From: a bacterium
GTDB lineage: Bacteria; UBA4055
Assembly (NCBI GenBank): GCA_029559475.1
Contig: JAKQBN010000030.1
Coordinates: forward strand, 10,756 to 74,755
Direction: 5' to 3'
Length of the DNA: 64,000 bases
Shown here: one piece after another, positions 1 to 64,000 of the stretch
How the letters are laid out: each line of letters begins with the position of its first letter
Position numbering within the stretch: position 1 is the first letter of the stretch
Notes under the pieces: model-generated
Databases searched by the model: none
Seen by the model: the letters and a program-made list of their open reading frames with translations, nothing else
What the model was told of the DNA's origin: nothing
Position numbers and translations under genes: made by a program

Positions 1-1
1 G

Positions 2-421
2 AATCTTCTTCAGCACAGGTTCCCGATGCTGCTTGTCGACAGGCTGCTTGAACTTACTCCCAACGAAAGGGTCGTCGGTCTGAAGAACGTAACCATGAAC
101 GAAGATTTTTTCAACGGCCATTTTCCAGGAGAACCAGTGATGCCCGGCGTGCTGATAATTGAAGCTATGGGTCAGACGGGCGGTCTTCTTCTAATGAATT
201 CTATTGAAAATCCGAGCACAAAGTTAGTCTATTTCACAGGTCTTGATAATATAAAATTCAGAAGGACCGTTGTTCCAGGAGATCAGCTTATAATGCATGT
301 TGAGATCACAAGGCCCTTGTCGCACGGTATCTGTAAAATGAAAGGAATCGCTTATGTTGACGGACAGAAATGCGCAGAAGCCGAAATGACCGCGATGGTT
401 GTTGATAATAACAGAAAATAA
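2..421 (+). CDS. fabZ: 3-hydroxyacyl-ACP dehydratase FabZ, 5-prime partial (gene continues upstream of the window, possibly as an LpxC-FabZ fusion)
   Basis: The reading frame is open from position 2 and translates ...[15 protein letters not shown], matching the FabZ hot-dog motif LPHRYPFLLVDRV. The downstream GHFPGxPVMPGVL motif is also present, and lpxA follows immediately. Confidence 0.8.
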
Positions 422-438
422 AAATTCAAGGATATTTT

Positions 439-1206
439 ATGATCCACAACACTGCAATAGTTTCATCTAAAGCCGAGATTGGCAACAATGTCGAAATAGG
501 ACCTTTTACGATCATCGAAGAAAAAGTTAAAATCGGCGACAACTGCAAGATCGGAGCTCATGTAACTCTTGCATCCGGAACAGTGCTGGCCAACGATGTT
601 AAGGTCTTCAACGGCGCTGTTCTTGGAACCGTGCCTCAGGATCTCAAGTTCTCAGGTGAAGACACCACACTTGAAATAGGGGAAAGAACAGTTATCAGGG
701 AATACGCGTTTCTTAACCGGGGAACTAAATACAGCTATAAAACTGTTGTGGGTAAAGACTGTTTTATTATGGCTTTCGTTCATATTGCGCACGACTGTGT
801 AGTCGGGGACGGCTGCATACTAGCAAACGGAACTCAGATAGCCGGACACTGCAGCGTTGATAAAAACACTATCCTGAGTGGACATGTTCTCATTCACCAG
901 TTCACTCAGGTGGGATCATACTGCATGGTAGAAGGCGGAGCGAAGATCAAAAGGGACATTCCGCCCTATTTAATGATAGCAGGAGAACCCGCAAGATTCT
1001 CGGGACTGAATAAAGTGGGTTTAAAAAGAAGAGGTTACACCGAAGAGGACATTCAGAAGCTGTCGGATGCCTACAGAACAATTTACAGAAGCGGAATAAC
1101 AACTGTTGAGTCTATTGAATTGCTCGAAAGAAATTTTTCCGGTGATAAACAGATAGCGCTGATCACGGAATTTTTAAAAAGATCCAAGCGCGGTATTGTA
1201 AGATAA
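439..1206 (+). CDS. lpxA: UDP-N-acetylglucosamine O-acyltransferase LpxA
   Basis: The 255-aa product has left-handed beta-helix hexapeptide repeats along its length. It has the typical LpxA length and sits directly downstream of fabZ. Confidence 0.9.
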   Translation: MIHNTAIVSSKAEIGNNVEIGPFTIIEEKVKIGDNCKIGAHVTLASGTVLANDVKVFNGAVLGTVPQDLKFSGEDTTLEIGERTVIREYAFLNRGTKYSYKTVVGKDCFIMAFVHIAHDCVVGDGCILANGTQIAGHCSVDKNTILSGHVLIHQFTQVGSYCMVEGGAKIKRDIPPYLMIAGEPARFSGLNKVGLKRRGYTEEDIQKLSDAYRTIYRSGITTVESIELLERNFSGDKQIALITEFLKRSKRGIVR

Positions 1207-2015
1207 TGTCTTTAAAAGGGATTAGATTTATAGATACCGGGTCTAATCACGGCCGTTTCAACATGGCAGCTGATTATTATACAGCAAGATACCTTCTTGA
1301 CAAACCTGCATTCAGGGTTTACCGCTGGGTTCCGTACTGCGTATCGCTCGGTTATCATCAGAAACTGGAAGAGATCGATACAGAATTGTGTAAGGAACGC
1401 GGATTCGATATTGTGAGAAGGGAGACTGGCGGAAGAGCCGTATTTCATTCAGAAGAACTTACTTATTCGATGATAATCCCTAAAGAATCGGAATTTTATT
1501 CAGATTCTATTCTCGATGTATATAACAGGATCAGCAACGTACTCGTAAAAGCTCTCCAGGCGTCCGGAATAAAAGATGCGGATCTGAAAAAAGGAAAAGC
1601 GCCGGATTTTAAAGAACTTTACAAAGAAAAACTTTCATCGGTGTGCTTCTCCTCTACATCAACCTATGAAGTTGTTATCGGCGATAAAAAACTTGTCGGA
1701 AGCGCTCAGAAAAGACTTAAGGAATCTGTGCTTCAGCACGGCTCAATACTTGTCGGAGATAAACATCTTGAACTGATCAATCTTTTGAATATTGAAGAAA
1801 GGCTGAAAAGTAGATTTACACAAATCACAAAAAGCAAGACCGCTTCTGTTACTGATGTAATCAATATTAAAGATCATGAAACATTTTACTATGACTTGAA
1901 AAAAGAATTACGCAAAGCACTTGAAGATGAATTCGGAGAAAACATCGAAAATTACAGCTTCTCAGAAAAAGATTTACTTGAAATTAATAAGATTGAGAGT
2001 TATTTTAACCTTTAA
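1206..2015 (+). CDS. lipoate-protein ligase family protein (BPL/LplA/LipB catalytic domain)
   Basis: The 269-aa product carries the RRETGGRAVFH motif (the RxxGGGAV-like lipoyl/biotin ligase signature). Its ATG overlaps the lpxA stop by 1 nt (TAATG), which suggests translational coupling. Confidence 0.55.
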   Translation: MSLKGIRFIDTGSNHGRFNMAADYYTARYLLDKPAFRVYRWVPYCVSLGYHQKLEEIDTELCKERGFDIVRRETGGRAVFHSEELTYSMIIPKESEFYSDSILDVYNRISNVLVKALQASGIKDADLKKGKAPDFKELYKEKLSSVCFSSTSTYEVVIGDKKLVGSAQKRLKESVLQHGSILVGDKHLELINLLNIEERLKSRFTQITKSKTASVTDVINIKDHETFYYDLKKELRKALEDEFGENIENYSFSEKDLLEINKIESYFNL

Positions 2016-2038
2016 GAATTTTCAAAAAAGGAGACAAA

Positions 2039-2806
2039 ATGAAAAAAATAATTATAGCATCCATTCTTACGCTGATTTATCAGGCTTATGCTCTTTTCGG
2101 AATCGGCGGTCATATCGGAATAGATGACACTAATGTCAGCGGAAAAACAGTTGACGCATATTCGATAACAATGTCTGGGTACGATTACTCATATAGTCTG
2201 TCTAGGGACGGTATAAAAGCTCCGTTAACATTCGGCGCTCAGATGTATTTCGACATTCCCATAATCCCGATTGGTTTTGAAGCTGATTTTGAAGGCGTAT
2301 GGGCATCATATTCGTGGAAAGGTGCGAATAAACTTACCGGACCGGGTGGAAATGATATAGAATTAAGATTCACCGGTTATGATTATCCTGTTTCAGAATA
2401 TAAAGAAGAATTCGATTTCGTTAAACTCGGAGTTGACGTTACAGGCAAATGGTATATATTTTCTTTGCCACCTGTGGTTAACACTTTTAAATTCTATGTA
2501 GGCGGAGGTGTCGGTTTTTATTTCATTACTCCGATAGTTACAGAAAAACTTATTAAAACCGAGCTTGAGAAAAATTATGCCGATCACCTACCGTCAAATG
2601 ATCAGATATCATTCGATGTCGATGAATATATCGAAAAAGTTTCCGTATTCGGATATCACGCAGTTGCCGGTGTCCAGCTTAAAATCCCTGCACTGCCTGT
2701 AGCTTTCAATGTCGATTATAAATACGTATCGACCCCGGAGAACGATTACGGCGATGCTACGAACGAATTCAGCATAATCAAAGGAAGCTTAAGCTTTTAT
2801 TTATAA
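2039..2806 (+). CDS. hypothetical outer-membrane beta-barrel protein with signal peptide
   Basis: An N-terminal hydrophobic signal is followed by alternating aromatic and glycine-rich beta-strand-like segments. The protein ends in an aromatic residue. Confidence 0.4.
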   Translation: MKKIIIASILTLIYQAYALFGIGGHIGIDDTNVSGKTVDAYSITMSGYDYSYSLSRDGIKAPLTFGAQMYFDIPIIPIGFEADFEGVWASYSWKGANKLTGPGGNDIELRFTGYDYPVSEYKEEFDFVKLGVDVTGKWYIFSLPPVVNTFKFYVGGGVGFYFITPIVTEKLIKTELEKNYADHLPSNDQISFDVDEYIEKVSVFGYHAVAGVQLKIPALPVAFNVDYKYVSTPENDYGDATNEFSIIKGSLSFYL

Positions 2807-2817
2807 TTATCGTTAAA

Positions 2818-3804
2818 TTAATCGTTCAACAATAGCACCATCAGCTCGGAAAAACTGATCCCGCTTGCTTTGGCTGACTCGGGCACAAGCGACAGCTCGG
2901 TCATTCCCGGCAGATTGTTTATTTCGAGGAAGTAGAATTTTCCGTCCTTTTCTGACAAAATGAAATCTATCCTAGCGTAATCTTTGCACCCTACCGCGGT
3001 ATATATTTTCTCCGCATAAGAATTAAGAATTTTAACCTGCTTATCAGTCAGTTCCGCAGGGCATACGTGGGTTGTTACGCCCGGAGTATATTTATGCTCG
3101 TAATCATAGAATCCTTCGTTCGGGATAAGCTCGATAGAGTGGAACGCATGCCCTTTTATCACAGGTATGGAAAGCTCTCTTCCATTTATATATTCTTCGA
3201 TAAAATATCTGTCTTTGACCTGTTTCATCATTTTTACTGTCGTTTCAAGATCTTTTTCAGAATGAATGATCGATACTCCAACCGAAGAACCCTGACCGAG
3301 CGCTTTGATGACAACCGGATAGCCATATGGTTTTAAAAGTTTTTTTAAAGCAGTAATACTATAATCTTTTTCAGAAATAAATTCCCATTTCGCCGTGGGG
3401 ACACTGACGCTTTTAGCAATTACTTTGGACATGTTCTTGTCCATGCATACCGCGCTTGTCTTATGGTCCGATCCGACATAAGGTATCTGAAGAAGTTGCA
3501 AAAGCGCCTGAATTTCGCCGTTCTCTCCTTCACCGCCGTGGAGGCCGACAAATACTTTATCAGGTTTAAGTTTTACAAGCTGTTTTGAAAGCTCGAGAAC
3601 ATTTTCCGGGGTATTTTTCACATCGCCTTTTTCAGCATATTTAAAATTTTTATCCGCAGTGTAAACTTCTTTCGGAAATGCGGTATCCATAAAAAAGCTT
3701 TCATATCCGGCGATGAAAATTCCTCTGGCTACGGCCTGACCTGTTTTTAAGCTGATCTCCCTTTCTGTTGAAAAGCCGCCGCATATTGTTAAGATCTTTT
3801 TCAT
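2818..3804 (-). CDS. ddl: D-alanine--D-alanine ligase
   Basis: The 328-aa product begins MKKILTICGGFSTEREISL. It has the ATP-grasp architecture typical of Ddl, including the conserved GLHGGEGENG-like segment. Confidence 0.9.
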   Translation of the reverse strand: MKKILTICGGFSTEREISLKTGQAVARGIFIAGYESFFMDTAFPKEVYTADKNFKYAEKGDVKNTPENVLELSKQLVKLKPDKVFVGLHGGEGENGEIQALLQLLQIPYVGSDHKTSAVCMDKNMSKVIAKSVSVPTAKWEFISEKDYSITALKKLLKPYGYPVVIKALGQGSSVGVSIIHSEKDLETTVKMMKQVKDRYFIEEYINGRELSIPVIKGHAFHSIELIPNEGFYDYEHKYTPGVTTHVCPAELTDKQVKILNSYAEKIYTAVGCKDYARIDFILSEKDGKFYFLEINNLPGMTELSLVPESAKASGISFSELMVLLLND

Positions 3805-3935
3805 AAACTTCCCTTGTTTAATTTTGAAGAATTATAACGAAAATACCTGGTAAATAAAACAAAAATTAAATAAATTTCCCTTTTCATTTTCTGATAAAAT
3901 GTCCTATTTTGAACAACAACAAAGACGGGAGCATT

Positions 3936-6242
3936 ATGAAATACTTATCGGTCCTTGTCACCCTTCTTACGTCAATCCTTATTTCCGGCGAATTGACATT
4001 CACTTATGAATTCGAAAAACCTTACGTTGCTGATAATAAAGTATTCATGTCTGGATGCGACCGTTCCATAATCGCTTTTTCACCTGCTCTTGTTTTAAAA
4101 CAGGTCAGACTTCTGCTTCCTGACGGAGAAAAAGCTGTTTCGTATGAAATCGAATATGGAAAGCCTGTTACTCTTGAAGGGACTTTTGACATTTCGCCGG
4201 TAGAGGCTTCGGGCAGACTCTCAGTCGAACCTCCTTCTAATATTAAAGGAAATAGATCTGAAGTATATTCGAAAGATGAATTTTATCCTGTAAAATTGAA
4301 CTCGGAAAGGTTCTTCACTCAGTATAAGAACGGGCATCCGGTATTTATGACAATATTAAATCCCGTTCAATACAATCCTATTTCAAAAAATCTCAGATAT
4401 TTTCCAAATATGACGATTCATATAAGCACCATATCAGATTCAAAGTCTTTGAAGATGAAGAAGAACACCTCCCAAATCCAGACCGCTTTAAAAAAACTGG
4501 TCGATAATCCTGATGATGTAATATTTTCAGATTATGACGATAAAGTAAAATCGGGTTACGATTATCTTTTAATCACTCCCTCATCTTATATTTCCGATTT
4601 CACAAACTTTGTAAGCTTCAATCAGAGAAGGGGACTTGCTACGTCCGTAAAATCTGTCGAAACTATCTATTCAGAAATGTCAGGCACTGACAATCAGGAA
4701 AAGATCAGGAACTATATAATTCAGGAATATACTAACAACAGTATTTCTTATGTTCTGCTTGGTGGAGATAATGAACTCATACCCTGCAGAGGATTTAGAG
4801 CAGAAATAATGGATTACGGTACAGATTACTACGATGAAACAAATATTCCTGCAGATATGTATTACGGATGTCTTGACGGGACATGGAAAACAGGCTCAAG
4901 CAGCTATTATGGTGAATCAGGCAGCGAAGATCTTTTGTGGGAGGTATATGTTTCCAGGTTCGCTGTTGACAGCAGGACCGAAGTTAATAATCTTATCCAG
5001 AAAACGATTGAATATTCCGAGCAGCCGATCGCGGGAAAAACCGCAAAAAATCTGCTGGTCGGCGAACTTCTCTGGAGTGCAGATCCTGATCTTGGATGGG
5101 TGGATTCTTACGGAGGCGACTGTATGGACGAGTTTCTGGGAACATGCACGAATAACAGTTATTCCACAACAGGTTTTTCTAATTCATGGCTGACATCAAA
5201 AGTCTATGAAAGGGATCTCGGTTCATGGACTAAAACAACTTTGATAAATAAGATCAAGAATGATGATGTTACATGGATCGATCATCTTGGACATTCAAGT
5301 AATACCTACAATATGAAACTCTACAATACGGATATTACTACGACAAATTTCAACAATGACGGATCATCCGCAGCGGCTTTCATTCTTTATTCGCAAGGCT
5401 GCTATTCGGGATCTTTTGATAACAGAGATCACTACGGAAGTTATATTACAACGGACTGTATTGGAGAAGCTTTCACTACATTGTCTAACGGCGCAGTGGC
5501 TTATATCGGTAATTCCAGATATGGGCTTGGGTCTCCTTTCAATACTGACGGTTCAGGCCAGAGATTCCACAGATATTTTCACCACGCCGCGTTCAGTCAG
5601 GGAATTAATAATCTCGAGAAAATGAACGCCTATTCAAAAGAGGTTAACGCAGCTTTGATACTCGAGGATGATATAAATGTCGGACCTTATTTCGGCCAAT
5701 GCAAATGGATAGCTTACACCGTGAACGCCCTGGGTGATCCTGCACTGGATATCTGGACAGCTGAACCACAGAGTATTACCGCATCTGTTTCTGATTCAGT
5801 TGGACCGGGAGGTTCAAGCGTAGAAATGCTTGTTGATACGGATGTGCCTGGAGCAACTGTAGCGGTCTTTTTCGAAGGTTCATATCTTTACGCTCTTACT
5901 GCAGATTCAAACGGCAACGCTATGCATTCTGTTGATCCTACAGCTGGAACCCTTGAATACTATGTTACTAAACATAATCATTTCCAAGAATATTTAACTT
6001 TCGAAGTTGTTCCACCGCTAGATTCTCCGTTAAATGTAGTAACTTCTGTATCATCAGGCTTGCTAACTATAAACTGGAATGCCGTATCAGGCGCTAATTC
6101 CTATAGGATATACAGCGCTGACGAACCTTATGGAAATTATACACATCTGATAACGGTCGGAACTAACTCCTGGAGCACTTCAGCTGCTGTAGTAGCAAAA
6201 AAGTTCTATTATGTTATAGCTGACAGCGAACAAATAAAATAG
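3936..6242 (+). CDS. peptidase C25 (gingipain-like cysteine protease) family protein with signal peptide and C-terminal Fn3-like domain
   Basis: His (WIDHLGHSS) and Cys (YSQGCYSG) dyad motifs are spaced as in C25 peptidases, and the N-terminal region is gingipain-like. The ATG at 3936 is preferred over the TTG at 3909 because a GGGAG Shine-Dalgarno lies 4 nt upstream. Confidence 0.6.
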   Translation: MKYLSVLVTLLTSILISGELTFTYEFEKPYVADNKVFMSGCDRSIIAFSPALVLKQVRLLLPDGEKAVSYEIEYGKPVTLEGTFDISPVEASGRLSVEPPSNIKGNRSEVYSKDEFYPVKLNSERFFTQYKNGHPVFMTILNPVQYNPISKNLRYFPNMTIHISTISDSKSLKMKKNTSQIQTALKKLVDNPDDVIFSDYDDKVKSGYDYLLITPSSYISDFTNFVSFNQRRGLATSVKSVETIYSEMSGTDNQEKIRNYIIQEYTNNSISYVLLGGDNELIPCRGFRAEIMDYGTDYYDETNIPADMYYGCLDGTWKTGSSSYYGESGSEDLLWEVYVSRFAVDSRTEVNNLIQKTIEYSEQPIAGKTAKNLLVGELLWSADPDLGWVDSYGGDCMDEFLGTCTNNSYSTTGFSNSWLTSKVYERDLGSWTKTTLINKIKNDDVTWIDHLGHSSNTYNMKLYNTDITTTNFNNDGSSAAAFILYSQGCYSGSFDNRDHYGSYITTDCIGEAFTTLSNGAVAYIGNSRYGLGSPFNTDGSGQRFHRYFHHAAFSQGINNLEKMNAYSKEVNAALILEDDINVGPYFGQCKWIAYTVNALGDPALDIWTAEPQSITASVSDSVGPGGSSVEMLVDTDVPGATVAVFFEGSYLYALTADSNGNAMHSVDPTAGTLEYYVTKHNHFQEYLTFEVVPPLDSPLNVVTSVSSGLLTINWNAVSGANSYRIYSADEPYGNYTHLITVGTNSWSTSAAVVAKKFYYVIADSEQIK

Positions 6243-6338
6243 AAAATATTCAGCCATTAAGTTTATCGAAATATCTAAATACCTGAAAAGAAAATAAATT
6301 ATTGAAAGAAGCGGATATTTATCATATATTTATCCGCC

Positions 6339-7457
6339 ATGAAAACAGAACACGTATATATTCACTTCCCCTTCTGCGTATCAAAATGCCCGTACTGCGA
6401 TTTCTTTTCCATTCCCTTTAACGATCCGGGAATTCATAAGAAATATATCGGCTATCTGCTTAAAGAGGTCGCCAATTATAATGAAATAACAGGACATCTA
6501 AAAAGCCTGTACATCGGAGGCGGTACTCCTTCGCTTATGCACCCGGATCTATTAGAAAAGATACTCAGCAGTTTCAGTTTTTATCCTGAATGCGAAGTCA
6601 CGATCGAAGTAAATCCGGCAACAGCTGACTTTAATAAATTAAGATCCTTTAAAGATCTCGGAGCGAACAGGATCTCTATCGGAACGCAGTCTTTTATTTC
6701 GTCCGATCTTAAAACGCTAGGAAGATCCCACGATGCAAATGATATTTACGAATGTTATGAAAACGCTAGAAAAGCCGGTTTTGAAAATATCAGCATTGAC
6801 CTGATTATCGGAATTCCCGGCCAGACTCCTGCTTCCGTTCAGTTTAACGCTACTGAGGCTGTGAACATTGCTCCGGAACATATTTCAACCTATATACTGA
6901 CATTTTACGACCATACGCCATTTTACAAAAAACTTGAAAGAGCTGAGATATTCAAGCATGATGACGACACGGAAATGGATTTTTTTGACCTTACTTCAGA
7001 GATATTAGAAAAATACTGTTATAAAAAGTACGAGATATCGAATTACTCGAAACCGGGAAAAGAATCGATCCACAATTCAAATACATGGAACTTCGGCAGC
7101 TATCTTGGCCTGGGAGCGGCCGCGCACTCTTTTTTTGGCAAAACGAGATGGGAAAATCCCAGATCGATCGAAAACTGGTATTACTCTGTTGTTAATTGCC
7201 GTAAAGCCTACAAAGAAACACAGTCAGACACTGTGTCATTAAAAAATGAATTCATAATGCTGGGGCTAAGAAGAACAGACGGTCTGAATACAGGATATTA
7301 CAGAGCCTTTTTCGGATCGGACATCATGGAAGATTATAAAGTCAGCTTAAACAAGTATCTCAATAACAAAATTCTCGTTAAAAACGGTGAATGTATCAGG
7401 TTCGATCAGAAAAAGATCGGGATCTTCAATTCTGTGGTTTCAGATATAATTCTTTAG
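6339..7457 (+). CDS. hemW: radical SAM heme chaperone HemW (oxygen-independent coproporphyrinogen III oxidase-like)
   Basis: A CxxxCxxC radical-SAM motif lies near the N-terminus (FPFCVSKCPYCDF), followed by the HemN-like C-terminal domain. The product is 372 aa. Confidence 0.8.
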   Translation: MKTEHVYIHFPFCVSKCPYCDFFSIPFNDPGIHKKYIGYLLKEVANYNEITGHLKSLYIGGGTPSLMHPDLLEKILSSFSFYPECEVTIEVNPATADFNKLRSFKDLGANRISIGTQSFISSDLKTLGRSHDANDIYECYENARKAGFENISIDLIIGIPGQTPASVQFNATEAVNIAPEHISTYILTFYDHTPFYKKLERAEIFKHDDDTEMDFFDLTSEILEKYCYKKYEISNYSKPGKESIHNSNTWNFGSYLGLGAAAHSFFGKTRWENPRSIENWYYSVVNCRKAYKETQSDTVSLKNEFIMLGLRRTDGLNTGYYRAFFGSDIMEDYKVSLNKYLNNKILVKNGECIRFDQKKIGIFNSVVSDIIL

Positions 7458-7458
7458 T

Positions 7459-7761
7459 TCATACCTCAAAATCAATAATAGCTTTATCTTCGATCACGCT
7501 CTCTATATAGGCTTTGACCTTCACGTGCTCAGGATTGTTAAGATAGTGCTCAAGATCCTTTTTGTTGCTGAACTCGGTGTAAAGTATCACATCATAAGCC
7601 TTTTCAGCGCTGGAGAAATTCATGCCTACTTCCATAGCTTTTATCTCTATAATAGTGGAAGTAAGCCTCTCGAGTCTCTTTTTAATTTCAAGAGCGTTCA
7701 TAGCGCTGTCCGCCGCACCGCGGTCTTTTTTCATTTTCCACATAACGATGTGTTTGATCAT
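7459..7761 (-). CDS. Dabb family (stress-responsive dimeric alpha/beta barrel) protein
   Basis: The Dabb-like start is MIKHIVMWKMK. The internal ATG at 7761 is preferred because AAGGAGG lies just upstream; the ORF-track start at 7800 would add 13 non-conserved residues. Confidence 0.6.
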   Translation of the reverse strand: MIKHIVMWKMKKDRGAADSAMNALEIKKRLERLTSTIIEIKAMEVGMNFSSAEKAYDVILYTEFSNKKDLEHYLNNPEHVKVKAYIESVIEDKAIIDFEV

Positions 7762-7775
7762 TTCGCCTCCCTTAG

Positions 7776-8417
7776 TTACTTTCCCCTCTCGTCTCCCCAT
7801 ATCGATTTATGAAGCTGTATCTGATACCTTACTTTCAGACCGTCCTTCAATATCATTTCAGCTATATCCCTGTGTGATATTTCTGACCCTTTTACTTTTG
7901 ATACAAGCACATTGCATCTTTCCTCCAGCCTGAACCTCAGATAGTATTCCTTGAATTCATTATAATCAATAATATTCTTCAGAACAAACTTTATTTCATC
8001 TTTTTTTGAGAGATATTTTAAATTATCTTCAAGAAAACTTCCGCTCTCTCCCGATCCATTCAGTTTGATATCGACTATATTGATAATCCTATCGGGCAGA
8101 CCTGCAATGGGGATGCTTCCGTTGGTTTCGACAAGGATCGTTTTTGACTCATCTATCAGATTTACTGCTTCGATGAGCGCTTCGATTTGAAGAAGCGGTT
8201 CACCTCCGGTAAATTCAGCGAGCAATGCTTTTGAAGAATTAATTCTTTCAGCAACTTCCGCCGGGCTCATGTATGTTCCTTCGGAATAAGCGTACTTCGT
8301 ATCGCACCATTCGCATCTGAGATTGCATCCGGTCAACCTGACGAATACGCAGGGAAGTCCTGCGTATGATGACTCGCCCTGAAGCGACTCGAATATTTCA
8401 TTTACTTTAAGTATCAT
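7776..8417 (-). CDS. queE: 7-carboxy-7-deazaguanine synthase QueE (radical SAM)
   Basis: The CxxxCxxC cluster motif (GCNLRCEWCDTKYA) and the N-terminal QGESxxxG motif are present. The product is 213 aa. Confidence 0.85.
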   Translation of the reverse strand: MILKVNEIFESLQGESSYAGLPCVFVRLTGCNLRCEWCDTKYAYSEGTYMSPAEVAERINSSKALLAEFTGGEPLLQIEALIEAVNLIDESKTILVETNGSIPIAGLPDRIINIVDIKLNGSGESGSFLEDNLKYLSKKDEIKFVLKNIIDYNEFKEYYLRFRLEERCNVLVSKVKGSEISHRDIAEMILKDGLKVRYQIQLHKSIWGDERGK

Positions 8418-10795
8418 TTTCCGTAAACAGTCTTCGCTTCGTTACCTTCAAGCACCAAAAGTTTGCCTGCAGGTATTTCAGGTGAAACGGCGTCAGTAAT
8501 AATCTTCTTAAACTGTTTACTGTCTTTGCACCTGTTATAAATTTCGTTTATCGAATCGTTCCTAATGTAGTTATAAACAATGTGTTTACCTGTCTTGTTC
8601 TCATCGGCTACGAATACATCTTTTTCGAGCATTGACAGAAATTCAGTTTCGCAGAAGGCAGGGATGAGGACAACATTCTCGCCGTTAAGTTTGTTTTTCA
8701 GAACCATTTCAACCTCCATTTTCTCGAACGGAAGAAGAAAAATACCGGGTTCGTTTGTCGAGAATTTTTTATAGAACTCATATTCATCTGCAAGCGGTTC
8801 AATTCGGGATATGCTCTTGTGGAACAATTCCTTATCCTCGAAATTATCACCCCAGCTCGATCCGAAATTCAAAAGCTTGGAAAGCTCTTTGTTGATCGTT
8901 CCGAAAACGGTCTCACCCGATATGATCTGTTTATCGATCCCGCACTGAAACAGATCCGCAGCAAGATGCTGTAAATTTCCCAGTGAATCAGTAAAAATAA
9001 AGACCTGTCTGCCTGAATCAATAGCGGATTTAATCTGATCATAAGGAACTGGCATAAATCCAAATCTCTGTTTTAATGATGAAGCTATTATGAAATCATA
9101 ATCGGAAATATCAGTGTCGGAACCTTTTAAAAGTCCTGAACTTTCTGAAGAATAGTAATTTAGATAAACTGTCTTATGGCTTGAATCCCTGAGTTCGACT
9201 ATCGATGACCCTGGAAGTGACCCGGACGAGAAGAATTTTATGTTTACCAGTCCTTTAAAATTATAACCTTTTCCCATCGGCGTTATCCTTATTACTCTTT
9301 CGTTCAGGTTGTCAACGTCCCTCCTGCTGAAATCCGCACAGCTGCTTGTTAGCGCAATACTGGGATTGTTAAGCTCTCTCATCCATTTTATCCTGGCGAT
9401 CTTAAAAGATATGTCAGAAGTAAAGAGCTTTGCGTTGGGATTTGCTGACATTATCTGCGGTATGACCCGTACCTGCTCGTCCAGCGCGTTCGTCATTATT
9501 ACTATGTCAATATCGCTGCCGTCGTATTCGTATTCCGGATCTATAAGTATCTTCACGCCTGTAATATCCGTAAACAGTGAAGTTTTTTTATCTTCAGTTC
9601 TCAGACCTGTTAGTTTCATGTAATTGTTTTCTTCAGACAATTCGATCCTGTTCCTTATCCTGTCAAGTCTGTCAATTATCATCTTTCTAATGTCGCCGCT
9701 GTATTCGACGAACTCAAGTTCAAACATCATTGTGCCGAGTTTTGCCTGATTCTGAAAATAAGGCTCTACCGCTCTTGAAAGATCTTTGTTCCCTGTGTAG
9801 AAGATCAGATATTTTCCTGTTATCTTTTCAAATATAAGATACTTTACAGAGAAGTTCTCGTTCAGAAGTGAGTTCTGTAGCTTGAACTGAGTTAGAGCCG
9901 TATCTATTTTCTCCCTTACGAAGATGTAATTCTGGTAAAAACTGTTCAGATAGCTTATGGTCTTGCCGTCTTCAGGCACTAATACAATATCGAAATTATC
10001 GAAAACATATTCCTTGATCTCATTGAATACTTTCAGGAGGTTCTTGTAGAATTTACCGTAATTCGTATCTGGTTCTGAAATAAAATTGACAATATAACCT
10101 GTTCCCGGTTTAAAATTTACATCTAGGATCCTTTCTGCCACGGATAAAGTCGGCTGCTTGCTTTCAAAAACGATCTTATTGAAGATATTCTCGTTTTTTC
10201 TTACGTATTCAAGGATTATTTCGAGTATTTCCTGCGGTGATTTACCCGTTTTTCTGACGGTATAGTTTCTCTGAGGCTGAGATTTAACTTCCTGAGGCTG
10301 CGGAACTTTCTCTTTTTCTTCATCATCTAGATATTCTTGCCGAACAGCTATGCTTATATGGGCCTTCAGTTCCGCTTTGAGTTCGTTAAGCCTCTGATCT
10401 TTTTCCTCACGGATGTTTTTTATTTCCTCAAGAACGTTTTCGGTTATCTCTAAATTCTCCGAACAAATAATTCTGTCTATGCAGTCGACGTCTTTATAAA
10501 GTGAGACCATCTCGGAAATACCGTTATAACCTGATGCGAATTCGACACATTCATAACCTGAATAATTTTCATCATAACTGATAATGCTGCTTTTTGATTC
10601 TGCAATTGATTTCTTAGCGTTTTCAAGAAGAGACATGTTCATTTCTTTAATTTCATCGGGCATTCCGTCAAAATCGAGAGAATTCATATAACTTATTGTT
10701 TTTTTACTTTTTTTGATCCTTTCTACAGAATCAGTATTGATCCTGATGCCTTTCGTCAGCTCTCTTATAATTTCTTTCATTTTTTTAGTCTCCAT
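8414..10795 (-). CDS. large hypothetical protein (793 aa), no recognisable catalytic motif
   Basis: This is a long uninterrupted ORF with coiled-coil-like charged stretches and an acidic linker. Its stop overlaps the queE start in an ATGA-type overlap. Confidence 0.5.
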   Translation of the reverse strand: METKKMKEIIRELTKGIRINTDSVERIKKSKKTISYMNSLDFDGMPDEIKEMNMSLLENAKKSIAESKSSIISYDENYSGYECVEFASGYNGISEMVSLYKDVDCIDRIICSENLEITENVLEEIKNIREEKDQRLNELKAELKAHISIAVRQEYLDDEEKEKVPQPQEVKSQPQRNYTVRKTGKSPQEILEIILEYVRKNENIFNKIVFESKQPTLSVAERILDVNFKPGTGYIVNFISEPDTNYGKFYKNLLKVFNEIKEYVFDNFDIVLVPEDGKTISYLNSFYQNYIFVREKIDTALTQFKLQNSLLNENFSVKYLIFEKITGKYLIFYTGNKDLSRAVEPYFQNQAKLGTMMFELEFVEYSGDIRKMIIDRLDRIRNRIELSEENNYMKLTGLRTEDKKTSLFTDITGVKILIDPEYEYDGSDIDIVIMTNALDEQVRVIPQIMSANPNAKLFTSDISFKIARIKWMRELNNPSIALTSSCADFSRRDVDNLNERVIRITPMGKGYNFKGLVNIKFFSSGSLPGSSIVELRDSSHKTVYLNYYSSESSGLLKGSDTDISDYDFIIASSLKQRFGFMPVPYDQIKSAIDSGRQVFIFTDSLGNLQHLAADLFQCGIDKQIISGETVFGTINKELSKLLNFGSSWGDNFEDKELFHKSISRIEPLADEYEFYKKFSTNEPGIFLLPFEKMEVEMVLKNKLNGENVVLIPAFCETEFLSMLEKDVFVADENKTGKHIVYNYIRNDSINEIYNRCKDSKQFKKIITDAVSPEIPAGKLLVLEGNEAKTVYGK

Positions 10796-10912
10796 AAATA
10801 TTTACAGAATATTGAATATATGATTTAAGATTAATAAAATCAAGCGTCTGTTGTTAATCTTTATTAATTATCGGTTTGCCGTTGGACTGCATTTGATTTA
10901 TATTTCCGGTCT

Positions 10913-12007
10913 ATGAAAGATCTTAGCAGTAAATATATGGAAATTGCGATAAAACTTGCCTTAAAAGGAGCAGGAAAAGTAAGTCCCAACCCCATGGTCG
11001 GAGCTGTTATCGTAAAGAACGGCGTGATCATCGGAAAAGGCTATCATAAAGCCTATGGTCAGAACCACGCTGAAGTCAACGCTTTCGAATCCTGCGTAAC
11101 CGATCCTGCAGGCGCCGATATGTACGTTACACTGGAACCGTGCTGCCATTTCGGTAAAACTCCGCCCTGCACCGGCAGAATTATCAGGGAAAAAATTAAA
11201 AGGGTTTTTATAGGTTCGGGCGATCCCTCTCCTCATGCGGCTGGAAAAGGAATTGTTCAGCTGAAGAACGCCGGAATAGAAGTAGTTACCGGGGTATGCG
11301 AAAAGGAATGCACTATCCTGAATGCCGCTTTTTTAAAATTCGCAACAAAGAAAACTCCGCTGATCGTTATCAAAGCAGCGGTTTCAGCGGACGGATGCAT
11401 GGCGGCAGATTCTGGCGATTCCAAATGGATCACGAATGAAAAAAGCCGTAAATATTCTCACAGGCTTCGCAGTTTTTATGACGCTGTCCTTGTCGGAAAG
11501 AACACCGTAATTAACGATGATCCCGAACTGACAGTAAGACATGTGAAAGGTAGAAATCCGGTAAGAATTGTTCTTGACAGCAGGCTTGAGATACCTTCAT
11601 CTGAAAAAGTGTTCGACGGCACATCAGAAACGATCGTTATCTCCTCAAATTCTGCTGATAACAAAACGGCTGAAACCTTTTTGAAAGACAGAGGTATAAC
11701 TGTATTAAAGGTAGATATGAAAGACGGCTTTCTGGATTTGAAAACTGCTTTTATGCTGCTCGGAGAAAGAAAAATAACATCGGTAATGGCTGAAGGTGGA
11801 GGCACTATTCACAGCTATCTCTTAAATAACAGGATTGCTGACAGACTGAATCTTTTTACTGCTCCGGTTCTTATTGGAAGCGGTAAAAGATTTTTTTCAG
11901 GATCTGATTTCAGCTCCGTTGACAGTTCAATATGGCTTGATATAATTGATATCAAACATTTTGGAGACGATATTTTCACCGATGCTTTCTTGAGGTACAG
12001 GGATTGA
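10913..12007 (+). CDS. ribD: bifunctional riboflavin biosynthesis protein RibD (deaminase/reductase)
   Basis: The cytidine-deaminase zinc motifs HAEVNAFE and PCxxC (TLEPCCHFGKTPPC) are present, plus a C-terminal RibD reductase domain. Confidence 0.9.
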   Translation: MKDLSSKYMEIAIKLALKGAGKVSPNPMVGAVIVKNGVIIGKGYHKAYGQNHAEVNAFESCVTDPAGADMYVTLEPCCHFGKTPPCTGRIIREKIKRVFIGSGDPSPHAAGKGIVQLKNAGIEVVTGVCEKECTILNAAFLKFATKKTPLIVIKAAVSADGCMAADSGDSKWITNEKSRKYSHRLRSFYDAVLVGKNTVINDDPELTVRHVKGRNPVRIVLDSRLEIPSSEKVFDGTSETIVISSNSADNKTAETFLKDRGITVLKVDMKDGFLDLKTAFMLLGERKITSVMAEGGGTIHSYLLNNRIADRLNLFTAPVLIGSGKRFFSGSDFSSVDSSIWLDIIDIKHFGDDIFTDAFLRYRD

Positions 12008-13389
12008 AAATTACAAAAGAAACGAATTTTCTTCTTGCCTCCGATTTTTTTACGATCGGGCTTTCAACTGTGATCCTTTTTATAATAAAATTCAAATCGG
12101 CTTATTTTAAAACTTACACAGAACATTCATATTACGAACTTATCATAATAATACCGATACTTCTTCTTTTCTGGCTGGTGATCTTTCATATAAAGGACCT
12201 CTACAAATCCTTCTATTTCAGAAGCGCGATCGAAATCGCTTTAAGCAGCGTTTCGGGACTGACATTAGGCATTGTTATACTCTATGTAATTACAACGATG
12301 AATTTTCACGAATTTTCGGGAAAAGGTCTTCTCATTTATTATTTACTTCTTCTATTTTTCGTAGTATCAGGAAGGGTTGTCTTCAAGATAGTACTAAATC
12401 ATTTTCTGAAAAAAGGGGTAGGACTCCGCAACGCGCTGATAATAGGCTATAATAAATCCTCAAAAAAGATTATCAGGGAGTATCAGAAAGGCCGGCTTCT
12501 CGGACTGAACATCCTGGGATTCATCGACGACGGTAAGAACAATCCCGAATATCAGGGATTTAAGACCTTAGGCGATCTTGATGTGTTTGAAAATATAATC
12601 AAAGAAAATCATGTGCGTGAGATAATTATCTCTGTCGAAGTAAAAGATCCTTTCCTGATAAATACGATAATTTTAAAGTCAAAGGATCATAACGTCTATT
12701 ATAAGGTCGTACCGTCGCTGGAGGACATTATAAGCGGTAATGTAAGGACATACGAACTTTTCGGGTATAAGCTCCTCGAACTTTTCCCGGACATTTTGTC
12801 ACCTTTCCAGAGAGCATTAAAAAGGGCTTTCGACATTATAGTATCTCTCGTTCTTTTAGTACTGACTTTACCCATAATGCTGATCTCTGCAATTATTATT
12901 AAATTGGATTCCAAAGGCAGTATCATCTATACGCAAGACAGAGTAGGGAAGGATTTTAAGGAGTTCACTCTTTATAAATTCAGATCTATGATGGAGAACG
13001 CTGAAGCAGAAACAGGCGCGGTCTGGGCAATAAAAGGAGATACAAGAATTACGAAATATGGTAATTTTATGAGAAAAACCCGTATAGACGAGCTTCCTCA
13101 GCTCATAAATGTTCTGATGGGTAATATGAGCTTCGTAGGACCAAGACCTGAGAGAAAAGTTTTCGTGGACAACTTTATTCAGGCAATACCTTATTACTAT
13201 AAAAGGCTTCATGTAAAGCCCGGTCTGACCGGCTGGGCGCAGGTTAAACATAAATATGACGAATCGTTCGATGACGTAAAGGAAAAACTTAAATACGACC
13301 TGTATTATATTGAGAATATTTCACTTAAGCTCGACTTTATTATATTGTTTTACACAGCTAAAGTCGTAATAAATTTTAAAGGACATTAA
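12004..13389 (+). CDS. exopolysaccharide/undecaprenyl-phosphate sugar phosphotransferase (bacterial sugar transferase family)
   Basis: N-terminal transmembrane segments precede a conserved C-terminal sugar-transferase domain (KFRSM...ELPQLxNVLxGxMSxVGPRPE). The TTG start overlaps the ribD stop. Confidence 0.8.
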   Translation: MKITKETNFLLASDFFTIGLSTVILFIIKFKSAYFKTYTEHSYYELIIIIPILLLFWLVIFHIKDLYKSFYFRSAIEIALSSVSGLTLGIVILYVITTMNFHEFSGKGLLIYYLLLLFFVVSGRVVFKIVLNHFLKKGVGLRNALIIGYNKSSKKIIREYQKGRLLGLNILGFIDDGKNNPEYQGFKTLGDLDVFENIIKENHVREIIISVEVKDPFLINTIILKSKDHNVYYKVVPSLEDIISGNVRTYELFGYKLLELFPDILSPFQRALKRAFDIIVSLVLLVLTLPIMLISAIIIKLDSKGSIIYTQDRVGKDFKEFTLYKFRSMMENAEAETGAVWAIKGDTRITKYGNFMRKTRIDELPQLINVLMGNMSFVGPRPERKVFVDNFIQAIPYYYKRLHVKPGLTGWAQVKHKYDESFDDVKEKLKYDLYYIENISLKLDFIILFYTAKVVINFKGH

Positions 13390-13403
13390 TTCCGGAGTAA
13401 TAA

Positions 13404-15980
13404 ATGATGAAGAAATTCCTCACGATTTTAACCCTGATCTGCGCATTTTCTGTATTCGCCCAGAATGAAGAACTTATGAAAATGTACGAGAAGATCACGG
13501 GAAAAGATCTTAAAAAGGAACTTGAGACTTTGAAAAACAAACCTGTGCCCCAGAAGTTCGAAACAAAGACAGCAGAAGCCGATACGGTCAGTGTCCCTGA
13601 CGAAGAATTTTTCCATGAACCTGAAAAGGCTGACTCTCTGGAACAGAAAACATATTTTGAAAAATACGTTTCAGGTGAACTGATCGACCCGTACAAAACC
13701 GATCTGAAGCAGTTCCGGATAGATTTTTCTTCGGTCAGAACTAACCTGAATTATAACAGGCAGATCCCTGACGCCTATGAAGTAAATTCGGGTGATGTTT
13801 TCGCAATAGATATCTGGGGGGCGATGGAAAAAAATTACGTAATTGAAGTTAACAATGAAAATTTTATTATCATTCCGCAGATAGGAAAAGTTGATATTTC
13901 CGGAATGAATTATAAAGAAGCTAAAAATACTATCTCTTCAAAACTCGATAAGATCAACGGTATCAAATACAGCGTAAGAATAAGTGAAGTAAAACCTATA
14001 ACTGTTTTTGTCGTCGGGAACGTTCACAAACCCGGTGTTTATAATGTTTCGCCTTTTACAAGCATCGTGGAAGTTCTTGCAGTTGCGGGAGGGGTCACTC
14101 CTGAAGGTAGCTTAAGGAACGTCGGCCTTGTTTCTGAAAAAAGCGGTTCAAAATATATCGATCTATATTCTCTGATTTTCTTCGGGAAAAATCCGGTATC
14201 AGTTCTTGAATCCAATATGACGATATTCGTTCCTCTTATAGGAAAACAGGCTGCCGTAGCCGGGAACGTTAAAAGAGAAGGTATATTCGAGTGCCTGAAC
14301 GGTGACAAGCTCTCAGACATTCTGAAGATCGCGGGATCAACACCCTTTTCCGATACTTCGAGAATTGAGATCGAAAGGCTTGATAAAGAAGGAAGAAGCG
14401 AAGCTCTTTCAACTTCTTTAAAAGAAGACCCGAAGATCGCAGATGGTGACATAGTCAGGATATTCTCGACGCTAGTATTCAATTCGAAATATGTTTATCT
14501 GAAAGGAAATTTCAGGCACAACAAGAAAATACAGTTCACAGACGGCATGAAACTGGGTGATGTTATGACCGATAAAGAAGTTCTGTACGAAAATACAGAT
14601 CTAAATTATGCGAACGTAATTCGTAAAAACGGCCTCGGGAACAGGGATATTATGATAAATTTCTCCCCGTTAAGCGTAATCAACCGGCTCGGAGATCACG
14701 ACCTTGCTCTATTTCCGCGTGATACTGTTGAAGTATTCAGCCTTGACAGCGTATCATTTTTCCCGTCAGTTGAGATCACCGGTGAAATTAAAAAACCCGG
14801 CACATACAAATTCACAAAAGATATGAGCGTGTCCAACCTTCTGTCATTCTGCGGAGGACTGACCAGCGTTGGAGATATAAAAAATATCATAGTTATAAGA
14901 AGCAACGCCGAAAAGGGATTTGAATATTTTTCAGAAGTACAGGCCGACAGCTTTTTGCTTAAATCTGACGACAAAATACATGTGTTCGATTATACTGCAA
15001 AAAATCCTGTTCAGAAGGTTGGAATATGGGGTAATGTAAAAAACCAGGGTAACTATATACACTCTGACGGTATGAGCGCGTACGACCTTTTAAGCCTGTC
15101 AGGAGGCTTCAGAAACGATGCGATGACGGATTCTGTCGAAGTCGTTTCTGGTATAAATAAGAAAAACAGGATCCTGAAAACAAGCTGGTACAGCCTTAAA
15201 CAGCTTGACAATATATTGCTTGAACCTAATGATGTTGTTTTCGTGAGAAGAATAAGAGACTACGCGAAAGTGAATTTCGTCAAGATAATCGGAGAAGTAC
15301 AGTTTCCGGGGATGTATGCTTTAAGGGAAAATGAAGAACTTGCAGATCTTCTTGTCAGATGCGGCGGATTTACCAAAAACGCTCAGATAAAGTCAACTCA
15401 GATATTCAGAGATGAAGTTAAGAAAAAACAGGCCAGCAAGATAAAAGAACTGAGAGATGAATTAAACAACAAACTTCAGGTTCAGATGATCATGTCCGGA
15501 GATAAGGATCTTGCAGGCGCGCTGAATATTGCGAAATTCGATTCGGTTGAAGCTTCAGGAAGGGTGATCCTTGATATTGACGAAAAGGGAAACCACGAAG
15601 AATTCTTCTTCCAGGATAAAGATTCTATCTACGTCCCGCCGGTATCAAGAACGATAATCGTTATGGGTGAAGTATATCAGCAGACCGCTATCACCTTCAA
15701 CAGCAAAAAAACTGAGGTTAAATATTACCTAGACAAAGTCGGCGGTATAACGAGTACCGGAGACAGGGACAATATCTATGTGATTAAATCCAATGGAGAG
15801 CTCGTAAAAGAAAAAGGCTGGTTCGACAACATTATGTCGTACGATCTTGAGCCCGGGGACATGATCTATGTGCCTTACAACTACGACAGAATAGATTTCT
15901 TTCAGCTGACGAAGGATGTAACGACGATCCTGTATCAACTCAGCCTTTCTGCGGCCACAGTTTACCAGATGTCAAATTAA
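13404..15980 (+). CDS. polysaccharide biosynthesis/export protein (Wza-like, multiple SLBB domains)
   Basis: The 858-aa secreted protein carries repeated soluble-ligand-binding beta-grasp (SLBB)-like modules and lies downstream of the sugar transferase. Confidence 0.7.
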   Translation: MMKKFLTILTLICAFSVFAQNEELMKMYEKITGKDLKKELETLKNKPVPQKFETKTAEADTVSVPDEEFFHEPEKADSLEQKTYFEKYVSGELIDPYKTDLKQFRIDFSSVRTNLNYNRQIPDAYEVNSGDVFAIDIWGAMEKNYVIEVNNENFIIIPQIGKVDISGMNYKEAKNTISSKLDKINGIKYSVRISEVKPITVFVVGNVHKPGVYNVSPFTSIVEVLAVAGGVTPEGSLRNVGLVSEKSGSKYIDLYSLIFFGKNPVSVLESNMTIFVPLIGKQAAVAGNVKREGIFECLNGDKLSDILKIAGSTPFSDTSRIEIERLDKEGRSEALSTSLKEDPKIADGDIVRIFSTLVFNSKYVYLKGNFRHNKKIQFTDGMKLGDVMTDKEVLYENTDLNYANVIRKNGLGNRDIMINFSPLSVINRLGDHDLALFPRDTVEVFSLDSVSFFPSVEITGEIKKPGTYKFTKDMSVSNLLSFCGGLTSVGDIKNIIVIRSNAEKGFEYFSEVQADSFLLKSDDKIHVFDYTAKNPVQKVGIWGNVKNQGNYIHSDGMSAYDLLSLSGGFRNDAMTDSVEVVSGINKKNRILKTSWYSLKQLDNILLEPNDVVFVRRIRDYAKVNFVKIIGEVQFPGMYALRENEELADLLVRCGGFTKNAQIKSTQIFRDEVKKKQASKIKELRDELNNKLQVQMIMSGDKDLAGALNIAKFDSVEASGRVILDIDEKGNHEEFFFQDKDSIYVPPVSRTIIVMGEVYQQTAITFNSKKTEVKYYLDKVGGITSTGDRDNIYVIKSNGELVKEKGWFDNIMSYDLEPGDMIYVPYNYDRIDFFQLTKDVTTILYQLSLSAATVYQMSN

Positions 15981-15990
15981 ATCTGATATC

Positions 15991-16890
15991 ATGAGGCTTC
16001 TGAGCAGCATACTCGAGAATTATTATGACAGTCTTCTTTTTTATAAAGGCCTTAGCGGACTTACGCTTGAATCGTACAGCAACGACCTTAAGCGCTACAC
16101 GGTCTTTCTTGAAGAAAAAGGTATAAAATATCCTGATGACGTTAAAGCCGAGCATATACGCGAATTCATAACCGTTCTCAGGGATCTAGGTCTGATGATC
16201 TCTTCAGTTGTCAGAAATCTGTCATCAATACGGAATTTTCACAAATATATGGTGAATGAAGACGTTACGCAGAATAATCCTTCCCTTAACATCGATACTC
16301 CCAAAGAGCCTAAAACATATCCTGCCGTTATGACAGTTGACGAGATCGAAAAACTTTTTGCGGCAGTTGATACGGAATCTGATCTGGGTAAAAGGGACAG
16401 GGCGATGCTTGAAATGATGTACGCCTGCGGTTTAAGAATCTCAGAACTCTTGAATATTGAGTATAATTCTGTCATTTTTCCGGAAGGAATAGTCAGAGTT
16501 ATCGGCAAAAGAAATAAAGAAAGGATAGTCCCGATAGGAAGCAGCGCCCTTTCATTTCTGAAAACGTATCTTTCAGACATCAGACCGGGTCTCGCCTCGA
16601 AAGGAGCTTCCAGATCCTCTCTGTTCCTGAATTCGAGAGGAGGTAAAATGTCGAGAATGGGATTCTGGAAAATAGTCAGAAAATACGTTCAGGCGGCAAA
16701 TCTGTCAATTGACATTCATCCGCATACTTTCAGGCATTCTTTCGCGACCCACCTTCTTGAAGGCGGAGCGGACTTGAGATCCGTCCAGGAGATGCTAGGT
16801 CACGCTGACATAACGACAACTCAGATATACACTCACATTGACAGAGAGCATCTGAAGCAGGTTTACAGGCAGTTCCATCCGAGAGGCTGA
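15991..16890 (+). CDS. xerD: site-specific tyrosine recombinase XerD/XerC
   Basis: The R..HxxR..Y catalytic residues are present (HTFRHSFATHLL, TTQIYTHI). The 299-aa length is typical of Xer recombinases. Confidence 0.85.
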   Translation: MRLLSSILENYYDSLLFYKGLSGLTLESYSNDLKRYTVFLEEKGIKYPDDVKAEHIREFITVLRDLGLMISSVVRNLSSIRNFHKYMVNEDVTQNNPSLNIDTPKEPKTYPAVMTVDEIEKLFAAVDTESDLGKRDRAMLEMMYACGLRISELLNIEYNSVIFPEGIVRVIGKRNKERIVPIGSSALSFLKTYLSDIRPGLASKGASRSSLFLNSRGGKMSRMGFWKIVRKYVQAANLSIDIHPHTFRHSFATHLLEGGADLRSVQEMLGHADITTTQIYTHIDREHLKQVYRQFHPRG

Positions 16891-16964
16891 TTTTTATCTT
16901 AATATTCTTGAATATAACTGATTATTAATTTATATTTATAACTGCTGAATTAAACAGGTAAATT

Positions 16965-18188
16965 ATGCGCCGGTCGTTCGAATTATTCATAGCCCTCAGA
17001 TATCTTCAAAGCAAGAGAAAGACCGCTTTCATTTCCACGATAACCTATATCTCTTTTATCGGCATAACGCTCGGAGTCGCAGTCCTTGCTATTGTGATGT
17101 CCGTTATGAACGGCTTTGAGTCGGAAGTCAGAACTAGATTCATATCGAACGATTCTCACATCCGCATCCGCTCATTCAATGACAGGCCTTTTCTTTATGA
17201 TGACGATCTGAGGAACCTTCTTCTTTCCGATTCTATGATAAAAGGGCATTCGCCTTTTATAGAATCCTACGGAATGATCAAAGGCGATTATACCGAAGGT
17301 TCTCTTGTAAGAGGAATAGACATGAGCACAGTTCAGTCCGTCTCTCTATTAAAAGGTCAGATCGTAGCAGGAAAACTCGGATTCGATACAACTCAAACCG
17401 GCCTTCCCGGCATAATCCTCGGAAAAGGAATGGCGGATAAGACAGCTTCGATCATCGGAAGCGAACTTTTTATAATTTCACCAGCCATCAGCAGCACGCT
17501 TTCGCAGCCGCCCGTGATGAAATTCGAAGTGACAGGGATTTTCGAGACAGGCCTGGCAGAAATTGACGGCAGTCTTTCTTATATTTCTCTTGAATCAGCC
17601 CAAAAGATATTCAAGATGCCTGAAATGGTGAACGGAGTTTATGTCGATCTTTCTTCGATCAGACATACAGACAGAATGAAGGAAATTCTGAATTCAGAAC
17701 TTGAATATCCTAAAAATGCGGTATCATGGAAAGACATGCATAAGAACCTTTACGCGTGGATGGAGATCGAAAAAATGATGATGGGCACAATATTGAGCCT
17801 TATAATAATTATAGCCGCTTTCAATGTGCTGTCGAGCCTTATCATGATCGTTATGGAAAAGAAACAGGAGATAGGCATCCTGATGGCTATGGGCGCTACA
17901 AAATCCGTTATCATGAGGATATTCATGCTTCAGGGAATGATAATAGGAGTTGCCGGCACCGTTCTGGGTCTGATCATCGGTTCGGCAGTATGCCTGATCC
18001 AGCTCAAATACAAAATAGTTTCACTTCCGGGCGAGATCTATTTCATAAACGCTATGCCGATAAAAATGCTTATGAGAGATTATATCATCATCGGCGCAGT
18101 ATCTCTTCTGTTAACATTTTTATCTACAATTTATCCATCAAGACAGGCGGGCAGAATGCTTCCCGCGCAGATAATAAGGGACGAATAA
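16965..18188 (+). CDS. lolE: lipoprotein-releasing ABC transporter permease LolC/LolE (FtsX-like)
   Basis: The N-terminal LolC/E signature MRRSFELFIALRYL is followed by four transmembrane segments and a large periplasmic loop. lolD follows directly. Confidence 0.8.
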   Translation: MRRSFELFIALRYLQSKRKTAFISTITYISFIGITLGVAVLAIVMSVMNGFESEVRTRFISNDSHIRIRSFNDRPFLYDDDLRNLLLSDSMIKGHSPFIESYGMIKGDYTEGSLVRGIDMSTVQSVSLLKGQIVAGKLGFDTTQTGLPGIILGKGMADKTASIIGSELFIISPAISSTLSQPPVMKFEVTGIFETGLAEIDGSLSYISLESAQKIFKMPEMVNGVYVDLSSIRHTDRMKEILNSELEYPKNAVSWKDMHKNLYAWMEIEKMMMGTILSLIIIIAAFNVLSSLIMIVMEKKQEIGILMAMGATKSVIMRIFMLQGMIIGVAGTVLGLIIGSAVCLIQLKYKIVSLPGEIYFINAMPIKMLMRDYIIIGAVSLLLTFLSTIYPSRQAGRMLPAQIIRDE

Positions 18189-18203
18189 ATCAAAGAGAAA
18201 ATT

Positions 18204-18866
18204 ATGCTTGTGAACGTAAAAGGACTTTATAAACGATATCTGATTGGCAAAAAAGAAATACCTGTGCTGAAAGGCATAGATTTCTCAATAGAGACAGGCG
18301 AAATCGTTGCTGTTATGGGAAAAAGCGGAGCCGGTAAATCGACTCTGTTAAACCTTATAGGAACGCTTGATAAACCGGACAGCGGAGTTATCGAGTTCAA
18401 AGGTGAGAATATTTTAAAATATGATGACAGGAAACTCGCGCGTTTCAGGAACGAAAATCTGGGATTCGTTTTTCAGTTCCATTATCTTCTTCCCGAATTT
18501 ACCGCGATCGAGAACATTATGCTTCCCGGACTGATAAGAGGAGAAGACCGGTCGGCTTTATTAAAAAAAGCTGAAGAGCTCCTTGAATCGATAGGGCTTT
18601 CTGACAGAAAGCTGCATAAAAGCGCTGAGCTCTCAGGCGGAGAGCAGCAGAGGATAGCTTTCGCAAGAGCTATCATTAATAAACCTTCACTGATACTGGC
18701 AGACGAACCTTCAGGCAACCTTGACAATCAATCTTCAGAAATGCTTCATGAGATTATGTGGAACCTTGCTAGGGAGAACAAAACCGCTTTCATTGTAGTT
18801 ACTCACGACAAAAATCTCGCCGATAAAGCTGACAGAATAGTAAATATCGTTGACGGAGTGATCTGA
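18204..18866 (+). CDS. lolD: lipoprotein-releasing ABC transporter ATP-binding protein LolD
   Basis: Walker A (GKSGAGKST), the ABC signature (LSGGEQQR) and Walker B (ILADEPSGNLD) are all present. Confidence 0.85.
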   Translation: MLVNVKGLYKRYLIGKKEIPVLKGIDFSIETGEIVAVMGKSGAGKSTLLNLIGTLDKPDSGVIEFKGENILKYDDRKLARFRNENLGFVFQFHYLLPEFTAIENIMLPGLIRGEDRSALLKKAEELLESIGLSDRKLHKSAELSGGEQQRIAFARAIINKPSLILADEPSGNLDNQSSEMLHEIMWNLARENKTAFIVVTHDKNLADKADRIVNIVDGVI

Positions 18867-18867
18867 A

Positions 18868-19416
18868 ATGAAATGCGATAAATGCGGTTCGCCAAATGTT
18901 GTGACTAAAATAGTCATTCAGGGCGATAAGAATTCCGAAGAACTTAATCTCTGCGCCGGCTGCTTTCAGACTTTTGTAAAAGAACATCCGGAGATCAGGC
19001 AGGGCGCTATGGGGCAGTCTTTGAATGAATTTCTTCTGGGTACATTAAACCTTCTCACTTCAGGAATGATATTAAAAAACCACAACACCGATACGCACGG
19101 TCATAAAACAAGAAAATGTCCGCAATGTTCAATAACATCCGAAAGAATAATTAAAGACGGTGTAGTCGGCTGCAGCGGGTGCTATGAATTCTTCAAGGAT
19201 GAGATAAGGCAGTATATTTTCAGCCTTACCGGAAACGACATCAGCCGGAACGATAAAGTCAGCCTGACTGACGAGCAAAAAGCTGCTGAACTCAAAAAGA
19301 AGCTCGATATGCTGCTTCAGACTGAGAATTACGAAATGGCCGCGTCTGTTAGGGATGAGATCTTCAAGCTGAAGAGCGGTCAGAAAAAACCTTTATTAAA
19401 ACAGAAGAAAATATGA
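18868..19416 (+). CDS. UvrB/UvrC-motif (UVR) protein with two CxxC zinc-ribbon pairs (McsA-like)
   Basis: Two CxxC pairs are present (CDKCG...CAGC and CPQCS...CSGC). A C-terminal UVR-like helix hairpin follows (EQKAAELKKKLDMLLQTENYEMAASVRDEIFKLK). Confidence 0.55.
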   Translation: MKCDKCGSPNVVTKIVIQGDKNSEELNLCAGCFQTFVKEHPEIRQGAMGQSLNEFLLGTLNLLTSGMILKNHNTDTHGHKTRKCPQCSITSERIIKDGVVGCSGCYEFFKDEIRQYIFSLTGNDISRNDKVSLTDEQKAAELKKKLDMLLQTENYEMAASVRDEIFKLKSGQKKPLLKQKKI

Positions 19417-20333
19417 AGCTGGGCATTTTAACGGCGACAATATCCGAATGCGACTTCTTCCCGAATATAATCGAGCTTCAGAATATAGGTATAAAAAAAG
19501 GTCATCAGGTCGATCTTTTTAAGAACGGCGAATTCAATCTGATAATTGAGAACGGACGCTCAGTCTTATCGTATAACGGGCAGCCTTTCGATCCGGAAGA
19601 ATACGACATTATTTTGAACAGACTGTCTGTCAGAGAGAAAAGCAACGCGGAATATTATGTCGTGGAAGAATTTATGAAACGCAATATCCCGGTAGTAAAT
19701 TCTCCCGATGCTATCATGAAAGCGAGAAACAAGCTGCTTTCATTACAGATTATGTCGGATCTGAACGTAATGATCACAAGATCAGCAATAATCCGGAGAA
19801 CCGAAGATATAGATAGAATTACATCTTCATTCGCATTTCCTCTTATAATTAAGAACATTTTCGGATCGCTCGGAAGTTCGACACTTCTCGTTTACGATAT
19901 AAAACAGCTGATCTCGATAATAGATTATATCTGGAACACGAACAGGAACGAGATCTTTCTGATCCAGGAGTTCGTTCGGTCTGAAGACAATACGGTATCC
20001 GATTTCAGGGTGTTCATTCTCGGCGACGAGATCATCGCATCAATGAAAAGAACTAATTCCGACAGGGATTTCAGGGCGAATTACAAGAGGGGCGCCGCTG
20101 TAAAAAGAGCTGAACTCACAGACACTGAGAAAGAGCAGTGCCTGAAGATCACGCGCGCATTCGGTCTGGAGATCGCCGGAGTTGATTTTATCCGGACACA
20201 GAACGGCCCCGTATTTCTTGAAGTGAATTCAAATCCGGGACTCGACGGCATCAGATCCGCTACGAAAACATCGGATTTTGACATACTGGAAAAGGTCATC
20301 GACAGGCTTAACGAACTAAAAAGGAAAAAATGA
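19413..20333 (+). CDS. RimK-family ATP-grasp protein (alpha-L-glutamate ligase-like)
   Basis: The C-terminal RimK pattern is DFRVFILGDEIIASMKR...DFRANYKRGAAV...GVDFIRTQNGPVFLEVNSNPG. Its start overlaps the upstream gene's stop in an ATGA 4-nt overlap. Confidence 0.7.
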   Translation: MKLGILTATISECDFFPNIIELQNIGIKKGHQVDLFKNGEFNLIIENGRSVLSYNGQPFDPEEYDIILNRLSVREKSNAEYYVVEEFMKRNIPVVNSPDAIMKARNKLLSLQIMSDLNVMITRSAIIRRTEDIDRITSSFAFPLIIKNIFGSLGSSTLLVYDIKQLISIIDYIWNTNRNEIFLIQEFVRSEDNTVSDFRVFILGDEIIASMKRTNSDRDFRANYKRGAAVKRAELTDTEKEQCLKITRAFGLEIAGVDFIRTQNGPVFLEVNSNPGLDGIRSATKTSDFDILEKVIDRLNELKRKK

Positions 20334-21097
20334 AACAGCTTACTTTCATTCTTACGGTCATAATCATTTTCGCAGGATGCAGCAATGATAAACCATCTGC
20401 AGATGTAACACCGCCCGCAGCTGATTACGAAATTATAAATATCTATCCGCACGACACATCTTTTTTTACTCAGGGGTTCGAATTTAAGGGCGATACTCTT
20501 CTGGAAAGCACCGGAAAGGAATATTATTCTAAAGTGATCTCTTACAACATCTTCACGCCTCAGATATATAAAGAAATATCGATCCCTTCAGATGTATTCG
20601 GAGAAGGCATAACTGAGCTTAACGGTCAAATATTTCAGCTTACCTGGCAGAACGAAAAAGGTTATGTTTATGACAGTTCAAATCTTTCAAAGTTGAGAGA
20701 ATTTTCCTATAGCGGAGAAGGTTGGGGTATATGCAATGACGGTACTGAGCTTATCATGAGCGACGGCTCGGAAAAACTCTATTTCAGAAATCCTGAAAGT
20801 TTTAATGTAACAAAAACCGTAATTGTCAAAGACTCGAATGGCGTCTCATGCAAAAATCTTAACGAACTCGAGTATGCCGACGGAAAGATCTATGCGAACT
20901 TATGGGGGTATAATTTTATAGTCTGTATCGATCCTTTAACGGGAATGATCGTAAAAAAATATGACCTTTCGGGACTTCTTTCACCTCAGGAGTATTATGA
21001 AGCTGACGTTCTTAACGGTATCGCATTCAGGAACGGACATTTTTTTGTAACGGGAAAATTCTGGCCGAAGATCTTTGAACTCAAGCTGAATGATTGA
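20330..21097 (+). CDS. glutaminyl-peptide cyclotransferase (plant/bacterial beta-propeller type), lipoprotein
   Basis: A lipobox-like signal (FAGCSNDK) is followed by the conserved glutaminyl cyclase (QC) blocks YPHDTSFFTQGFEF, ESTG, GEGWG, SDGS and NELEY. An ATGA overlap links it to the upstream ATP-grasp gene. Confidence 0.75.
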   Translation: MKQLTFILTVIIIFAGCSNDKPSADVTPPAADYEIINIYPHDTSFFTQGFEFKGDTLLESTGKEYYSKVISYNIFTPQIYKEISIPSDVFGEGITELNGQIFQLTWQNEKGYVYDSSNLSKLREFSYSGEGWGICNDGTELIMSDGSEKLYFRNPESFNVTKTVIVKDSNGVSCKNLNELEYADGKIYANLWGYNFIVCIDPLTGMIVKKYDLSGLLSPQEYYEADVLNGIAFRNGHFFVTGKFWPKIFELKLND

Positions 21098-21140
21098 CAA
21101 AGATGCAGGTTCGAAATACATATTTTAATGTCTGAATGAC

Positions 21141-21169
21141 AAAAAAATACTTGACATAGGAACTATAAA
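21141..21169 (+). promoter_or_regulatory. sigma70-like promoter upstream of tRNA-Lys
   Basis: TTGACA (21141-21146), a 17-nt spacer, then TATATT (21164-21169). It lies about 35 nt upstream of the tRNA 5-prime end. Confidence 0.4.
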
Positions 21170-21203
21170 TTTTTATATTTGGCACTGCTTTTTTAAAGCG
21201 GAT

Positions 21204-21276
21204 GGGAAAGTAGCTCAGTAGGTAGAGCACCGCCCTTTTAAGGCGATGGTCGACGGTTCGAATCCGTCCTCTCTCA
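21204..21276 (+). tRNA. tRNA-Lys (anticodon TTT)
   Basis: A hand-folded cloverleaf fits. The D arm is GCTC/GAGC, the anticodon loop CTTTTAA has U33 and A37, and the T arm is GACGG-TTCGAAT-CCGTC. The 7-bp acceptor stem has one mismatch and one G-U pair; CCA is not encoded. Confidence 0.75.
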
Positions 21277-21283
21277 CGAAAAA

Positions 21284-21310
21284 CCCCGATTATTTCGGGG
21301 TTTTTTATTT
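21284..21310. terminator. bidirectional rho-independent terminator
   Basis: A CCCCGA/TCGGGG stem is flanked by an A-run upstream and a T-run downstream. It sits between the tRNA-Lys 3-prime end and the stop of the convergent HD-GYP gene. Confidence 0.6.
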
Positions 21311-22476
21311 TATTCTGTATCCTTATAGTTTTCGCTTATCGACCTAATAACATCAAGAGAAGCCATAAAAGCATCTACTACTTCAGGATCGAATTTTGAT
21401 CCGGAAAGCTTTTTTATCTCGTTTAAAACATCTTCTTCGGCCCATGCTTCCTTATATGCTCTTTTACATGACAGGGCGTCATACACATCGGCGACCGCAA
21501 CGATACGTCCGAAAACAGGTATTTCATCTCCTTTCGGCTTGTCGGGATATCCCGAACCGTCCCAGTTCTCATGGTGCGTACCCGCTATAACGGAAGCCAT
21601 TCTGTCGAAGTCCGATTCGAAATTAGAAAATAATCTTGATCCGAAAGTAGTATGAAGCTTCATTATATCATACTCGTCAGGCGTAAGTTTGGCGGGTTTT
21701 TTAAGTATCACGTCAGATATGCCTACCTTACCTACGTCGTGAAGCATCGCCGCCATTCTCAAAATGTCCCTGTTCCTGTCTATGATCGATTTGGGGATGC
21801 CTTTATTAGCAGCCCATCTTTCGTATATTTCGACAGAATAAGCCGCCACTCTGTTCACATGCGCGCCGGTCTCTTTCGGATCACGGAGTTCCGCCATCTG
21901 GATCATGCGCATCAGAAGCGTTCTCGTCATCCTCGCTTTCTGAAGTGCCGAGGCTGAAGTCTGTGCGAAATGTTTTAAAAACAGCTCATCGTCCTGCGAG
22001 AACTCGATAATGTCGCCCATGTTCGTGAATTTATTTATCAGCTGTACTACACCCAGTATCTCGCCCGAACCGCTTGTTATCGGAGCGGTCAGCATTGAGC
22101 TTGTTTTGTATCCGGATTTCTCATCATACCTGCCGTCAAATTTGTATTCCGTTCCTGAAATATCATAAACATCCACTATGTTCAGACTTTCACCCGTTTC
22201 TGCGACATACCCGGCTATTGAATTTCTGTTGACAGGAACTGTATAGGATGTATAAATCAGCTTGTCGCCTTTTTTAAGTCTTGCCTGCAGAGTGTCGTTC
22301 TGAGCGTGTCTGAACTGAAGCTCGTTCCCTTCTTTTGTATATATCGTTCCCGCATCTGCACCTGTTGATCGCCTCGCTTCAAGAAGTATCCTTTCCAGAA
22401 GAATGTCCAGATCGTTGATCCCGTTAAGTTCGAGACTGATGCGTAAAATTTCCCTGAGTTTATCTTTATCTTCCAT
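21310..22476 (-). CDS. GAF domain-containing HD-GYP phosphohydrolase (putative c-di-GMP phosphodiesterase)
   Basis: An N-terminal GAF-like region precedes HD motifs (HDVGKV) and the HHENWDGSGYP motif characteristic of HD-GYP proteins. Confidence 0.8.
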   Translation of the reverse strand: MEDKDKLREILRISLELNGINDLDILLERILLEARRSTGADAGTIYTKEGNELQFRHAQNDTLQARLKKGDKLIYTSYTVPVNRNSIAGYVAETGESLNIVDVYDISGTEYKFDGRYDEKSGYKTSSMLTAPITSGSGEILGVVQLINKFTNMGDIIEFSQDDELFLKHFAQTSASALQKARMTRTLLMRMIQMAELRDPKETGAHVNRVAAYSVEIYERWAANKGIPKSIIDRNRDILRMAAMLHDVGKVGISDVILKKPAKLTPDEYDIMKLHTTFGSRLFSNFESDFDRMASVIAGTHHENWDGSGYPDKPKGDEIPVFGRIVAVADVYDALSCKRAYKEAWAEEDVLNEIKKLSGSKFDPEVVDAFMASLDVIRSISENYKDTE

Positions 22477-22584
22477 AACCTGCCCTCATAATTAAAATGA
22501 ATATACATAATAAATATATCTTTTTATATGATGCGTGTCAATTTTCATATTGCATAAATTTACTTATTTCTTAAATTACTCTAC

Positions 22585-23388
22585 ATGGATAATACGAACA
22601 TAATATTCGCGTTCGCACTAACGCTCTTTGCCGGACTTTCGACTGGTGTAGGAAGCGTTATGGCATTTTTGTCGAAAGGCTTCAACCCGAAATTTCTGGC
22701 AGGATCATTGGGATTTTCCGCTGGTGTAATGATATATGTCTCGCTTGTGGAAATTTTCGATAAGGCGCGTGAATCGCTGACGGGATTTTACGGGGCTGAA
22801 AAAGGATATTATTTCACAACCCTCTCCTTTTTCGGTGGAATGGCTCTGATAGCTGTCATTGATAAACTCGTGCCTTCTTATGAAAACCCTCACGAACCTC
22901 ACTGCCCTGCCGACTGCGTTCAAAACACGGATGACAAGAAACTCATGCGTATGGGCTTATTCTCCGCGCTTGCAATAGGCATACACAATTTTCCGGAAGG
23001 GCTGGCCACTTTCATTAGTGCATTACAGGAACCGACCCTTGCAATAAGCATAACGGCAGCTATAGCCATTCACAACATACCGGAAGGTATTGCGGTCTCT
23101 GTCCCTATTTATTACGCCACTAAAAGCAGGAAGAAAGCTTTCTGGCTTTCATTCCTGTCGGGATTATCAGAACCTCTCGGTGCGCTTATAGGGTATTTTA
23201 TATTCAGACAGTTCTTCGGACCCGCAGTATTCGGCGTGATCTTCGCCGGAGTAGCAGGAATAATGGTGTTCATCTCCCTCGATGAGCTTCTGCCGACCGC
23301 AGAAAAATACGGTGAGCATCACGTGGCAGTTTATGGTCTTGTTTCAGGCATGATAGTTATGGCAGGCAGCCTGCTTTTGTTTATGTAA
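22585..23388 (+). CDS. zupT: ZIP-family zinc transporter ZupT
   Basis: Duplicated HNxPEG metal-binding motifs (IHNFPEGLA, IHNIPEGIA) and eight transmembrane-like segments are present. The product is 267 aa. Confidence 0.85.
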   Translation: MDNTNIIFAFALTLFAGLSTGVGSVMAFLSKGFNPKFLAGSLGFSAGVMIYVSLVEIFDKARESLTGFYGAEKGYYFTTLSFFGGMALIAVIDKLVPSYENPHEPHCPADCVQNTDDKKLMRMGLFSALAIGIHNFPEGLATFISALQEPTLAISITAAIAIHNIPEGIAVSVPIYYATKSRKKAFWLSFLSGLSEPLGALIGYFIFRQFFGPAVFGVIFAGVAGIMVFISLDELLPTAEKYGEHHVAVYGLVSGMIVMAGSLLLFM

Positions 23389-23391
23389 ACC

Positions 23392-23910
23392 TTAAAACTC
23401 TATCCCCTTCTTTGCTTTTATTTCTTTATCAAAGCAGTGCCTGATCTTCTTCATTTCGGTAACTGTGTCTGCAATTTCGATCAGCTTTGGATCGGCGTTC
23501 CTTCCGGTGAGGATGATATTGAGCCTACAGGGCTTATTCTTTAGAACTTTGAGAAGATCTTCAATATCTATAAATTTGTAATTGGTAAGATATGTGATCT
23601 CATCGAGGATTATCAGGTCGTATTTGTCCGAACCAATTTTCTGCTTCGCCAACTCGAATCCTTTCTGTGAGACAGCCTTATCTTTTTCCAGATCGTCTGA
23701 ATTCCATGTGAAACCTCTGCCTTCGGTGTACCATTCGAGGTTGGGGAATTTTTCTGCCGATATTACTTCGCCGTACTCCGAAGGCGATTTTATGAACTGG
23801 ATCACGCATACTTTCCAGCCGTGACCGAGCGCTCTGAAAGCAGTTCCGAACGCAGCTGTGCTTTTCCCTTTTCCGTCTCCAGTATTTATGATGATCAGAC
23901 CTTTATCCAT
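23392..23910 (-). CDS. cobO: cob(I)yrinic acid a,c-diamide adenosyltransferase (CobO/BtuR type)
   Basis: The N-terminal P-loop-like motif GDGKGKSTAAFG is typical of CobO. The product is 172 aa. Confidence 0.85.
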   Translation of the reverse strand: MDKGLIIINTGDGKGKSTAAFGTAFRALGHGWKVCVIQFIKSPSEYGEVISAEKFPNLEWYTEGRGFTWNSDDLEKDKAVSQKGFELAKQKIGSDKYDLIILDEITYLTNYKFIDIEDLLKVLKNKPCRLNIILTGRNADPKLIEIADTVTEMKKIRHCFDKEIKAKKGIEF

Positions 23911-24039
23911 TTCCGGCTCCGGTGTAATGCTTTAAATCTAAAAAATTTATCATGCAATTACAATAAAATAAACAATTGCCTTGTTTTGAACTGCTCCCGT
24001 ACCTATATTTAAGACAAGTGAAAACCAAAAGGAGATCGT

Positions 24040-24747
24040 ATGAAGACACTGGGCATTATAGGCGGAATGAGCTACGAGTCGTCAAAGCTTTTTTACGAAC
24101 TGATCAATAACAGGGTGAACGACATTTTAGGGGGATACCACTGCTGCAAAAGTATTATGTACACCGTGGATTTTGACGAGATCGTCAGGCTGCAGAACGA
24201 AGAAAAATGGGATGAACTTAATCTGATAGTCGCTGATGTTACGAGAAAGCTTGAAGCCGGCGGGGCTGACCTTATCGTTCTTTGTACGAACACACTTCAT
24301 ATTTGCGCCGATGCGATAATAAATGCTACAAAAGTCCCATTCCTTCATATTGCCGAGACTGTCGGTGAAGAAGCTAAAAGCAGGTTTATTAAAAAAGCCG
24401 GCCTCCTTGGTACTAAATTCACTATGGAAAAGGATTTTTATAAGGATGTGCTTAAGGAAAAATACGGCATCGATGTTATTATTCCCGGCGAGATCGACAG
24501 GGACACTATTCATAATGTTATCTTCGGAGAGCTGGTCCACGGACAGATAAGGGAATCTTCAAGGAAAAAATTTATTGAAATTATTAACAGGCTGGAAAGG
24601 AACGGGGCTGAAGGGATAATTCTGGGCTGCACTGATATTCCGCTGCTGATATCTGAAGAACATCTCGAGATCCCGATATTCGACTCGATCAGACTTCATG
24701 CAGAGCATTCAGTGCGCAGGATTTTGAGCGATGAACTTAATCAATAG
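24040..24747 (+). CDS. aspartate/glutamate racemase family protein (aspartate racemase-like)
   Basis: The N-terminal GIIGGMSYESS motif and the two-cysteine racemase layout (C at about 83 and about 196) are present. The product is 235 aa. Confidence 0.75.
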   Translation: MKTLGIIGGMSYESSKLFYELINNRVNDILGGYHCCKSIMYTVDFDEIVRLQNEEKWDELNLIVADVTRKLEAGGADLIVLCTNTLHICADAIINATKVPFLHIAETVGEEAKSRFIKKAGLLGTKFTMEKDFYKDVLKEKYGIDVIIPGEIDRDTIHNVIFGELVHGQIRESSRKKFIEIINRLERNGAEGIILGCTDIPLLISEEHLEIPIFDSIRLHAEHSVRRILSDELNQ

Positions 24748-24753
24748 GACGCT

Positions 24754-25140
24754 CGACATAAGTAAAAGACGAGTGATATATTTTTATGAGCAGGAACGCA
24801 TCCTCGCTTTATCGTTTGAACGAGCCGTATATCCGGAAAAAAAATATCAAAGATTGTGCCGGTACGATTCAGATCCAAATAATCATATGATTAATGCTGA
24901 TATTTTTTTGGAGGATGATATGCGAGTGATATTAATGCCGGCTTAGCCGTTTGCGGTCTGCTTATAAAAATGATATGACGAGTATATATCGAACAAGTAA
25001 CAAATTTATACCTGATATAATTCGTTATGGATCGATATCCGTTACATCTTCCCTTTCGCAGGTACGACACTCTTAGCAAAGAAGCGATTGAGATTAATGT
25101 ATGCAGGATGAGATCCGGAATGAAGTTATATCAGGTATAT
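24754..25140 (+). repeat. copy A of a modular intergenic repeat family (3 copies in the window), containing a conserved mini-ORF MRVILMPA with a GGAGG Shine-Dalgarno (24920-24946)
   Basis: Near-identical blocks are shared with 27021-27207 and 49276-49643. The core is tttgaacgagccgtatatccgga...tttttttggaggatgatatgcgagtgatattaatg, and the terminal block gcaggatgagatccggaatgaa is common to all three. Confidence 0.65.
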
Positions 25141-25147
25141 TGAATAA

Positions 25148-25185
25148 TAAAAAAAGGGCAGTTCACATAAACCGCCCTTTAATTT
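25148..25185 (-). terminator. rho-independent terminator (bidirectional-capable) after the minus-strand OMP-like gene
   Basis: The AGGGCAG...CTGCCCT stem is flanked by an A-run and a T-run (aaaaaaagggcagttcacataaaccgccctttaatttttt). Confidence 0.6.
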
Positions 25186-25186
25186 T

Positions 25187-25993
25187 TTACAAGATACCAC
25201 CCCCACCGCCGATGAACAGCTTAATATACGGACCTGAAAGACCGAGATCAGGACAGTCCAGAATATTATTAAAATTGTCCTCGTTCGTAAAATCGAACAC
25301 ATATCCGCCTTTAAACCCGATCAGAAAATACCCTCCCTTACCGATCTTATAATTCGCACCGAGGGAAAGATCGAGCAGGTATGTCTCTTTCTTCAGAATG
25401 AACTCCCTCTTCGGATTGTCCAGAAGATCTCCGAACTCAACAGGAATATCTTCGATTATATGCATCTCGATAGTACTTCCTCCAAAACCGCCCGACACAT
25501 AGCTGAAAATGCTGTTGTTCTTGTAGAAAATATAACCCAGAGTGAACATTCCGTACTCATAAGTAAGACTAGATTCGTATTTGATCTGCGCGTCTGTGGA
25601 ATCATTACTGCCTGATCTTGACATAGGAATATTCCCGTGCCCTTCACCGCCTATAATGAAATTCCTGAATATCCCGCATCCTCCGCCGCCGGTAGTAAAA
25701 AGCGTTTCGTCGAATTCTTTGTACCCGTGGTCCTTCAGGCTTTTATTAAGCTTTGAAAGATCTAAGGTATTGAAACCCGCCATGAATCCGCCGTATCCTC
25801 CGTATGAATAGCCTTTTCCGTGATGATCTTTTCCGTTAATTATGATCTTTTTCTCGATGGTCTTGACGGTATCCCCTGAAATTATTTCGATCTTCTGTAT
25901 TTCATCAAGATTATTCTGGATCTTTACTTTTGTTGTGTCCTGTGCGCATAAAACAAAAACAAACGCAATTAACATTATTATTATTATTCTCAT
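25187..25993 (-). CDS. hypothetical secreted/outer-membrane protein
   Basis: A signal peptide (MRIIIIMLIAFVFVLCA) is followed by Gly/Tyr-rich beta-strand-like segments. No catalytic motif was seen. Confidence 0.4.
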   Translation of the reverse strand: MRIIIIMLIAFVFVLCAQDTTKVKIQNNLDEIQKIEIISGDTVKTIEKKIIINGKDHHGKGYSYGGYGGFMAGFNTLDLSKLNKSLKDHGYKEFDETLFTTGGGGCGIFRNFIIGGEGHGNIPMSRSGSNDSTDAQIKYESSLTYEYGMFTLGYIFYKNNSIFSYVSGGFGGSTIEMHIIEDIPVEFGDLLDNPKREFILKKETYLLDLSLGANYKIGKGGYFLIGFKGGYVFDFTNEDNFNNILDCPDLGLSGPYIKLFIGGGGGIL

Positions 25994-26005
25994 TTTCTCC
26001 CCTTT

Positions 26006-26302
26006 TTAGTTCTTTATCAGTTTTTCCAGATTAGCTATATAGTTTTCGAAAGCTGTCCTTCCCTTATCGGTGATCGAATATCTGCTCTGAGGTTTTCTGT
26101 CAACGAACGTTTTCTCGACCCCGATATATCCCGCTTCCTCCAGCTTCCGTAAATTCGCGCTCAGATTGCCGTCAGTGGCCTGAAGCTTGTTTTTTATTAT
26201 ACTGAACTCCGCATATTCAACACTAACAAGCATGCTCATTATCCCCAGCCTGAGCTTTGAATGAATTAATTCATCCAGAAGATTTGAGTCGAAGCCTGTC
26301 AT
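26006..26302 (-). CDS. winged-helix transcriptional regulator (HTH_34/PadR-like family)
   Basis: The 98-aa product has the pattern RLxIMxxL...F..I...L..TDGNLS.HLRKLEEAGYI...K.F..RKP.TxYxxTxKGRxAFxxY, typical of small winged-helix (wHTH) regulators paired with membrane proteins. Confidence 0.55.
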   Translation of the reverse strand: MTGFDSNLLDELIHSKLRLGIMSMLVSVEYAEFSIIKNKLQATDGNLSANLRKLEEAGYIGVEKTFVDRKPQSRYSITDKGRTAFENYIANLEKLIKN

Positions 26303-26952
26303 TATTTTACCTCTTCTTTTTTATATTTAATGTACAGCATAATGCCCGGTATCGTTTGGAATAAGAGCATCATCGCAGCGAAAACGATGAAAGTGTATTC
26401 AATGTAATCATTCGGGATCCAGAACAGAACTATTGCACCGACCCACCAGCCTAAAGCAGCAAATTTAAAGATCTTTGTGTTATACACCATTCCTGTGATG
26501 AAAAATGCATTTGCAAGAAACATAGCCATTAATGGATTAATCGCCTGCCATCCGATCATTCCGGAGAAAGTACCGGCAAAGCCGACTACTGTCATTGACA
26601 CTCCGGTTGATATCCATGTAGCCGCATCGATTTTAAGCGCGCTTGTGGACACACCTCTTTTTTCCTTTTTCTTACCCATAATAAAAGTGAGTATCCAACC
26701 GGCAGCGATCACAAAGATCCACATTAGTCCGATGTGTCTGCCAATGTCTGATATCAGCATAAAAAAACTTGACAGCTGAGCAGTTATTATCACTACTCCC
26801 CAGAGTATCGCTACGTCACCTCTGTCTTTAATTATATTCTTTGAATCAAGGATCACCTGTTTGATGTATTCAAGATTTTCCTGCGCCGCGTTTTTGTTTT
26901 CCATTTTTTCTCCCTTTTGTTTTGTTTTATCATTTGTTTTTTTTTGCACCAC
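26302..26952 (-). CDS. hypothetical integral membrane protein (partner of the wHTH regulator)
   Basis: Five to six hydrophobic helices are predicted. Its stop overlaps the regulator gene's start by 1 nt. Confidence 0.4.
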   Translation of the reverse strand: MVQKKTNDKTKQKGEKMENKNAAQENLEYIKQVILDSKNIIKDRGDVAILWGVVIITAQLSSFFMLISDIGRHIGLMWIFVIAAGWILTFIMGKKKEKRGVSTSALKIDAATWISTGVSMTVVGFAGTFSGMIGWQAINPLMAMFLANAFFITGMVYNTKIFKFAALGWWVGAIVLFWIPNDYIEYTFIVFAAMMLLFQTIPGIMLYIKYKKEEVK

Positions 26953-27020
26953 TTTAAAGAACTTTAAAATCTAAAGTAATTTACAACATTATTTTTGTGA
27001 TGTCAAGTGTTATTTTAAAT

Positions 27021-27207
27021 ATGCGAGACCGGCAGTGATTATTTGAACGAGCCTTATATCCGGAGAAAAAATATCAAAGATCGTGCCGTTACGGTTAATC
27101 TCCAAATCATCATATGATTAATGCCGATATTTTTTTGGAGGATGACATGCGAGTGATATTAATGGTTGCAGGATGAGATCCGAAATGAATATATGCCGGG
27201 TATATAG
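27021..27207 (+). repeat. copy B (shortest, internally deleted) of the modular repeat family, about 70 nt upstream of the O-methyltransferase gene
   Basis: It shares the accggcagtg(a/g)ttattt block, the tttgaacgagcc...ggaggatga(c/t)atgcgagtgatattaatg core and the gcaggatgagatccgaaatgaa block. Here the mini-ORF reads MRVILMVAG. Confidence 0.65.
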
Positions 27208-27275
27208 AATTTAATGAATTTGATAATTATATAATCATACATTATATTTAGGCCTTAATTCATGGAATAAAAGCA

Positions 27276-27908
27276 ATGGCCCGGCAGACTGAATCTTACA
27301 TAAATAAACTCCTCGACCTCAAACCGCAGAAAACGGACGGACTCTATAATGAACTCGCAGCAAAAGGACATCCCGTCATCAGGCGCGACGTAGCAATGTT
27401 CCTGTCGCAGGTCATAACTCTGTCGGAACCCGAAAAAATACTCGAAATAGGAACCAACGCCGGCTATTCTGCAATAGTCATGGCAAAAGCAATGAAAAAA
27501 GGGAAGATATATACGATCGACTACCGTGCGGACAATCATCAGAGTGCCGCGGAGAACTTCAAAAAGTTCGGAGTCGAAGACAAGATAAGTCTTCTCACGG
27601 GCTACGGGAATGACATTATAAAGGAGCTGAACGAGAATTTCGATCTGATATTCATAGATGCCGATAAAAAGGGATACGGCGCGTATCTCGATTACGCAGC
27701 CTGTCATTTAAATCCTAAAGGAGTAATAATCGCGGATAACCTGTTCTGGAAAGGCGCAGTGATCTCGGAAGAAGCAGGTGATGACCCCAGAGGCGTGACT
27801 TCATCTCTGAGAGAATTCAATAAAAAATTCGCCTCTCTGAAAGGATTTAAAACGCAGATACTATCCATCGGCGACGGACTCGGATTCGCGGTAAAGGAAG
27901 ACAGATGA
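27276..27908 (+). CDS. class I SAM-dependent O-methyltransferase (family 3, caffeoyl-CoA OMT-like)
   Basis: Motif I (LEIGTNAGYSAI) and the DLIFIDADK block are typical of cation-dependent O-methyltransferases. The product is 210 aa. Confidence 0.8.
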   Translation: MARQTESYINKLLDLKPQKTDGLYNELAAKGHPVIRRDVAMFLSQVITLSEPEKILEIGTNAGYSAIVMAKAMKKGKIYTIDYRADNHQSAAENFKKFGVEDKISLLTGYGNDIIKELNENFDLIFIDADKKGYGAYLDYAACHLNPKGVIIADNLFWKGAVISEEAGDDPRGVTSSLREFNKKFASLKGFKTQILSIGDGLGFAVKEDR

Positions 27909-28579
27909 CAGAAGAGATCGAAAAGGAAATCAGCTACGAAAACATACCTTTTGAAGAACAGAAGAAATACGGATTTTTTAAATCTTTCGGGCTCACAGTA
28001 TATATGCTCGTAAGAACCCCGTCCGATTTTTTCAGAAGAATGCACGTGAATAAAGGCCTCGGATATCCATTTATATTCTTATTAATAGTGCTGACGGTCA
28101 GCAACGTAATGAATTATATATACATTAAATATAATATTATTGAATCTCCGGCGGAACAGATCACAAAAGCTCTGGAAAGCAGTCCCGAATTAAAGACTCA
28201 GGCTGAGGTTTTCAAAAGCATGTTCGATAAAGAGGCCACCCTCTGGGATATACCCGTAAGCATATTCGCCAATTTCGGTTTCATGTTCCTTCTGGCTGCA
28301 TACTGGCATCTGATACTTCTGACGATGAAGATCGCGGGGAACGGATTCGAAGCGACTGTAAGGATATTCTGCTATTCATCGGTAATACTGCTGACATCTG
28401 TTTTTCCGATAAGCTCGCCGTTATTAAATTTCGCAGTCTATATGTGGTGGGCGTTCATTATGTATAAGGGAATATCAGAAGCGCACGAAGTATCATTGAA
28501 CCTGGCATGGAGGGGGATGACGATATCTCTATTAGCCACTATGATACCCTTTATACTTTTCGCCGCAGCTTTTTTCTGA
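27905..28579 (+). CDS. Yip1-like multi-pass membrane protein (hypothetical)
   Basis: A cytoplasmic N-terminus is followed by five hydrophobic helices. It is coupled to the O-methyltransferase gene by an ATGA overlap. Confidence 0.4.
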   Translation: MTEEIEKEISYENIPFEEQKKYGFFKSFGLTVYMLVRTPSDFFRRMHVNKGLGYPFIFLLIVLTVSNVMNYIYIKYNIIESPAEQITKALESSPELKTQAEVFKSMFDKEATLWDIPVSIFANFGFMFLLAAYWHLILLTMKIAGNGFEATVRIFCYSSVILLTSVFPISSPLLNFAVYMWWAFIMYKGISEAHEVSLNLAWRGMTISLLATMIPFILFAAAFF

Positions 28580-31500
28580 ATTTGAACGCCGCGAAAATCA
28601 TTCTGAAAAAATCACCTCTCGAAAGCATCCAGTAAGCCGCGAAATTTATAATAAATCCCATAAATATCATTATTATCGCGTTATAAACGGAAGTATTGAC
28701 TTTCATATTCAGGAACGGTACCATTTTCTCACGCGTGAATATCGGATATATGATCTTCTGATGTTTTTCAGTTTCTGTCATTAGAGGATAAGCATACGAA
28801 AGCGCTTCATACTCCATCTTAAACCTGTCATCCCCTGAAATAACCGTCCTGTGAACCTCCATATTGCCGTACTCGGACATATACCTGCGCCTGAAATCGG
28901 AAATGTCCTTCTCCAGCATCCTTTCCTTGACGGTTCTATATGACTGTATCTCTTCTTTTGATAAACCGCTTTTTTCTTTTTTAATATGCTCGTCCAATGA
29001 ATTCTGCATAATATCTTTGGCTGAATGATACGAATTATATGTATCCTGCATTACCAGCAGTCCTTCGTAAGCCCAGCGCGAAGGCATCGCCTGACAGACC
29101 TCAGGGATCGGTGAATTCTGATATATCGTCAGAGAAGTATTTAGCTCTTTATACTGGATCAGCGCTCCGCCGAATATTATCTGCGGGATGAGAATTAAGG
29201 GAATAATATTCTGCACGGCTTTTACGCTGAGCCCCGGGATCGATGATATGAAAAATCCCAGAGAGATCCCGACGGCTGAGATAACCGTCATAAAAGCAAG
29301 ATAATACAGGTGAAGTTCTCTGATCTCTAAAAACAAGAAACTGACCGTGATGAAAAGAACGTTCTGGATTGTGGCGAATATCATCTGCGTGGAGAATTTT
29401 GATACGTAATACCTTAAAAATTCGATATCCAGCATTTTCTCGCGTCTGATTATCTCCGTATCCTTGATGATCTCGTCCGAGCTGTTCGACATGGCCAGAA
29501 ATATACCGATTATGACCGTCAGAAAAAGAAAAGTAGGCAGATGGATGTTGTTATAAAGCGAATATTCACTGGCGGGAATATACCTTAAAATAAAACCGAC
29601 AACAGCTGCCAGAAGCGGAGCTTCCAGAAATGTAATTATAATATTCGATCTGTTCCGCAGCTTGTTAATAAAATTCCTTTTAAACAGAATGACGAACTGA
29701 GTTAATTTCCCTTCAAGATCGTAATTCTTTGACGGTACGTCGTTCACAATATCTTTTGTGGGTATCTTTACAGGCCTGAGCTCTTTTATGTATTCTGTAA
29801 ATTTTTCTTTCCAGAATTCCGGCTTGAATTTTCTTTCCGGCAGCACCGATCCGTCAACATCCCTTAAAGGTTCTTCGAGAGTATCAAGAAGAATGTCAGG
29901 ATCATTTTTTCCTATGCTCATGTCAGTGAAATAACTGTTGTACCTGTTGTACTGCCTGAAATACTGGATCGCGTTATAGGTGCTGCCGTAAAATGCGAGC
30001 TTTCCGCCGTGGTCAAGTATCAGAGCTTTATTGAATTTGTTGTATATTTTGTAGCCCGGCTGATGGATCACGGCGAAGATTATTTTTCCCTTTACCGCAA
30101 GCTTTTTGAGCAGTTCAACGACTTTCTCGGAATCCTTTGATGAAAGTCCTGAGGTCGGCTCGTCAAAAAAGTAAATGTTCGAATCAGACAGAAGCTCGAG
30201 TCCGATGTTCAGCCTTTTCCTTTCGCCTCCGCTCAGAACCCTTTCCGATTCCGCACCGACCTTTAAATTCATTTTATCGGAAAGACCGGTCTCCCGTATG
30301 ACGGACAGCACTCGTTCAGATATGCTTTTACCGTTGAGCTTAGGGTATCTCAGCCTCGCATTATAATACAGGTTCTCGTAAACAGTGAGATTCTCGAACA
30401 GGACATCATCCTGCGGAACGTAGCTGATGAACCGTTTTATCTTTTCATAGTATTCGAAGAAATCGAAATTATCGGTATGGATCGTGCCTTTCTGCGGTTT
30501 TATCATGCCGCACAGGATCTTTAAAAGCGTAGATTTGCCGGCTCCGCTGGGACCCATTATGCACACAAGATCGCCGTGATCGACCTCGCAGGAGATCCCG
30601 TCAACGATCTTCGTTCTATTTTTGAACGAATATTCCAGCCCTTCCACACTGTAGGTGATGTATCGGAAATATGTTTTCTCGAAAAGCCCCGCATCAAAAT
30701 TGAGCTTTAGAACATTACCCTGAATGAAAATAATGTCGCCGTTCTTCAGCCTGAACTTTTTCCGCTTCTTTACACTTCTGCCGAATATACCCGACTGCCT
30801 GTTTATCTGAAAATCCACGTTATCCCGGATTATCCAGAACGGATGCGGGCAGTCTCCAGTGTTCAGGAAATGGCTGCCGTCTTTATTCGTTATCCTGCTT
30901 TCCCACAATGATTCCGAAGCATCAGAAATATGAATTTCTGCTCCCTGATCGTTAGAAAGCCTGTATTCGTCCCTTTTACTGTCCAGCTTTATATACTCAT
31001 TGTCAAAATACTCCTGATATTTCAGCTTTCTCAGGTTGATAAAACTGTCGTTTATCTTTACGAAATCGTTAACGTTTACATATGTCTCGAATTTACATTC
31101 TCTTTCATTTACGCTTATCGAAGTTGTTTTATCGAGAGGTGTTATGATGATCTTGCAGCCTGTCATCAGAACTTTAGCCGTGCTGAAACCCTTTTTCTGT
31201 TTTTCCAGAATGATCTCTTCCGGCATGTTGTTTACGTAAAATTCCTTATCGGGATAAAGGTTGTATTTGATCTTAAGATAAAGTTTTATGTCCTCAGATT
31301 CGATAAAATAATCGTTAATCCTTATATTAGATCCGTAGATCATGCTTACAGCAGCCATCGGTTTTAACAGGCAGTTACCGGTAGAAACCGATGAATTCCC
31401 ATCCGACTTTACCATGAAATTGAAATTTCCTTCATTGAAAAGAATGACTCTCAGACCTTCAAAAGGCAGAAATATATCCGAAGCCTCCTTCTCATCTGAA

Positions 31501-32006
31501 AAATAGAGAAACTTCATCCTTGAGCCTGAATATTTTGACGGAGATATAGAACCGCTCAGATATAGCTCTTTTCCCATTTCAAAATCGGCCTGATCGATAC
31601 CGAGAATGGCGGAAACCTTTCTTCCCGTTTCGGTTTTCAGCCTCGAAACGTTCTGAATATCAAGAAATTCGAGTATCTTGAAAAAAACGAACAGCTTTTC
31701 GCCGTATGAGATGCCGCTGTATTTGCTCTGACTGAAGTTTTTTAAAGTCAGTTTCTGATTTACGTAATCATTGAATCTGTCGAAAAGGTAAAAAGCTATG
31801 CTGTCGGGATAGTTCATCCAGTAGAATTCGAGTATATAGGACCGTTCATCTTCGGTAACTTCACCATCTATCTGAGCTGTCGCTGCGAAAAGTTTTGTAA
31901 AAAATATCAGCTTTGATTCTTCGATATTTTTTAAAGTTCCTGTATCGGGAGGCGTTCCTTTTTTCTTATAGTCCAGATATCTCTGAAGATGTACAGGCAG
32001 TCCCAT
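28551..32006 (-). CDS. fused ABC transporter (ABCG/White-like NBD then ABC-2 permease) with a roughly 460-aa N-terminal extension containing a TerB-like segment
   Basis: Walker A (GPSGAGKST), the signature motif (LSGGERKRLNIGLELL), Walker B (IYFFDEPTSGL) and the H-loop (VIHQPGYKIYNKF) are present. Six C-terminal transmembrane helices follow, and the N-terminus has a TerB-like AxxxDGEVTEDER motif. Confidence 0.75.
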   Translation of the reverse strand: MGLPVHLQRYLDYKKKGTPPDTGTLKNIEESKLIFFTKLFAATAQIDGEVTEDERSYILEFYWMNYPDSIAFYLFDRFNDYVNQKLTLKNFSQSKYSGISYGEKLFVFFKILEFLDIQNVSRLKTETGRKVSAILGIDQADFEMGKELYLSGSISPSKYSGSRMKFLYFSDEKEASDIFLPFEGLRVILFNEGNFNFMVKSDGNSSVSTGNCLLKPMAAVSMIYGSNIRINDYFIESEDIKLYLKIKYNLYPDKEFYVNNMPEEIILEKQKKGFSTAKVLMTGCKIIITPLDKTTSISVNERECKFETYVNVNDFVKINDSFINLRKLKYQEYFDNEYIKLDSKRDEYRLSNDQGAEIHISDASESLWESRITNKDGSHFLNTGDCPHPFWIIRDNVDFQINRQSGIFGRSVKKRKKFRLKNGDIIFIQGNVLKLNFDAGLFEKTYFRYITYSVEGLEYSFKNRTKIVDGISCEVDHGDLVCIMGPSGAGKSTLLKILCGMIKPQKGTIHTDNFDFFEYYEKIKRFISYVPQDDVLFENLTVYENLYYNARLRYPKLNGKSISERVLSVIRETGLSDKMNLKVGAESERVLSGGERKRLNIGLELLSDSNIYFFDEPTSGLSSKDSEKVVELLKKLAVKGKIIFAVIHQPGYKIYNKFNKALILDHGGKLAFYGSTYNAIQYFRQYNRYNSYFTDMSIGKNDPDILLDTLEEPLRDVDGSVLPERKFKPEFWKEKFTEYIKELRPVKIPTKDIVNDVPSKNYDLEGKLTQFVILFKRNFINKLRNRSNIIITFLEAPLLAAVVGFILRYIPASEYSLYNNIHLPTFLFLTVIIGIFLAMSNSSDEIIKDTEIIRREKMLDIEFLRYYVSKFSTQMIFATIQNVLFITVSFLFLEIRELHLYYLAFMTVISAVGISLGFFISSIPGLSVKAVQNIIPLILIPQIIFGGALIQYKELNTSLTIYQNSPIPEVCQAMPSRWAYEGLLVMQDTYNSYHSAKDIMQNSLDEHIKKEKSGLSKEEIQSYRTVKERMLEKDISDFRRRYMSEYGNMEVHRTVISGDDRFKMEYEALSYAYPLMTETEKHQKIIYPIFTREKMVPFLNMKVNTSVYNAIIMIFMGFIINFAAYWMLSRGDFFRMIFAAFKFRKKLRRKV

Positions 32007-32016
32007 TATTTATTCC

Positions 32017-33402
32017 TTATTCCTGATTCTTTACCAAAAGACCTACGGTCTCCACATGGAAAGTATGTGGGAACATATCTACCGGCTGAACTTTTATAAG
32101 CTTGTATCCGCCTTCCTCAAGAAGCTGGACATCACGCCCGAATGTTGACGGGTTGCAGGACACATAAACGATCTTCGGCACTTTAGAACCTATAAGTGCT
32201 TCAACTACCTTGGGATGCATTCCGTCTCTTGGCGGATCGGTTATTATCACATCGAAATTTTCCTTAAAAAGTTCGCCGTCCTTTGCAAGTTTCAGCATAT
32301 CGCCGGAAACGAATTTACAGTTAGATATCCCGTTCAGCCCTGCGTTTCTCTTTGCGTTGATAACGGCGTTCTCAACAAGCTCGAATCCCGTGACGCTTTT
32401 TACGCGTCCGCTTATGTAAAGAGCTATCGTACCTACACCGCAGTAAAGGTCGAGAACATTCTCAGAACCGTTAAATCCCGCGTAATCGATAACTGTATCG
32501 TAAAGTTTAGTCACCTGCTCCGGATTGACCTGGAAGAAAGTGTCGCAGCTCAGTTCGAATTTCAAACCGCCTATCGTATCGATCAGCGTTTCGGTTCCCC
32601 GTATAAGAATGCTTTCCTCTCCGTAGGCTGTGGATGACAACCCTGAATTTATCGTATTAATGAAAGAAGCTAATTCGGGGAATTCCGAGAACAGCCTGTC
32701 TGCGATATCTTTGATCTCTTTTAATTTTCTTGATTTTGTAATCAGATTGATCATTATCCGGTCGTCATTCGTTTTTCTGATGACCATATATCTTAAAAAT
32801 CCGGTATGCTGAACAACATCATAAGGTTCCAGCCCCGATGATCTAAGCGTTTTTCTCAGTGATTGATAAACTCTGTTCATCAGATCGGTCTGCAGATTGC
32901 AATGATCGATATCTATAGCCTTGCTGAAAAATTTCGGAGCGTGAAATCCGAGCGTGAATCCTTCTTCCTCCAACCCTTTTTCTTCTTCTGTATAATATCT
33001 CAGTTTCGAGAATGTAAATTCTGTTTTGTTACGGTAATTATTATGAATCTTACATTTTATTATAGGGTGCATTTCGCAGTCAATTACTTTTCCGATCCTG
33101 CGAACGCAGTCCTTCACGACCTCTTCCTTTATGTAAGTCTGATAGTCGTACTCCACGTCTCTGAGCTTACAGCCTCCGCAGGTGGGATAATACCGGCAGT
33201 CGGATTCTTTTCTGTGAGGGGATCTTTCGATTATCTCTTTGGCGACAGCCTCGATGTATCCTGACTTTCTTTTCTTAACATAAGCTTGTACCTTTTCGCC
33301 GGGCAGAGCTCTTTCGAGCATCACCTTTCTGCCTTCATATTCGGACAGGCATTTCCCGCCGTATATCGGCTTTCCGGCCGTTAATTCGATCAATTGTTTC
33401 AT
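32017..33402 (-). CDS. rlmD: 23S rRNA (uracil-5)-methyltransferase RlmD/RumA (TRAM + SAM MTase, Fe-S cysteines)
   Basis: The N-terminal TRAM-like region and the Cys cluster (CRYYPTCGGCKL) are present. C-terminal Rossmann methyltransferase motifs (LDLYCGVGT, DPPRDG) follow. Confidence 0.85.
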   Translation of the reverse strand: MKQLIELTAGKPIYGGKCLSEYEGRKVMLERALPGEKVQAYVKKRKSGYIEAVAKEIIERSPHRKESDCRYYPTCGGCKLRDVEYDYQTYIKEEVVKDCVRRIGKVIDCEMHPIIKCKIHNNYRNKTEFTFSKLRYYTEEEKGLEEEGFTLGFHAPKFFSKAIDIDHCNLQTDLMNRVYQSLRKTLRSSGLEPYDVVQHTGFLRYMVIRKTNDDRIMINLITKSRKLKEIKDIADRLFSEFPELASFINTINSGLSSTAYGEESILIRGTETLIDTIGGLKFELSCDTFFQVNPEQVTKLYDTVIDYAGFNGSENVLDLYCGVGTIALYISGRVKSVTGFELVENAVINAKRNAGLNGISNCKFVSGDMLKLAKDGELFKENFDVIITDPPRDGMHPKVVEALIGSKVPKIVYVSCNPSTFGRDVQLLEEGGYKLIKVQPVDMFPHTFHVETVGLLVKNQE

Positions 33403-33485
33403 TCAGCCTTCAGTTAAATTAGAAGTTAAATATAAACGTTTAAATTACTTTTTTAAAGAAAATAAAATTCCAACTTGAAGTTGTA

Positions 33486-34838
33486 TCATACATTTATTTT
33501 GGAATGATCCCTTTTATACTTCAGCATTTTTGCAATTAAGATCATTCCTATTATGCCTGCTGAAATATCCGTTATGAGCCTTGCTGAAAAGATTCCCCTT
33601 ATGCCGAACAAACTGCTTCCGAGTATCGAAAGAGGTATCAGTAAAACAAGGATCCTTACAATATTGAGCACTGTGGCAAGGACCGGCTTGTGGATTCCGG
33701 TCAGGAAAAATCCGCTGTAGCGGTGGATCTCCATCATTCCATAGCCGAACGATATTGTACGGACATACAGAACGAATATTTCTATGACTTTAGGATCATT
33801 TGTAAATATCTGCGCTAAGTAAGGCGCGCTTGTATAAAATACGGCGGCTATGAAGAATCCGTAATAGAATGCGAACTTTATTGAATATATTTTAGCCTGA
33901 TGTATCCTGTCGAACCTGCCGGCGCCGTAATTCTGGCTGACGAACGGCACTAATGACATTCCGAGAGCCATCGGGATCACGAAAGCGAACATCTCCATCC
34001 TTCCGGCCGCGCTTGCGGCGGCTACGGCTTCAATACCGTGTCTGCTTATAAGCGCAGTAACGACCGCAGCGGATAACGGCATCAGCATCATGCTTATGCT
34101 GCCAGGAATGGCAAATCCCATTATCTTTTTGCATGACCTGAAAAAATGACCCGTTTCAGGCTCTTTAAGTTTAAGCAGTTTGTGCTTTTTAAAAAGAAGG
34201 TAGAACAGCCAAACAGAAGTTACTGCCTGTCCGATCACGGTTGCGAGCGCAGCTCCTAAAATGCCCATCGCCGGAAGTCCGAACCATCCGAATATGAACA
34301 TCGGATCGAGTACGCAGTTTAGAAGCGCTCCGGTAGCCATAAAAGCGCTCGCCTGCTTTGATTCTCCCAACGATATCATGATCCCGTTGCCCATCATCGG
34401 AAAAGCCATGAACACGGCTCCGAAATACCAGGTGTTCATATAACTTTTTATTAACGGCATCGTAGTCTCGTCTGCTCCAAGCTTCGAGAAAATGTAATCT
34501 ACAGAAAAATAACCCGCCGCGGCCAGCAGTACCGAAAGGATCACGACAAGAATAACTCCGTGAGTAACGAGCCTGGATGCTGAAGCGTGATCTTTGCGCC
34601 CGAGAGCGTGGGATGTCAGAGTTGTTACTCCGGTACCTATTCCGCCGGCTATAAAAGTCAGCATCATAACGACAGGCATAGTAAATCCCATCGCGGCCAA
34701 CGGAACAGTGCCCAGCCTAGACACGAAATAAGTGTCGGCGAGGTTATATGTATTCATCGCGAAGGTTCCCACAAGCATCGGGAAAGCCATCTTGAAAAGT
34801 GTTCGTTTTACTGATAATTTTGCGACTAATTCAGACAT
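33486..34838 (-). CDS. MATE family efflux transporter
   Basis: The 450-aa product has 12 predicted transmembrane helices and the typical MATE N-terminal start (LFKMAFPMLVGTFAMNTYNLADTYFV). Confidence 0.85.
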   Translation of the reverse strand: MSELVAKLSVKRTLFKMAFPMLVGTFAMNTYNLADTYFVSRLGTVPLAAMGFTMPVVMMLTFIAGGIGTGVTTLTSHALGRKDHASASRLVTHGVILVVILSVLLAAAGYFSVDYIFSKLGADETTMPLIKSYMNTWYFGAVFMAFPMMGNGIMISLGESKQASAFMATGALLNCVLDPMFIFGWFGLPAMGILGAALATVIGQAVTSVWLFYLLFKKHKLLKLKEPETGHFFRSCKKIMGFAIPGSISMMLMPLSAAVVTALISRHGIEAVAAASAAGRMEMFAFVIPMALGMSLVPFVSQNYGAGRFDRIHQAKIYSIKFAFYYGFFIAAVFYTSAPYLAQIFTNDPKVIEIFVLYVRTISFGYGMMEIHRYSGFFLTGIHKPVLATVLNIVRILVLLIPLSILGSSLFGIRGIFSARLITDISAGIIGMILIAKMLKYKRDHSKINV

Positions 34839-34851
34839 TATTTAGTTCCTT

Positions 34852-35373
34852 TTACAATAACAAATAGAATTCCAGGTTTATACCCGGAAAAAAGTTAATG
34901 TCTAGATCATCAAGAAAGGGTTCTTCCGCATCTTTCTTTTCATCTACTTTGTCAAAAACAAGATAATTAATCCCGGCATCCAGCCTGATACCCGTTCTTT
35001 CTGAGATTCTGAAACTTTTTCCCGCCTGTAAATTAAACCATCCGTTTGTGCTTTTTTCATCATCAGATTCCGAGAAATTAAGTGTAACACCGGGTTTTAT
35101 ATATAAAGACTTGTATTTGGAATGATAAAAGTAAACGTCAAAAGAAAGAGCCTGAGTATTTTCAAGCATTTCATCAGGCACAGAACCGGCTCTTAATCCG
35201 AACCATATACCTTCAGCGGCATTTATCCTTAATCCTCCATAAAACAGCTCAAGATATCCTGCTCCGGCTGATACTTCATAACTCGGGTAATGAGCAATAT
35301 TTTCATCTGCCGAAAGCTGCCCGAAGGATGCAATTGTAAATACGAACATTAATGACATAATCCAATTTCTCAT
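34852..35373 (-). CDS. hypothetical small outer-membrane beta-barrel/lipoprotein
   Basis: A signal peptide is followed by a short amphipathic beta-strand pattern, ending in an aromatic/Leu residue. Confidence 0.35.
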   Translation of the reverse strand: MRNWIMSLMFVFTIASFGQLSADENIAHYPSYEVSAGAGYLELFYGGLRINAAEGIWFGLRAGSVPDEMLENTQALSFDVYFYHSKYKSLYIKPGVTLNFSESDDEKSTNGWFNLQAGKSFRISERTGIRLDAGINYLVFDKVDEKKDAEEPFLDDLDINFFPGINLEFYLLL

Positions 35374-35391
35374 AACATGACCCCTAATTTA

Positions 35392-35676
35392 TTACTTTTT
35401 CTTCTTCACGATCTTACCTTCAATAAAATTCTCATCATACTCGATCTTATCACTCCTGTCCCATCTGACCCACGAACCGTGCTTTAAATTATTCATAAAA
35501 TGCCCGATTTCCCACAACTGCCCGGTTTCGCGATAAAATTTCCATTCGCCTTCAAATAGCTCATTAATGTACGGACCCTCAGCTTTAAGCTTGCCGCTTT
35601 TATAGTAATAAGTCAGCTTTTTACCCGAAAGAACATATATCTTCTGACCGTTCGCGTATGTGTCTTTTCCAAGCAT
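35392..35676 (-). CDS. MORN-repeat protein (YwqK-like putative antitoxin family)
   Basis: The 94-aa product has repeated G-x-W/Y motifs (YYKSGKLKAEGPY, EGEWKFYRETGQLWEIGHF, HGSWVRW) resembling YwqK/MORN repeats. No adjacent toxin is seen. Confidence 0.5.
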   Translation of the reverse strand: MLGKDTYANGQKIYVLSGKKLTYYYKSGKLKAEGPYINELFEGEWKFYRETGQLWEIGHFMNNLKHGSWVRWDRSDKIEYDENFIEGKIVKKKK

Positions 35677-35702
35677 ACTAACCTCCCTAATATAAATAAT
35701 AT

Positions 35703-36254
35703 CTATACTAGTTTTTTCCCTGCTTCCTTAGCCTGCGCCATCATTTCAGCGGGAATTTCCTGTCCGTAATTCATCTGTCCGCCGCAGCTTATCTTGCCTG
35801 CGATCTCCATTTTAAAAAATCCCGATAAAGTTCCGCAGACGCTTTCCGTAACGGCCTTGTAATTATCGGCCGGAGCTCCGCTGGTAATTATAACAACGGC
35901 TTTCTTTCCCGGTGTTCTGTTAACGGTAAAATCAGGTTCGACGAATATACAGAACCTGTCGAGAAATGTCTTGGATGTTCCGCATATATAATCCATATAG
36001 ATCGGAGCCGCCCATACTAAAGCGTCAGCTTCAACCAGTTTTTTCATTACCGGAACAAGGTCGTCTTTCTTTGTACAGAAACCCGGATCAGAATCTGACA
36101 TCTGGCAGTTTCCGCATGATTTGAAATCCAAATCATAAAGATATACATATTCAACCTCAGAACCATTCCTGACCGCCTCATCGCAAACCGCTTTAGCAAT
36201 TTTCGCGCCTGTTCCTTCTTTCCTCGCACTGCTAATGACCGCTAATATCTTCAT
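35703..36254 (-). CDS. flavodoxin-like NAD(P)H-dependent FMN reductase / iron-sulfur flavoprotein
   Basis: A flavodoxin-like N-terminus (MKILAVISSARKEGTGAKIA) is followed by a Cys cluster (CGNCQMSD...C). The product is 183 aa. Confidence 0.55.
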   Translation of the reverse strand: MKILAVISSARKEGTGAKIAKAVCDEAVRNGSEVEYVYLYDLDFKSCGNCQMSDSDPGFCTKKDDLVPVMKKLVEADALVWAAPIYMDYICGTSKTFLDRFCIFVEPDFTVNRTPGKKAVVIITSGAPADNYKAVTESVCGTLSGFFKMEIAGKISCGGQMNYGQEIPAEMMAQAKEAGKKLV

Positions 36255-36284
36255 TCCAGACTCCTTTCCGTTATTTTAATTATT

Positions 36285-36836
36285 TCATTCACACTTTTTT
36301 AGCCTCTTTGCCATAATAATATCCGGTTTACCGAAGCCGTTCGCATCAGGAATTAATCCGACGACAGTATAGCCGAGTTTCTTATAGAAATCCACAGGAT
36401 GATCCGAAGTGCTTTTAATATTCTTCATTTGATCATAAATATCGGGATAAACATCGATCCCGCCGACATTCGTCCTGCAATGCTCATCATCCGATCCTAA
36501 ATATATTGTGAACGCGCCTTTCTCAAGAACCTTATCTTCAAGATCAAGAACAAGCATCCGCCCGATACCTTTTTTCCGCATATCCGCCTTCACTGCGAGA
36601 GGATGAAGTTCCCAAGCATGGCCGTCATATTGCTCGATACCTCCGATCCAGCCTGCAACATCGCCGTTCTCATCCACTGCGATCCTGCTGATCCTGTCAT
36701 CAGAGACCGATTCCAGCACTTCTTCAACAGCGCTCTTCATATCCGGCCAAGCCCCTTCAAAACAGGTCACAAGCAGCTCTGCAGCCTGACTGACATGCTT
36801 CTCATTTTTAATATCCATGTCAATTATTCTTATCAT
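36285..36836 (-). CDS. GNAT family N-acetyltransferase
   Basis: The acetyl-CoA binding motif (MRKKGIGRMLV) is present within a GNAT fold-length protein of 183 aa. Confidence 0.7.
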   Translation of the reverse strand: MIRIIDMDIKNEKHVSQAAELLVTCFEGAWPDMKSAVEEVLESVSDDRISRIAVDENGDVAGWIGGIEQYDGHAWELHPLAVKADMRKKGIGRMLVLDLEDKVLEKGAFTIYLGSDDEHCRTNVGGIDVYPDIYDQMKNIKSTSDHPVDFYKKLGYTVVGLIPDANGFGKPDIIMAKRLKKCE

Positions 36837-36967
36837 GATTTAGAGATATCTCCGTTTACTGATCAGTTTCGTTGAGTACACTAACATACATGAAAGAATT
36901 TAACCTATTTAAAAATTCTATGCAACAAAAAAGGTGGTCACAGTTTATGACCACCTCACTCAACATT

Positions 36968-38209
36968 CTAATCTTCAAATATGATCTGCGGTTTACCTTT
37001 ATTCTGTTCGACCCTGATAATTTCAAGAATTTTATCATACGAGTACGATCCTTTCAGCTTCGGATTGAACCTGCATCGTACCGAAACTTCATTTTTCTCA
37101 ACTTCCTTATCGCCGACGACAAGTATCAGAGGAATTTTCCGCAATTCCGCATTCCTGATCCGGCTGCTCAGAGAATCATTATTGTCTGAAAGTTCTACAC
37201 GCATATCTTCCTCTTTCAGCTTGCGCACCAGTTTTTTGCAGTGATCCGAACGGTTACTGTTTATATCGATAACCATTACCTGCATCGGAGACAGCCAGAA
37301 CGGCAGACTGCCCGAATAGAATTCCAGCAGTACGGCTATGAACCTTTCAATACTTCCGAACAAAGCACGGTGCACAAGATACGGAACATGGAATTTTCCG
37401 TCAGAACCGCGGTATTCCATCTTGAATTTACCGGGCAGGTTGAAATCGAACTGAACAGTGCTGCACTGCCATTCATTTCCCGCGAAATCGATTATCTTGA
37501 TATCTATTTTAGGCCCGTAAAAAGCACCGCCGCCTTCATCGATCTCATATTCCAGTCCGACTTCATTTACAGCTTTTTTCAAATGTTCAACCGCCATTTC
37601 CCAGTCTGAATCACTGCCTATAGCTTTCTCGGCCGGTTTAGTAGCTATATAAGCCTTGAACTTATTCAGCCCGAAAGCCCTGAGAACATAAAGGCTGAAC
37701 TTGAGAGCACGGAGTATCTCGCCGTAGATCTGATCCTTACTGCAGATAATATGCGCGTCATCCTGAACAAAACCTCTCACCCTTTTCAGCCCGTGCAGAG
37801 CACCGGAGAACTCATACCGGTAAACAGTGCCGAATTCCGCATACCTGACCGGCAGTTCCTGATATGACCTCTGCCTGTTCTTAAAGATCATCAGATGAAA
37901 AGGACAATTCATCGGCTTAAGATAATATTCTTCCTCATCTATCTTTATCGGAGCATACATATTTTCCTTAAAGAAATCCAGATGCCCTGAAGTTTTCCAC
38001 AAACCTGCCTTACCGATATGAGGAGAATAAACCCATTCATAGCCGTTTTGCAAATGAGCCTTCTGACTGAACCTTTCAAGCTCGTACCTTATGACACTTC
38101 CGTTCGGGTGAAAAGACACAAGACCCGCTCCGACTTCCTCTGAAAAACTATACAGATCAAGCTCTTTTCCAAGTTTGCGATGATCCCTGTTTTCGATAAT
38201 ATTCTTCAT
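36968..38209 (-). CDS. thrS: threonine--tRNA ligase paralog lacking N-terminal TGS/editing domains (catalytic class II core + anticodon-binding domain only)
   Basis: The product begins RDHRKLGKELDLY, which corresponds to about residue 240 of canonical ThrRS. Class II motifs and a C-terminal anticodon-binding domain are present. Upstream stop codons occur in all frames, so the 413-aa length is genuine. Confidence 0.75.
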   Translation of the reverse strand: MKNIIENRDHRKLGKELDLYSFSEEVGAGLVSFHPNGSVIRYELERFSQKAHLQNGYEWVYSPHIGKAGLWKTSGHLDFFKENMYAPIKIDEEEYYLKPMNCPFHLMIFKNRQRSYQELPVRYAEFGTVYRYEFSGALHGLKRVRGFVQDDAHIICSKDQIYGEILRALKFSLYVLRAFGLNKFKAYIATKPAEKAIGSDSDWEMAVEHLKKAVNEVGLEYEIDEGGGAFYGPKIDIKIIDFAGNEWQCSTVQFDFNLPGKFKMEYRGSDGKFHVPYLVHRALFGSIERFIAVLLEFYSGSLPFWLSPMQVMVIDINSNRSDHCKKLVRKLKEEDMRVELSDNNDSLSSRIRNAELRKIPLILVVGDKEVEKNEVSVRCRFNPKLKGSYSYDKILEIIRVEQNKGKPQIIFED

Positions 38210-38240
38210 TTTTTATTCCTTTAATTTAATTTTTTACAAT

Positions 38241-38273
38241 AAAAAAAGCCGCTGAACCCGAGGGTCCGGCGGC
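38241..38273 (-). terminator. strong rho-independent terminator located 32 nt upstream of the thrS-like start codon (candidate attenuator/T-box terminator)
   Basis: On the minus strand the sequence is GCCGCCGGACCCTCGGGTTCAGCGGC followed by TTTTTTTATT. A GC-rich 26-nt hairpin like this is unusual in this AT-rich DNA. Confidence 0.55.
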
Positions 38274-38415
38274 TTATTAACAAACCGTTTTTAGATTATG
38301 TTAAATTATACCAACCCCCTCCGGGTTCGAAACTCGTAGGTGGTCGTGGTCAGTGCGATTCCTATATGTCGTAAATTAATTTTCATTTTCTTACTTTTTT
38401 TTTAATTCCGACCGC

Positions 38416-38444
38416 AAATTACTACAATTATTTTTTATTGTCAA
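38416..38444 (-). promoter_or_regulatory. candidate sigma70 promoter for the thrS-like leader
   Basis: On the minus strand, TTGACA is followed by a 17-nt spacer and TAATTT. This would give a leader of about 190 nt that contains an ACG-ACC-ACC run. Confidence 0.3.
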
Positions 38445-38461
38445 GCGATAAAACGATCCGT

Positions 38462-39397
38462 TTATTTATACTCATTTAGCTTGCTTAATAATTCAACAGC
38501 CTCGATCCCGAACTTAGAAAATCCGAACCATTTCTTTCCAAGATCTTTTAATGATGCACCGAAATGATACACATCCGAGTCGTCAATAATTATAAATCTG
38601 TCGTGCGATTTTTTGAATATTCTTATTTCAATCGGAAAATACTGCTCGCTGAATTTTTCTATGTCAAGTTTTAGCTGTGGTGAAACCGATTGAGTCAGGA
38701 TCGTTACTTTTACATTCTTGTTTACTTTTACGAGAAGAACCAGAACAGTATCGTCAATATAATTGTCTATGATCAACACCGATTTCTCAGCTCTTCGAAA
38801 CAAATCAGACACAAACTTGTATGCATCGAATATCTGACCGTCAAAGAATATCCCTTGCTTTGGCTGTAATTCCTTACTTTCAAGCGCATTGAATAGTTTA
38901 TCTAATTTAATATCATTTTCAATCAATTTTACTTCAACTCGATCCAATCTCTGAAATACTTGAGCATTTGACTGTATGAATTTACGCATCTCGACAAATG
39001 CTTTCATAATTTTCACACTGATTATTATTGCCGTTTCGCTCCTTAATACAGCTGATAACATTGCAACACCCTGTTCTGTGTAAACGAATGGCAAATATTT
39101 TGTGTGCCTACCTTTTGCATCCTCTATGATCACAATTTGTGATCTTAAAGAGTTCTTGTGCCTATTTTCGCTCTTTATACAAGATTTTATATTTTCATAT
39201 TCTGATTCATCAAGTTGGAAACAAAAATCATCAGGAAACCTTTCCTTGTTCCTTTTAACAGCCTGATTAAGAATCCTTGTCTCCACTCCGTAAAGTTCAG
39301 CCAAATCTCTATCCAGCATCACCTGATATCCCCTAATAGAATAAATCCTGTCTCGGATTACCCCCTCATCAAATTTTTCCAATTCATTACCTGTCAT
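38462..39397 (-). CDS. ORF6N (KilA-N-like) domain-containing protein
   Basis: The N-terminal ORF6N signature is IRDRIYSIRGYQVMLDRDLAELYGVETRILNQAVKRNKERFPDDFCFQL. The internal ATG at 39397 is preferred because GGGAG lies upstream. Confidence 0.7.
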   Translation of the reverse strand: MTGNELEKFDEGVIRDRIYSIRGYQVMLDRDLAELYGVETRILNQAVKRNKERFPDDFCFQLDESEYENIKSCIKSENRHKNSLRSQIVIIEDAKGRHTKYLPFVYTEQGVAMLSAVLRSETAIIISVKIMKAFVEMRKFIQSNAQVFQRLDRVEVKLIENDIKLDKLFNALESKELQPKQGIFFDGQIFDAYKFVSDLFRRAEKSVLIIDNYIDDTVLVLLVKVNKNVKVTILTQSVSPQLKLDIEKFSEQYFPIEIRIFKKSHDRFIIIDDSDVYHFGASLKDLGKKWFGFSKFGIEAVELLSKLNEYK

Positions 39398-39436
39398 AAA
39401 TAATTCTCCCGATAACATTTTAGGCAATATAACACG

Positions 39437-39465
39437 AGAAGAGTGCCATCTAATGGCACTCTTCT
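39437..39465. terminator. perfect 13-bp inverted repeat hairpin (terminator or protein-binding palindrome) between the GNAT and ORF6N genes
   Basis: The arms are agaagagtgccat and atggcactcttct with a cta loop. No clean T-run follows on either strand. Confidence 0.4.
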
Positions 39466-39488
39466 ATAAAATATGAATTATTTTTTTA

Positions 39489-40109
39489 TTATTTTACGAG
39501 AGGTATCTCATCTCCGAAAACATCGAAAATTTTTATATCATTGTCTTCAAATCCGTGATACTCGCTTCTGAACAGAACCCAGACCATAAAATCCCTGAAC
39601 TCTCCTTCAAAAGCCGTATTGACCCTCTTCCTAATACATTCCAGATTAAAACCGAGCTTTTTTGGGACATTCTGACTTTTCTGATTTTCGGGAACACATT
39701 TGATCTCGAACCTGTCTATTTCTTCATTCATGAAACCGACTTTGATCAGCGCTTTTGAAATTTCCGTGACTATACCCTTTCCGCATTCTTCCTTATCGAT
39801 CCAGTATCCGATCTCGTAGGCATACTTACCGTTGTGAGTATGAAGTCCCGTACCGCCTATCACTTTAGATTCGTCCCTGTTAAAGATACCATACACAAAA
39901 TCCTTTGAAGCATCGAAATTCGACCTGAACCTGCGCAATATCTCAATCCTGTCCTCAACAGTAAGAGGCTCTTTATGTACGAAGGGCATAAATTCTTTAA
40001 GATGATCCACATTCTTCGTGATCGAAGCGTGAAGCAGCTTCGCGTCAGCCGGATTCCAGCATCTTAGAACGCATCGCTTTGTTTCAATTCTATAAGATGG
40101 ATATTTCAT
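39489..40109 (-). CDS. GNAT family N-acetyltransferase (RimJ/RimL-like)
   Basis: The RimL-like start (MKYPSYRIETKRCVLR) and GNAT motif A (ECGKGIVTE) are present. The ATG at 40109 is preferred because an AGAGGT Shine-Dalgarno lies upstream. Confidence 0.7.
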   Translation of the reverse strand: MKYPSYRIETKRCVLRCWNPADAKLLHASITKNVDHLKEFMPFVHKEPLTVEDRIEILRRFRSNFDASKDFVYGIFNRDESKVIGGTGLHTHNGKYAYEIGYWIDKEECGKGIVTEISKALIKVGFMNEEIDRFEIKCVPENQKSQNVPKKLGFNLECIRKRVNTAFEGEFRDFMVWVLFRSEYHGFEDNDIKIFDVFGDEIPLVK

Positions 40110-40187
40110 TTTTACCTCTTTGCGCCATTTTTTAACATGACTAGTCAACAGATTTCTTGTATATATAGACTGGTGTGATACACAATT

Positions 40188-40590
40188 TTATTTGTGATTG
40201 AACTTAGTAAAATATTCGTCAATTTCTGGCCTTAATTCAATTCCTACTCGCTCAAAGATGTCCAACAAATCATTATAAGTACCTTCGCCACCTAAAAAAT
40301 CCCAGAATTCATGAGCTACTTTTAATTCATTCTCAAGATCAAGCATACCAGCCATAGTCCATCTGGTATACGGTTTCGGCTCATAAGGATTATATGGAAT
40401 TGCAATTAAAGTATTTACATTGGCTTGAGGATTATCAGCAAGTACGCAAGCAGTCCATTGAAGTAATGTTCTTTTAAATTCAATAAATCCGCCTTTATTA
40501 GGCTTTGCAGTTTTTATATCGAATAAAAATAATTCTCCTGAAATAGTGACATTTGTCCCTTCGCGAAGTGTTATATTACAAATATAAGGC
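40188..40590 (-). pseudogene. start-less ORF remnant (about 133 codons, no ATG/GTG/TTG), possible fragment of a PD-(D/E)XK-like nuclease
   Basis: I translated this by hand: ...TLREGTNVTISGELFLFDIKTAKPNKGGFIEFKRTLLQW...EFWDFLGGEGTYNDLLDIFERVGIELRPEIDEYFTKFNHK*. Stops occur in all frames upstream, and it abuts the divergent start of the HTH-repeat gene. Confidence 0.35.
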
Positions 40591-40606
40591 TAAACTGGAG
40601 GGGAAA

Positions 40607-41452
40607 ATGACAAAAAAGGAAACAGAGCTTCAAAGATACATAGATAAGACAAGCGAGGGAGAGTTTCTGTACGAGTTGGCAAATTCGTATGAGCTCTCCC
40701 CGATTTTAAGTAAAAACATCCTTCAAACAGCCAAAACCTGCCTTCTCCAAAGCAAAGTACTTCAAGCCGGACAGATAGAATATCACTGCGTAAGTATCGA
40801 TGAAAAAAGCGGGAAGCAGATGCTTGATATGAGCAAGATAAAAGTTATTCTGACTCTAAAGGACGAAATCGAAGATATAACTACTTTAAGCGTGGAAGGC
40901 AGAAGCGTATATCGTCAGAATAAAATTCAAAGGATGACTGATGAGGCTATAGCGCAAAACGGCATATTAAGTCAGGAAGATCTTAGTATGCTGCTGAATG
41001 TAAGCGTGAGAACGATCAAGCGTGATATTCGTAGAATAAAGATCAGGAATATTGAAGTGATCACCCGCGGGACCTATCACAATATAGGAAGGGGACAAAC
41101 GCACAAGACACGAATAATCAGCCTATTTCTTGAAGGATGCACATATACTGACATCAAGTGGAAAACGCATCACAGCACAGGATCAATCAAGAGGTATCTT
41201 GATAGCTTCGGAAAAGTTCTGATGTGTGTGGAGTATGGTATTAAGGACAAGTCAGAGATACGATCTGTAACAAATCTGTCTGAATATCTGATATGCCAGT
41301 ACCTGGATATACTCAAATCTGCAGAAAAAAGTAAAGTGAAATCAGAAAACTTGGATATGCTTAAACAGCAACTGTCATATAGATATGGTTCAAAAAAAAC
41401 GATCGTTTACGATGGTCTGAGAGCGGAAGCTACGACAGGAGGCTGGAAATGA
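40607..41452 (+). CDS. hypothetical protein with three tandem helix-turn-helix-like modules (paralog 1)
   Basis: The ATG at 40607 is preferred because GGAGGGGAAA lies upstream. Repeated modules include LSQEDLSMLLNVSVRTIKRDI, YTDIKWKTHHSTGSIKRYL and SEIRSVTNLSEYLICQYL. Confidence 0.5.
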   Translation: MTKKETELQRYIDKTSEGEFLYELANSYELSPILSKNILQTAKTCLLQSKVLQAGQIEYHCVSIDEKSGKQMLDMSKIKVILTLKDEIEDITTLSVEGRSVYRQNKIQRMTDEAIAQNGILSQEDLSMLLNVSVRTIKRDIRRIKIRNIEVITRGTYHNIGRGQTHKTRIISLFLEGCTYTDIKWKTHHSTGSIKRYLDSFGKVLMCVEYGIKDKSEIRSVTNLSEYLICQYLDILKSAEKSKVKSENLDMLKQQLSYRYGSKKTIVYDGLRAEATTGGWK

Positions 41453-42246
41453 ATCTGAACAATATACGGGACAGATATGAAAGCATAAACAAACGGAACT
41501 TCAGATCAGCTTTGATAAGCCTTTTAGAAAACGATTATAAAATTTTAGGATCAAGAAAAATCTTATCCATGCTTGCAGAGGACATTGAACAGCTTTATAA
41601 CGAATTTAATCCTAAAATATCTGAAGTCGGCTTTGGTGAGATCGTATTCAGGACAACAAAAGATGATGGTCAAAGACAAAGTTACGGTAAGAAGACAGAA
41701 GATTATGCGTCAACGACAGTGATACTGCCATTGATAACAAAAGATGATGTTGAGCGCAGAATTTATTTCCGCAAAGGCGACAGAAACAGTAATTACGAGC
41801 ACAGAGAGTCAAGGGACATAGAAACTATGGTAAGGCTAATCAAAAGCGCAAAGGAGCAAGGCGGATTACTCACCGGAGCGGAAGTAAGTGTTCTGATGAA
41901 CAGAAGCCTCAGTACCATCAGAAAATATCTTGATGCTTACAGGAATAAAACAGGTGAAATACTTCCGCTGAAAGGATATGTGCTTGATCAAGGCAGCCTG
42001 CCTACTCATAAAGGCATAATCGTATCGCTTTATGAGCAGGGAATATCTCCGTCCGATATTGTTTTAAAAACTTCACACAGCCAAAGCGCGGTTGATCGCT
42101 ACATCGGGCAATACGATCAGATTAAGAAGCTCATTAAAAAAGGTTTAAATGAGCGTGAAATTAAAGATATTACGAGAAGGTCATTGAAAATCATCAGAGA
42201 ATATGTTAAATTGTATAAACAATTAAATCCGGAAGTGAAAAAATGA
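41449..42246 (+). CDS. hypothetical protein with three tandem helix-turn-helix-like modules (paralog 2)
   Basis: It aligns by eye with paralog 1 over about 130 residues (GxLxxxExSxLxNxSxxTIxxxL...THKxxIxSL...DIxxKTxHSxxxxxRYx). It is coupled to paralog 1 by an ATGA overlap. Confidence 0.5.
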   Translation: MNLNNIRDRYESINKRNFRSALISLLENDYKILGSRKILSMLAEDIEQLYNEFNPKISEVGFGEIVFRTTKDDGQRQSYGKKTEDYASTTVILPLITKDDVERRIYFRKGDRNSNYEHRESRDIETMVRLIKSAKEQGGLLTGAEVSVLMNRSLSTIRKYLDAYRNKTGEILPLKGYVLDQGSLPTHKGIIVSLYEQGISPSDIVLKTSHSQSAVDRYIGQYDQIKKLIKKGLNEREIKDITRRSLKIIREYVKLYKQLNPEVKK

Positions 42247-42249
42247 AGA

Positions 42250-42729
42250 TTATTTACTACCGCGCTTCGCTTGCTTACTTCTCAGGGGACAAATGTCACT
42301 AATGTAAAAAGATTCAAGCATGACATCTACTTTTGTAGCCTTAACAACTTTCATCTTACCTTTCTGGCAAACTTTTCTTATCGCATTGATTTCTTCGGGT
42401 TTACAAGGTTTTACATTTGCTGCGGTTAAATCATCCATAATATCTTGAATTACTCTTTGAGCATCTTCACTGATATTAACACCAGCTTTAGCTTGTGCCG
42501 TTGCGTTTTTGAAATTTTTACTGGCTAATGCGAGTGCGACAGGTTCAAATATGCTGGTACCAAAATTTGTATTCAATGATTGAATAAAAGAGAACAATGC
42601 GATCCTGTCACTGCCTAGTAGTCTTGTATGGAACGGCATTGAAGCTGGTTCTGGATTATAATTTTTGAATTTATGCCTCAAGCTATTTCTTAAGACATCT
42701 TCTATTTGTTTTATTTGATTACTATCCAT
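42250..42729 (-). CDS. hypothetical 159-aa protein co-transcribed downstream of the DNA methyltransferase (candidate restriction/specificity partner)
   Basis: It starts 33 nt after the MTase stop on the same strand. I did not recognise any motif family. Confidence 0.35.
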   Translation of the reverse strand: MDSNQIKQIEDVLRNSLRHKFKNYNPEPASMPFHTRLLGSDRIALFSFIQSLNTNFGTSIFEPVALALASKNFKNATAQAKAGVNISEDAQRVIQDIMDDLTAANVKPCKPEEINAIRKVCQKGKMKVVKATKVDVMLESFYISDICPLRSKQAKRGSK

Positions 42730-42762
42730 TTCAAGTTATCTCAAGTAAGTTAGGGTTTAGAA

Positions 42763-44388
42763 TTACTTCCTCTTCAAGTGAAATATTATTTCCGAGTAGG
42801 CACTTTTATCTCTTTCGGTACGGTTGAGCACTGGTCTTTTGAACTGATTTACAATTTTCATATCTGCATTATCTGCGATAGTTGGATATAAATTATATTT
42901 ATCGTTTGCTACGAGAAACACATCATAATCCTTTACAAAGTACTTTTTTACATTGTTCAAAACATCGCTTATGCCTTTAACATAGCTATCTTTAGCTTCT
43001 CGGCCTTGACCTTTGAAAAGAGGTCCGATTTCAAGCTCGTCATTCCTGTCGAATCCGAAAAGATCATAAGCGTAGGCATGCTGTTCATGATAATCAATTA
43101 AACCTACATAAGGAGGTGATGAAAATATCCCGTTTATTTTCTTTTTTGAAACAAGTTTTGAAAATTCAGGATCCAATTTTTTTAAACCGTTGACTATATC
43201 AATCGTTCTGCTGTCACCGGTCAGGCAAGTATGAAATGTTTCTTTTTTTAGCTTTGAGTAATCTTCTAAGCGCTTTACAGTGTCTTTAGCGTATCTTTCC
43301 CACCAGCTCAAAATTGAAAATAAAGGTTTGCATATTTTACCGTGTTTTGAACAGTAATATGTCGTCGTTACAGGCTCGAAAAGAGTTGCAAGATCTGCAT
43401 GAGTAGTTGCTCTGCAACTTCTGATAGTCCTGCTTAATATTACGCTTACAATTTCTTTCGTATCCGAATTAGCTATTTTCTTTATCTCATTGTGCACTAT
43501 TTCAATTTCTTCTCTGATGTGCTCAGAATACCATTTGTCGAGAAATGAGCCTTCTTTGCTTTGTCGCTGCTTGATTTTATACTCAGCTACTAATTTTTTG
43601 AAGATCGGTAAGAACTCTTTTTCTTTTTCAGCTCCATAAGTATCTTCATCTACCATTTTACGCTTAATATTGTAACGGTATTCTGGAGACGGAAAATGTT
43701 TTAGATTAAAATCATATAGCTCGTGTAATAATTTTTCTTCAAATTCTACAGTATGATTATCTTTCAAGAATAATTTTAGTTTTTTAGAAATTTCGCTTAT
43801 AACTTTTAGCACTTCATCATAGTTATAGTCTTTAACTTTACATTTAGCTATCATAGAATTGAATGCTGAAACATCAATCCCTATTGAATGGATTCCAAGT
43901 TCGCAAGCTTGTACCATTGTAGTGCCGCTGCCTGAAAAAGGATCGAGTACTATATCACCTTGTTTGAAGTAAATCTCTTTTTTGAAATCATCAACATGCG
44001 CGTCTAAAAAATACTCAACCAGTTGAGGTATAAATTTTCCTTTGTAGGGATGTAATCTGTGAACATGTTTTGTTGTGTCTGATTCTTTATACTGATCAAA
44101 TGACAATGCCCAATTAAGATCATTTCCAAGTTCTTTTTTCCATGTATCTACTCTGGATTCCTTAAAACCCGCATAATATTCGGCAAGCTCTTCTTTAACA
44201 ACCATAGTCGATCCATTTTCGCCAATTTTTTTTATTCTACCGTACTGGACTAAATAAGATATATTTGAAGGTGTTACATTTTTCCCTAGTAAATCTGAAG
44301 CCCAATCGCTTGCTTCCTTTATTGACAATAATTCTGACATTTTCTTTACCTGCTTCATGTGCAATTTATCTGTCTTTTCAATCTTCAT
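42763..44388 (-). CDS. DNA methyltransferase (N6-adenine or N4-cytosine type; FxGSGTT motif I and SPPY motif IV) with N-terminal HTH-like segment
   Basis: The HPYKGKFxPQLVEYFL...GDIVLDPFSGSGTTMVQACELG motif lies at about aa 120-165, and IFSSPPYVGLIDY at about aa 420. The N-terminal 70 aa are HTH-like. Confidence 0.8.
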   Translation of the reverse strand: MKIEKTDKLHMKQVKKMSELLSIKEASDWASDLLGKNVTPSNISYLVQYGRIKKIGENGSTMVVKEELAEYYAGFKESRVDTWKKELGNDLNWALSFDQYKESDTTKHVHRLHPYKGKFIPQLVEYFLDAHVDDFKKEIYFKQGDIVLDPFSGSGTTMVQACELGIHSIGIDVSAFNSMIAKCKVKDYNYDEVLKVISEISKKLKLFLKDNHTVEFEEKLLHELYDFNLKHFPSPEYRYNIKRKMVDEDTYGAEKEKEFLPIFKKLVAEYKIKQRQSKEGSFLDKWYSEHIREEIEIVHNEIKKIANSDTKEIVSVILSRTIRSCRATTHADLATLFEPVTTTYYCSKHGKICKPLFSILSWWERYAKDTVKRLEDYSKLKKETFHTCLTGDSRTIDIVNGLKKLDPEFSKLVSKKKINGIFSSPPYVGLIDYHEQHAYAYDLFGFDRNDELEIGPLFKGQGREAKDSYVKGISDVLNNVKKYFVKDYDVFLVANDKYNLYPTIADNADMKIVNQFKRPVLNRTERDKSAYSEIIFHLKRK

Positions 44389-44437
44389 AAACGTTTCTAA
44401 TTTACTCTAAACAAGTTGTTTTTACAAACAAAATTCC

Positions 44438-44620
44438 TTATTTATTTTCAAGTATTGTTTCATTTATAGAAGATTCTATAGCATCAAACCAATCTATTTT
44501 TTCTGCAATCACATCTTTTATCTTTAAAATTTCAGACGAATTTAATTTTCTTCCCAATACTTCTTCAGATACATTCTGAACATCTTCATCTGTTAATTCA
44601 TAAACAACATTCTTTCTCAT
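44438..44620 (-). CDS. hypothetical small acidic protein (60 aa)
   Basis: The ORF lies between ispF and the MTase gene on the same strand. No motif was recognised. Confidence 0.25.
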   Translation of the reverse strand: MRKNVVYELTDEDVQNVSEEVLGRKLNSSEILKIKDVIAEKIDWFDAIESSINETILENK

Positions 44621-44650
44621 ATAGATATTAACTCCTCATTTTTTTTCAAT

Positions 44651-45139
44651 TTATTTCTTCCTTACCCCTTTCTCCAACATGACCACAGCCTGAGCGGCGA
44701 TTCCTTCGCCTCTGCCTTCGAAGCCGAGTTTTTCGGTGGTGGTGGCTTTGACCGATATGTTTTTGATTTCAGTTTGGAGTAATTTGGCTATGACCGAGCG
44801 CATTTGGTCAATGTGGTCTTTGAGCTTTGGTTGTTCGCAGATGACTACCGCGTCGATGTTGTTTATTATATAACCTTCAGCTTTGATGAGCGCGTAAACC
44901 TTTTCTAAGAGTATTCTGCTGTCTATGTTCTTGTATGAGCTGTCGTTGTCGGGGAAATGTTTTCCGATGTCGCTCAAGGCTAAGGCTCCGAGCATGGCGT
45001 CCATTATTGCGTGGAGAAGCACATCCGCGTCCGAGTGGCCGAGCAGTCCTTTTTCATAAGGAATTTCGATCCCGCCGATAATGCATTTTCTGCCTTCGAC
45101 CAGCTTGTGAACATCGTATCCTATACCTATTCTGTACAT
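44651..45139 (-). CDS. ispF: 2-C-methyl-D-erythritol 2,4-cyclodiphosphate synthase
   Basis: The motifs [10 protein letters not shown] and [12 protein letters not shown] are present. The product is 162 aa. Confidence 0.9.
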
Positions 45140-45159
45140 AGATCCCTCTTAAATTAAAA

Positions 45160-48100
45160 TTACAGATCTTCCTTTACATACTTATCAAGATAAAACTTGA
45201 GCGACTGTTTTGACAGCGATATCTGTTCCGGTAGCGGGAAATAGACGAGATACCACGGTTTTTTCAGCTTTATCAGAGTATATATGAAATTATTTTTTAT
45301 CGTGAATGAGAACAGATCGACCTTTATGCCCGGGAATGCGTTGAGGGTATTTTTTATCATCCCCGCAGTTTGATCGCCGGAGTTCTTATTGAGGAATTCA
45401 AGCAGATATTTTGCATCATCGCCCGAAAGCTTGGAGAGATTTATTTCACCGTTCAAATCAGGTTCATTTATGAAGTCGAGTCCTTTTGAATTCAGCTTCA
45501 CTATAACATTGAGCTCTGTAGAAGGGCTGTGCTTTGTCTTTTTCCTGTTGAGATAGTAAGTGTTAAGACCGGTCATGGTCAGTCCCAGGTCGAGGTTCGC
45601 TCTTGTGATTATATCGTCAAATCCGCCTTCCCCGAGATCGAGCCTGATAAATCCGTCCGTGTTCCCGTCGAATATCTCATAATAGAATCTGTTCAGGCAG
45701 AATTTGTTGTTGTCGAAAAATACGTCGAGATCGATATTTCTTATAGTGTTCCTGAATAATTTATGATCGACAGCCACTGTATCGATTTTGAGGTTTGAAA
45801 CAGGCACACCGTTCTTCCTGTAGTGTTCCCTCATATCCTTATATTCTATAAAATCGAATTCGTCAGGTATATCGTACTTTTTATAGCCGTTGAGCTTCAT
45901 TTCCTTCAGATCAAGTTTCGCATTTAGCGGAATATCGGCGTTCAGATTTACTATCCTGACCTCATTGCCCAAAGAATCCAGCTCTATGACCATGCTGATG
46001 TTTTGAATAGTTTCTGTATGTTCGAAAGAAGCTGTTTTCATATTGCCTTTCAGCTTTGTAGCGCCGGAAATATTACCTTTGAGATCATAAATTCCCTTCA
46101 GGAACGGATACTTCTTCTGCAGTCCGAGCTTATGCGTGATCTCAAGATCGTACATGTTCACACTGTCCTTCAAATTCGCCGTACCTTTGACGTTAAGATC
46201 GGTTTCGAGCGCGGGCACAGACAGGCTGAGTTTGTTTATCCTGACTTCACCCGTTTCTGTATATCTGATGTTATTCTCAAGCTTTGCATTCCCGGTTATC
46301 CCCATTTCTTTCAGGATGCCGGCATAATCTCCGCCGCTGACATTTATGTCGCCGATCAGAGAAATATCCTTCGTTATCAAATTGACTTTCTGGCTGACGG
46401 TCAGACCGTTCTTTAAAGCTATATCATCGTGATATAAAGAATCAGCTTTTAGATCAAGCCTGAGTTCCGATGTTGATTCCTGCTTCGTAATATTCCCGCC
46501 GCCTTCCGCTGAAATATTCAGGCTTCCGTTGTACAGCCTTGTGTTCTGTATCTGAGGTATCCCGGTCGCTTTTCCCACCTTAAGCAGCTCGTCAAGATCC
46601 GCCGAAACGTCAAATTTCGCCATGCTGACATCGTTCGATCCGAGATCGGCGAAAAGGTCTTTTATATCCGCGGAGAACATATCGTTCAGCTTTGCTGTAA
46701 ATTCGTATATTTTATATTTTGAAGACGGATGTCCGCTGATATCTGCGTACAGGTAAGTTTCGAGACTGGCATCTTTCGCTGCAGAATACATTGAGGCGGT
46801 TTCATTATTGTATTCCGTTGTCACATTGAGAGTGTTCTTAAGTTCTCCGCGCGAATATTTCAGATCTTCATCAAGGGTAATATAAAGTCCTGCCGGGGCT
46901 GAATCGATAATAGTGTGCGGATGGATCCTGTCCGCTTTTATGATCAGATCGGCTTTTGTGCGTTTTATCAGCGCGGGAAGTGAAGTGTTCGTCAGATCAA
47001 ATGTAGCGTCGGCCTTAATATTTATATTTCCTTCAGCTACATCTTTGATGTCATATTCGAGTTTTGCGCTTTCAGGCAAAAAATCGCTTTTCAGCTTGGG
47101 CACAATTGAAAGCTTCTGCGCTCCGGTAGAATATTTTTTCCCGGAAATGACCGCGCTTATGCTTTCAAGCGCAAGATCCAGGTTTACTCCGCTGCTCAGA
47201 AGTTTATAATCCTTCATCTCTGCGGCGAATCCGCTTTTTATAGCCATCCCGTTGGCCAAAGCAGAAATATCTTTCTTTTTATAACTGACCGCACCGGCCG
47301 AAAGATCAAGATAGCCGACCGCTTTAATGATATTCTGCGCGGCATCGTAGTATAGCTCAAGATCGCTCAGGGTTAGTTCTGAACTCTTAAGACTTAGAAA
47401 ACTCAGATCAGCAAGCTTATCGGCTTTGACGAACGATACAAGTTTATCAAGATCGGCATAAATTTCAGGAATGCTTATTTTAGCTTTCTGCGACGAAGAA
47501 AGTCCGGCTATCGTTCCTGTGATCTCTGTTCTGAACATATCAGAAATGTTCAGCGATAATTTCTGAAGATCTAAGGAATCCATATTAAGATTATAATTTG
47601 CTTTTAAATTTATGTCAACAGCGCCTGTGTGTTCGATATTCATCGCGCCTGTACGCAGCCTAAGCTCTCTTATATTATGCGTAAGTTCAGCTTCAATTTT
47701 CTCATTTTTAGCGCTGATCTTCAGAACCATATCCTGAAAGAACCTGATATCGTTCGATTTATCTGTGAATATAAACCCGTTCCTGTCGCCTGTACTGAAT
47801 TCAACGTCAGCACTATAATTATCCATATCCTTAAAATTCACATCATTGAGTTTTAAAGTGTAAAGCGGCAGAACAGCTTTCATCGGATTTTCAGGCGATC
47901 TGTCTTCATAAATAGCTTCGAGATCGTTCAGTTCGAAATTTTTCAGATCTATTATGAATTTCGCACCTGAAGAAGGCTCTTCCGGCTTTTCCGGCGGAGG
48001 CGGCTCCTCTTTGCTTTTGAATTTCTCAATGATACCGTCGAAATTGAATCTGCCGTCCGCATCCCGCACAATATTTATTTTCGGGTGATCGATCTTTATG

Positions 48101-48423
48101 GTTTTAACTACAAGCTGCTTATCAAGAAGCGGCCACAGATCATACTTTAAAGTGAAAGATTCCATGCTGAAAAGCGAATCCGGAACGTCATTGTCCGTGA
48201 AGCTGAACTTGTCGATCTTTATCCCGCTGAAAAGGCTGAAATCAATGCTCTCGATCTCAACTCCGAGGTTATATTTCTCTTTCATATAGGATTCGATCTT
48301 TGAGATCAGGAAAGAAGATGGGAAAAAATACTGCAGCATTAAAATTATGCCTGCAATCAATAATACGATCCCGCCCGTTATGTATAACATCCATTTGAGT
48401 ATTTTTTTCGGCTTGAATTTCAT
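45160..48423 (-). CDS. AsmA/TamB-like large envelope protein (translocation and assembly module family)
   Basis: The 1087-aa product has a single N-terminal transmembrane anchor followed by a long beta-rich repetitive body typical of AsmA-like proteins. Confidence 0.65.
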   Translation of the reverse strand: MKFKPKKILKWMLYITGGIVLLIAGIILMLQYFFPSSFLISKIESYMKEKYNLGVEIESIDFSLFSGIKIDKFSFTDNDVPDSLFSMESFTLKYDLWPLLDKQLVVKTIKIDHPKINIVRDADGRFNFDGIIEKFKSKEEPPPPEKPEEPSSGAKFIIDLKNFELNDLEAIYEDRSPENPMKAVLPLYTLKLNDVNFKDMDNYSADVEFSTGDRNGFIFTDKSNDIRFFQDMVLKISAKNEKIEAELTHNIRELRLRTGAMNIEHTGAVDINLKANYNLNMDSLDLQKLSLNISDMFRTEITGTIAGLSSSQKAKISIPEIYADLDKLVSFVKADKLADLSFLSLKSSELTLSDLELYYDAAQNIIKAVGYLDLSAGAVSYKKKDISALANGMAIKSGFAAEMKDYKLLSSGVNLDLALESISAVISGKKYSTGAQKLSIVPKLKSDFLPESAKLEYDIKDVAEGNINIKADATFDLTNTSLPALIKRTKADLIIKADRIHPHTIIDSAPAGLYITLDEDLKYSRGELKNTLNVTTEYNNETASMYSAAKDASLETYLYADISGHPSSKYKIYEFTAKLNDMFSADIKDLFADLGSNDVSMAKFDVSADLDELLKVGKATGIPQIQNTRLYNGSLNISAEGGGNITKQESTSELRLDLKADSLYHDDIALKNGLTVSQKVNLITKDISLIGDINVSGGDYAGILKEMGITGNAKLENNIRYTETGEVRINKLSLSVPALETDLNVKGTANLKDSVNMYDLEITHKLGLQKKYPFLKGIYDLKGNISGATKLKGNMKTASFEHTETIQNISMVIELDSLGNEVRIVNLNADIPLNAKLDLKEMKLNGYKKYDIPDEFDFIEYKDMREHYRKNGVPVSNLKIDTVAVDHKLFRNTIRNIDLDVFFDNNKFCLNRFYYEIFDGNTDGFIRLDLGEGGFDDIITRANLDLGLTMTGLNTYYLNRKKTKHSPSTELNVIVKLNSKGLDFINEPDLNGEINLSKLSGDDAKYLLEFLNKNSGDQTAGMIKNTLNAFPGIKVDLFSFTIKNNFIYTLIKLKKPWYLVYFPLPEQISLSKQSLKFYLDKYVKEDL

Positions 48424-48428
48424 CAGGT

Positions 48429-49166
48429 TTATTTTTTCAGTAATTGAATTTTAAATTCAGCACCTTGATCAGAACTTGAGATCATGTGTTCATAATTTGG
48501 ATATTTCTCAAGTATGAGCCGCAGAAAATATATATCCGGACATTTATCTGTTTCTTCTTCTTCGAGGCTGATCTTTCTTTCCGAATTGACTGAAAGCCAT
48601 ACGCAGTTGTCAAGGTTCCGGGTTCTGTAAACGATCCTGTTATCCTTATCACCTTCAGGGACTGAATCTATCATTTGCTTTGTAACAGCATATAATATGC
48701 AATAAATGTCCTTGTTTACCATTTTTATGAACGGATTCCCGTCAAGTTCGGTCTCTACTTTTGTTTCGTGTTTGAATTTCCTGTCGAATTTGAAAAAATC
48801 ACAGAATGATCTCACTGCCCCGTTTATGTCTATCATCTGAATTCCGGGCGTATTCTCGTTGAATATTTTATCGTTTATCACTTTTATAAAGGCATTAAGC
48901 TCATTCATGGGTTCTTTGAGCTGCTCTGATATTTTGAGCATATCATCATATTCGACTTTTTTGAAATTATATTCTGCTTCGCTCATACCTTCTTTTGCGG
49001 CTTCGAGTTTTTTGATCTTCATCTGAATTTTCATATTGAAAAGCTGAAGTTTTGAATCTACGGCAGTGATTTTACCGTTTATGTTATGGACAAAACCGGG
49101 CATCAGAACCCCGTACTGCATATTAAAATATTGTTCCTTGAGCGCTTCTATCAGTTCCTTTTCCAT
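48429..49166 (-). CDS. hypothetical protein with coiled-coil N-terminus and possible GHKL-ATPase-like C-terminal region
   Basis: The C-terminal segment NRIVYRTRNLDNCVWLSVNSERKI...GAEFKIQL loosely resembles a histidine-kinase-like ATPase fold. The evidence is weak. Confidence 0.35.
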   Translation of the reverse strand: MEKELIEALKEQYFNMQYGVLMPGFVHNINGKITAVDSKLQLFNMKIQMKIKKLEAAKEGMSEAEYNFKKVEYDDMLKISEQLKEPMNELNAFIKVINDKIFNENTPGIQMIDINGAVRSFCDFFKFDRKFKHETKVETELDGNPFIKMVNKDIYCILYAVTKQMIDSVPEGDKDNRIVYRTRNLDNCVWLSVNSERKISLEEEETDKCPDIYFLRLILEKYPNYEHMISSSDQGAEFKIQLLKK

Positions 49167-49275
49167 AACTTGAGCCTCTTTATGTTCTTTTATAACTTAA
49201 CTGTATAATATAGGATTGAATGTTATATTATTCAAGAAATAAATGCTGATATTCGCGCGGGTGGCATTATATTGC

Positions 49276-49643
49276 CCGGCATAAGTTCATCTATAAACTT
49301 TAATTTAGAGGTGTAACGGGATCCGTTCTTATATGAATTATGTCTCTCCGCATGACCGGCAGTGGTTATTTAGAAGAGTGATATATTTTGATAAGCAGAA
49401 ACGCATCCTCGCTTTATCGTTTGAACGAGCCGTATATCCGGAGAAAAAATATCAAAGATCGTGCCGGTACGATTCAGATCCAAATTATCATATAATTAAT
49501 GCTGATATTTTTTTGGAGAATGATATGCGAGTGATATTAATGCCGGCTTAGCCGGTTGCGGTCTGCTTAGAAAAATTATAAAAAGAGACCAAATTGAACG
49601 GATGGCTGCAGGATGAGATCCGGAATGAATTTATACCGGGCAT
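49276..49643 (+). repeat. copy C (most complete) of the modular intergenic repeat family; contains the mini-ORF MRVILMPA with a GGAGA Shine-Dalgarno
   Basis: It carries all the blocks seen in copies A and B, plus extra 5-prime sequence. The terminal block is gcaggatgagatccggaatgaa. Confidence 0.65.
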
Positions 49644-49690
49644 GAAAACGATATTACAAGAACATATTGAAAGGGCAAAACAAGTGTATG

Positions 49691-49717
49691 AAATAAAAAT
49701 GAGGGAATAATCCCTCA
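49691..49717 (-). terminator. rho-independent terminator after the minus-strand gene 49744-51231
   Basis: The TGAGGGA/TCCCTCA stem has an ATAA loop and is followed by TTTTTATTT on the minus strand. Confidence 0.55.
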
Positions 49718-49743
49718 CTTTTAAATAGTTATGAAAATTCCGT

Positions 49744-51231
49744 TTAGTAGTTATAGATATACGACAACTGGAACTGGTAAGGATTCACGCCTGAATCAAG
49801 TCTTCTGTGGATCGAGAACATATAGTTTTCGCCCAGAGTAAGACCGACACCGAATGAAGTTTTCATTGACTTAATCCCGAAATCCCCGATATCTTCCGTC
49901 AGATCATCCGAATCACTGTTATAAGCTTCGCCCATATCGAAAATAGCTCTGATCTCAGTCAGATCGATCCCGGTAAAACCGATCACGAACCTGTCGTAAA
50001 ATCCCCTGTTGCCGACAAATTCATTCAGCCTGTAGCCGGGAAGCGTCCCTGTTCCGCCCATACTGATATATTTAAAATTCGGTGTAGTCCTTTTATCGGT
50101 ATAATCGATCGGCGTGCACGATTCAAGCCTGAATAAGTTTGAAAATACCATAATGTCTTTGAACTTATTCTCGACAAAAATGCTGAAAAGCCCTTTCTTG
50201 AAAGAAAAATCCTGATCGTACTGGTCGAGCGTCTTTTCATAAGTAAAATAAGTGTCGACAAATGTTCCGTATCTTTTCAGATTACCTATATATCTGCCAG
50301 AAACCAGCAGATCCACCATATCCCCGGAATTTGCATTATTACCATCGTAAAATTTATTCTTAATAAAATCCCTGTCGTTAAAGAACAGCGCCCAGTTAGT
50401 TTTATTCTTCAAAGAGTCTATCTCTTCGCTGTAAACTCCGGCTTTAACTGCGAATTCGTGCTCCATATCATCATTTTTTATCTTATAGACCGAACCTGCG
50501 AAAAGCCCGAAACCTTCGGTCTTGTAGTAATTATAGAAGTCCTGGTGAAGCAGAAATGCCGATAACGAGTTCATAAGCACAGGAAGCTTTCTCTGATCTT
50601 CAGATGCCACTCCGCTGAATTCGCAGCCGCCGAGAATAAGCTTTTCATCAAAGAATGACAGCCTCTGATCAGCATAATATTCCCAGTCTTTCATCCTGAA
50701 AGCATATCCGCCCGAAGCGTACATATCGAAATCTACATATTCCGTATTGATCAAATCAAATTCGCCATTTAGACCTAAATACAACCCTTCCACCTTGGAA
50801 TATGTCATAAAATCCTTTCTGATCAGAGAGTTATGAAAGAAGAAACCTTTTTTATCTTCGCTTGAAATACTTATCGTTATCCTGCTGTCTTCATCGGAAT
50901 CCGTGCTGTCGGTCTTATTCAGAATAAAATTCTTTATCTCGTCCACAACATAATAGCTTGCTTCGTCATCCATATGATCGTTCTTAAAAACCTTTCCTGC
51001 GAAAGCTTTGACTTCGCCAGTCACTTTTCCCGCTTCACCTATCCTGATATCGCCCGCAAACACTTCAAGATTACCTTCAAGATAACCGTCTATCTGAGCA
51101 TTCCCTTTAAAAACCTTTACATCTGATTTTAACGTATCTCCTGCCGCAAGCGTATAATCCGTGAACTTCGATACGGTCTCAGCGCTGAGCAGTCCGGCAG
51201 TTATTATTATTGATATTATTAATGATCTCAT
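49744..51231 (-). CDS. hypothetical secreted protein: bactofilin-like/beta-helical N-terminal repeats plus C-terminal beta-barrel-like domain
   Basis: A signal peptide is followed by repetitive G-x-V/I-x-G motifs (GDIRIGEAGKVTGEVKAFAGKVF). The protein ends in aromatic-rich strands (SYIYNY). Confidence 0.4.
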   Translation of the reverse strand: MRSLIISIIITAGLLSAETVSKFTDYTLAAGDTLKSDVKVFKGNAQIDGYLEGNLEVFAGDIRIGEAGKVTGEVKAFAGKVFKNDHMDDEASYYVVDEIKNFILNKTDSTDSDEDSRITISISSEDKKGFFFHNSLIRKDFMTYSKVEGLYLGLNGEFDLINTEYVDFDMYASGGYAFRMKDWEYYADQRLSFFDEKLILGGCEFSGVASEDQRKLPVLMNSLSAFLLHQDFYNYYKTEGFGLFAGSVYKIKNDDMEHEFAVKAGVYSEEIDSLKNKTNWALFFNDRDFIKNKFYDGNNANSGDMVDLLVSGRYIGNLKRYGTFVDTYFTYEKTLDQYDQDFSFKKGLFSIFVENKFKDIMVFSNLFRLESCTPIDYTDKRTTPNFKYISMGGTGTLPGYRLNEFVGNRGFYDRFVIGFTGIDLTEIRAIFDMGEAYNSDSDDLTEDIGDFGIKSMKTSFGVGLTLGENYMFSIHRRLDSGVNPYQFQLSYIYNY

Positions 51232-51249
51232 TTTATTTCCCCGCTTTTG

Positions 51250-52383
51250 CTATTTTACAGTTATGCTGCCCATGCTTTTACTGATCCTGAGGCATTTTTT
51301 ATTTTTATTGCAGATCCTTATGTCCGAATCAAAATCCATTCCTGATTTATAATCGGCTTTTTCATCGTTGACCGAAACATAATAATCGTACGATGCCGGA
51401 TCTTTCAGTCCTACCTCGATATCACCGAAGCTGACTTTAATATCCGAATCGGTTTTACCCGCTATCCTGTGATTTGAAAGTTCGATCTCACCCATATTGA
51501 CTTCAAGATTCAGATCTGCCTCGGATCCGGAAATCTCCAGATCACCTGCATTGAGTTCGACATTTATCATATCCAGCTTAGAGTTGCTGATATCTATTCC
51601 TCCTAAAGATGATTTCACCTTTATTCTGTCGCCTTTCAGATCGCTGATCTTTACTTCGCCGCTCTGATTGACGATGTCGACCCATGTCACGGTCGATGAA
51701 CTTATCTTTACATCTCCGACCTGGAATGAGCCTGAAAGCTTCCCGTTAAATCCGCTCAGGTCGAACTCGCCTGATTTATTATCGGCTTTAACAGAGCCGG
51801 TTATTTTTTTCAGATTGATATCTCCGGAGAATGTTCTAATATCAAGTACTCCTTCAAAATCCTCGACATTCAGATCGCCGGATTTACTCCTGTAATTTAT
51901 TACTCCCGATACTCTGCTGATATCCGTGTCCATGTTCTTCCCGTTGAGCAGAAGTTCGCCTTTGATGTCTTTAACGTTAAGATCTCCGTTGTCAAGCGTA
52001 ACTATGACAGAAACGTTCGCCGGTGTGAATATTGTCAGATATTCGCCGTCCCCGCTTTTTTTCTCAAGCCCTATCTTAAGCTCTTTATTAATTATAGTGA
52101 CTTTAGCGTCCGGTTTTGAATTTTCATCTGCTTTAAGCTCTGCCGACCTAAGCTGGTCTTCGGTCATTGATTTCTTGGAAAAATACAGTTCAATGGCTTT
52201 ATTTTTGGTTCCTATTACGCTCGCATTAAGATTTTTTCCCTCGCAGGTGATCTGCCTGATACTCTGATTATCGAGAGTGATCTTCTTTATTCCTCCGCCT
52301 GTCTGAGTCGTATAATCAGTCGCATACAGCCCGGCCGCGATCACAACCGGAATCATGACGGATACTATTCTTTTTATATTCAT
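51250..52383 (-). CDS. DUF4097-like beta-strand repeat protein (putative adhesin), secreted
   Basis: Repeated SGD(I/L)N(V/L) and G(D/E)(V/I)K(I/V)S motifs are typical of DUF4097 putative adhesin repeats. Confidence 0.55.
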   Translation of the reverse strand: MNIKRIVSVMIPVVIAAGLYATDYTTQTGGGIKKITLDNQSIRQITCEGKNLNASVIGTKNKAIELYFSKKSMTEDQLRSAELKADENSKPDAKVTIINKELKIGLEKKSGDGEYLTIFTPANVSVIVTLDNGDLNVKDIKGELLLNGKNMDTDISRVSGVINYRSKSGDLNVEDFEGVLDIRTFSGDINLKKITGSVKADNKSGEFDLSGFNGKLSGSFQVGDVKISSSTVTWVDIVNQSGEVKISDLKGDRIKVKSSLGGIDISNSKLDMINVELNAGDLEISGSEADLNLEVNMGEIELSNHRIAGKTDSDIKVSFGDIEVGLKDPASYDYYVSVNDEKADYKSGMDFDSDIRICNKNKKCLRISKSMGSITVK

Positions 52384-52384
52384 T

Positions 52385-53332
52385 TTATCTTCCTTTTTCG
52401 CTGTTTGAATTTATCTCTTCAGCTTTGAATCTGAAGTATTCGCTGTTTTCGGAAGAAGCGCTTCTTGCCGCTTTGCCGGCATATTCGGAATCGCTTTCTT
52501 CGAGAAGCGTAAGAGCCTGGATCCTGTTCGTCTCATCTCTGTCGTTAAGTACGACCTGATAAAGGGCTTCTCTTACGTCTTTTTCCTTGATCTGATCTCC
52601 GAGCATCTTCATAGCTTTTCTTCGGATGATGGGATCAGTATCGTTCTGCATCGTTTTTATAAGCGTCTCTTTGAACCTCGGATCGCTCGTTTTGTCTATG
52701 GCCTTCAATGTTTTCAACTTTACGCCGGTGTTGTTCTCATTCTCGACCAGATACTTTAGGGTATTGATGATTGCCGGATCATTCTTCAACCCTTTTATTA
52801 CTTTATTTGTGCTTACGTTAAAATCTATAGTTATCTCATCGCCGGATTCATCTATTTTTAGATTTTCAACTTTATATTTATTCATATCTACATCTTTATA
52901 TATCGATTCACCGCTTACAACAGCCACATTTTCATAAGGTATCGCCCCTGTTTTTATGCCGGATTCGATAGGCCCGTTATTATTTTTTTCCTGGCCTTTA
53001 AAATGAAACATTGTCGCGTAGAAAGTCAGAAGTATGACCGCCGCGTACTGTAAAAATCTTCTCCCGTAGTTATTAAGTATATCTGTAAAATTTATCTTTT
53101 TATTTTCATTTGATATTGCAGCTGACAATTTTTCTCTGTTCGACTCCAGAAGTTCATCTGAAGCTTTGGAGAATACATCTTTGTCCAGCATCGCTTTCTC
53201 TTTTTTCAACAAATTATAATATTTTTTTAATTCAGGATCGTTTTCGATCTTTTTTAAAATATTCTTTTTTTCGTCCGCGTTAACGATCTCATCGTAAACC
53301 AGATCGAAAATTTTATCTTTTATATTGTCCAT
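52385..53332 (-). CDS. HEAT-repeat protein with anti-sigma-factor-like N-terminus and one transmembrane segment
   Basis: It lies immediately downstream of the ECF sigma gene. The C-terminus has HEAT/PBS-lyase-like repeats (DPIIRRKAMKMLGD, NRIQALTLLEE), and a central hydrophobic helix is present. Confidence 0.5.
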   Translation of the reverse strand: MDNIKDKIFDLVYDEIVNADEKKNILKKIENDPELKKYYNLLKKEKAMLDKDVFSKASDELLESNREKLSAAISNENKKINFTDILNNYGRRFLQYAAVILLTFYATMFHFKGQEKNNNGPIESGIKTGAIPYENVAVVSGESIYKDVDMNKYKVENLKIDESGDEITIDFNVSTNKVIKGLKNDPAIINTLKYLVENENNTGVKLKTLKAIDKTSDPRFKETLIKTMQNDTDPIIRRKAMKMLGDQIKEKDVREALYQVVLNDRDETNRIQALTLLEESDSEYAGKAARSASSENSEYFRFKAEEINSNSEKGR

Positions 53333-53346
53333 TTTTTCACCCTCTC

Positions 53347-53898
53347 TTATATACTGATATTGTTTTTTATATTCTCGACCGCTCTGAAAAAATACTTTTT
53401 CACGGTGCCTTCATTCAAAGACATCGTTTCGGCTATTTCTCTAAACTTCATTCCTTCGCAGCTCTTCATATATACTACCGTCCTCTGCTGTAATGAAAGC
53501 TTATCGATCTCTTTTTTCACAAGCTCCAGCTTTTCTTCATCCGTAAGTTCGGGTTCCACGTCAGGTTCCATATCCTGATCTCCTTCTGATGAATGAATGT
53601 ATTCATTAAATTCCGCATGATCTATCTTTTTATTATACTGTGTATAAGCCGTATTGACTGCGATTCTGTACAGCCACGTATAGAACGATGATCTTTTGTT
53701 GAACTGTCCAAGGTTGTTGTAGACCTTTATGAACGTGTTCTGATAAGCGTCGGAAGCGTCGTCTTCGTTCTTCAGTATGTTCAGTAATAGATTCATGATC
53801 TGCCTGTCGTATTTCCTTATGAGCCTTTCAAAAGCTTTTCCATCGCCTTTGACCGCTCTGTTTATCAGCTCGTTCTCTATTTCTTTCAGTTCGTTCAT
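53347..53898 (-). CDS. RNA polymerase ECF-type sigma-70 factor
   Basis: Region 2 (YQNTFIKVYNNLGQFNKRSSFYTWLYRIAVNTA) and a region 4 HTH are present. The ATG at 53898 is preferred because AAGGAAAAG lies upstream; the longer ORF-track start would add GC-rich non-conserved codons. Confidence 0.85.
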   Translation of the reverse strand: MNELKEIENELINRAVKGDGKAFERLIRKYDRQIMNLLLNILKNEDDASDAYQNTFIKVYNNLGQFNKRSSFYTWLYRIAVNTAYTQYNKKIDHAEFNEYIHSSEGDQDMEPDVEPELTDEEKLELVKKEIDKLSLQQRTVVYMKSCEGMKFREIAETMSLNEGTVKKYFFRAVENIKNNISI

Positions 53899-54039
53899 TC
53901 GCTTTTCCTTTTTTCCCCGGGGAGCGGTCGACCGCTTTTGCCAGCCTTCGAGAAGTTCCGGTCGGCCGGCACCTTCCATCGCTTCTCAACCCTTAGACCC
54001 CTGTTATTTAAAAAAGTTGTCATAATATGTTTTCTTGAT

Positions 54040-56925
54040 TTATTTATTTTTGTAAATCTGTCTTTTCTCAAGCTCTTTCTTTACTTCGATCGAAGTATAG
54101 CCTTTGCCTGATGCGGCGAGCTCCGGAACGGATCCTTCGAATACGATCTTTCCGCCGGACGGCCCTCCTTCGGGACCCATGTCTATCACATGGTCGCAGT
54201 TGACTATGACGTCAAGGTTATGTTCGATTATAATTATAGTACTTCCGGCATCCCTGAGTTCTTTGAGCACATTAAGAAGTCTCTGTATATCTAAAAAATG
54301 CAGTCCGGTAGTCGGTTCATCGAGAATATATACCGTTCCGGCTTTTTTGGATCTCGAAAGCTCTTTCGCGAGCTTTATCCTCTGCGCTTCTCCTCCTGAT
54401 AATGTCGTTGAAGGCTGCCCGAGCTTGATGTAACCCATTCCCACCTGCATCAGGGTCTGCATTTTGTTTTTCAAGAACGGGATGTTCTCAAAAAAAACAA
54501 CTGCTTCCTGTACGTCCATGTCAAGAATTTCATTTATGTTCTTGTCTTTAAAAGTCACTTCCAGCGTTTCAGAATTATATCTTTTACCTTTACAGACATC
54601 GCATTCCACATATACATCAGCCAGAAAGTGCATCTCTATCTTTATTACCCCGCTTCCCTCGCATTTTTCGCATCTTCCGCCTTTTACGTTAAAGCTGAAC
54701 CGGGATTTTGTATATCCTCTCATTTTTGACAGCTTTGTAAGCGCCATCACATCCCTTATCGCATCGAATGCTCCTATGTATGTTGCGGGGTTAGATCTCG
54801 GGGATCTTCCGATAGGACTCTGATCGATCTTTATCAGCCTGATATCCCTTTTCTCGTATTTCATGCCGAGTTTGTCTTCAAGATCAATATCCTTATATTC
54901 ATAATCGGATTTAAGGTTTGACATATCCTTAAGCTCATCTTTATTTGACGCCATTGTCTTTAAAGCGTTGAACAAAGAATCCATTACAAGGCTGCTTTTT
55001 CCTGCGCCTGACACGCCTGTTACGACCGTCATTTTATTCATCGGGAATTTAGTCGTAATGTTCTTTAGATTATTGGTTTTACATCCTGTGATGACGATGT
55101 TCCCCGAACTTTCGGATTCTTTCAGTTCGATGTTTACGTTCTCGCGCCTGAAAACATAATCTGATGTATGTGTTTTCGCTTTTTCCAGACCTTTAAATGA
55201 TCCCGTATAAACTATCTCGCCGCCGTATATTCCCGCCTCTTTTCCGAAATCAACTATTTCGTCGGCTGTCTCGATCGTTTCTCTGTCGTGCTCGACAACT
55301 ATTACGGTGTTGCCTTTATTTTTAAGTTGAACGAGATTGTCAAGAAGTCTCTGATTGTCTTTCTGATGAAGGCCGATACTGGGTTCATCGAGTACGTATA
55401 TTACTCCTGTCAGCCCGCTCGCGATCTGGCTAGCTAGCCTTATTCTCTGTGATTCACCGCCGGACAGACTTCTTGCGTTCCTGTCTAAAGTCAGATATTT
55501 TAATCCCACATTTACAAGAAATCCGAGTCTCTCCTGCATTTCTTTCAGAAGTTCTTTTATTATGAAATTCTCCTTTTCGGAAAGACTTTTCGGAATTTCC
55601 TTTATGAATTTTAATAGTTTATCTATTTCGAGCTGTGTGATCTCGTTAATCGTTATTCCGTTCACTTTTACCGCAAGCGATTCTCTCCTCAACCTTTTAC
55701 CGCCGCATGAACTGCATTCTGCATCGGTCATGAATATTTCATAATACGTTCTCGCCATATTGGATGAAGTTTCGGAATATCTTCTCTGGATCATATTGGC
55801 AAGTCCCTCATAAGCGGTCGTAAAAGTACCGTTGAAACTCTTTGATGTGTAATTCATCGTAAGCTGCTTTTTTGTTCCGTACATAATAGCCTTTACGACT
55901 TCATCCGGCAACTGATTGAACGGTGTATTTGCATCTGATCCATAAGCTTCGATTATACCTTTTATCTTCCTGTACTCGATATTCTGTCCGGCTATAAAAG
56001 GTATGGCTCCGGCGTGAATGCTCTTTTTGGGATATTTAACAAGTTTGTTAATATCGACACGTTTGAAAAATCCGAGCCCGTGGCAGTCGGGACACATACC
56101 GGATGGAGTATTGAATGAAAATGAATTGGGTGAAAGGTCAGGAAAACTTATAGAACATTTCTGGCAGTAGTTTTTCTCGCTGTAGAGAGCTTCAGAATCC
56201 GTGTCAAGATTCTTTATGATCAGGTTTCCCTGAGAAAGCTTAAGCGCAGTTTCAATTGATTCAGCGAGCCTGCTTTTGATCTCGTTATTTTTTTTCAGCC
56301 TGTCAACTACAACGAACAACTTATGGAATTTTTTCTCATCAACTTTAATTTCATCTTCAAGCAGATGCTCAGTGTCGTCGATAATTACTCTGACATATCC
56401 TTCGGCTTTCAGATAATCGAGCTGGTTCTTCAGATTCCCTTTCTGTCTCTGGATATATGGTGAAACTACCGAGAATTTTGTATTCTCCTTCATGTTCTTC
56501 ATAACATCGTCAATGATCTCGTCCACAGACCTGGATGTGACAAGGTCGCCGCAGTTATGGCAATACTGATGGCCGATCCTCGCGAACATCATTCTTATAA
56601 AATCGAATATCTCGGTTACGGTTCCGACAGTAGACCTGGGATTAGATGATGATGTTTTCTGCTCTATGGAGATCGCAGGCGATAGTCCTTCGATAGAATC
56701 TATCTTAGGCTTTTTCATCACGCCAAGGAACTGTTTCGTATAGTTAGACAGAGATTCAACATACCTTCTCTGGCCTTCTGTGTAGATCGTGTCGAATGCC
56801 ATCGATGATTTTCCCGAGCCGCTGATCCCGGTAAAAACTATCAGCTTGTTTTTCTCAAGCTCTAAATTCACATGCTTGAGATTATGTTCTCCGGCGCCTT
56901 TTATAATAAGTTTTTCTGATGCCAT
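54040..56925 (-). CDS. uvrA: excinuclease ABC subunit A
   Basis: Two ABC ATPase modules with Walker A motifs (GISGSGKSS, GVSGAGKSS) and zinc-finger Cys pairs are present. The product is about 960 aa. Confidence 0.9.
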   Translation of the reverse strand: MASEKLIIKGAGEHNLKHVNLELEKNKLIVFTGISGSGKSSMAFDTIYTEGQRRYVESLSNYTKQFLGVMKKPKIDSIEGLSPAISIEQKTSSSNPRSTVGTVTEIFDFIRMMFARIGHQYCHNCGDLVTSRSVDEIIDDVMKNMKENTKFSVVSPYIQRQKGNLKNQLDYLKAEGYVRVIIDDTEHLLEDEIKVDEKKFHKLFVVVDRLKKNNEIKSRLAESIETALKLSQGNLIIKNLDTDSEALYSEKNYCQKCSISFPDLSPNSFSFNTPSGMCPDCHGLGFFKRVDINKLVKYPKKSIHAGAIPFIAGQNIEYRKIKGIIEAYGSDANTPFNQLPDEVVKAIMYGTKKQLTMNYTSKSFNGTFTTAYEGLANMIQRRYSETSSNMARTYYEIFMTDAECSSCGGKRLRRESLAVKVNGITINEITQLEIDKLLKFIKEIPKSLSEKENFIIKELLKEMQERLGFLVNVGLKYLTLDRNARSLSGGESQRIRLASQIASGLTGVIYVLDEPSIGLHQKDNQRLLDNLVQLKNKGNTVIVVEHDRETIETADEIVDFGKEAGIYGGEIVYTGSFKGLEKAKTHTSDYVFRRENVNIELKESESSGNIVITGCKTNNLKNITTKFPMNKMTVVTGVSGAGKSSLVMDSLFNALKTMASNKDELKDMSNLKSDYEYKDIDLEDKLGMKYEKRDIRLIKIDQSPIGRSPRSNPATYIGAFDAIRDVMALTKLSKMRGYTKSRFSFNVKGGRCEKCEGSGVIKIEMHFLADVYVECDVCKGKRYNSETLEVTFKDKNINEILDMDVQEAVVFFENIPFLKNKMQTLMQVGMGYIKLGQPSTTLSGGEAQRIKLAKELSRSKKAGTVYILDEPTTGLHFLDIQRLLNVLKELRDAGSTIIIIEHNLDVIVNCDHVIDMGPEGGPSGGKIVFEGSVPELAASGKGYTSIEVKKELEKRQIYKNK

Positions 56926-57198
56926 TTTATCCTCTTCCTGATACATTAAATAAGCAACTAAATATAGTTAATCGCTTATAAATAATAAACCTGAATTTAA
57001 TAATTATTAATTCACATTTCTTTCACAAAACTTGACAAAATCAAAAATATAGCATATATTATTGTCAGAGAAATTACAATTTAGAGACGAACTTCTATAC
57101 AAAGAAAAGTCCCGTAAAAAACACGGGAGAAGTTTTGTCACCCTAAATAATTTCTCAAAAAAAATGTGGACCCGAAAGGGCTAAAGGAGGATAAAAAA

Positions 57199-57552
57199 AT
57201 GAAGTCAGCAACCATAATAATCATCATGTTTTTAACACTCTTATCATTCGGAGCAGAAAGAATGAGGCCGCTCGAATCAATGAAGATCGTAATGACCAAC
57301 GACTCCGGAATGCCGCTCGAAGACGGTTTCTACAATGTTACTTATAAAATTTACGACAAATCGAAAGACGGCAAACTTATGTGTGAACAGCAATCAATCG
57401 TAGAAGCAAAAAACGGCGTCTGCGTAGTCTGCCATGAACTTTTAAGAGAACTGGAAAAAAAAGGGTATAAAGAAGTCTGGCTGTCTCTGAAAATAGAGAA
57501 CTACAAAGAGAACACATTCAGAACAAGGATATTTCTGGAACCATCTAAATAA
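57199..57552 (+). CDS. hypothetical small secreted protein
   Basis: An AAGGAGG Shine-Dalgarno lies 7 nt upstream of the ATG at 57199, and the product has a signal peptide (MKSATIIIIMFLTLLSFGA). Confidence 0.4.
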   Translation: MKSATIIIIMFLTLLSFGAERMRPLESMKIVMTNDSGMPLEDGFYNVTYKIYDKSKDGKLMCEQQSIVEAKNGVCVVCHELLRELEKKGYKEVWLSLKIENYKENTFRTRIFLEPSK

Positions 57553-57587
57553 GCTCCGCCCTAAAATATCTAAAATAATATTAATTT

Positions 57588-57617
57588 AACCTTCCTTTTC
57601 AGGAAGGTTTTTTTTAT
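57588..57617 (+). terminator. rho-independent terminator
   Basis: An AACCTTCC/GGAAGGTT stem is followed by a T8 run. Confidence 0.6.
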
Positions 57618-57626
57618 AATTCAGCA

Positions 57627-58556
57627 ATGAAAAAAGGATATGATCTAATAGTAATTACAGGCCCTACGGCGACAGGAAAAACCGGACTCGCGGTTTCATT
57701 GGCTTCGGCTATCGACGGAGAGATAATCAGCGCCGATTCAAGGCAGGTTTACAGGGGAATGACGATAGGAACAGGAAAAGATCTCGATGATTACAGCGTA
57801 AACGGGAAAATGATACCTTATCACCTCATTGATATATGTGATGCGGGCGAAGAATACAACCTTTTCAGATACAAAAATGACTTCAGACAAGTTTATAGCG
57901 ATATAAAAAACCGCGGCATACTTCCTGTTCTTTGCGGAGGTTCAGGGCTTTATATTGAAGCTGTTTTAAAGGACTACACGCTTCTAAACGTCCCTGTTAA
58001 CGAATCTCTTAGAGAAGAACTGCGGTCAAAATCAGATATTGAGCTTGAGAAGATCCTGAATGAACATTTGGTCCCGCATAACATTTCAGACACATCTAAC
58101 AGAAAACGGCTTATACGTGCGATAGAGATAGCAAAGTATCAAAAAGATAGCAGTCTGCCCGGTGAGAATTCGCAGACTATGAATTACATAATATTCGCAA
58201 TTGATTTCGACAGACCGGTACTCAAAAAACGAATTACGGAAAGACTAAGACAGAGACTTAAGTATGGAATGATCGAAGAAACAAGGTCGCTTCTGGAAAA
58301 AGGTATAACTCAGGATAAACTAATATATTACGGACTCGAATATAAATTTCTCGCAGAATACCTTGATGGTCAGTACAATTACAACGATATGTTCCAGAAG
58401 TTAAATTCCGCCATCCACAGATTTTCAAAAAGACAGATGACGTGGTTCAGAAAAATGGAAAGAGACGGTATGAAGATAAACTGGATAGACGGGAAATTGA
58501 GTTTACAAGAAAAACTAAATACTGTGCTTGAGATTATGGAGAACAGGAATGAGTAA
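57627..58556 (+). CDS. miaA: tRNA dimethylallyltransferase
   Basis: The P-loop GPTATGKT and the MiaA-conserved DSRQVYRGM motif are present. The product is 309 aa. Confidence 0.9.
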   Translation: MKKGYDLIVITGPTATGKTGLAVSLASAIDGEIISADSRQVYRGMTIGTGKDLDDYSVNGKMIPYHLIDICDAGEEYNLFRYKNDFRQVYSDIKNRGILPVLCGGSGLYIEAVLKDYTLLNVPVNESLREELRSKSDIELEKILNEHLVPHNISDTSNRKRLIRAIEIAKYQKDSSLPGENSQTMNYIIFAIDFDRPVLKKRITERLRQRLKYGMIEETRSLLEKGITQDKLIYYGLEYKFLAEYLDGQYNYNDMFQKLNSAIHRFSKRQMTWFRKMERDGMKINWIDGKLSLQEKLNTVLEIMENRNE

Positions 58557-59256
58557 AGTTATAATACTCACCGGTGCAGGATTATCTGCTGAATCCGGAA
58601 TAAGAACGTTCAGGGATTCGAACGGATTATGGGAAGAGCACGACGTAATGGAAGTATGCTCTGTCGAAGGTTGGCTCAGAGACAGGGAGAAAGTGCTGAA
58701 TTTCTACGACCTGCGGAGAAAGGACTGCGAACATAAAGAGCCGAACGCATCCCATTTTATGATCGCTGAAATGCGGCATAAATTCGGAGATTCGGTCTCG
58801 ATAATCACGCAGAATGTCGACGATCTTCTTGAAAAAGCGGGTTGTGAAAAGGTAATACATCTTCATGGGGAACTCAGAAAGCTGAGATGCGAAATGTGCG
58901 GTCATATTTTCGATATAGGCTACAAATCAATTAAAGACGTTCCTGAATGTCCTTTATGTAAAAGCCATGGTCTCAGACATCATATAGTCATGTTCGGTGA
59001 ACCTGCGCCATTCTATCAAAAACTGTATTCAGAACTCATGAATACTGAACTTCTCGTTGTGATAGGCACATCAGGCGAAGTTCTTCCGGTAGATCAGTTC
59101 GCGTCTTACACAAAGTACTCGATCCTGAACAATCTTGAGCATTCAATGGCTATAAACCACATGATATTCACTCACACTTTTTACGAAAAAGCAACGACCG
59201 CAGCTCCTAAGATCAAAAAACTGATCGAAAAATATTTCGAGACCGGAAAAATATGA
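58549..59256 (+). CDS. NAD-dependent protein deacylase (Sir2 family, CobB-like, with Zn ribbon)
   Basis: The GAGLSAESGIRTFR motif, zinc-binding CxxC...CxxC (CEMCGH, CPLCKS) and the catalytic His in LHGEL are present. Confidence 0.85.
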   Translation: MSKVIILTGAGLSAESGIRTFRDSNGLWEEHDVMEVCSVEGWLRDREKVLNFYDLRRKDCEHKEPNASHFMIAEMRHKFGDSVSIITQNVDDLLEKAGCEKVIHLHGELRKLRCEMCGHIFDIGYKSIKDVPECPLCKSHGLRHHIVMFGEPAPFYQKLYSELMNTELLVVIGTSGEVLPVDQFASYTKYSILNNLEHSMAINHMIFTHTFYEKATTAAPKIKKLIEKYFETGKI

Positions 59257-59355
59257 ACCCGCCTGAAATCAGTTCAGAAAACAGCGGAATTATACTATAT
59301 AGCTTAGATCGACAATAAATTCAAGCTATCCTTACTTTCTCCATATCAAAATGAC

Positions 59356-59396
59356 AGACAGCTCTGAACTGGACATTTCAGGCTGTCTTTTTCTTT
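59356..59396 (+). terminator. rho-independent terminator after the Sir2 gene
   Basis: An AGACAGC/GCTGTCT stem with a 19-nt loop is followed by TTTTTCTTT. Confidence 0.45.
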
Positions 59397-59487
59397 GATA
59401 CTTTCTTTTCGGACAAGCAAAAGAAAGTATGAAAAACCATCATTGCGCTTGAATTACAACTCGATTCAAGGCGGAACGCTTATTAAT

Positions 59488-60519
59488 TTAATTCTCTTTA
59501 CTGTTTTCTTCCAATGCTTTAACGGCTTTTTCAATATCTTTGACCTTATAGATCAGATCCGGAAGTCTGCCGAGACATGCGTCGATCTTCCTCTGCTTTG
59601 CGATCTCCCTTGAAGGAGTACCTGTAACAATACTCCCATCCTTCAGATTCCCGGCTATCCCTGCCTGAGCTCCGATCATAACTCCGTTGCCGATCGTAAT
59701 ATGCCCGACAAAACCTACCTGACCGCCGATCATGCAGTGAGAACCTATCTTCGTACTTCCTGAAACACCTGATTGTGCCGCCATGACAGTATTTTCCCCG
59801 ATCTCAACATTATGGGCTATCTGAAGCAGATTATCAAGTTTAGCGCCTTTTTTAATCACTGTCGAGCCTAAAGTAGCTCTGTCAACGCAAGTATTAGCAC
59901 CGATTTCTACATTATCTTCGATAACAACATTGCCTACTTGAGGTATTTTGTCGTATTCCGACTGATTAGGAGCGAATCCGAACCCGTCGCTGCCTATAAC
60001 CGCCCCGTTCTGAATGATCACATTATTGCCTATCACGCAATTCTCGCGTATAGAAACATTTGAATAGATTATCACATTATTCCCGATCTTCACGTTCTGC
60101 CCGATCGTGACGTTCGGCTGTATCTGGACATTGTCTCCTATCACGCAGTTTCTGCCGATTGAAACAAAAGCGCTTATAGAAGGATCTATTCCTATCACTG
60201 AGCCGTCTGAAATGAATGACATTCTGTTAACGCCTTTTTCAGCGGGCGGTACTGGAGGATGGAATGCGATTAGCACCTTTAAAAAGGACTGATACGGATT
60301 CTCCGATCTTAAAAGCGGAATATTCCTGTCGGTTTTAAAATCCTTCGGGACAATGACTGCTCCCGCGTTCGTAGTTTCTATCTGATGGAAATACTTCGGA
60401 TTATGGAGAAAAGCTATTTCTGAAGCTTTAGCCGAATCTATCTTAGCTATGTCGGTTATATCGATTTCCGGATACTCGGTTGTACTTCCTATGATTTCAG
60501 CTATAATATTCAGCTTCAT
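59488..60519 (-). CDS. lpxD: UDP-3-O-(3-hydroxyacyl)glucosamine N-acyltransferase
   Basis: An N-terminal LpxD-specific domain is followed by hexapeptide-repeat beta-helix and a C-terminal helix. The product is 343 aa. Confidence 0.9.
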   Translation of the reverse strand: MKLNIIAEIIGSTTEYPEIDITDIAKIDSAKASEIAFLHNPKYFHQIETTNAGAVIVPKDFKTDRNIPLLRSENPYQSFLKVLIAFHPPVPPAEKGVNRMSFISDGSVIGIDPSISAFVSIGRNCVIGDNVQIQPNVTIGQNVKIGNNVIIYSNVSIRENCVIGNNVIIQNGAVIGSDGFGFAPNQSEYDKIPQVGNVVIEDNVEIGANTCVDRATLGSTVIKKGAKLDNLLQIAHNVEIGENTVMAAQSGVSGSTKIGSHCMIGGQVGFVGHITIGNGVMIGAQAGIAGNLKDGSIVTGTPSREIAKQRKIDACLGRLPDLIYKVKDIEKAVKALEENSKEN

Positions 60520-60521
60520 TT

Positions 60522-62084
60522 TTATCCCCTGTTTTTTCTTTTTAATATCATTACCGGAAGTATAACTTCCTCAAGGCTTACACCGCCGTGCTGAAATGAA
60601 TTCTTTATCTGCCTGTAAAAATCGTTAAGTCCCTTTTCGAAAACAAAACAGTGATCTTCTTTCGCTAGTATTATATTCATCCCCTTAAATGAGGAAGGCA
60701 TTTTATAATCCGCGGGTTTCTGCCAGAAAAAAGTCTGTTTTTTATTCGACGTTGTCAGATTCTTACCGAATTTCAGGCGCAATCCGCTGCTGATAAAACC
60801 GTCACCGGACACCTTGGTGTATTTATTGATAAGTTTTGCACCGTGATCCGTCGTGATGACTATCCTGAATCCCATTTCGCCGAGACTCGTTATGATCCTT
60901 AACAGAGATGAGCTGCTGAACCAGCTTTTTATTGTCGAACGGTACGAACTCTCGTTGAACATCATTTCGCTGACCAGTTCGCCCTTCTTTTTATCGTGAA
61001 CAAGAAAATCCACCATGTTCACTACCAAAGCGAAAAGAGTAGTATCCCTGAGTTCATTCATGCCGGATTCGATCTTAGCGAATTCATCTATCCTGTAAGC
61101 TTTACTGTATTTCAGCTTTCTGCCCAGATCTAATCCTGAACTGATCAGTTTTTTTTCTAAAAGCTCTTTTTCGAACCTGTTGCTGCTTGACTCGTCATCG
61201 TAATTCACGTTCGAGAATTCAGGATGTTTTTCTTCTATTTCAGATGGAAATAATCCTGAGAATATTGCGTTCCGCGCGAACTGGGTCGCAGTAGGCAATA
61301 TCGAATAGTATGACTCCTTGATAATTGAAAAATTTTCCTTTAAAACCTCCTCTATCACGCTCATCTGATCGTAAGGCAGACAGTCTATTACGATAAAAGC
61401 AGTTTTCTCAGCCTCAAGATCAGGAAGAACGAATTTATCGAGAACTTCATTTGAAAGAACCGGTCTCTCCGACTGATCCGAAATCCATTTATGATAATTT
61501 TCCTGAATGTAATTACCGAAAGTCATGTTCGCGCTGCGTCTTAGATCATCAAAAGTCTCCGCGAGATTAATGTCCTTTATCTCGTCAAGCCTTAAATTCC
61601 ATCCGGTGATCATGTGATTTATAGTTATCCAGCCGTTGAAATCGGGATCTTTGTCTATCATTCCCGAAATGACTTTATAATTCTTTATGTAATTTTTCGA
61701 CATGTTATCGCTGATCAGATCTTCTTTTTCAAGATTTTTTCTGATGCTGAGATATAGCTGGAGAGGACTGACCGGTTTAGTCAGATAATCGTCGATCATA
61801 TTACCTACCGCTTCAAGAAAAATACCCTCTTCTTCAGATTTTGTCACCATCACAGCTTTGATATCTCCGTCAGCCGCTTTTATCTGCCGCAAGGTCTCGA
61901 GTCCGTCCATCCCGACCATCATTTCGTCGAGTATTACAAGATCGAAATCTTTCTGTTTTACAAGCCTGATCGCGTCGTACCCGTTAGTAGATGTCTCGAG
62001 CTCATAACCCTTGCTTACCAGATACAGTATATGTGGTCTTAAAAGAGATATTTCATCATCTACCCACAGGATCTTTCCCGTCAT
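60522..62084 (-). CDS. response regulator with N-terminal REC domain and C-terminal PglZ (alkaline-phosphatase-like) domain, PorX-like
   Basis: The REC domain (ILWVDDE...DLVILDEMMVGMDG) is followed by a PglZ-like domain of about 380 aa. The 520-aa size matches PorX of type IX secretion systems. Confidence 0.65.
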   Translation of the reverse strand: MTGKILWVDDEISLLRPHILYLVSKGYELETSTNGYDAIRLVKQKDFDLVILDEMMVGMDGLETLRQIKAADGDIKAVMVTKSEEEGIFLEAVGNMIDDYLTKPVSPLQLYLSIRKNLEKEDLISDNMSKNYIKNYKVISGMIDKDPDFNGWITINHMITGWNLRLDEIKDINLAETFDDLRRSANMTFGNYIQENYHKWISDQSERPVLSNEVLDKFVLPDLEAEKTAFIVIDCLPYDQMSVIEEVLKENFSIIKESYYSILPTATQFARNAIFSGLFPSEIEEKHPEFSNVNYDDESSSNRFEKELLEKKLISSGLDLGRKLKYSKAYRIDEFAKIESGMNELRDTTLFALVVNMVDFLVHDKKKGELVSEMMFNESSYRSTIKSWFSSSSLLRIITSLGEMGFRIVITTDHGAKLINKYTKVSGDGFISSGLRLKFGKNLTTSNKKQTFFWQKPADYKMPSSFKGMNIILAKEDHCFVFEKGLNDFYRQIKNSFQHGGVSLEEVILPVMILKRKNRG

Positions 62085-62821
62085 AATGATACCTCCGCGA
62101 ACCCTGCAGGATTTTCATTTATATCCATTTTAGTATAAAATAGAGTAAGTTTAGTTGGCGGATTGAAAGTCCTGAACCTTATCCTTTTAGGCATAATATA
62201 GCCGTTATCCGAACTGAAATAATCGTATTCGCGCTTGAACATAAGCTCGCGTTCGTAATACTGCGAAACTTCCGTAATGAGAAAATTCTTATTGACCGTA
62301 ACGAACTGATATTCTTTTTCGTTCAATTCTATTCTGAAATTTATCCTGTCTTTTTCCCTTCCCGTTATTTTAAAAGGGACTTCAGAAGGTTCATAGCATA
62401 AGAGCGAGTTCTTAAGTTGAGAAACAGTAATATCCATTCCCGTTATTCTTTTTACGGAATTCTCACCGCTTTGCCCGGTGATCAGGATTTTATTGAAGTA
62501 ATTGACAGCCTTTACTGAGTCTTTATTAATAAACAAAACAGCTTCAGTCTCGCCGACAAGCCCGTTGATCTCTATATATACTGTGTCGTTCCTGGAAATA
62601 TAAAGATATCCGCTCGACTGATTTTTATCAGAGGGTGTTGAGTAAGAAAAATCAAATTTCCCCGACACCGATCTCAGTTTTCCGTAATTTTGATTAATTA
62701 CGTACAGGATCTGATCTTCGCTTGCAGTATCCAGGTCGTATTCCTTTAAATTCATTCCGCTATAAAAGCAGCCTGTAATAAATAACGTCAGCAGCAATAC
62801 TATTAAAAACTGCGCTTTCAT
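62081..62821 (-). CDS. hypothetical lipoprotein
   Basis: A lipobox (LFITGCFYSG) is present. Its stop overlaps the start of the PorX-like gene. Confidence 0.4.
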   Translation of the reverse strand: MKAQFLIVLLLTLFITGCFYSGMNLKEYDLDTASEDQILYVINQNYGKLRSVSGKFDFSYSTPSDKNQSSGYLYISRNDTVYIEINGLVGETEAVLFINKDSVKAVNYFNKILITGQSGENSVKRITGMDITVSQLKNSLLCYEPSEVPFKITGREKDRINFRIELNEKEYQFVTVNKNFLITEVSQYYERELMFKREYDYFSSDNGYIMPKRIRFRTFNPPTKLTLFYTKMDINENPAGFAEVSL

Positions 62822-64000
62822 TTACAGAGCCGCCTTTAGTATAAGGCTGCTTTTTAAAATTATATCCGAAATCATTATCGCTGTCTTGTTTATCTGAATG
62901 TTATCGATCTCACCGGCTTTGTTTAGTGCTTTTTTAATAACTTTCAGATGCTCTAAAAGCTCTTCGGAACTTGGATCGTTCAGCACGTCGGCATTCTCAA
63001 AGATCCCGTCCATTATTTTCTCGGCTTCTTCGATTTTACCTGATTTATAGTAAATCCAAGCTTTTGTATCGAGAAAAGTAACGGATCCCGGCCTGTTTTT
63101 TAGAGCTTTCTCGATATATTCGGCCGCTTTATCCAGATCCTTAGAATTCTGTGCAAGCTGATATGAGTAATTATTAAGAAGCTCGGCATTCTCCGGGTCT
63201 TTTAATATGCCTTCCTTATAAGCTTCAAGGCATTCAGCTTCCATTTTGTATCTGCTGAAAACCGTTGCCATTATCTGATAGAGATAAGTTCCTTCGGGAA
63301 ATCTTTTTTTCAGGCCGTTATAAACTGTTTTTGCTTTTAGAACATCTCCGGATTTCACGTAAAGCTCGGCCAGCTGAAGCAAGAGGGAGCTTTCCGGATA
63401 TTCTTTAATGCCGTCCAATAGAGTGTTCCTGGCTTTTGTAAAATCACCTTTTTCAGAATACAGCTCGGCGATATCGGCAAAATATTCAGGCTCTCCGTAG
63501 GTTATTCTTGTCATTTTCTCCAGCATTTCCGCGGCTTTGTCGAACTTTTTATTGAAAATATACTCATCAAATGCGTAACGGTAAATAAGATAAGGCAATT
63601 CAGGCTGATCTTTTTCTAGACTTGCGATAATTTCCGATATCTTCTCCGTATTGCCGTCAGCTCTGGAACAGATCTGCATTTTTATCATAGAAAAATAAAG
63701 ATCATACGCTCTGCCGTATTTATTCTCAAGAGCGCTGTTTATCATACTTTTAAATTCGTTGTTGTCGGAGAATAAATTCAGCCTGTCATTAATTTTCTGA
63801 TTCAGAACTGCGGCTGCAGTAATGATCTCTTTATCTTTGAGCATCCCTGCAAGAACTGAATCAAGAACTGTTTCAGCACGTTTTTTATTTCCTTTCTTAA
63901 ATTCATACAGATAGAGATATATACCCGACCTGCCGAGATCGAATCCTTTATCAAAAAGATCGTTAAGTATATTATATCCCTCCACGGGTTCATCTGACCT
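62822..64000 (-). CDS. tetratricopeptide repeat protein (possibly 5-prime partial at window edge)
   Basis: Multiple TPR-like 34-residue repeats are present. The reading frame stays open to position 64000, upstream of the GTG at 63985. Confidence 0.55.
   Translation of the reverse strand, partial: RSDEPVEGYNILNDLFDKGFDLGRSGIYLYLYEFKKGNKKRAETVLDSVLAGMLKDKEIITAAAVLNQKINDRLNLFSDNNEFKSMINSALENKYGRAYDLYFSMIKMQICSRADGNTEKISEIIASLEKDQPELPYLIYRYAFDEYIFNKKFDKAAEMLEKMTRITYGEPEYFADIAELYSEKGDFTKARNTLLDGIKEYPESSLLLQLAELYVKSGDVLKAKTVYNGLKKRFPEGTYLYQIMATVFSRYKMEAECLEAYKEGILKDPENAELLNNYSYQLAQNSKDLDKAAEYIEKALKNRPGSVTFLDTKAWIYYKSGKIEEAEKIMDGIFENADVLNDPSSEELLEHLKVIKKALNKAGEIDNIQINKTAIMISDIILKSSLILKAAL

Follow-up and report, generated by a model that had tools for sequence, protein, structure and literature searches.

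An intergenic, MITE-like composite repeat with a strongly conserved inner segment in Candidatus Delongbacteria

Three copies of a modular repeat in the window

The window, by which we mean the whole stretch of 64,000 nucleotides analysed here, carries three copies of an intergenic repeat (copies A, B and C), all on the plus strand and grouped by a repeat finder into families D1 and D2. The first-pass annotation had described these copies as a mosaic of shared blocks in a single orientation, and this description held up: a 27-nt block, TATATCCGGARAAAAAATATCAAAGAT, and a 28-nt block, GGAGRATGAYATGCGAGTGATATTAATG, each have three exact matches with no mismatches and are matched in none of 100 dinucleotide-preserving shuffles, and the blocks it had listed, their clean indel boundaries and the recurring motif GAGTGATAT(A)TT are all visible in the copy alignments. 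Its reading of a GGAGG or GGAGA sequence 5 nt before an ATG was likewise confirmed in all three copies, as were the short open reading frames that follow, MRVILMPA* in copies A and C and MRVILMVAG* in copy B. Profile searches (nhmmer) find copies of the family at E-values from 1e-59 to 1e-144, and the extents of the window copies can be refined to 24751-25138 (A), 27020-27204 (B) and 49273-49642 (C). Terminal inverted repeats, a foldback 5' block and an inverted copy of that block at 25011-25138 had escaped the earlier description.

Alignment of 8, and then of 11, distinct copies from the window and from related metagenome contigs, end to end, gives a full element of approximately 430 nt, the composites ranging from 185 to 430 nt. 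It begins with a foldback module, M, of approximately 125 nt, whose arms of about 31 nt consist of GCTCGACATAASTTCATCTAAAAACGGACCC and its inverse (arm motif TRCYCGACATAASTTCAT); the 5' arm pairs with the internal arm over 22 pairs as folded by RNAalifold. M is followed by a cargo, K, of approximately 290 nt, which carries the Shine-Dalgarno (SD) sequence and the ATG. From 5' to 3' the order is M, a linker made up of an arm-like r1 box and a small hairpin, a core, a tail, and a terminal arm. The core is composed of core5 (TTTGAACGAGCC.TATATCCGGAGAAAAAATATCAAAGATC), a variable middle, and core3 (GATATTTTTTYGGAGGATGATATGCGAGTGATATTAATG, with the SD and ATG), and the closing terminal arm, GCAGGATGAGATCCGGAATGAAGTTATGTCGGGTAT, repeats approximately the first 45 nt of the element in inverted form.

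Copy A (24751-25138, plus strand; nhmmer E = 2.8e-89, and alignments) lies between the stop codon of an Asp/Glu racemase gene (24747) and a terminator-like hairpin, read from the sequence, at approximately 25150-25186. Its 5' M is mostly deleted: an internal deletion has left 13 nt of the left terminal arm, GCTCGACATAAGT (24751-24763, by alignment), abutting the linker. In contig L001 the copy at this locus has M complete. There follows the r1 box (CGAGTGATATATTTT...GCAGGAACGCATCC, 24770-24803, read from the alignment), a degenerate arm-like direct repeat with a small hairpin, which accounts for the recurring motif mentioned above. The core5 block (TTTGAACGAGCC.TATATCCGGA.AAAAAATATCAAAGAT) occupies 24815-24856, as placed by alignment, fold prediction and pattern scan, and the core3 block (GATATTTTTTTGGAGGATGATATGCGAGTGATATTAATG) 24899-24937, with the SD sequence GGAGG at 24910-24914 and the ATG at 24920, from which the mini-ORF MRVILMPA* runs to 24946. 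A complete M in inverted orientation is kept at the 3' end and sets the boundary of the copy (25011-25138; reverse-strand nhmmer match 25142-25017, and pairwise alignment).

Copy B (27020-27204, plus strand; nhmmer E = 4.1e-59, and alignment) sits between divergent genes and is heavily deleted, with M, the r1 linker and the ORF tail all missing; site B in L001 holds the full 430-nt element, against a stump of 185 nt in the window. Its core5 block (27042-27082) was placed by alignment and pattern scan, and its core3 block (27126-27164) contains the SD at 27137-27141 and the ATG at 27147. The mini-ORF MRVILMVAG* (27147-27176) arose when a deletion brought ATTAATG up against the 3' terminal arm (GCAGGATGAGATCCGAAATGAATATATGCCGGGTAT, 27168-27204; family D2 and alignment), fusing codon 6 to the arm.

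Copy C (49273-49642, plus strand; nhmmer E = 4e-114, and alignment) is nearly full length and lies antisense, between two minus-strand genes. Its M module (49273-49348) retains the left arm, TGCCCGGCATAAGTTCAT, and the internal right arm, ATGAATTATGTCTCTC, with about 50 nt of the loop deleted. The r1 box (49375-49408, by alignment) is followed by core5 (49420-49460, by alignment and pattern scan) and core3 (49504-49542), the latter with the SD sequence GGAGA at 49515-49519 and the ATG at 49525, which opens the mini-ORF MRVILMPA* (49525-49551). The 3' terminal arm, GCAGGATGAGATCCGGAATGAATTTATACCGGGCA (49608-49642), corresponds to the left arm in inverted orientation, and the two arms share a matching CCGG variant.

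The foldback module and the composite structure

Measured against mononucleotide shuffles, a control that makes the scores approximate, M folds with z of about -4 to -6 in most copies and more weakly in three, and it does so on both strands; since M folds well on both strands, it fits a DNA palindrome better than a strand-specific RNA. The module also occurs alone. A solo M is present in the window's own genome, outside the window and directly after polA (contig L054, 3859-3985; E = 2e-35), and contigs L034, L035 and L037 carry M with a 23-nt stump of K.

The 3' block of copy A (25011-25138), together with the block at the same locus in L001, is a complete inverted M: the copy A block is identical to the solo M at 85 of 116 positions, with matches specific to the loop, and its alignment score is 31-36 when reverse-complemented and 4-8 in the forward orientation. 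In the L001 copy at this site (L001_A), M is complete at both ends of the element, and inverted at the 3' end. At this locus K is thus bracketed by two copies of M in L001_A, and by the 5' arm remnant and the inverted 3' M in copy A; M is found by itself in L054. Because copy A and L001_A keep the whole inverted 3' M, we infer that the ancestral unit would have been M-K-M(inverted), a composite bounded by two MITEs; this reconstruction draws on one locus type, the other copies being tied to it through shared deletion junctions. Most copies would then have lost the interior of the 3' M. The same 3'-module deletion junction is seen by alignment in the non-orthologous copies L011, window copy C and L029/L030, and the sharing of one junction by different loci indicates that the form carrying the deletion went on to be copied elsewhere.

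Several known systems resemble this arrangement. As in TIME-COMPs and MITE-flanked integrons (PMC10969869; PMC4133298), an inverted pair of small non-autonomous elements brackets a cargo, and as in TIME-COMPs the flanking unit also exists alone, in the form of the solo M. Unlike the cargo in those systems, K is a segment of approximately 290 nt without a gene, rather than a resistance gene or an integron; moreover, the arms of M lack the Tn3-type 38-bp repeat, and the two-M form is intact at one locus type only (copy A and L001_A). The BOX elements of Streptococcus pneumoniae (boxA-boxB-boxC) and nested repeat clusters offer a second parallel, in that modules are present or absent depending on the copy, different families occupy the same intergenic spots, and function beyond selfish spread is uncertain. 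In contrast to BOX, it is mainly deletion from a longer ancestor, and not variation in tandem numbers, that gives rise to the modules here, and both the module sequences and the host phylum are unrelated.

A further likeness is to the foldback MITEs, such as Correia/NEMIS in Neisseria, ERIC/IRU in enterobacteria, RUP in pneumococcus and QMITE in Coxiella, which are small, non-coding, AT-rich and intergenic, have terminal inverted repeats, strong stem-loop potential and internal indel variants, and are found on either strand relative to neighbouring genes. The sizes and coding capacity of the present family (M of 125 nt, composites of 185-430 nt, ORFs of 7-78 codons) fall within what is expected of MITEs, and so do its terminal inverted repeats, with M arms of about 31 nt and composite ends that align in inverted orientation over about 45 nt. 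It differs from the foldback MITEs in having no sequence similarity to anything searched, no visible target-site duplication and no known partner IS.

Of the classes proposed in the first-pass annotation, the MITE-like one is supported by the terminal inverted repeats, by the foldback module that is also found alone, by the nil coding capacity, and by dispersed intergenic copies that have no fixed relation to neighbouring genes and that vary in presence and orientation at orthologous sites in close relatives. The REP-like one was rejected. REP and BIME sequences are imperfect palindromes of 20-40 nt, often clustered in alternation and linked to a RAYT transposase; the units here are of 125-430 nt, and no RAYT-like (Y1 transposase) gene is present in any annotated locus.

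Distribution, turnover and mobility

The window was assigned to NCBI MAG GCA_035431505.1 (contig DAOMIT010000001.1). The EF-P sequences encoded on related contigs place the lineage in Candidatus Delongbacteria, to our knowledge a candidate phylum with no cultured members. Two exact-pattern scans of the GTDB species-representative genomes, one for each conserved core block, returned 0 matches; viral sequence scans gave chance matches only, and BLAST against plasmids and phages gave no match to the element. An exact-pattern scan of metagenomes recovered three further copies, L011, L012 and L013, at unrelated loci in an activated-sludge assembly, and look-ups of neighbouring proteins led to L001 and similar contigs, a sister lineage with 86-96% DNA identity to the window and with copies at sites A and B that differ from those of the window in block content. 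Both sites are thus occupied in two lineages whose flanks are 86-96% identical, so many copies are old, and they may no longer be mobile.

At least seven distinct loci carry the element, including unrelated ones by relA, efp, a DegT-type aminotransferase gene and polA; the suspicion that it might be a local triplication confined to the window does not hold, given these other loci and other lineages. Its contexts are 3' UTR-like (copy A and L012), between divergent genes (copy B), between co-directional genes (L013), and antisense between genes (copy C and L011), and its orientation to neighbouring transcription is mixed (five sense, three antisense). The number of copies looks low for a MITE, another difference from the foldback families, with three composites and one solo M in approximately 84 kb of the source genome, and three exact matches in the one activated-sludge assembly.

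Presence and absence vary among relatives. The syntenic contig L014, in which a neighbouring 268-aa protein is 72% identical, has no element at either site A or site B; L015 and L016 also have none, site A being non-syntenic there and the flank of site B missing. The spot between efp and msrAB, downstream of the efp terminator, is found in four states across lineages: a forward copy in L013; an inverted copy in L029, L030 and L031, which encode identical EF-P; the M stump in L034, L035 and L037; and, in L033, L040 and L056, an unrelated inverted-repeat element (family 2), of which L036 has a foldback derivative. Family 2 is also found at site B in L014. Short Logan contigs end inside the element (L007-L010, and L049, whose end lies 264 nt upstream of a 245-aa gene). 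Together, the absences, the states of the efp site and the contig breaks show turnover by insertion or replacement, and not simple vertical inheritance or a flip in place.

These observations bear on the reading that the family is not mobile at all, but consists of ancient intergenic paralogues or of a local triplication kept as regulatory sites, with the orientation at efp explained by inversion on the spot, in the manner of an invertible switch. In its favour, the window lineage and the L001 lineage both have copies at sites A and B, the three window copies share one orientation, and the inverted arms could support an inversion in place, as has been reported for Correia elements (review PMC10969869). 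Against this stand the copies at the unrelated loci, the deletion junctions common to non-orthologous copies, and the presence of an unrelated repeat family at the same sites in other lineages. The inverted efp-site copies are, furthermore, 81% identical to the L013 copy within the element and 92-97% identical in the flanks, and a leftover arm of 16 nt adjoins the inverted copy, which argues against a simple flip; an inverton was rejected on the same grounds. We regard the non-mobile reading as largely refuted and give it hardly any weight.

Some copies at different loci resemble one another more than they do their positional counterparts, a pattern of concerted evolution. The cores of window copies A and C are 96% identical, and that of copy A is 83% identical to its positional counterpart L001_A; the core of copy B is 97% identical to L011 and 89% identical to its positional counterpart L001_B. 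The closer match to non-positional copies suggests sequence exchange within genomes, or replacement in place, and this fits the mosaic appearance of the family.

Taken with the anatomy, the dispersal over at least seven loci, the empty sites A and B in L014 and the several states of the efp site agree with what is expected of a MITE. We consider it probable, with some reserve, that the family is a decaying, low-copy, non-autonomous composite, in which two inverted M MITEs surround a short cargo, mobilised in trans and rendered mosaic by deletion and gene conversion. A transposase encoded elsewhere would recognise the arms of M and mobilise M by itself or the composite as a whole; once inserted, copies would lose blocks through internal deletions, at least one of them at a short microhomology, giving the mosaic and modular look; copies would exchange sequence within a genome through gene conversion or re-insertion; and the SD and ATG of K could form a long A/U-rich hairpin with a complementary block that lies upstream of them.

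Several points sit less comfortably with this composite-MITE reading, among them the low copy number, the age of the copies at sites A and B and the single locus type behind the ancestral form, all described above. When junctions were compared by eye at approximately eight independent sites, all with AT-rich flanks, no consistent target-site duplication was seen, and a TA or TATA target duplication, which holds at one site only, was discarded. Direct repeats of bacterial MITEs fade in old copies (PMC10969869), and the age of the present copies could have erased direct repeats of 2-4 bp; the missing duplication weakens membership among the MITEs but does not exclude it. Another point concerns the source of the transposition machinery: the window contains no transposase or autonomous element with the same arms, approximately 0.5 Mb of related loci contain no other sequences with the arm motif, and a peptide search found no parent protein. 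Finally, the best-conserved part of the element is internal (94-96% identity) and not, as in foldback MITEs, in the arms (78-85%), which is the opposite of what simple recognition by a transposase would predict.

The conserved core and the short open reading frame

The mini-ORF had been described from the window copies as a conserved frame of 8-9 codons, and as a possible leader-peptide gene. Comparison of more copies does not support this: the ORF measures 7, 8, 8, 9, 14, 19, 19, 19 and 78 codons in the different copies and is deleted in one more (L030/L031). It has 19 codons in L011 (MRVILIPALADCELLRKMI), L012 (MRVILMPASAGCSLLRKII) and L001_B (MRVVLIPALTGCRPFRKMI), all three ending in RK(M/I)I*; in window copies A and C the loss of 1 nt (CTTTAG to CTTAG) creates a TAG stop after codon 8, truncating this longer frame. 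The ORF of L001_A has 7 codons and that of L013 has 14, the frame of L029 reads through to 78 codons and is called as a gene, and L030 and L031 have lost the SD and ATG altogether. A hand count over the aligned codons of the three 19-codon versions gives approximately 10 amino acid changes and approximately three silent ones. When the longest version was compared with 5.8 billion proteins, the sole homologue was another copy of the element, and no protein in that set shares several exact 5-residue words with the 40-aa N-terminal sequence.

Neither length nor amino acid sequence is conserved across copies in the manner of a peptide, leader or toxin gene, and to judge from the aligned sequences the mini-ORF is a variable remnant, of which the 8-9-codon forms in the window are shortened versions of a 19-codon ORF. 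We rejected a type I toxin, and a membrane toxin in general, the peptide being too short, too polar and not conserved. What is conserved about the SD-ATG region, singled out in the first-pass annotation, is its nucleotide sequence and not its peptide.

This conservation is concentrated in two blocks. Mean pairwise identity across copies is 94.4% for core5 and 95.9% for core3; it falls to 80% in the segment between them, and stands at 81-85% in the arms of M, 78% in the 3' arm, 74% in the M loop and 72% in linker and tail. Core5 and core3 are mutually complementary, and core3 holds the SD and ATG at ideal spacing; RNAalifold predicts a long A/U-rich hairpin in which core5 pairs with core3 and masks part of the SD and ATG. 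One-sided changes in the helix mostly keep the pairing as G-U on the plus strand (pair 25/96 is GC in four copies, GU in four and AU in one), and the whole element folds more stably on the plus strand in six of eight copies. Other tests of the hairpin were negative: covariation is not significant, the observed score being reached by 74 of 500 shuffles, with 21 of the 35 pairs never varying, and the folding energy is ordinary on both strands (z of about -1, approximate in view of the mononucleotide shuffles). The core5-core3 hairpin is, as a fold prediction, plausible but unproven, and we read the conservation of the two blocks as a requirement on the DNA or RNA sequence of the element, not on the peptide.

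Searches for signals of transcription or of known RNAs in the element returned little. Neither at gathering nor at relaxed thresholds did Rfam give a family match, the hits being tRNA-Lys and noise. The element contains no conserved promoter of the organism's own sigma-70 type, and no terminator; the best promoter candidate, TTGAAC-18-AAAAAT, has 8 of 12 matches, falls below the scan threshold and was dismissed, the organism's own tRNA-Lys promoter being the canonical TTGACA-17-TATATT. A likeness to group II intron domain V (GAGCCGTAT...GTACGGTTC) was also set aside, on account of its wrong spacing, a mismatch in each copy and no match to an intron model.

In the IS10 and IS200 transposase leaders, upstream sequence pairs with the ribosome-binding site. 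The present element is comparable in that a strong SD and ATG can, by prediction, pair with an upstream complementary block, and transcripts entering from outside would have their start site masked, as in those leaders. It is unlike them in that no transposase ORF follows the ATG and, by comparison, its hairpin is not thermodynamically exceptional and is without covariation support.

The same features raise the question of whether K is a functional small gene, riding on M or domesticated. It would then act as a regulatory RNA, or as a leader with SD and ATG masked and unmasked by the hairpin, for example a small-peptide or toxin-like mRNA, and the family would persist through a benefit to the host or to the element. 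That core5 and core3 stay 94-96% identical over at least three lineages, against 80% in the middle and 72-85% in the rest, speaks for such a role, as do the complementary blocks holding the SD and ATG at ideal spacing, the G-U tolerance of helix changes on the plus strand, the more stable plus-strand fold, and the retention in three copies of an ORF of exactly 19 codons with the RK(M/I)I* ending. Arguing the other way are the non-significant covariation and mostly invariant pairs, a core hairpin of ordinary stability on both strands with no Rfam match, the lack of a conserved sigma-70 promoter or internal terminator, a peptide that lacks conservation and that most copies have in truncated form or have lost (with SD and ATG gone from L030 and L031), and the mixed orientation to neighbouring transcription. 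On this evidence we hold a functional K to be unlikely. Quite unlikely, in our estimation, is that K is a portable functional module, either a small RNA or translation-control hairpin spread by the MITEs or a hairpin needed in cis by the mobilising enzyme; in either form, such a module would explain why the inner blocks are far better conserved than the arms.

A need for the core in cis would also be met if the family derived from a single-strand-DNA or RNA-guided transposon, be it an IS200/IS605-type PATE with an IscB/TnpB-style guide scaffold or a carrier of an IS110-type bridge RNA; the conserved core would then be the RNA or DNA hairpin required, and the ORF would have been decapitated. 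Several features invite the comparison: no target-site duplication is detectable, hairpins lie at the ends, the inner blocks are better conserved than the termini, and approximately 330 nt of partly structured sequence runs right up to the SD and ATG. HEARO/IscB loci are laid out in this way, and the remnant peptide contains LMP...C..LL(R/K), which loosely resembles the N-terminal PLMP region of IscB. However, a full copy has no match in Rfam, HEARO included, at E-values up to 10; no IscB, TnpB, TnpA or IS110 gene is present in any fetched locus; the peptide search gave no longer relative; and the left junction shows general AT-richness and no conserved tetra- or pentanucleotide. The ends of the element are true inverted repeats, with M in opposite orientations, and the ends of IS200/IS605 elements are not inverted repeats. 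An IscB/HEARO remnant, with no model match and no linked gene, was rejected, and an origin from this group of transposons as a whole appears very unlikely.

To return to the composite bounded by two M modules, the element represents a new family within a well-known class of selfish repeats, and its odd feature is the strongly conserved inner segment. Of wider interest is that the strands of the SD-ATG hairpin are nearly invariant across lineages while the arms drift; should the conservation reflect function, the family would illustrate how MITEs can distribute a regulatory module. It is the first repeat or mobile-element family described for Candidatus Delongbacteria, and at least two unrelated families of small repeats recycle the intergenic DNA of this lineage. 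Metagenome assemblies break at these repeats, which also yield spurious small gene calls of 58-83 aa in public catalogues.

A second repeat family at positions used by family 1

A second repeat family (family 2), unrelated to the MITE-like intergenic repeat (family 1), is about 170-200 nt long and bears inverted repeats such as AATCAAGAATTTG...CAAAATCTTGATT, with CCGAAAGCTGATTTACGGGCTTACGG internal. It was found in the syntenic relative L014 (4935-5103) and in the related contigs L033 (10605-10800), L040/L041 (10605-10803) and L056 (about 6600-6790), and is absent from the window. Both at site B, the intergenic position of window copy B, and in the efp-msrAB spacer, relatives have family 2 where family 1 sits in its carriers. 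At the efp site of L036 there is a long, near-perfect hairpin (10605-10690; AACCACCATATAGCGCAGACCG...CGGTCTGCGCTATATGGTGGTT); because its loop contains the inverse of an internal family-2 motif, it looks like a foldback derivative of family 2.

Family-1 copies and the DNA between them

Three genes lie between copies A and B of family 1 (window 25007-27020), encoding a 268-aa exported protein, an HTH_34 regulator and a 200-aa membrane protein. Compared with L001, the sister-lineage contig with copies at both sites, the window is 95.6% identical across this segment and 86-88% identical in the DNA outside both repeats. The higher identity could mean that the segment was exchanged when the direct repeats on either side of it recombined, or the genes there could merely evolve more slowly.

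The 125-nt foldback module of family 1 also occurs alone in the window's own genome, immediately 3' of the polA stop codon and roughly 5 kb past the window end at 64000 (L054 3859-3985, corresponding to NCBI contig DAOMIT010000001.1 at about 72,770). Public gene catalogues include some "hypothetical proteins" of 58-83 aa that are nothing more than read-through translations of the family-1 repeat, on contigs L029 (5062-5298), L030 (845-1096) and L039 (1039-1215).

Other features of the window and its relatives

L001 carries an IS-like ORF pair (11435-12564), in which a 96-aa ORF precedes the one for an rve integrase-domain protein. The pair adjoins the cobalamin adenosyltransferase gene and has no counterpart at the corresponding window position; the terminal inverted-repeat motif of family 1 was not found at the ends of this pair. 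Window positions 38000-44400 have a GC content of 34-38% versus about 41% elsewhere and are possibly an acquired island carrying a restriction-modification system; they encode an ORF6N-domain protein, a GNAT acetyltransferase, two side-by-side DUF1670 paralogues (40553-42246), an N6/N4 DNA methyltransferase (42763-44388) and a HinfI-like endonuclease fragment.

Protein P0053, an EF-P identical to that of the related contig L013, is labelled "Clostridiales bacterium" at NCBI; its close relatives are all labelled Candidatus Delongbacteria, and the source is probably a mislabelled MAG. A tRNA-Lys(UUU) gene lies at window 21140-21290, and its canonical TTGACA-17-TATATT promoter together with its clear terminator hairpin shows that the organism uses standard sigma-70 signals.

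Follow-up and report, generated by a model that had tools for sequence, protein, structure and literature searches.

Bacterial ABCG-like pumps have barely been studied, Rv1747, which is important for the virulence of Mycobacterium tuberculosis, being the one well-known example. The stretch of bacterial DNA analysed here (64,000 nucleotides, referred to as the window) carries a gene for an ABCG-type transporter with a 450-residue N-terminal arm, and the questions raised by this locus are whether the arm genuinely belongs to the transporter, of which domains it is composed, and what a pump equipped with it may do. The 1151-aa ORF was recovered exactly as first described, with an ATG start codon and with the stop codon of the upstream co-directional gene 10 nt before it.

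Table 1. Positions of the ABC transporter gene, its encoded domains and the neighbouring convergent genes in the window.
Feature	Position (nt)	Strand	Basis or remarks
Complete CDS, 1151 aa + stop	28551..32006	-	Single chain of TerB-like domain, three FHA-like modules and ABCG NBD-TMD core; ORF list and translation
TerB-like helical domain, residues 1-160 (assigned through relatives)	31527..32006	-	8 helices; acidic motif D47-G48-E49-x-x-E52-x-E54
FHA-like beta-sandwich module 1, residues 161-252	31251..31526	-	AF2 strands 165-235 and helix 237-247; invariant D177, K247
FHA-like beta-sandwich module 2, residues 253-335	31002..31250	-	AF2 strands 254-323 and helix 325-333
FHA-like module 3, residues 336-448	30663..31001	-	Closest of the three to canonical FHA; invariant N352
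ABC nucleotide-binding domain (NBD), residues 449-690	29937..30662	-	Pfam ABC_tran 1.9e-30; all motifs; invariant columns
Membrane part, residues 691-1151	28554..29936	-	Connecting/elbow helix, six-helix ABC-2 domain, re-entrant helix, C-terminal amphipathic helix
Extracytoplasmic loop EL3 (TM5-TM6), residues 990-1104	28695..29039	-	Predicted by AF2: long helices 994-1084 and beta hairpin
O-methyltransferase	27276..27908	+	Pfam Methyltransf_3 (1.4e-31)
Yip1 protein	27905..28579	+	Pfam (4.9e-13)

It is next to impossible that a frameshift in sequencing or assembly has merged the ABC gene with a second gene for the N-terminal 450 residues. The sole basis for this suspicion is the general expectation that fusions of unusual length can turn out to be artefacts, and nothing was found in its support, whereas the identical protein was called both on a JGI contig of 141.8 kb and in a Logan assembly made independently, the fused layout recurs in dozens of independent contigs, and the arm/ABC junction is the same in over 40 full-length homologs spread over different phyla. 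Moreover, in the AF2 model module 3 enters the NBD without a linker, its last strand being set right beside the first NBD strands (continuous strands 441–446 and 451–476). The N-terminal profile search returned 541 cluster representatives, 95 of them at E≤1e-30, and all full-size matches were 1050–1300 aa long, as they should be if fused to the ABC part; a frameshift origin of the arm was already refuted by the second assembly, the homologs and this search. The full-length AF2 model reached a pLDDT of 82.9 and a pTM of 0.71, and the inter-domain geometry is that of this monomer model only.

Residues 449–1151 were confirmed as an ABCG/White-type (type V fold) half-transporter, with the NBD N-terminal to the membrane domain in a single chain, according to the order of the Pfam domains ABC_tran (residues 469–619) and ABC2_membrane (residues 769–967, 3.5e-19). 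The claim of complete ABC ATPase motifs with an ABCG-typical H-loop was borne out: Walker A (485, GPSGAGKS), Q-loop (530, VPQ), signature (591, LSGGE), Walker B (611, IYFFDEP), D-loop (619, SGLSS) and H-loop (647, IHQP) are all present, and the catalytic motifs are invariant throughout the family in the alignment columns, the D-loop carrying a family-specific extension, SGLSSKDSE. Likewise, the six-helix ABC-2 permease first proposed agrees with the Pfam match, Foldseek, and the six hydrophobic TM segments and re-entrant helix identified by hydropathy and AF2. TIGR00955 matched residues 461–959 (6e-79) and the sequence of ABCG1 (PDB 7fdv) residues 446–959 (2e-44), and in the Foldseek search of the AF2 core the best 50 PDB matches were all ABCG, with E-values down to 6e-24 and target TM-scores of 0.73–0.79 to ABCG5/G8, ABCG1, ABCG2 and AtABCG25. 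With these eukaryotic proteins and White, the core thus shares its domain order, the IHQP H-loop, the re-entrant helix after TM5 and a sequence match across both NBD and membrane domain. However, the TIGR00955 score (266 bits) remained far under the curated cut-off (736 bits), which places the protein, as a distant relative from bacteria, outside the eukaryotic pigment-permease subfamily, from which it also differs by the arm, the D-loop extension and the outer loop EL3. This loop is short and disulfide-bonded in eukaryotic ABCG proteins, while the protein studied here has a helical insertion of about 115 aa at this position. The loop measures 116 aa in the query, 101–157 aa in long-form relatives and about 200 aa in the Bacteroidota form, whereas 12 of 13 FHA-ABC relatives have only 29–69 aa (P0079, with 354 aa, being the exception), so that modelling and lengths together show what is predicted to be a family-specific enlarged helical EL3.

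The arm (AF2 model of residues 1–465, pLDDT 86.8, pTM 0.80) is made up of a TerB-like domain of helices followed by three FHA-like beta-sandwiches that are homologous to one another. The FHA/SMAD-like sandwiches for which an AlphaFold check had been suggested were accordingly predicted, and the two further beta-rich regions of the initial annotation gave way to three tandem modules by AF2 and hhalign. Between the modules, hhalign returned 94% (1e-7) for 1 and 3, 85.5% for 1 and 2, and 78% for 2 and 3, with negative controls at 0.1%. Module 3 aligned with the canonical FHA domains of FHA-ABC relatives at 84% (E 7.5e-6), direct alignments of modules 1 and 2 to FHA being weak (14–24%); the FHA-like character of these two modules rests on internal homology and on the fold matches to tandem EssC. 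The latter, the tandem FHA domains of EssC/YukB, were the top Foldseek matches of the arm (3.7e-4 to 2.9e-3), followed by many FHA domains, among them those of Ki-67, TIFA, MDC1, EmbR and FhaA. Against PDB sequences, the family profile produced five matches (E 0.002–0.29), namely one TerB-family protein and four FHA proteins, the latter including 3gqs (0.0021), EmbR (0.032) and Ki-67.

Canonical FHA domains bind phosphothreonine by an Arg after beta3 and by Ser and His in the beta4-beta5 loop. In alignment A1, which comprises the query and 38 homologs (39 sequences), the position of the phosphate-binding Arg is occupied by Asn352 in 39 of 39 sequences, the Ser position mostly by Gly (Gly22/Lys4/Arg3/Ser2) and the His position mostly by Leu (Leu22/Glu8), and Pfam FHA (PF00498) matched neither the query nor any of the aligned sequences at E≤0.01. 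As judged from these columns, the FHA-like modules are shown to have lost the phosphothreonine-binding residues. No disordered linker separates the modules in the AF2 model; they are contiguous, and since they abut with high confidence, the arm has no long disordered Thr-rich linker, its sole low-confidence stretch being a loop within module 3 (residues 402–415).

EssC/YukB, the type VIIb secretion ATPase (PDB 1wv3, 5fwh, 9qks), gave the best structural matches to the arm and is likewise a membrane ATPase whose tandem FHA-like sandwiches face the cytoplasm; its FHA domains also are without phosphothreonine-binding residues (PMC4925161). Unlike the protein studied here, EssC is an FtsK/SpoIIIE-type ATPase and not an ABC transporter, has two modules instead of three and no TerB-like domain, and is only 9–12% identical to the arm.

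Residues 1–160 could be confirmed as TerB-like, an assignment made only through relatives and profiles. The motif A-x-x-x-DGEVTEDER named in the initial annotation is present at residues 43–55, its acidic part D-G-E-x-x-E-x-E is conserved among the aligned relatives, and AF2 placed helices over residues 5–159. In the query itself, Pfam TerB (PF05099) stayed below the gathering score (E 0.11, 13.2 vs 24.4 bits, residues 39–93), but the same model matched 19 of the 39 A1 sequences (best 6.1e-11), hhalign joined the query domain to its TerB-positive counterpart in the Bacteroidota form (98%, E 8e-14), and the family profile found PDB 2ou3, a COG3793 tellurite-resistance protein (E 0.015, profile positions 36–151). 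With the TerB family the domain thus shares a helical fold with an aDG...E acidic motif, and with DjlA the location of a TerB-like domain at the cytoplasmic face of a membrane protein; it differs in sharing its chain with FHA-like modules and an ABC pump.

The gene converges with the O-methyltransferase/Yip1 pair as first noted, the ends of these two genes overlapping by ATGA, and the 3′-ends of the Yip1 and ABC genes by 29 nt (28551–28579). The repeat-family copy reported as flanking does not adjoin the ABC gene directly, since the nearest copy (26994–27221) lies beyond both of these genes, 1.3 kb from the 3′-end. No neighbour is conserved across phyla at the query locus, at the loci of four relatives or among the clustered neighbours of 50 loci, and no conserved operon hints at a pathway; the Bacteroidota form has a conserved adjacent lipoprotein.

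The protein is an inner-membrane ABCG-type half-transporter that most likely, by analogy to ABCG proteins, pairs with itself and uses ATP to export or flip a hydrophobic or lipid-like compound, with export direction and homodimer state assumed from the ABCG fold; the substrate is probably an envelope component. We consider it reasonably probable that such an exporter of a hydrophobic or envelope compound is controlled via phosphorylation-independent interactions of the arm. The arm would then be a regulatory or scaffolding device, acting by contacts like those that the degenerate FHA tandem of EssC has been proposed to make, whether to a partner protein, to the membrane or to the NBDs of the transporter itself, and could control NBD dimerisation or pump clustering. 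The TerB-like domain may be a sensing or membrane-proximal element, and the long outer helices may pass the substrate on to the periplasm. A bolder version of this reading, which we regard as possible though doubtful, is that of an undescribed bacterial ABCG exporter class of FCB/PVC diderms, in which a TerB-like sensor and a rigid, phospho-independent pseudo-FHA stack gate the NBDs, and a long periplasmic stalk of helices guides a lipid or a precursor of the envelope in the direction of the outer membrane, acting together with the adjacent lipoprotein in the case of Bacteroidota. If true, this would add both a hitherto undescribed route of envelope-lipid trafficking and a novel way of regulating ABC transporters.

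The resemblance to Rv1747 suggested in the initial annotation stood in part. Both proteins place cytoplasmic FHA-type modules before an NBD and a six-helix ABC-2 domain in a single chain, the beta regions of the arm are FHA-like by fold and profile, and the suspected absence of canonical FHA motifs was upheld, but the protein fails the defining features of Rv1747: it has three modules and a TerB-like domain where Rv1747 has two FHA domains, a much larger outer loop, and neither phosphothreonine-binding residues, disordered linker nor adjacent kinase. Rv1747 is regulated by PknF via its FHA domains (PMC7761784), and in a true Rv1747-type transporter the modules would recognise phosphothreonine, either within the pump itself or in a partner, and a Ser/Thr kinase whose gene lies elsewhere would activate the pump, possibly by clustering it. 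The common order of parts speaks for this, as does the finding that the next-closest relatives beyond the family are bacterial FHA+ABC+ABC2 proteins (253 bits), to whose FHA domains module 3 is detectably homologous. It is nevertheless quite unlikely, given the invariant Asn in place of Arg, the unconserved Ser and His positions, the lack of Pfam FHA matches and the abutting modules; moreover, no kinase gene was found at the query locus, at the four relatives' loci or among the clustered neighbours of the 50 loci, and no Hanks kinase in the window by tblastn.

A general xenobiotic (multidrug) efflux pump, co-expressed with an upstream MatE pump and with a purely structural arm, would fit the same-strand MatE gene two genes upstream, the drug pumps ABCG2 and Cdr1 among the best PDB matches, and the JGI name "ABC-type multidrug transport system" on relatives. 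We regard this as unlikely: the MatE neighbour is missing at the one other Delongbacteria locus examined and in other clades, such automatic names come from COG transfer and not from experiment, and the conserved arm and enlarged outer loop favour a specific, regulated function. TerB domains, in turn, were reportedly predicted to bind metals by Anantharaman et al. in 2012, which, with the conserved acidic motif and the annotation "uncharacterized tellurite resistance protein B-like" on relatives, would suit a metal or tellurite/oxyanion resistance exporter opened by a metal-sensing TerB-like domain. Yet this is decidedly improbable, as no ter operon, terC/terD/terZ or other metal-resistance genes occur near the query or the relatives' loci examined, the known substrates of pumps with the ABCG fold are hydrophobic or amphipathic compounds and not ions, and the role of TerB-like domains is undefined (PMC11709261).

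Returning to the regulated envelope exporter that we prefer, the family is widespread in environmental bacteria and not rare. Its long form was found in Delongbacteria, Kapaibacteria (Kapaibacterium), Cloacimonadota, a Desulfovibrionaceae MAG and many Verrucomicrobiota, and a shorter form with one module in Bacteroidota. The architecture is common, as had been considered beforehand, but not one with an assigned function: the family carries automatic annotation only, and our literature search found no study of a TerB/FHA-like-armed ABCG family. The design of an FHA arm on an ABCG pump is thus widespread outside Actinobacteria, and the form seen here appears no longer to recognise phosphothreonine and has acquired a TerB-like domain and an enlarged outer loop. 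Nothing known is overturned by the family, which offers a test case for the roles of TerB-like and degenerate FHA domains on membrane machines and, for Verrucomicrobiota and Bacteroidota, a candidate for an as yet unknown step in envelope export. Most matches came from MAGs, and carriers in cultivable genera were Chthoniobacter, Prosthecobacter, Luteolibacter and Reichenbachiella.

The TerB-ABCG gene, a 1151-codon ORF, very probably encodes an ABCG-fold half-transporter that is intact and keeps all its catalytic residues, with a rigid N-terminal TerB-like/pseudo-FHA arm and an enlarged outer loop. Its start codon lies 10 nt past the stop of the upstream co-directional gene. On its other side it is convergent with an O-methyltransferase/Yip1 gene pair, which is coupled via an ATGA overlap; the 3′-ends share 29 nt (28551-28579), leaving no space for an intergenic terminator between the ABC and Yip1 genes. 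The coordinates and convergent neighbours in the initial annotation were correct. The repeat family that it placed beside the ABC gene was real, but the nearest copy was 1.3 kb away, past the Yip1 and O-methyltransferase genes. The window matched a JGI metagenome contig of 141.8 kb, and the identical 1151-aa protein was called in an independent Logan assembly. Together with many fused homologs, this identical protein refuted the suspicion that the N-terminal region was a separate gene joined by a frameshift, and such a fusion artefact retains practically no probability.

Features of the TerB-ABCG region, of the repeat family in the window and of one Bacteroidota locus
Feature	Position	Strand	Remarks
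Intergenic repeat family, three copies	24767-25145, 26994-27221, 49372-49650
O-methyltransferase (Methyltransf_3)	27276..27908	+
Yip1 protein	27905..28579	+
TerB-ABCG ORF	28551..32006	-	1151 codons, ATG start
RlmD-like methyltransferase	32017..33402	-	upstream, strand of ABC gene
MatE pump	33486..34838	-	upstream, strand of ABC gene
Bacteroidota lipoprotein gene	L006 4873-5781	same as short-form gene	listed with upstream cases L060, L064, L070, L079

All ABC motifs expected from the initial annotation were located: Walker A GPSGAGKS at residue 485, Q-loop VPQ at 530, signature LSGGE at 591, Walker B IYFFDEP at 611, D-loop SGLSS at 619 and H-loop IHQP at 647. Pfam identified ABC_tran at 469-619 (1.9e-30) and ABC2_membrane at 769-967 (3.5e-19), and the best PDB sequence matches covering both NBD and TMD were ABCG1 (2e-44) and ABCG2. 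In the full-length AlphaFold model (25 sequences, pLDDT 82.9, pTM 0.71), an elbow helix precedes TM1 to TM5; a re-entrant helix (969-989) and TM6 (1105-1129) come next, and the chain closes with an amphipathic helix at the C-terminus. The best 50 Foldseek PDB matches of this model were ABCG structures without exception (50/50; ABCG5/8 down to 6e-24), with target TM-scores of 0.73-0.79 across ABCG1, ABCG2 and AtABCG25. The NCBIfam ABCG/White model TIGR00955 matched residues 461-959 at 6e-79, with 266 bits being far under its 736-bit cut-off; given this score and the fold, TerB-ABCG is a bacterial ABCG-fold protein outside the eukaryotic subfamily.

Two marks characterised the family: an almost invariant D-loop SGLSSKDSE, and an enlarged loop from the re-entrant helix to TM6. 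The latter was 116 aa long in the query and measured 101-157 aa among relatives of the long form and about 200 aa in that of Bacteroidota, in comparison to 29-69 aa in 12 of the 13 FHA-ABC relatives (bacterial FHA, ABC and ABC-2 proteins outside the family). AF2 placed helices at 994-1011, 1017-1046 and 1049-1072 in the loop, followed by a hairpin. By topology the loop is predicted to be extracytoplasmic, with the positively charged C-terminus inward. One FHA-ABC relative, P0079, carried about 354 inserted residues in this TM5-TM6 outer loop; P0080 and P0081 were similar to it in overall length (1111-1122 aa for the three), the insertion size referring to P0079 alone. The outer loop seems to be particularly prone to gaining extracytoplasmic domains.

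The arm (modelled as residues 1-465 from 39 aligned sequences, the query and 38 homologs; pLDDT 86.8, pTM 0.80) comprised eight helices within 5-159 followed by beta modules (about 165-250, 254-333 and 336-446). The TerB-like segment proposed earlier was borne out in the helical domain: although Pfam TerB reached only E 0.11 in the query alone (residues 39-93), it matched 19/39 sequences of the alignment over the same columns (best 6.1e-11), and hhalign against the TerB-positive N-terminal domain of Bacteroidota proteins gave 98% (E 8e-14). The acidic motif D47-G48-E49-x-x-E52-x-E54 was conserved in the family. Searched against PDB sequences at E<=10, the arm HMM returned five matches, i.e. 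the TerB-family protein 2ou3 (‘tellurite resistance protein of COG3793’, E 0.015, positions 36-151) and four FHA proteins: CT664 (3gqs, 0.0021), EmbR (0.032) and Ki-67 twice.

Where two further beta-rich regions had been noted, the AF2 model and internal homology gave three modules, which aligned pairwise at 94%, 85.5% and 78% (hhalign) against 0.1% for the TerB part as negative control. The top Foldseek matches of the arm were the tandem FHA domains of EssC/YukB (9qks_H, 3.7e-4; 1wv3 and 5fwh, 2.9e-3), and the remainder were mostly FHA, with Ki-67, TIFA, MDC1, ArnA, EmbR and FhaA among them. Module 3 aligned to the canonical FHA alignment of the FHA-ABC relatives at 84% (E 7.5e-6); direct alignment of modules 1 and 2 to FHA was weak (14-24%). 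Pfam FHA models matched neither the query nor any of the 39 aligned sequences. At the phosphate-binding Arg position of module 3 all 39 sequences had Asn (Asn352), mostly preceded by Ser in place of Gly; Gly prevailed at the Ser position, and Leu or Glu at the His position, while the structural ‘D-I’ after the loop was retained. A canonical FHA identity was ruled out by these motifs. Of the earlier likeness to Rv1747, the beta-sandwich with FHA-like fold and profile stood; the canonical motifs, already doubted there, are lacking. In the AF2 model module 3 closed with a strand (441-446) that ran straight into the first NBD strands (451-476), the loop 402-415 was the sole low-confidence stretch of the arm, and a long disordered linker was absent.

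Candidatus Delongbacteria (57-74% identity), Cloacimonadota and Kapaibacterium/Ignavibacteria all had full-length homologs of 1130-1230 aa sharing the N-terminal region, as did another, large group that the genome scan identified as Verrucomicrobiota (Chthoniobacterales, Spartobacteria, Terrimicrobiaceae, Akkermansiaceae, Luteolibacter, Prosthecobacter). Single MAGs of Desulfovibrionaceae, Alphaproteobacteria, Limnocylindria, Armatimonadota and Hydrogenedentales also carried the family. An arm-only profile (N-terminal 445 positions) queried against 1.84 billion cluster representatives returned 541 at E<=1e-3, 209 at 1e-10 and 95 at 1e-30. All full-size matches were 1050-1300 aa, and shorter ones, which stopped where the alignment stopped, look like contig-end fragments. 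These sizes indicate an arm essentially confined to fusions with the ABC pump. Bacteroidota (Cyclobacteriaceae, Reichenbachiella, Fulvivirga, Bacteroidales and others) had a short form of about 1011-1040 aa, with the same TerB-like domain, one beta module and the same pump. Since this single module was nearest to module 1 of the long form (69%, hhalign), the long form looks, from the alignments, like an elaboration by module duplication.

When the ORFs lying up to 4.5 kb from the gene were clustered for 50 loci, no neighbours common to several phyla emerged; the neighbours were clade-specific, and a conserved operon partner was dropped as a candidate. The RlmD-like/Yip1/O-methyltransferase synteny was confined to Delongbacteria, one genome of which retained it around the ABC gene with an M48 peptidase gene inserted; the order was absent at the Kapaibacterium, Verrucomicrobiota-type and Reichenbachiella loci examined. 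Ten loci (L019, L030, L032, L039, L043, L048, L054, L057, L058, L073), all Verrucomicrobiota except the Limnocylindria MAG L043, carried an FtsH protease gene upstream of the long-form gene, within a few kb of it and in the opposite orientation. At four others (L005, L017, L018, L025) a 173-aa lipoprotein and a STAS protein recurred. In Bacteroidota, a lipoprotein (about 300 aa, unmatched in Pfam) directly adjoined the short-form gene on the same strand at 10/14 loci, either upstream or downstream (L066, L067, L074, L078, L082), and this adjacency suggests a functional partner. No homologs of the Bacteroidota or Verrucomicrobiota lipoproteins were present in the window. No Ser/Thr kinase was seen in any neighbourhood examined, and tblastn of kinase and canonical FHA domains against the 64-kb window gave nothing convincing. 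A phage defence role was rejected, as PADLOC returned generic ABC-ATPase similarities alone.

ABCG1, ABCG5/8 and ABCG25 are known exporters of sterols, lipids and hormones. On the basis of the ABCG/type V class, TerB-ABCG would dimerise and export or flip a hydrophobic or amphipathic compound. By analogy, the arm would be a regulatory or scaffolding device acting without phosphothreonine recognition, and the TerB-like domain may form a sensing or membrane-proximal part. The FHA domains of EssC likewise lack pThr-binding residues, and were assigned just a role in stable, active protein (PMC4925161); the function of the TerB-like domain is undefined even in DjlA (PMC11709261). This mechanism is tentative, its chances falling a little short of even; the explanation as a whole is somewhat more likely than not. 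The automatic database names and the nearby MatE gene agree with a general multidrug pump, but MatE is not a conserved neighbour, and an arm and loop this elaborate and conserved point to a specific role, which makes this reading improbable. A genuine Rv1747-like phospho-switch is quite unlikely, with pThr-binding residues lost, the linker missing and no kinase seen in the neighbourhoods examined. An exporter of metal or tellurite, which has the TerB name and nothing else in its favour, is very unlikely.

Rv1747 and TerB-ABCG are both FHA-armed ABCG-like bacterial exporters, and as such exporters were already known from Rv1747, the architecture is not categorically new. Rv1747 has a long disordered linker and is linked to lipooligosaccharide or PIM export (PMC7761784). 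Unlike it, TerB-ABCG combines a TerB-like domain and a pseudo-FHA triplet with a large outer loop, and lacks an adjacent kinase gene; the family is a distinct, widespread variant of exporters of this kind. It is a good starting point for experiments and changes no concept. No paper on TerB+ABC or bacterial ABCG families of such layout was found in full-text literature, and database names were automatic: ‘ATP-binding cassette domain-containing protein’ or ‘ABC-type multidrug transport system ATPase subunit/uncharacterized tellurite resistance protein B-like’. Separately, P0097 (1141 aa) joined kinase (PF00069/PF07714), FHA, ABC and ABC-2 domains in one chain, and appears to represent the Rv1747/PknF kinase-FHA-pump circuit as a single polypeptide.

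Elsewhere in the window, the core of the intergenic repeat (about 135 nt) was nearly identical in all three copies, and held a long A/T-rich hairpin (GAAAAAATATCA...TGATATTTTTTT); the core terminated in GGAGGATGATATG. The terminal element looks like a ribosome-binding site followed by the start codon of a very short ORF (MRVILMPA*, two copies). Covariation was almost nil among just three copies compared. Rfam at gathering thresholds returned one tRNA and nothing else for the whole window, and with no match the repeat belongs to no known RNA family. The G+C content was 0.34-0.385 at 38001-46000 and about 0.41 elsewhere in the window, and the GC skew briefly flipped sign at 40-42 kb; a foreign island or else a strand switch might account for this.

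Follow-up and report, generated by a model that had tools for sequence, protein, structure and literature searches.

The stretch of DNA analyzed here (64 kb, hereafter the window) comes from a Delongbacteria-like genome and contains an 11-kb variable island between two backbone genes: rlmD, which ends at 33402 with homology ending at 33466, and ispF, which starts at 44651 with homology resuming at 44661. In window order, the island contains genes encoding a MatE protein, a hypothetical protein, a MORN protein, an FMN reductase, a GNAT, a short threonyl-tRNA synthetase (ThrRS), here named thrS413, with its leader, an ORF6N protein, a further GNAT (GNAT-A), a HinfI-type restriction-modification system and two DUF1670 proteins, according to Pfam. 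An earlier note had described the surroundings as accessory-looking, with GNAT, flavodoxin-like and ORF6N genes; the Pfam matches agree, the flavodoxin-like gene being the FMN reductase, and the accessory-looking stretch corresponds to the variable island. The main features are:

33467-44660, no strand: variable island, delimited by blastn of the window against L097, L093, L091, L094 and L003.
36968-38209, minus strand: thrS413, encoding a 413-residue ThrRS with a class II catalytic core and an anticodon-binding domain, four Thr codons in total.
36931-36957, minus strand: terminator-like hairpin directly 3' of the thrS413 stop codon, found by a promoter/terminator consensus scan.

Domain content and active site of the thrS413 protein

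The protein begins with MKNIIENRDHRKLGKELDLY and has seven residues ahead of RDHRK. Pfam matches are tRNA-synt_2b (PF00587, E 2.6e-41, residues 91-297) and HGTP_anticodon (PF03129, E 2.5e-18, residues 310-399), with no others; neither TGS nor tRNA_SAD is matched in the protein. Against NCBIfam TIGR00418 (thrS) it scores 524 bits (cutoff 383.65) with coverage of model positions 169-565 of 565 only, and the alignments span residues 241-631 of E. coli ThrRS and 239-617 of S. aureus ThrRS, in keeping with the start at roughly ThrRS residue 240 proposed earlier. ThrRS cores available on PDB match the full length with E about 1e-101, and the boundaries are those of the crystallized N-terminally truncated E. 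coli constructs (1EVK/1EVL and others).

An in-frame stop codon is located upstream of the start, and the open reading frame opens at the first start codon after that stop. Furthermore, an HMM of TGS and N2, built from 23 full-length ThrRS, found no match in a six-frame translation of the whole window (best E 0.29); as a positive control, the same HMM detected the vestigial N2 of a 528-residue relative with E 3e-15. All these results agree with the reading of the earlier note, namely a ThrRS that lacks the N-terminal TGS and editing domains and whose N-terminus had not been missed. The bacterial-type N-terminal TGS (N1) and the N2 editing domain, with its HxxxH and CxGPH motifs, are absent, and 36968-38209 is confirmed as a real, intact ThrRS gene without the proofreading half. 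Bacterial ThrRS are said to carry the N2 editing domain (PMC4267643, PMC4787780), and thrS413 is a natural bacterial counter-example to this rule.

The gene is part of a wider short-ThrRS subfamily in which the editing domain was lost several times. Sizes in the subfamily show a stepwise shedding of this domain, from about 587 to about 515 and about 410 residues, and the 528-residue relative (L087) keeps a vestigial N2. Among the matches listed by a scan of species genomes, the relatives found are at 52-60% and from other phyla, which does not bear on the present lineage.

Of 129 positions near-invariant in 30 full-length ThrRS, 112 are conserved across all six 413-residue proteins. The zinc-ligand motifs PMNCPFH, QDDAHI and VHRA, which contain the equivalents of E. 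coli Cys334, His385 and His511, are found in thrS413, and the alignment also places there the motif 2 Arg and the equivalents of Tyr462, Gly463, Thr482, Gln484 and Leu489. Motifs 2 and 3 and the three zinc ligands of the class II core are all present. The dN/dS values against orthologs (0.05-0.15) indicate strong purifying selection and, together with the 112 conserved positions, suggest that the enzyme is able to form Thr-tRNAThr.

Three other kinds of ThrRS were compared with thrS413. The engineered truncated E. coli ThrRS (residues 242-642; 1EVK/1EVL, 4HWO and 6L2P series) has the same domain content and N-terminal boundary, and shows full amino-acid activation, less efficient tRNA charging and no post-transfer editing (PMC4267643, PMC4787780). 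That truncation is a laboratory construct, whereas thrS413 is a natural gene under purifying selection, Thr-depleted and with its own leader. The minimalist yeast mitochondrial MST1 (PDB 3UGQ and others) is error-prone for Ser and depends on pre-transfer editing in the synthetic site (PMC4267643); it is an organellar housekeeping enzyme without an attenuator, and a distant relative that matches thrS413 with E 1.6e-72, in contrast to 1e-101 for bacterial cores. The crenarchaeal ThrRS-cat (A. pernix, 3A31/3A32) is likewise catalytic and has no editing domain in cis, and the earlier note had drawn an analogy with such archaeal split enzymes. However, thrS413 is of bacterial type, with 203 bits on NF003068 (cutoff 484) and E 1.4e-66 against 3A31, and while ThrRS-cat has a dedicated trans-editing partner, ThrRS-ed, no free-standing editing-domain gene was found in the window or in the related loci; the analogy does not carry over.

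Threonine depletion and the leader region

The thrS413 protein contains four Thr in 413 residues, its closest relatives contain one, and ordinary ThrRS cores contain about 14. Across the 413-residue clade the number of Thr codons ranges between one and five per 413, equivalent to a Thr content of 0.25-1.2%, in comparison with 2.0-5.0% in ThrRS cores and 4.3-7.7% in 22 other proteins of the window. The clade has substituted Thr at six positions that hold this residue in 73-100% of ordinary ThrRS, and the only Thr always retained is the invariant one equivalent to E. coli Thr482. Starvation-relevant enzymes show a low content of their cognate amino acid, which is known for biosynthetic pathways as a modest statistical bias (PMC4209129); in the 413-residue clade the bias is extreme and affects a tRNA synthetase, so that cognate-amino-acid sparing would extend, in an extreme form, from biosynthetic enzymes to a synthetase.

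Upstream of thrS413, on the same strand, the following elements were located:

38416-38444, minus strand: putative promoter, TTGACA - 17 nt - TAATTT, read from the sequence.
38306-38386, minus strand: leader peptide ORF of 26 residues, MKINLRHIGIALTTTTYEFRTRRGLV followed by a stop codon; the same ORF is found in L085, L003, L089, L090, L091, L093 and L096.
38339-38350, minus strand: region 1, four consecutive Thr codons (ACC ACG ACC ACC), the proposed ribosome pause site, paired with region 2 in the consensus fold.
38311-38322, minus strand: region 2, GGAGGGGGUUGG, with two alternative partners: the Thr codons, giving the 1:2 pairing, or the terminator 5' arm, giving the 2:3 antiterminator.
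38241-38275, minus strand: predicted attenuator terminator (regions 3 and 4), AAGCCGCCGGACCCUCGGGUUCAGCGGC followed by U7; RNAfold -20.4 kcal/mol.
38216-38220, minus strand: putative ribosome-binding site AGGAA, 6 nt ahead of the thrS413 start codon, read from the sequence.

The TTGACA and TAATTT elements (TATTTT in L090) were found in the related loci examined, and every aligned locus has an AGGA/AGGG core ahead of the start. Leader and terminator are near-invariant in eight loci; the Thr-run of the leader ORF is TTTT, but TTTA in L090. Region 2 is invariant in these loci, with the leader stop codon 3 nt downstream of it, and the terminator stem is either invariant or keeps its pairing. The terminators of all loci were folded and show a GC-rich hairpin with six or seven U and energies of -16 to -25 kcal/mol. 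The promoter/terminator consensus scan missed the attenuator terminator, with its internal C.A mismatch, as well as the TAATTT -10 element.

In the consensus fold the Thr codons pair with region 2 and the terminator is predicted. When region 1 was masked and the 3' arm was not yet made, region 2 paired with the 5' arm of the terminator in every locus. Folding recovers the 1:2, 2:3 and 3:4 pairings in each of the loci. No compensatory double changes exist among the eight closely related leaders, so the structural support comes from conservation, from folding energies and from the independent design in L087, where the 528-residue relative is preceded by a leader of different sequence and the same design. 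Between the window and L085 the leader shows 94-98% identity, with a dS above 1.3 in the gene. Thermodynamically the antiterminator is the weaker of the two hairpins, the terminator being more stable; the switch must therefore operate kinetically, like that of classical attenuators. On these grounds the leader region is probably a ribosome-mediated attenuator of classical design, which would respond to charged tRNAThr.

Leader ORFs with a Thr-run were found in five of eight other editing-less short ThrRS loci vs. one of 62 editing-proficient loci (Fisher p 2.7e-5). On closer inspection L010 also showed such an ORF, the sixth, MLIVVFKTTITG followed by a stop codon. In Rfam, the whole window shows no match at the gathering score, and 38150-38520 shows no Thr_leader or T-box up to E 10; a T-box or other known RNA family upstream of thrS413 was rejected on this basis, and the leader falls outside every Rfam family, including the proteobacterial Thr leader. 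T-boxes are found upstream of the 587-residue relatives L005 and L006.

Among aminoacyl-tRNA synthetase genes, the autoregulated pheST of E. coli is under leader-peptide attenuation, and trpRS1 of Streptomyces coelicolor, an auxiliary indolmycin-resistant TrpRS, is reportedly controlled by ribosome-mediated attenuation. The leader of thrS413 shares with these two, and with the attenuators of amino-acid operons, a short ORF with a run of cognate codons, and its antiterminator and terminator are predicted by folding to exclude each other as theirs do; pheST and trpRS1, like thrS413, are themselves synthetase genes. No report of a thrS under leader-peptide attenuation was found in the literature searched.

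Presence and absence of thrS413 between strains

All nine occurrences of thrS413 with context are located in the rlmD-ispF island. L093 and L097 have nearly the same flanks, 99.5% identical across 10,086 bp on the upstream side and 99.3% across 402 bp on the downstream side; at the same site, L093 has a 9.1-kb island with thrS413 and L097 has 1.1 kb of other DNA. The empty haplotype was found in three samples (L097/L098/L099), which are 99.9-100% identical among them and whose flanks match those of L093 at 99.3-99.5%. The gene is also absent from the syntenic site of L094, a second species, where another gene fills the slot. Strains with an empty site may carry thrS413 at another locus, although every occurrence with context lies in the island. 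The gene is dispensable and variably present, which contradicts the possibility, raised in the earlier note, of a truncated enzyme that is the only thrS of its genome and universal in the lineage. Since ThrRS activity is essential and thrS413 is missing in some strains, another ThrRS must exist in these genomes, and we infer a second, housekeeping thrS from the dispensability of thrS413.

The upstream neighbor of thrS413 changes between strains: it is GNAT-A, an unrelated GNAT-B (35% identity) or an APH-like protein, and GNAT-A is retained where thrS413 is absent. For both reasons, a fixed partnership with the upstream GNAT, for example as an aminoacyl-nucleotide detoxifying acetyltransferase, was rejected.

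Firmicutes also supply the next-best relatives of two other proteins from this genome, UvrA and IspF; the Clostridia-like affinity of the ThrRS is therefore not by itself a sign of horizontal acquisition, and a recent transfer from Clostridia is unsupported. Inspection by eye of the ORFs neighboring short thrS genes recognized no infC-like gene, and infC linkage was discarded as a housekeeping mark for them.

Proposed role and alternative explanations

The best explanation, to which we give a probability of roughly 0.6, is that thrS413 encodes an accessory, strain-variable, editing-less ThrRS that acts as an emergency enzyme when Thr-tRNAThr is scarce, while a separate ThrRS does the routine work. 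The leader attenuator and the Thr depletion say most about this role. Transcription would start at the TTGACA-17-TAATTT promoter and the 26-residue leader peptide, with its four consecutive Thr codons, would be translated. With plentiful Thr-tRNAThr, the ribosome would reach the leader stop codon and cover the G-rich region 2, the terminator with its U7 would form, and transcription would stop before the gene. With scarce Thr-tRNAThr, the ribosome would pause at the Thr codons, leaving region 2 to pair with the terminator 5' arm and letting the polymerase read through into thrS413. The enzyme could still be made during the shortage because only one to five Thr codons per 413 have to be translated. 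It would then charge tRNAThr through its zinc-dependent class II site and anticodon-binding domain, without post-transfer editing of Ser-tRNAThr, and routine charging would be left to the different ThrRS. Three features converge on this role: the Thr codons of the leader would sense the shortage, the nearly Thr-free gene would remain translatable, and strain-variable carriage marks the function as optional. More ThrRS creates no threonine, and a benefit under true starvation is assumed.

Second ThrRS enzymes for stress are known. ThrZ of B. subtilis is a backup ThrRS, controlled by a T-box, that keeps the N-terminal domains. T2 of Anabaena is an auxiliary enzyme induced by zinc starvation and controlled by Zur; its editing function is degenerating and impaired, and the other ThrRS makes the correction in trans (PMC4787780). 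The emergency role proposed for thrS413 shares with both the use of a second ThrRS under stress and its induction by a shortage signal; however, T2 and ThrZ keep their N-terminal domains, whereas thrS413 lacks the N-terminal half, is putatively controlled by a leader peptide, is nearly Thr-free and varies between strains. As a model, thrS413 could serve to study how tRNA charging restarts after collapse of the cognate aminoacyl-tRNA, and whether loss of proofreading is tolerated, compensated in trans or exploited.

An unlikely alternative is inducible resistance by target replacement: thrS413 would be insensitive to an inhibitor that blocks the housekeeping ThrRS, Thr-tRNAThr would fall and the attenuator would open. 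The attenuator design would answer any drop in Thr-tRNAThr, drug inhibition included, and the same logic is reported for the auxiliary indolmycin-resistant TrpRS of Streptomyces with its ribosome-mediated attenuation. Across strains the island cargo includes GNATs, a protein with an APH-like kinase motif, MarR, MatE, a nitroreductase and the FMN reductase, and extra thrS copies are found on plasmids in other bacteria; plasmid-borne relatives of thrS413 itself do not exceed 51% identity. The earlier note had suggested a resistance or immunity paralog, which finds no support in the known determinants: thrS413 has AFYGPK and FNLPG, with the equivalents of Gly463 and Leu489 as in the wild type, and shows neither Leu489 to Met nor Gly463 to Ser, the change that in ObaO is the one experimentally defined determinant of obafluorin/borrelidin resistance (PMC11252418). 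Moreover, no biosynthetic genes are found in the island or within 10 kb on either side, in the window and in the related loci, and no resistance partner is fixed, since the upstream neighbor (GNAT-A, GNAT-B or APH-like) varies between strains. Resistance does not account for the extreme loss of Thr, though the two are not in conflict.

We regard as slightly less probable still that thrS413 is a regulated mistranslation device, turned on when Thr-tRNAThr is nearly exhausted and loading serine onto tRNAThr. At that point serine would be in large excess over threonine, and an editing-less ThrRS would therefore load it. If this were true, stalled ribosomes would complete proteins with Ser for Thr, the few Thr codons would let the enzyme be made first and unaffected by its own substitutions, and the repeated, independent loss of the editing domain would be adaptive and not decay.

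It is improbable that the lineage lost editing altogether and that thrS413 or its 528-residue cousin is the sole housekeeping ThrRS, autoregulated by the attenuator like pheST of E. coli. The occupation of the same chromosomal site across lineages with IspF 74-99% identical, the strong purifying selection and the absence of another thrS of this organism among the matches listed are consistent with it, and the Firmicutes affinity of UvrA and IspF removes the need for horizontal acquisition. Against it stand the presence or absence of thrS413 between flanks 99.5% identical, with the empty haplotype in three samples, the different gene in the slot of the second species, and the location of the gene among the restriction-modification and defence genes of the island.

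Finally, a non-translational use, in which the truncated enzyme feeds Thr-/Ser-tRNAThr or Thr-AMP to another pathway such as the tRNA-dependent modification of peptides or the cell wall, is very improbable: roles of this sort are known for synthetase paralogs generally (review PMC9437257) and a FemAB-family gene is found in the conserved backbone near the island of L094, but the anticodon-binding domain and catalytic residues show the conservation of a canonical ThrRS, the Thr codons of the leader would tie expression to the ribosomal demand for Thr-tRNAThr, and no conserved partner gene adjoins thrS413.

Genes of this kind are annotated plainly as "threonine--tRNA ligase" and can be mistaken for the housekeeping enzyme.

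The truncated enzyme and its strain-variable site

36968..38209, minus strand: thrS413, an ORF of 413 residues with the N-terminus MKNIIENRDHRKLGKELDLY

Only two Pfam domains were detected in the thrS413 product: PF00587, the class II core (E 2.6e-41), and PF03129, the HGTP anticodon-binding domain (E 2.5e-18). It scores 524 bits against TIGR00418, the NCBIfam thrS equivalog (cutoff 383.65), with the match confined to model positions 169-565, and among solved structures its full length aligns to residues 241-631 of E. coli ThrRS and 239-617 of S. aureus ThrRS, as well as to crystallised E. coli and Salmonella constructs starting at residue 242 (E about 1e-101). The start codon is the first downstream of an in-frame stop, and a TGS+N2 profile built from 23 full-length ThrRS gave zero matches in all frames of the 64-kb window; as a control, it picked up the vestigial N2 retained by a relative of 528 aa (E 3e-15). 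Therefore, the truncation is genuine and an annotation or frameshift artefact is excluded. Domain, model, structure and six-frame searches thus agree with the earlier note, which had described a ThrRS without the TGS and editing (N2) domains.

Judged by its sequence, the product is an intact synthetase. All six 413-aa proteins leave unchanged 112 of the 129 near-invariant columns in an alignment of 30 full-length ThrRS spanning many phyla. In the product, all three zinc ligands are retained, as is the motif 2 arginine, and residues matching E. coli Tyr462, Gly463, Thr482, Gln484 and Leu489 are in place. Pairwise dN/dS among seven orthologs is 0.05-0.15.

The conserved backbone of the window ends at 33466 (rlmD side) and restarts at 44661 (ispF side), and the 11.2 kb between them carry thrS413 with restriction-modification genes, GNATs, ORF6N, FMN reductase and MatE. 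In the relatives sampled, the ispF-rlmD interval contains thrS413 in L085/L086, L002/L003, L091/L092, L093 and L096 (partial), with other cargo that differs per locus (AccI/Eco57I-type, HaeII-type and other restriction-modification genes, GmrSD, HEPN, MarR and others) and no fixed neighbour gene among the compared loci. In L089, a short contig that stops before ispF and rlmD, MvaI/BcnI-type restriction genes adjoin thrS413. The gene is absent from L094, where a 213-aa membrane protein gene occupies the slot from GNAT-A to a nitroreductase gene, and from L097, which shares 99.5% identity with L093 across the 10,086 bp leading to ispF and 99.3% across the 402 bp downstream of thrS413. At the same site, the 9.1 kb of L093, leader and thrS413 included, correspond to 1.1 kb in L097 that carry an unrelated ORF of 261 aa. 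This empty arrangement recurs in two more samples (99.9-100% identity) and is therefore no assembly accident; tblastn found no thrS413 remnant in L094 or L097. The earlier reading of an editing-less paralog in an accessory stretch holds, the gene being strain-variable and placed in a variable interval.

ThrRS activity is essential and no indirect route to Thr-tRNAThr is known; strains without thrS413 would therefore need another ThrRS and, most simply, so would those that bear it have one.

A threonine-codon leader upstream of thrS413

The 250-nt spacer upstream of thrS413 contains, in order:
38444..38416, minus strand: promoter-like site TTGACA-17-TAATTT
38386..38306, minus strand: short leader ORF MKINLRHIGIALTTTTYEFRTRRGLV*
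38350..38339, minus strand: four consecutive Thr codons within the leader ORF (region 1)
between leader ORF and GC-rich hairpin: small spacer hairpin
38275..38241, minus strand: GC-rich hairpin followed by U7 (terminator, regions 3 and 4)
downstream of the terminator, last element: thrS413 ribosome-binding site

Folding lends support to all three classical attenuator pairings. Region 1, the C-rich run of Thr codons, is predicted to pair with the G-rich segment GGAGGGGGUUGG, region 2 (1:2). With region 1 masked and before synthesis of the terminator 3' arm, region 2 is predicted to pair with the 5' arm (2:3), and the terminator itself (3:4) is predicted at -16 to -25 kcal/mol across the folded loci. 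The leader stop codon lies 3 nt downstream of region 2, so a ribosome finishing the leader peptide would cover that region.

The leader was also found, almost invariant, in seven further loci; the window and L085 copies share 94-98% identity, with synonymous sites of thrS413 saturated (dS above 1.3). This conservation supports a functional RNA. No compensatory changes were found within this close set (8 loci), because its sequence is near-invariant. Independent support comes from leaders of other genes: L087, which encodes the 528-aa relative, has a leader (MINIAQNINSNAAFCSTTTTLTAVKWEFVV*) unrelated in sequence with the same three predicted pairings, and among eight other short, editing-less thrS genes (MAGs labelled Bacillota), five are preceded by a Thr-run leader ORF plus terminator, versus 1/62 editing-proficient ones (Fisher p 2.7e-5). 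A sixth editing-less case, L010, was found on re-inspection, additional to these five.

No Rfam family matches the element, and a full-text literature search returned no paper on thrS under leader-peptide attenuation. Four loci labelled Bacillota (L007, L008, L011 and L013) show the conserved motif GAAAGGGGGYGWUUGCYCYGA after the attenuator terminator, 150-250 nt upstream of the short thrS, which suggests a second leader element.

Relatives, threonine depletion and proposed role

In a neighbor-joining tree built from core regions, the 413-aa clade groups with the 528-aa form and a 411-aa protein in one distinct superclade, whose shared traits include FSQxAH instead of FWKxxH and a C-terminal GxPxxI tail. 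The superclade has two further groups: ThrRS of about 587 aa without TGS that keep the N2 motifs HxxxH and CxGPH, and ThrRS of 510-533 aa with a vestigial N2 that lost both. Proteins of 408-433 aa nest at several places, which indicates repeated loss of the N-terminal module. The 587-aa editing-proficient members show T-box, not Thr-run, leaders (L005 9042..9271; L006 118..339). A ZMP/ZTP riboswitch lies 3' of the 587-aa ThrRS gene in L005 (11361..11443).

Threonine content of the 413-aa clade and reference proteins
thrS413 product: 4 Thr in 413 residues
P0002, P0003 and P0004 (413-aa clade): 1 Thr each
P0005 (413-aa clade): 2 Thr
413-aa clade as a whole: 0.25-1.2%
30 full-length ThrRS cores: mean 3.5%, range 2.0-5.0%
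22 other window proteins: 4.3-7.7%

At ThrRS-core frequency, the probability of one Thr or fewer in 406 residues is about 1e-5. At six positions with Thr in 73-100% of ordinary ThrRS, the clade has Ser, Lys/Val, Gln/Ser, Val, Ser/Gly and Ser, and three of its 17 specific changes at otherwise invariant sites are Thr replacements. The sole Thr common to every member is the equivalent of E. coli Thr482, invariant in all ThrRS examined. Amino-acid biosynthetic enzymes show cognate bias (PMC4209129), of which this depletion is an extreme form. Together with the Thr-codon sensor of the leader, it suggests that thrS413 would be turned on when Thr codons are unreadable, while being itself nearly independent of them.

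The best-supported explanation is an optional, editing-less, Thr-sparing ThrRS behind a Thr-codon attenuator. The attenuator would gate transcription, and the enzyme would serve when Thr-tRNAThr is short, through starvation or through failure or inhibition of the main ThrRS. A known resistance determinant was rejected, as the product lacks both substitutions that set ObaO, the obafluorin immunity ThrRS, apart; of the two, Gly463Ser was shown to give obafluorin and borrelidin resistance (PMC11252418). An archaeal split enzyme was ruled out by an archaeal-type model, structure comparison and a search of the window and related loci for editing-domain ORFs.

As precedents, Anabaena T2 and B. subtilis ThrZ come closest as auxiliary ThrRS, yeast mitochondrial MST1 in minimal architecture, and pheST or Streptomyces trpRS1 as synthetases under leader-peptide attenuation. 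The literature search turned up no description of this combination of features, above all of an enzyme so nearly stripped of Thr. Plasmids bear other extra thrS copies, but close plasmid-borne relatives of thrS413 were not found.

Host affinity and the ispF-rlmD island

The window belongs to JGI contig Ga0116236_10000082 (141.8 kb). The closest named relatives of the window UvrA and IspF are labelled "Candidatus Delongbacteria bacterium" (69-86% identity), followed by Firmicutes (50-52% for UvrA, about 72% for IspF). Since host housekeeping genes are Firmicutes-like, a Clostridia-like affinity of the ThrRS alone is no evidence of transfer. Among the gene products of this genome and its relatives are LolCE, AsmA/TamB-like and Wza-like proteins, along with others that have type IX secretion tails; in the window these include:
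16965..18188: LolCE-like
45160..48423: AsmA/TamB-like
13404..15980: Wza-like

GenBank proteins identical to those of the window are labelled "MAG TPA: Clostridiales bacterium" (HQO08515.1, HQP68851.1). For the window proteins HQO08489-HQO08536 this label conflicts with the Delongbacteria-labelled relatives and the outer-membrane genes, which makes it doubtful.

The ispF-rlmD hotspot (L093 10481..19617, L091 10645..14300, L096 6777..15200, L094 9867..14053) shows a different restriction-modification or defence set in every genome sampled: HaeII, GmrSD and HEPN; AccI/Eco57I; KAP NTPase and a SEC-C motif protein; MvaI/BcnI. GNAT-A (window 39489..40148; L094 12676..13290; L097 10477..10606; L091 13985..14288) is 87-92% identical in DNA between lineages in which backbone genes reach only about 70%. 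Its end remnants border other island variants, including the empty-site strain, and it may mark a recombination joint of the island.

A HinfI-family restriction gene (window 40188..42729) looks split into an N-terminal ORF (42250..42729, minus strand) and a region of C-terminal homology (40209..40583, minus strand), with two DUF1670 genes on the opposite strand between them (40553..41452 and 41449..42246), as would be expected had a two-gene cassette inserted into it. Finally, between window 36968..38386 and L085 9826..11242 the leader is 94-98% and IspF 95% identical, but the ThrRS proteins only 77%; the L085 ThrRS is nearer to those of more distant genomes (84-86%), a pattern pointing to replacement of the allele or to accelerated evolution of the window thrS413.
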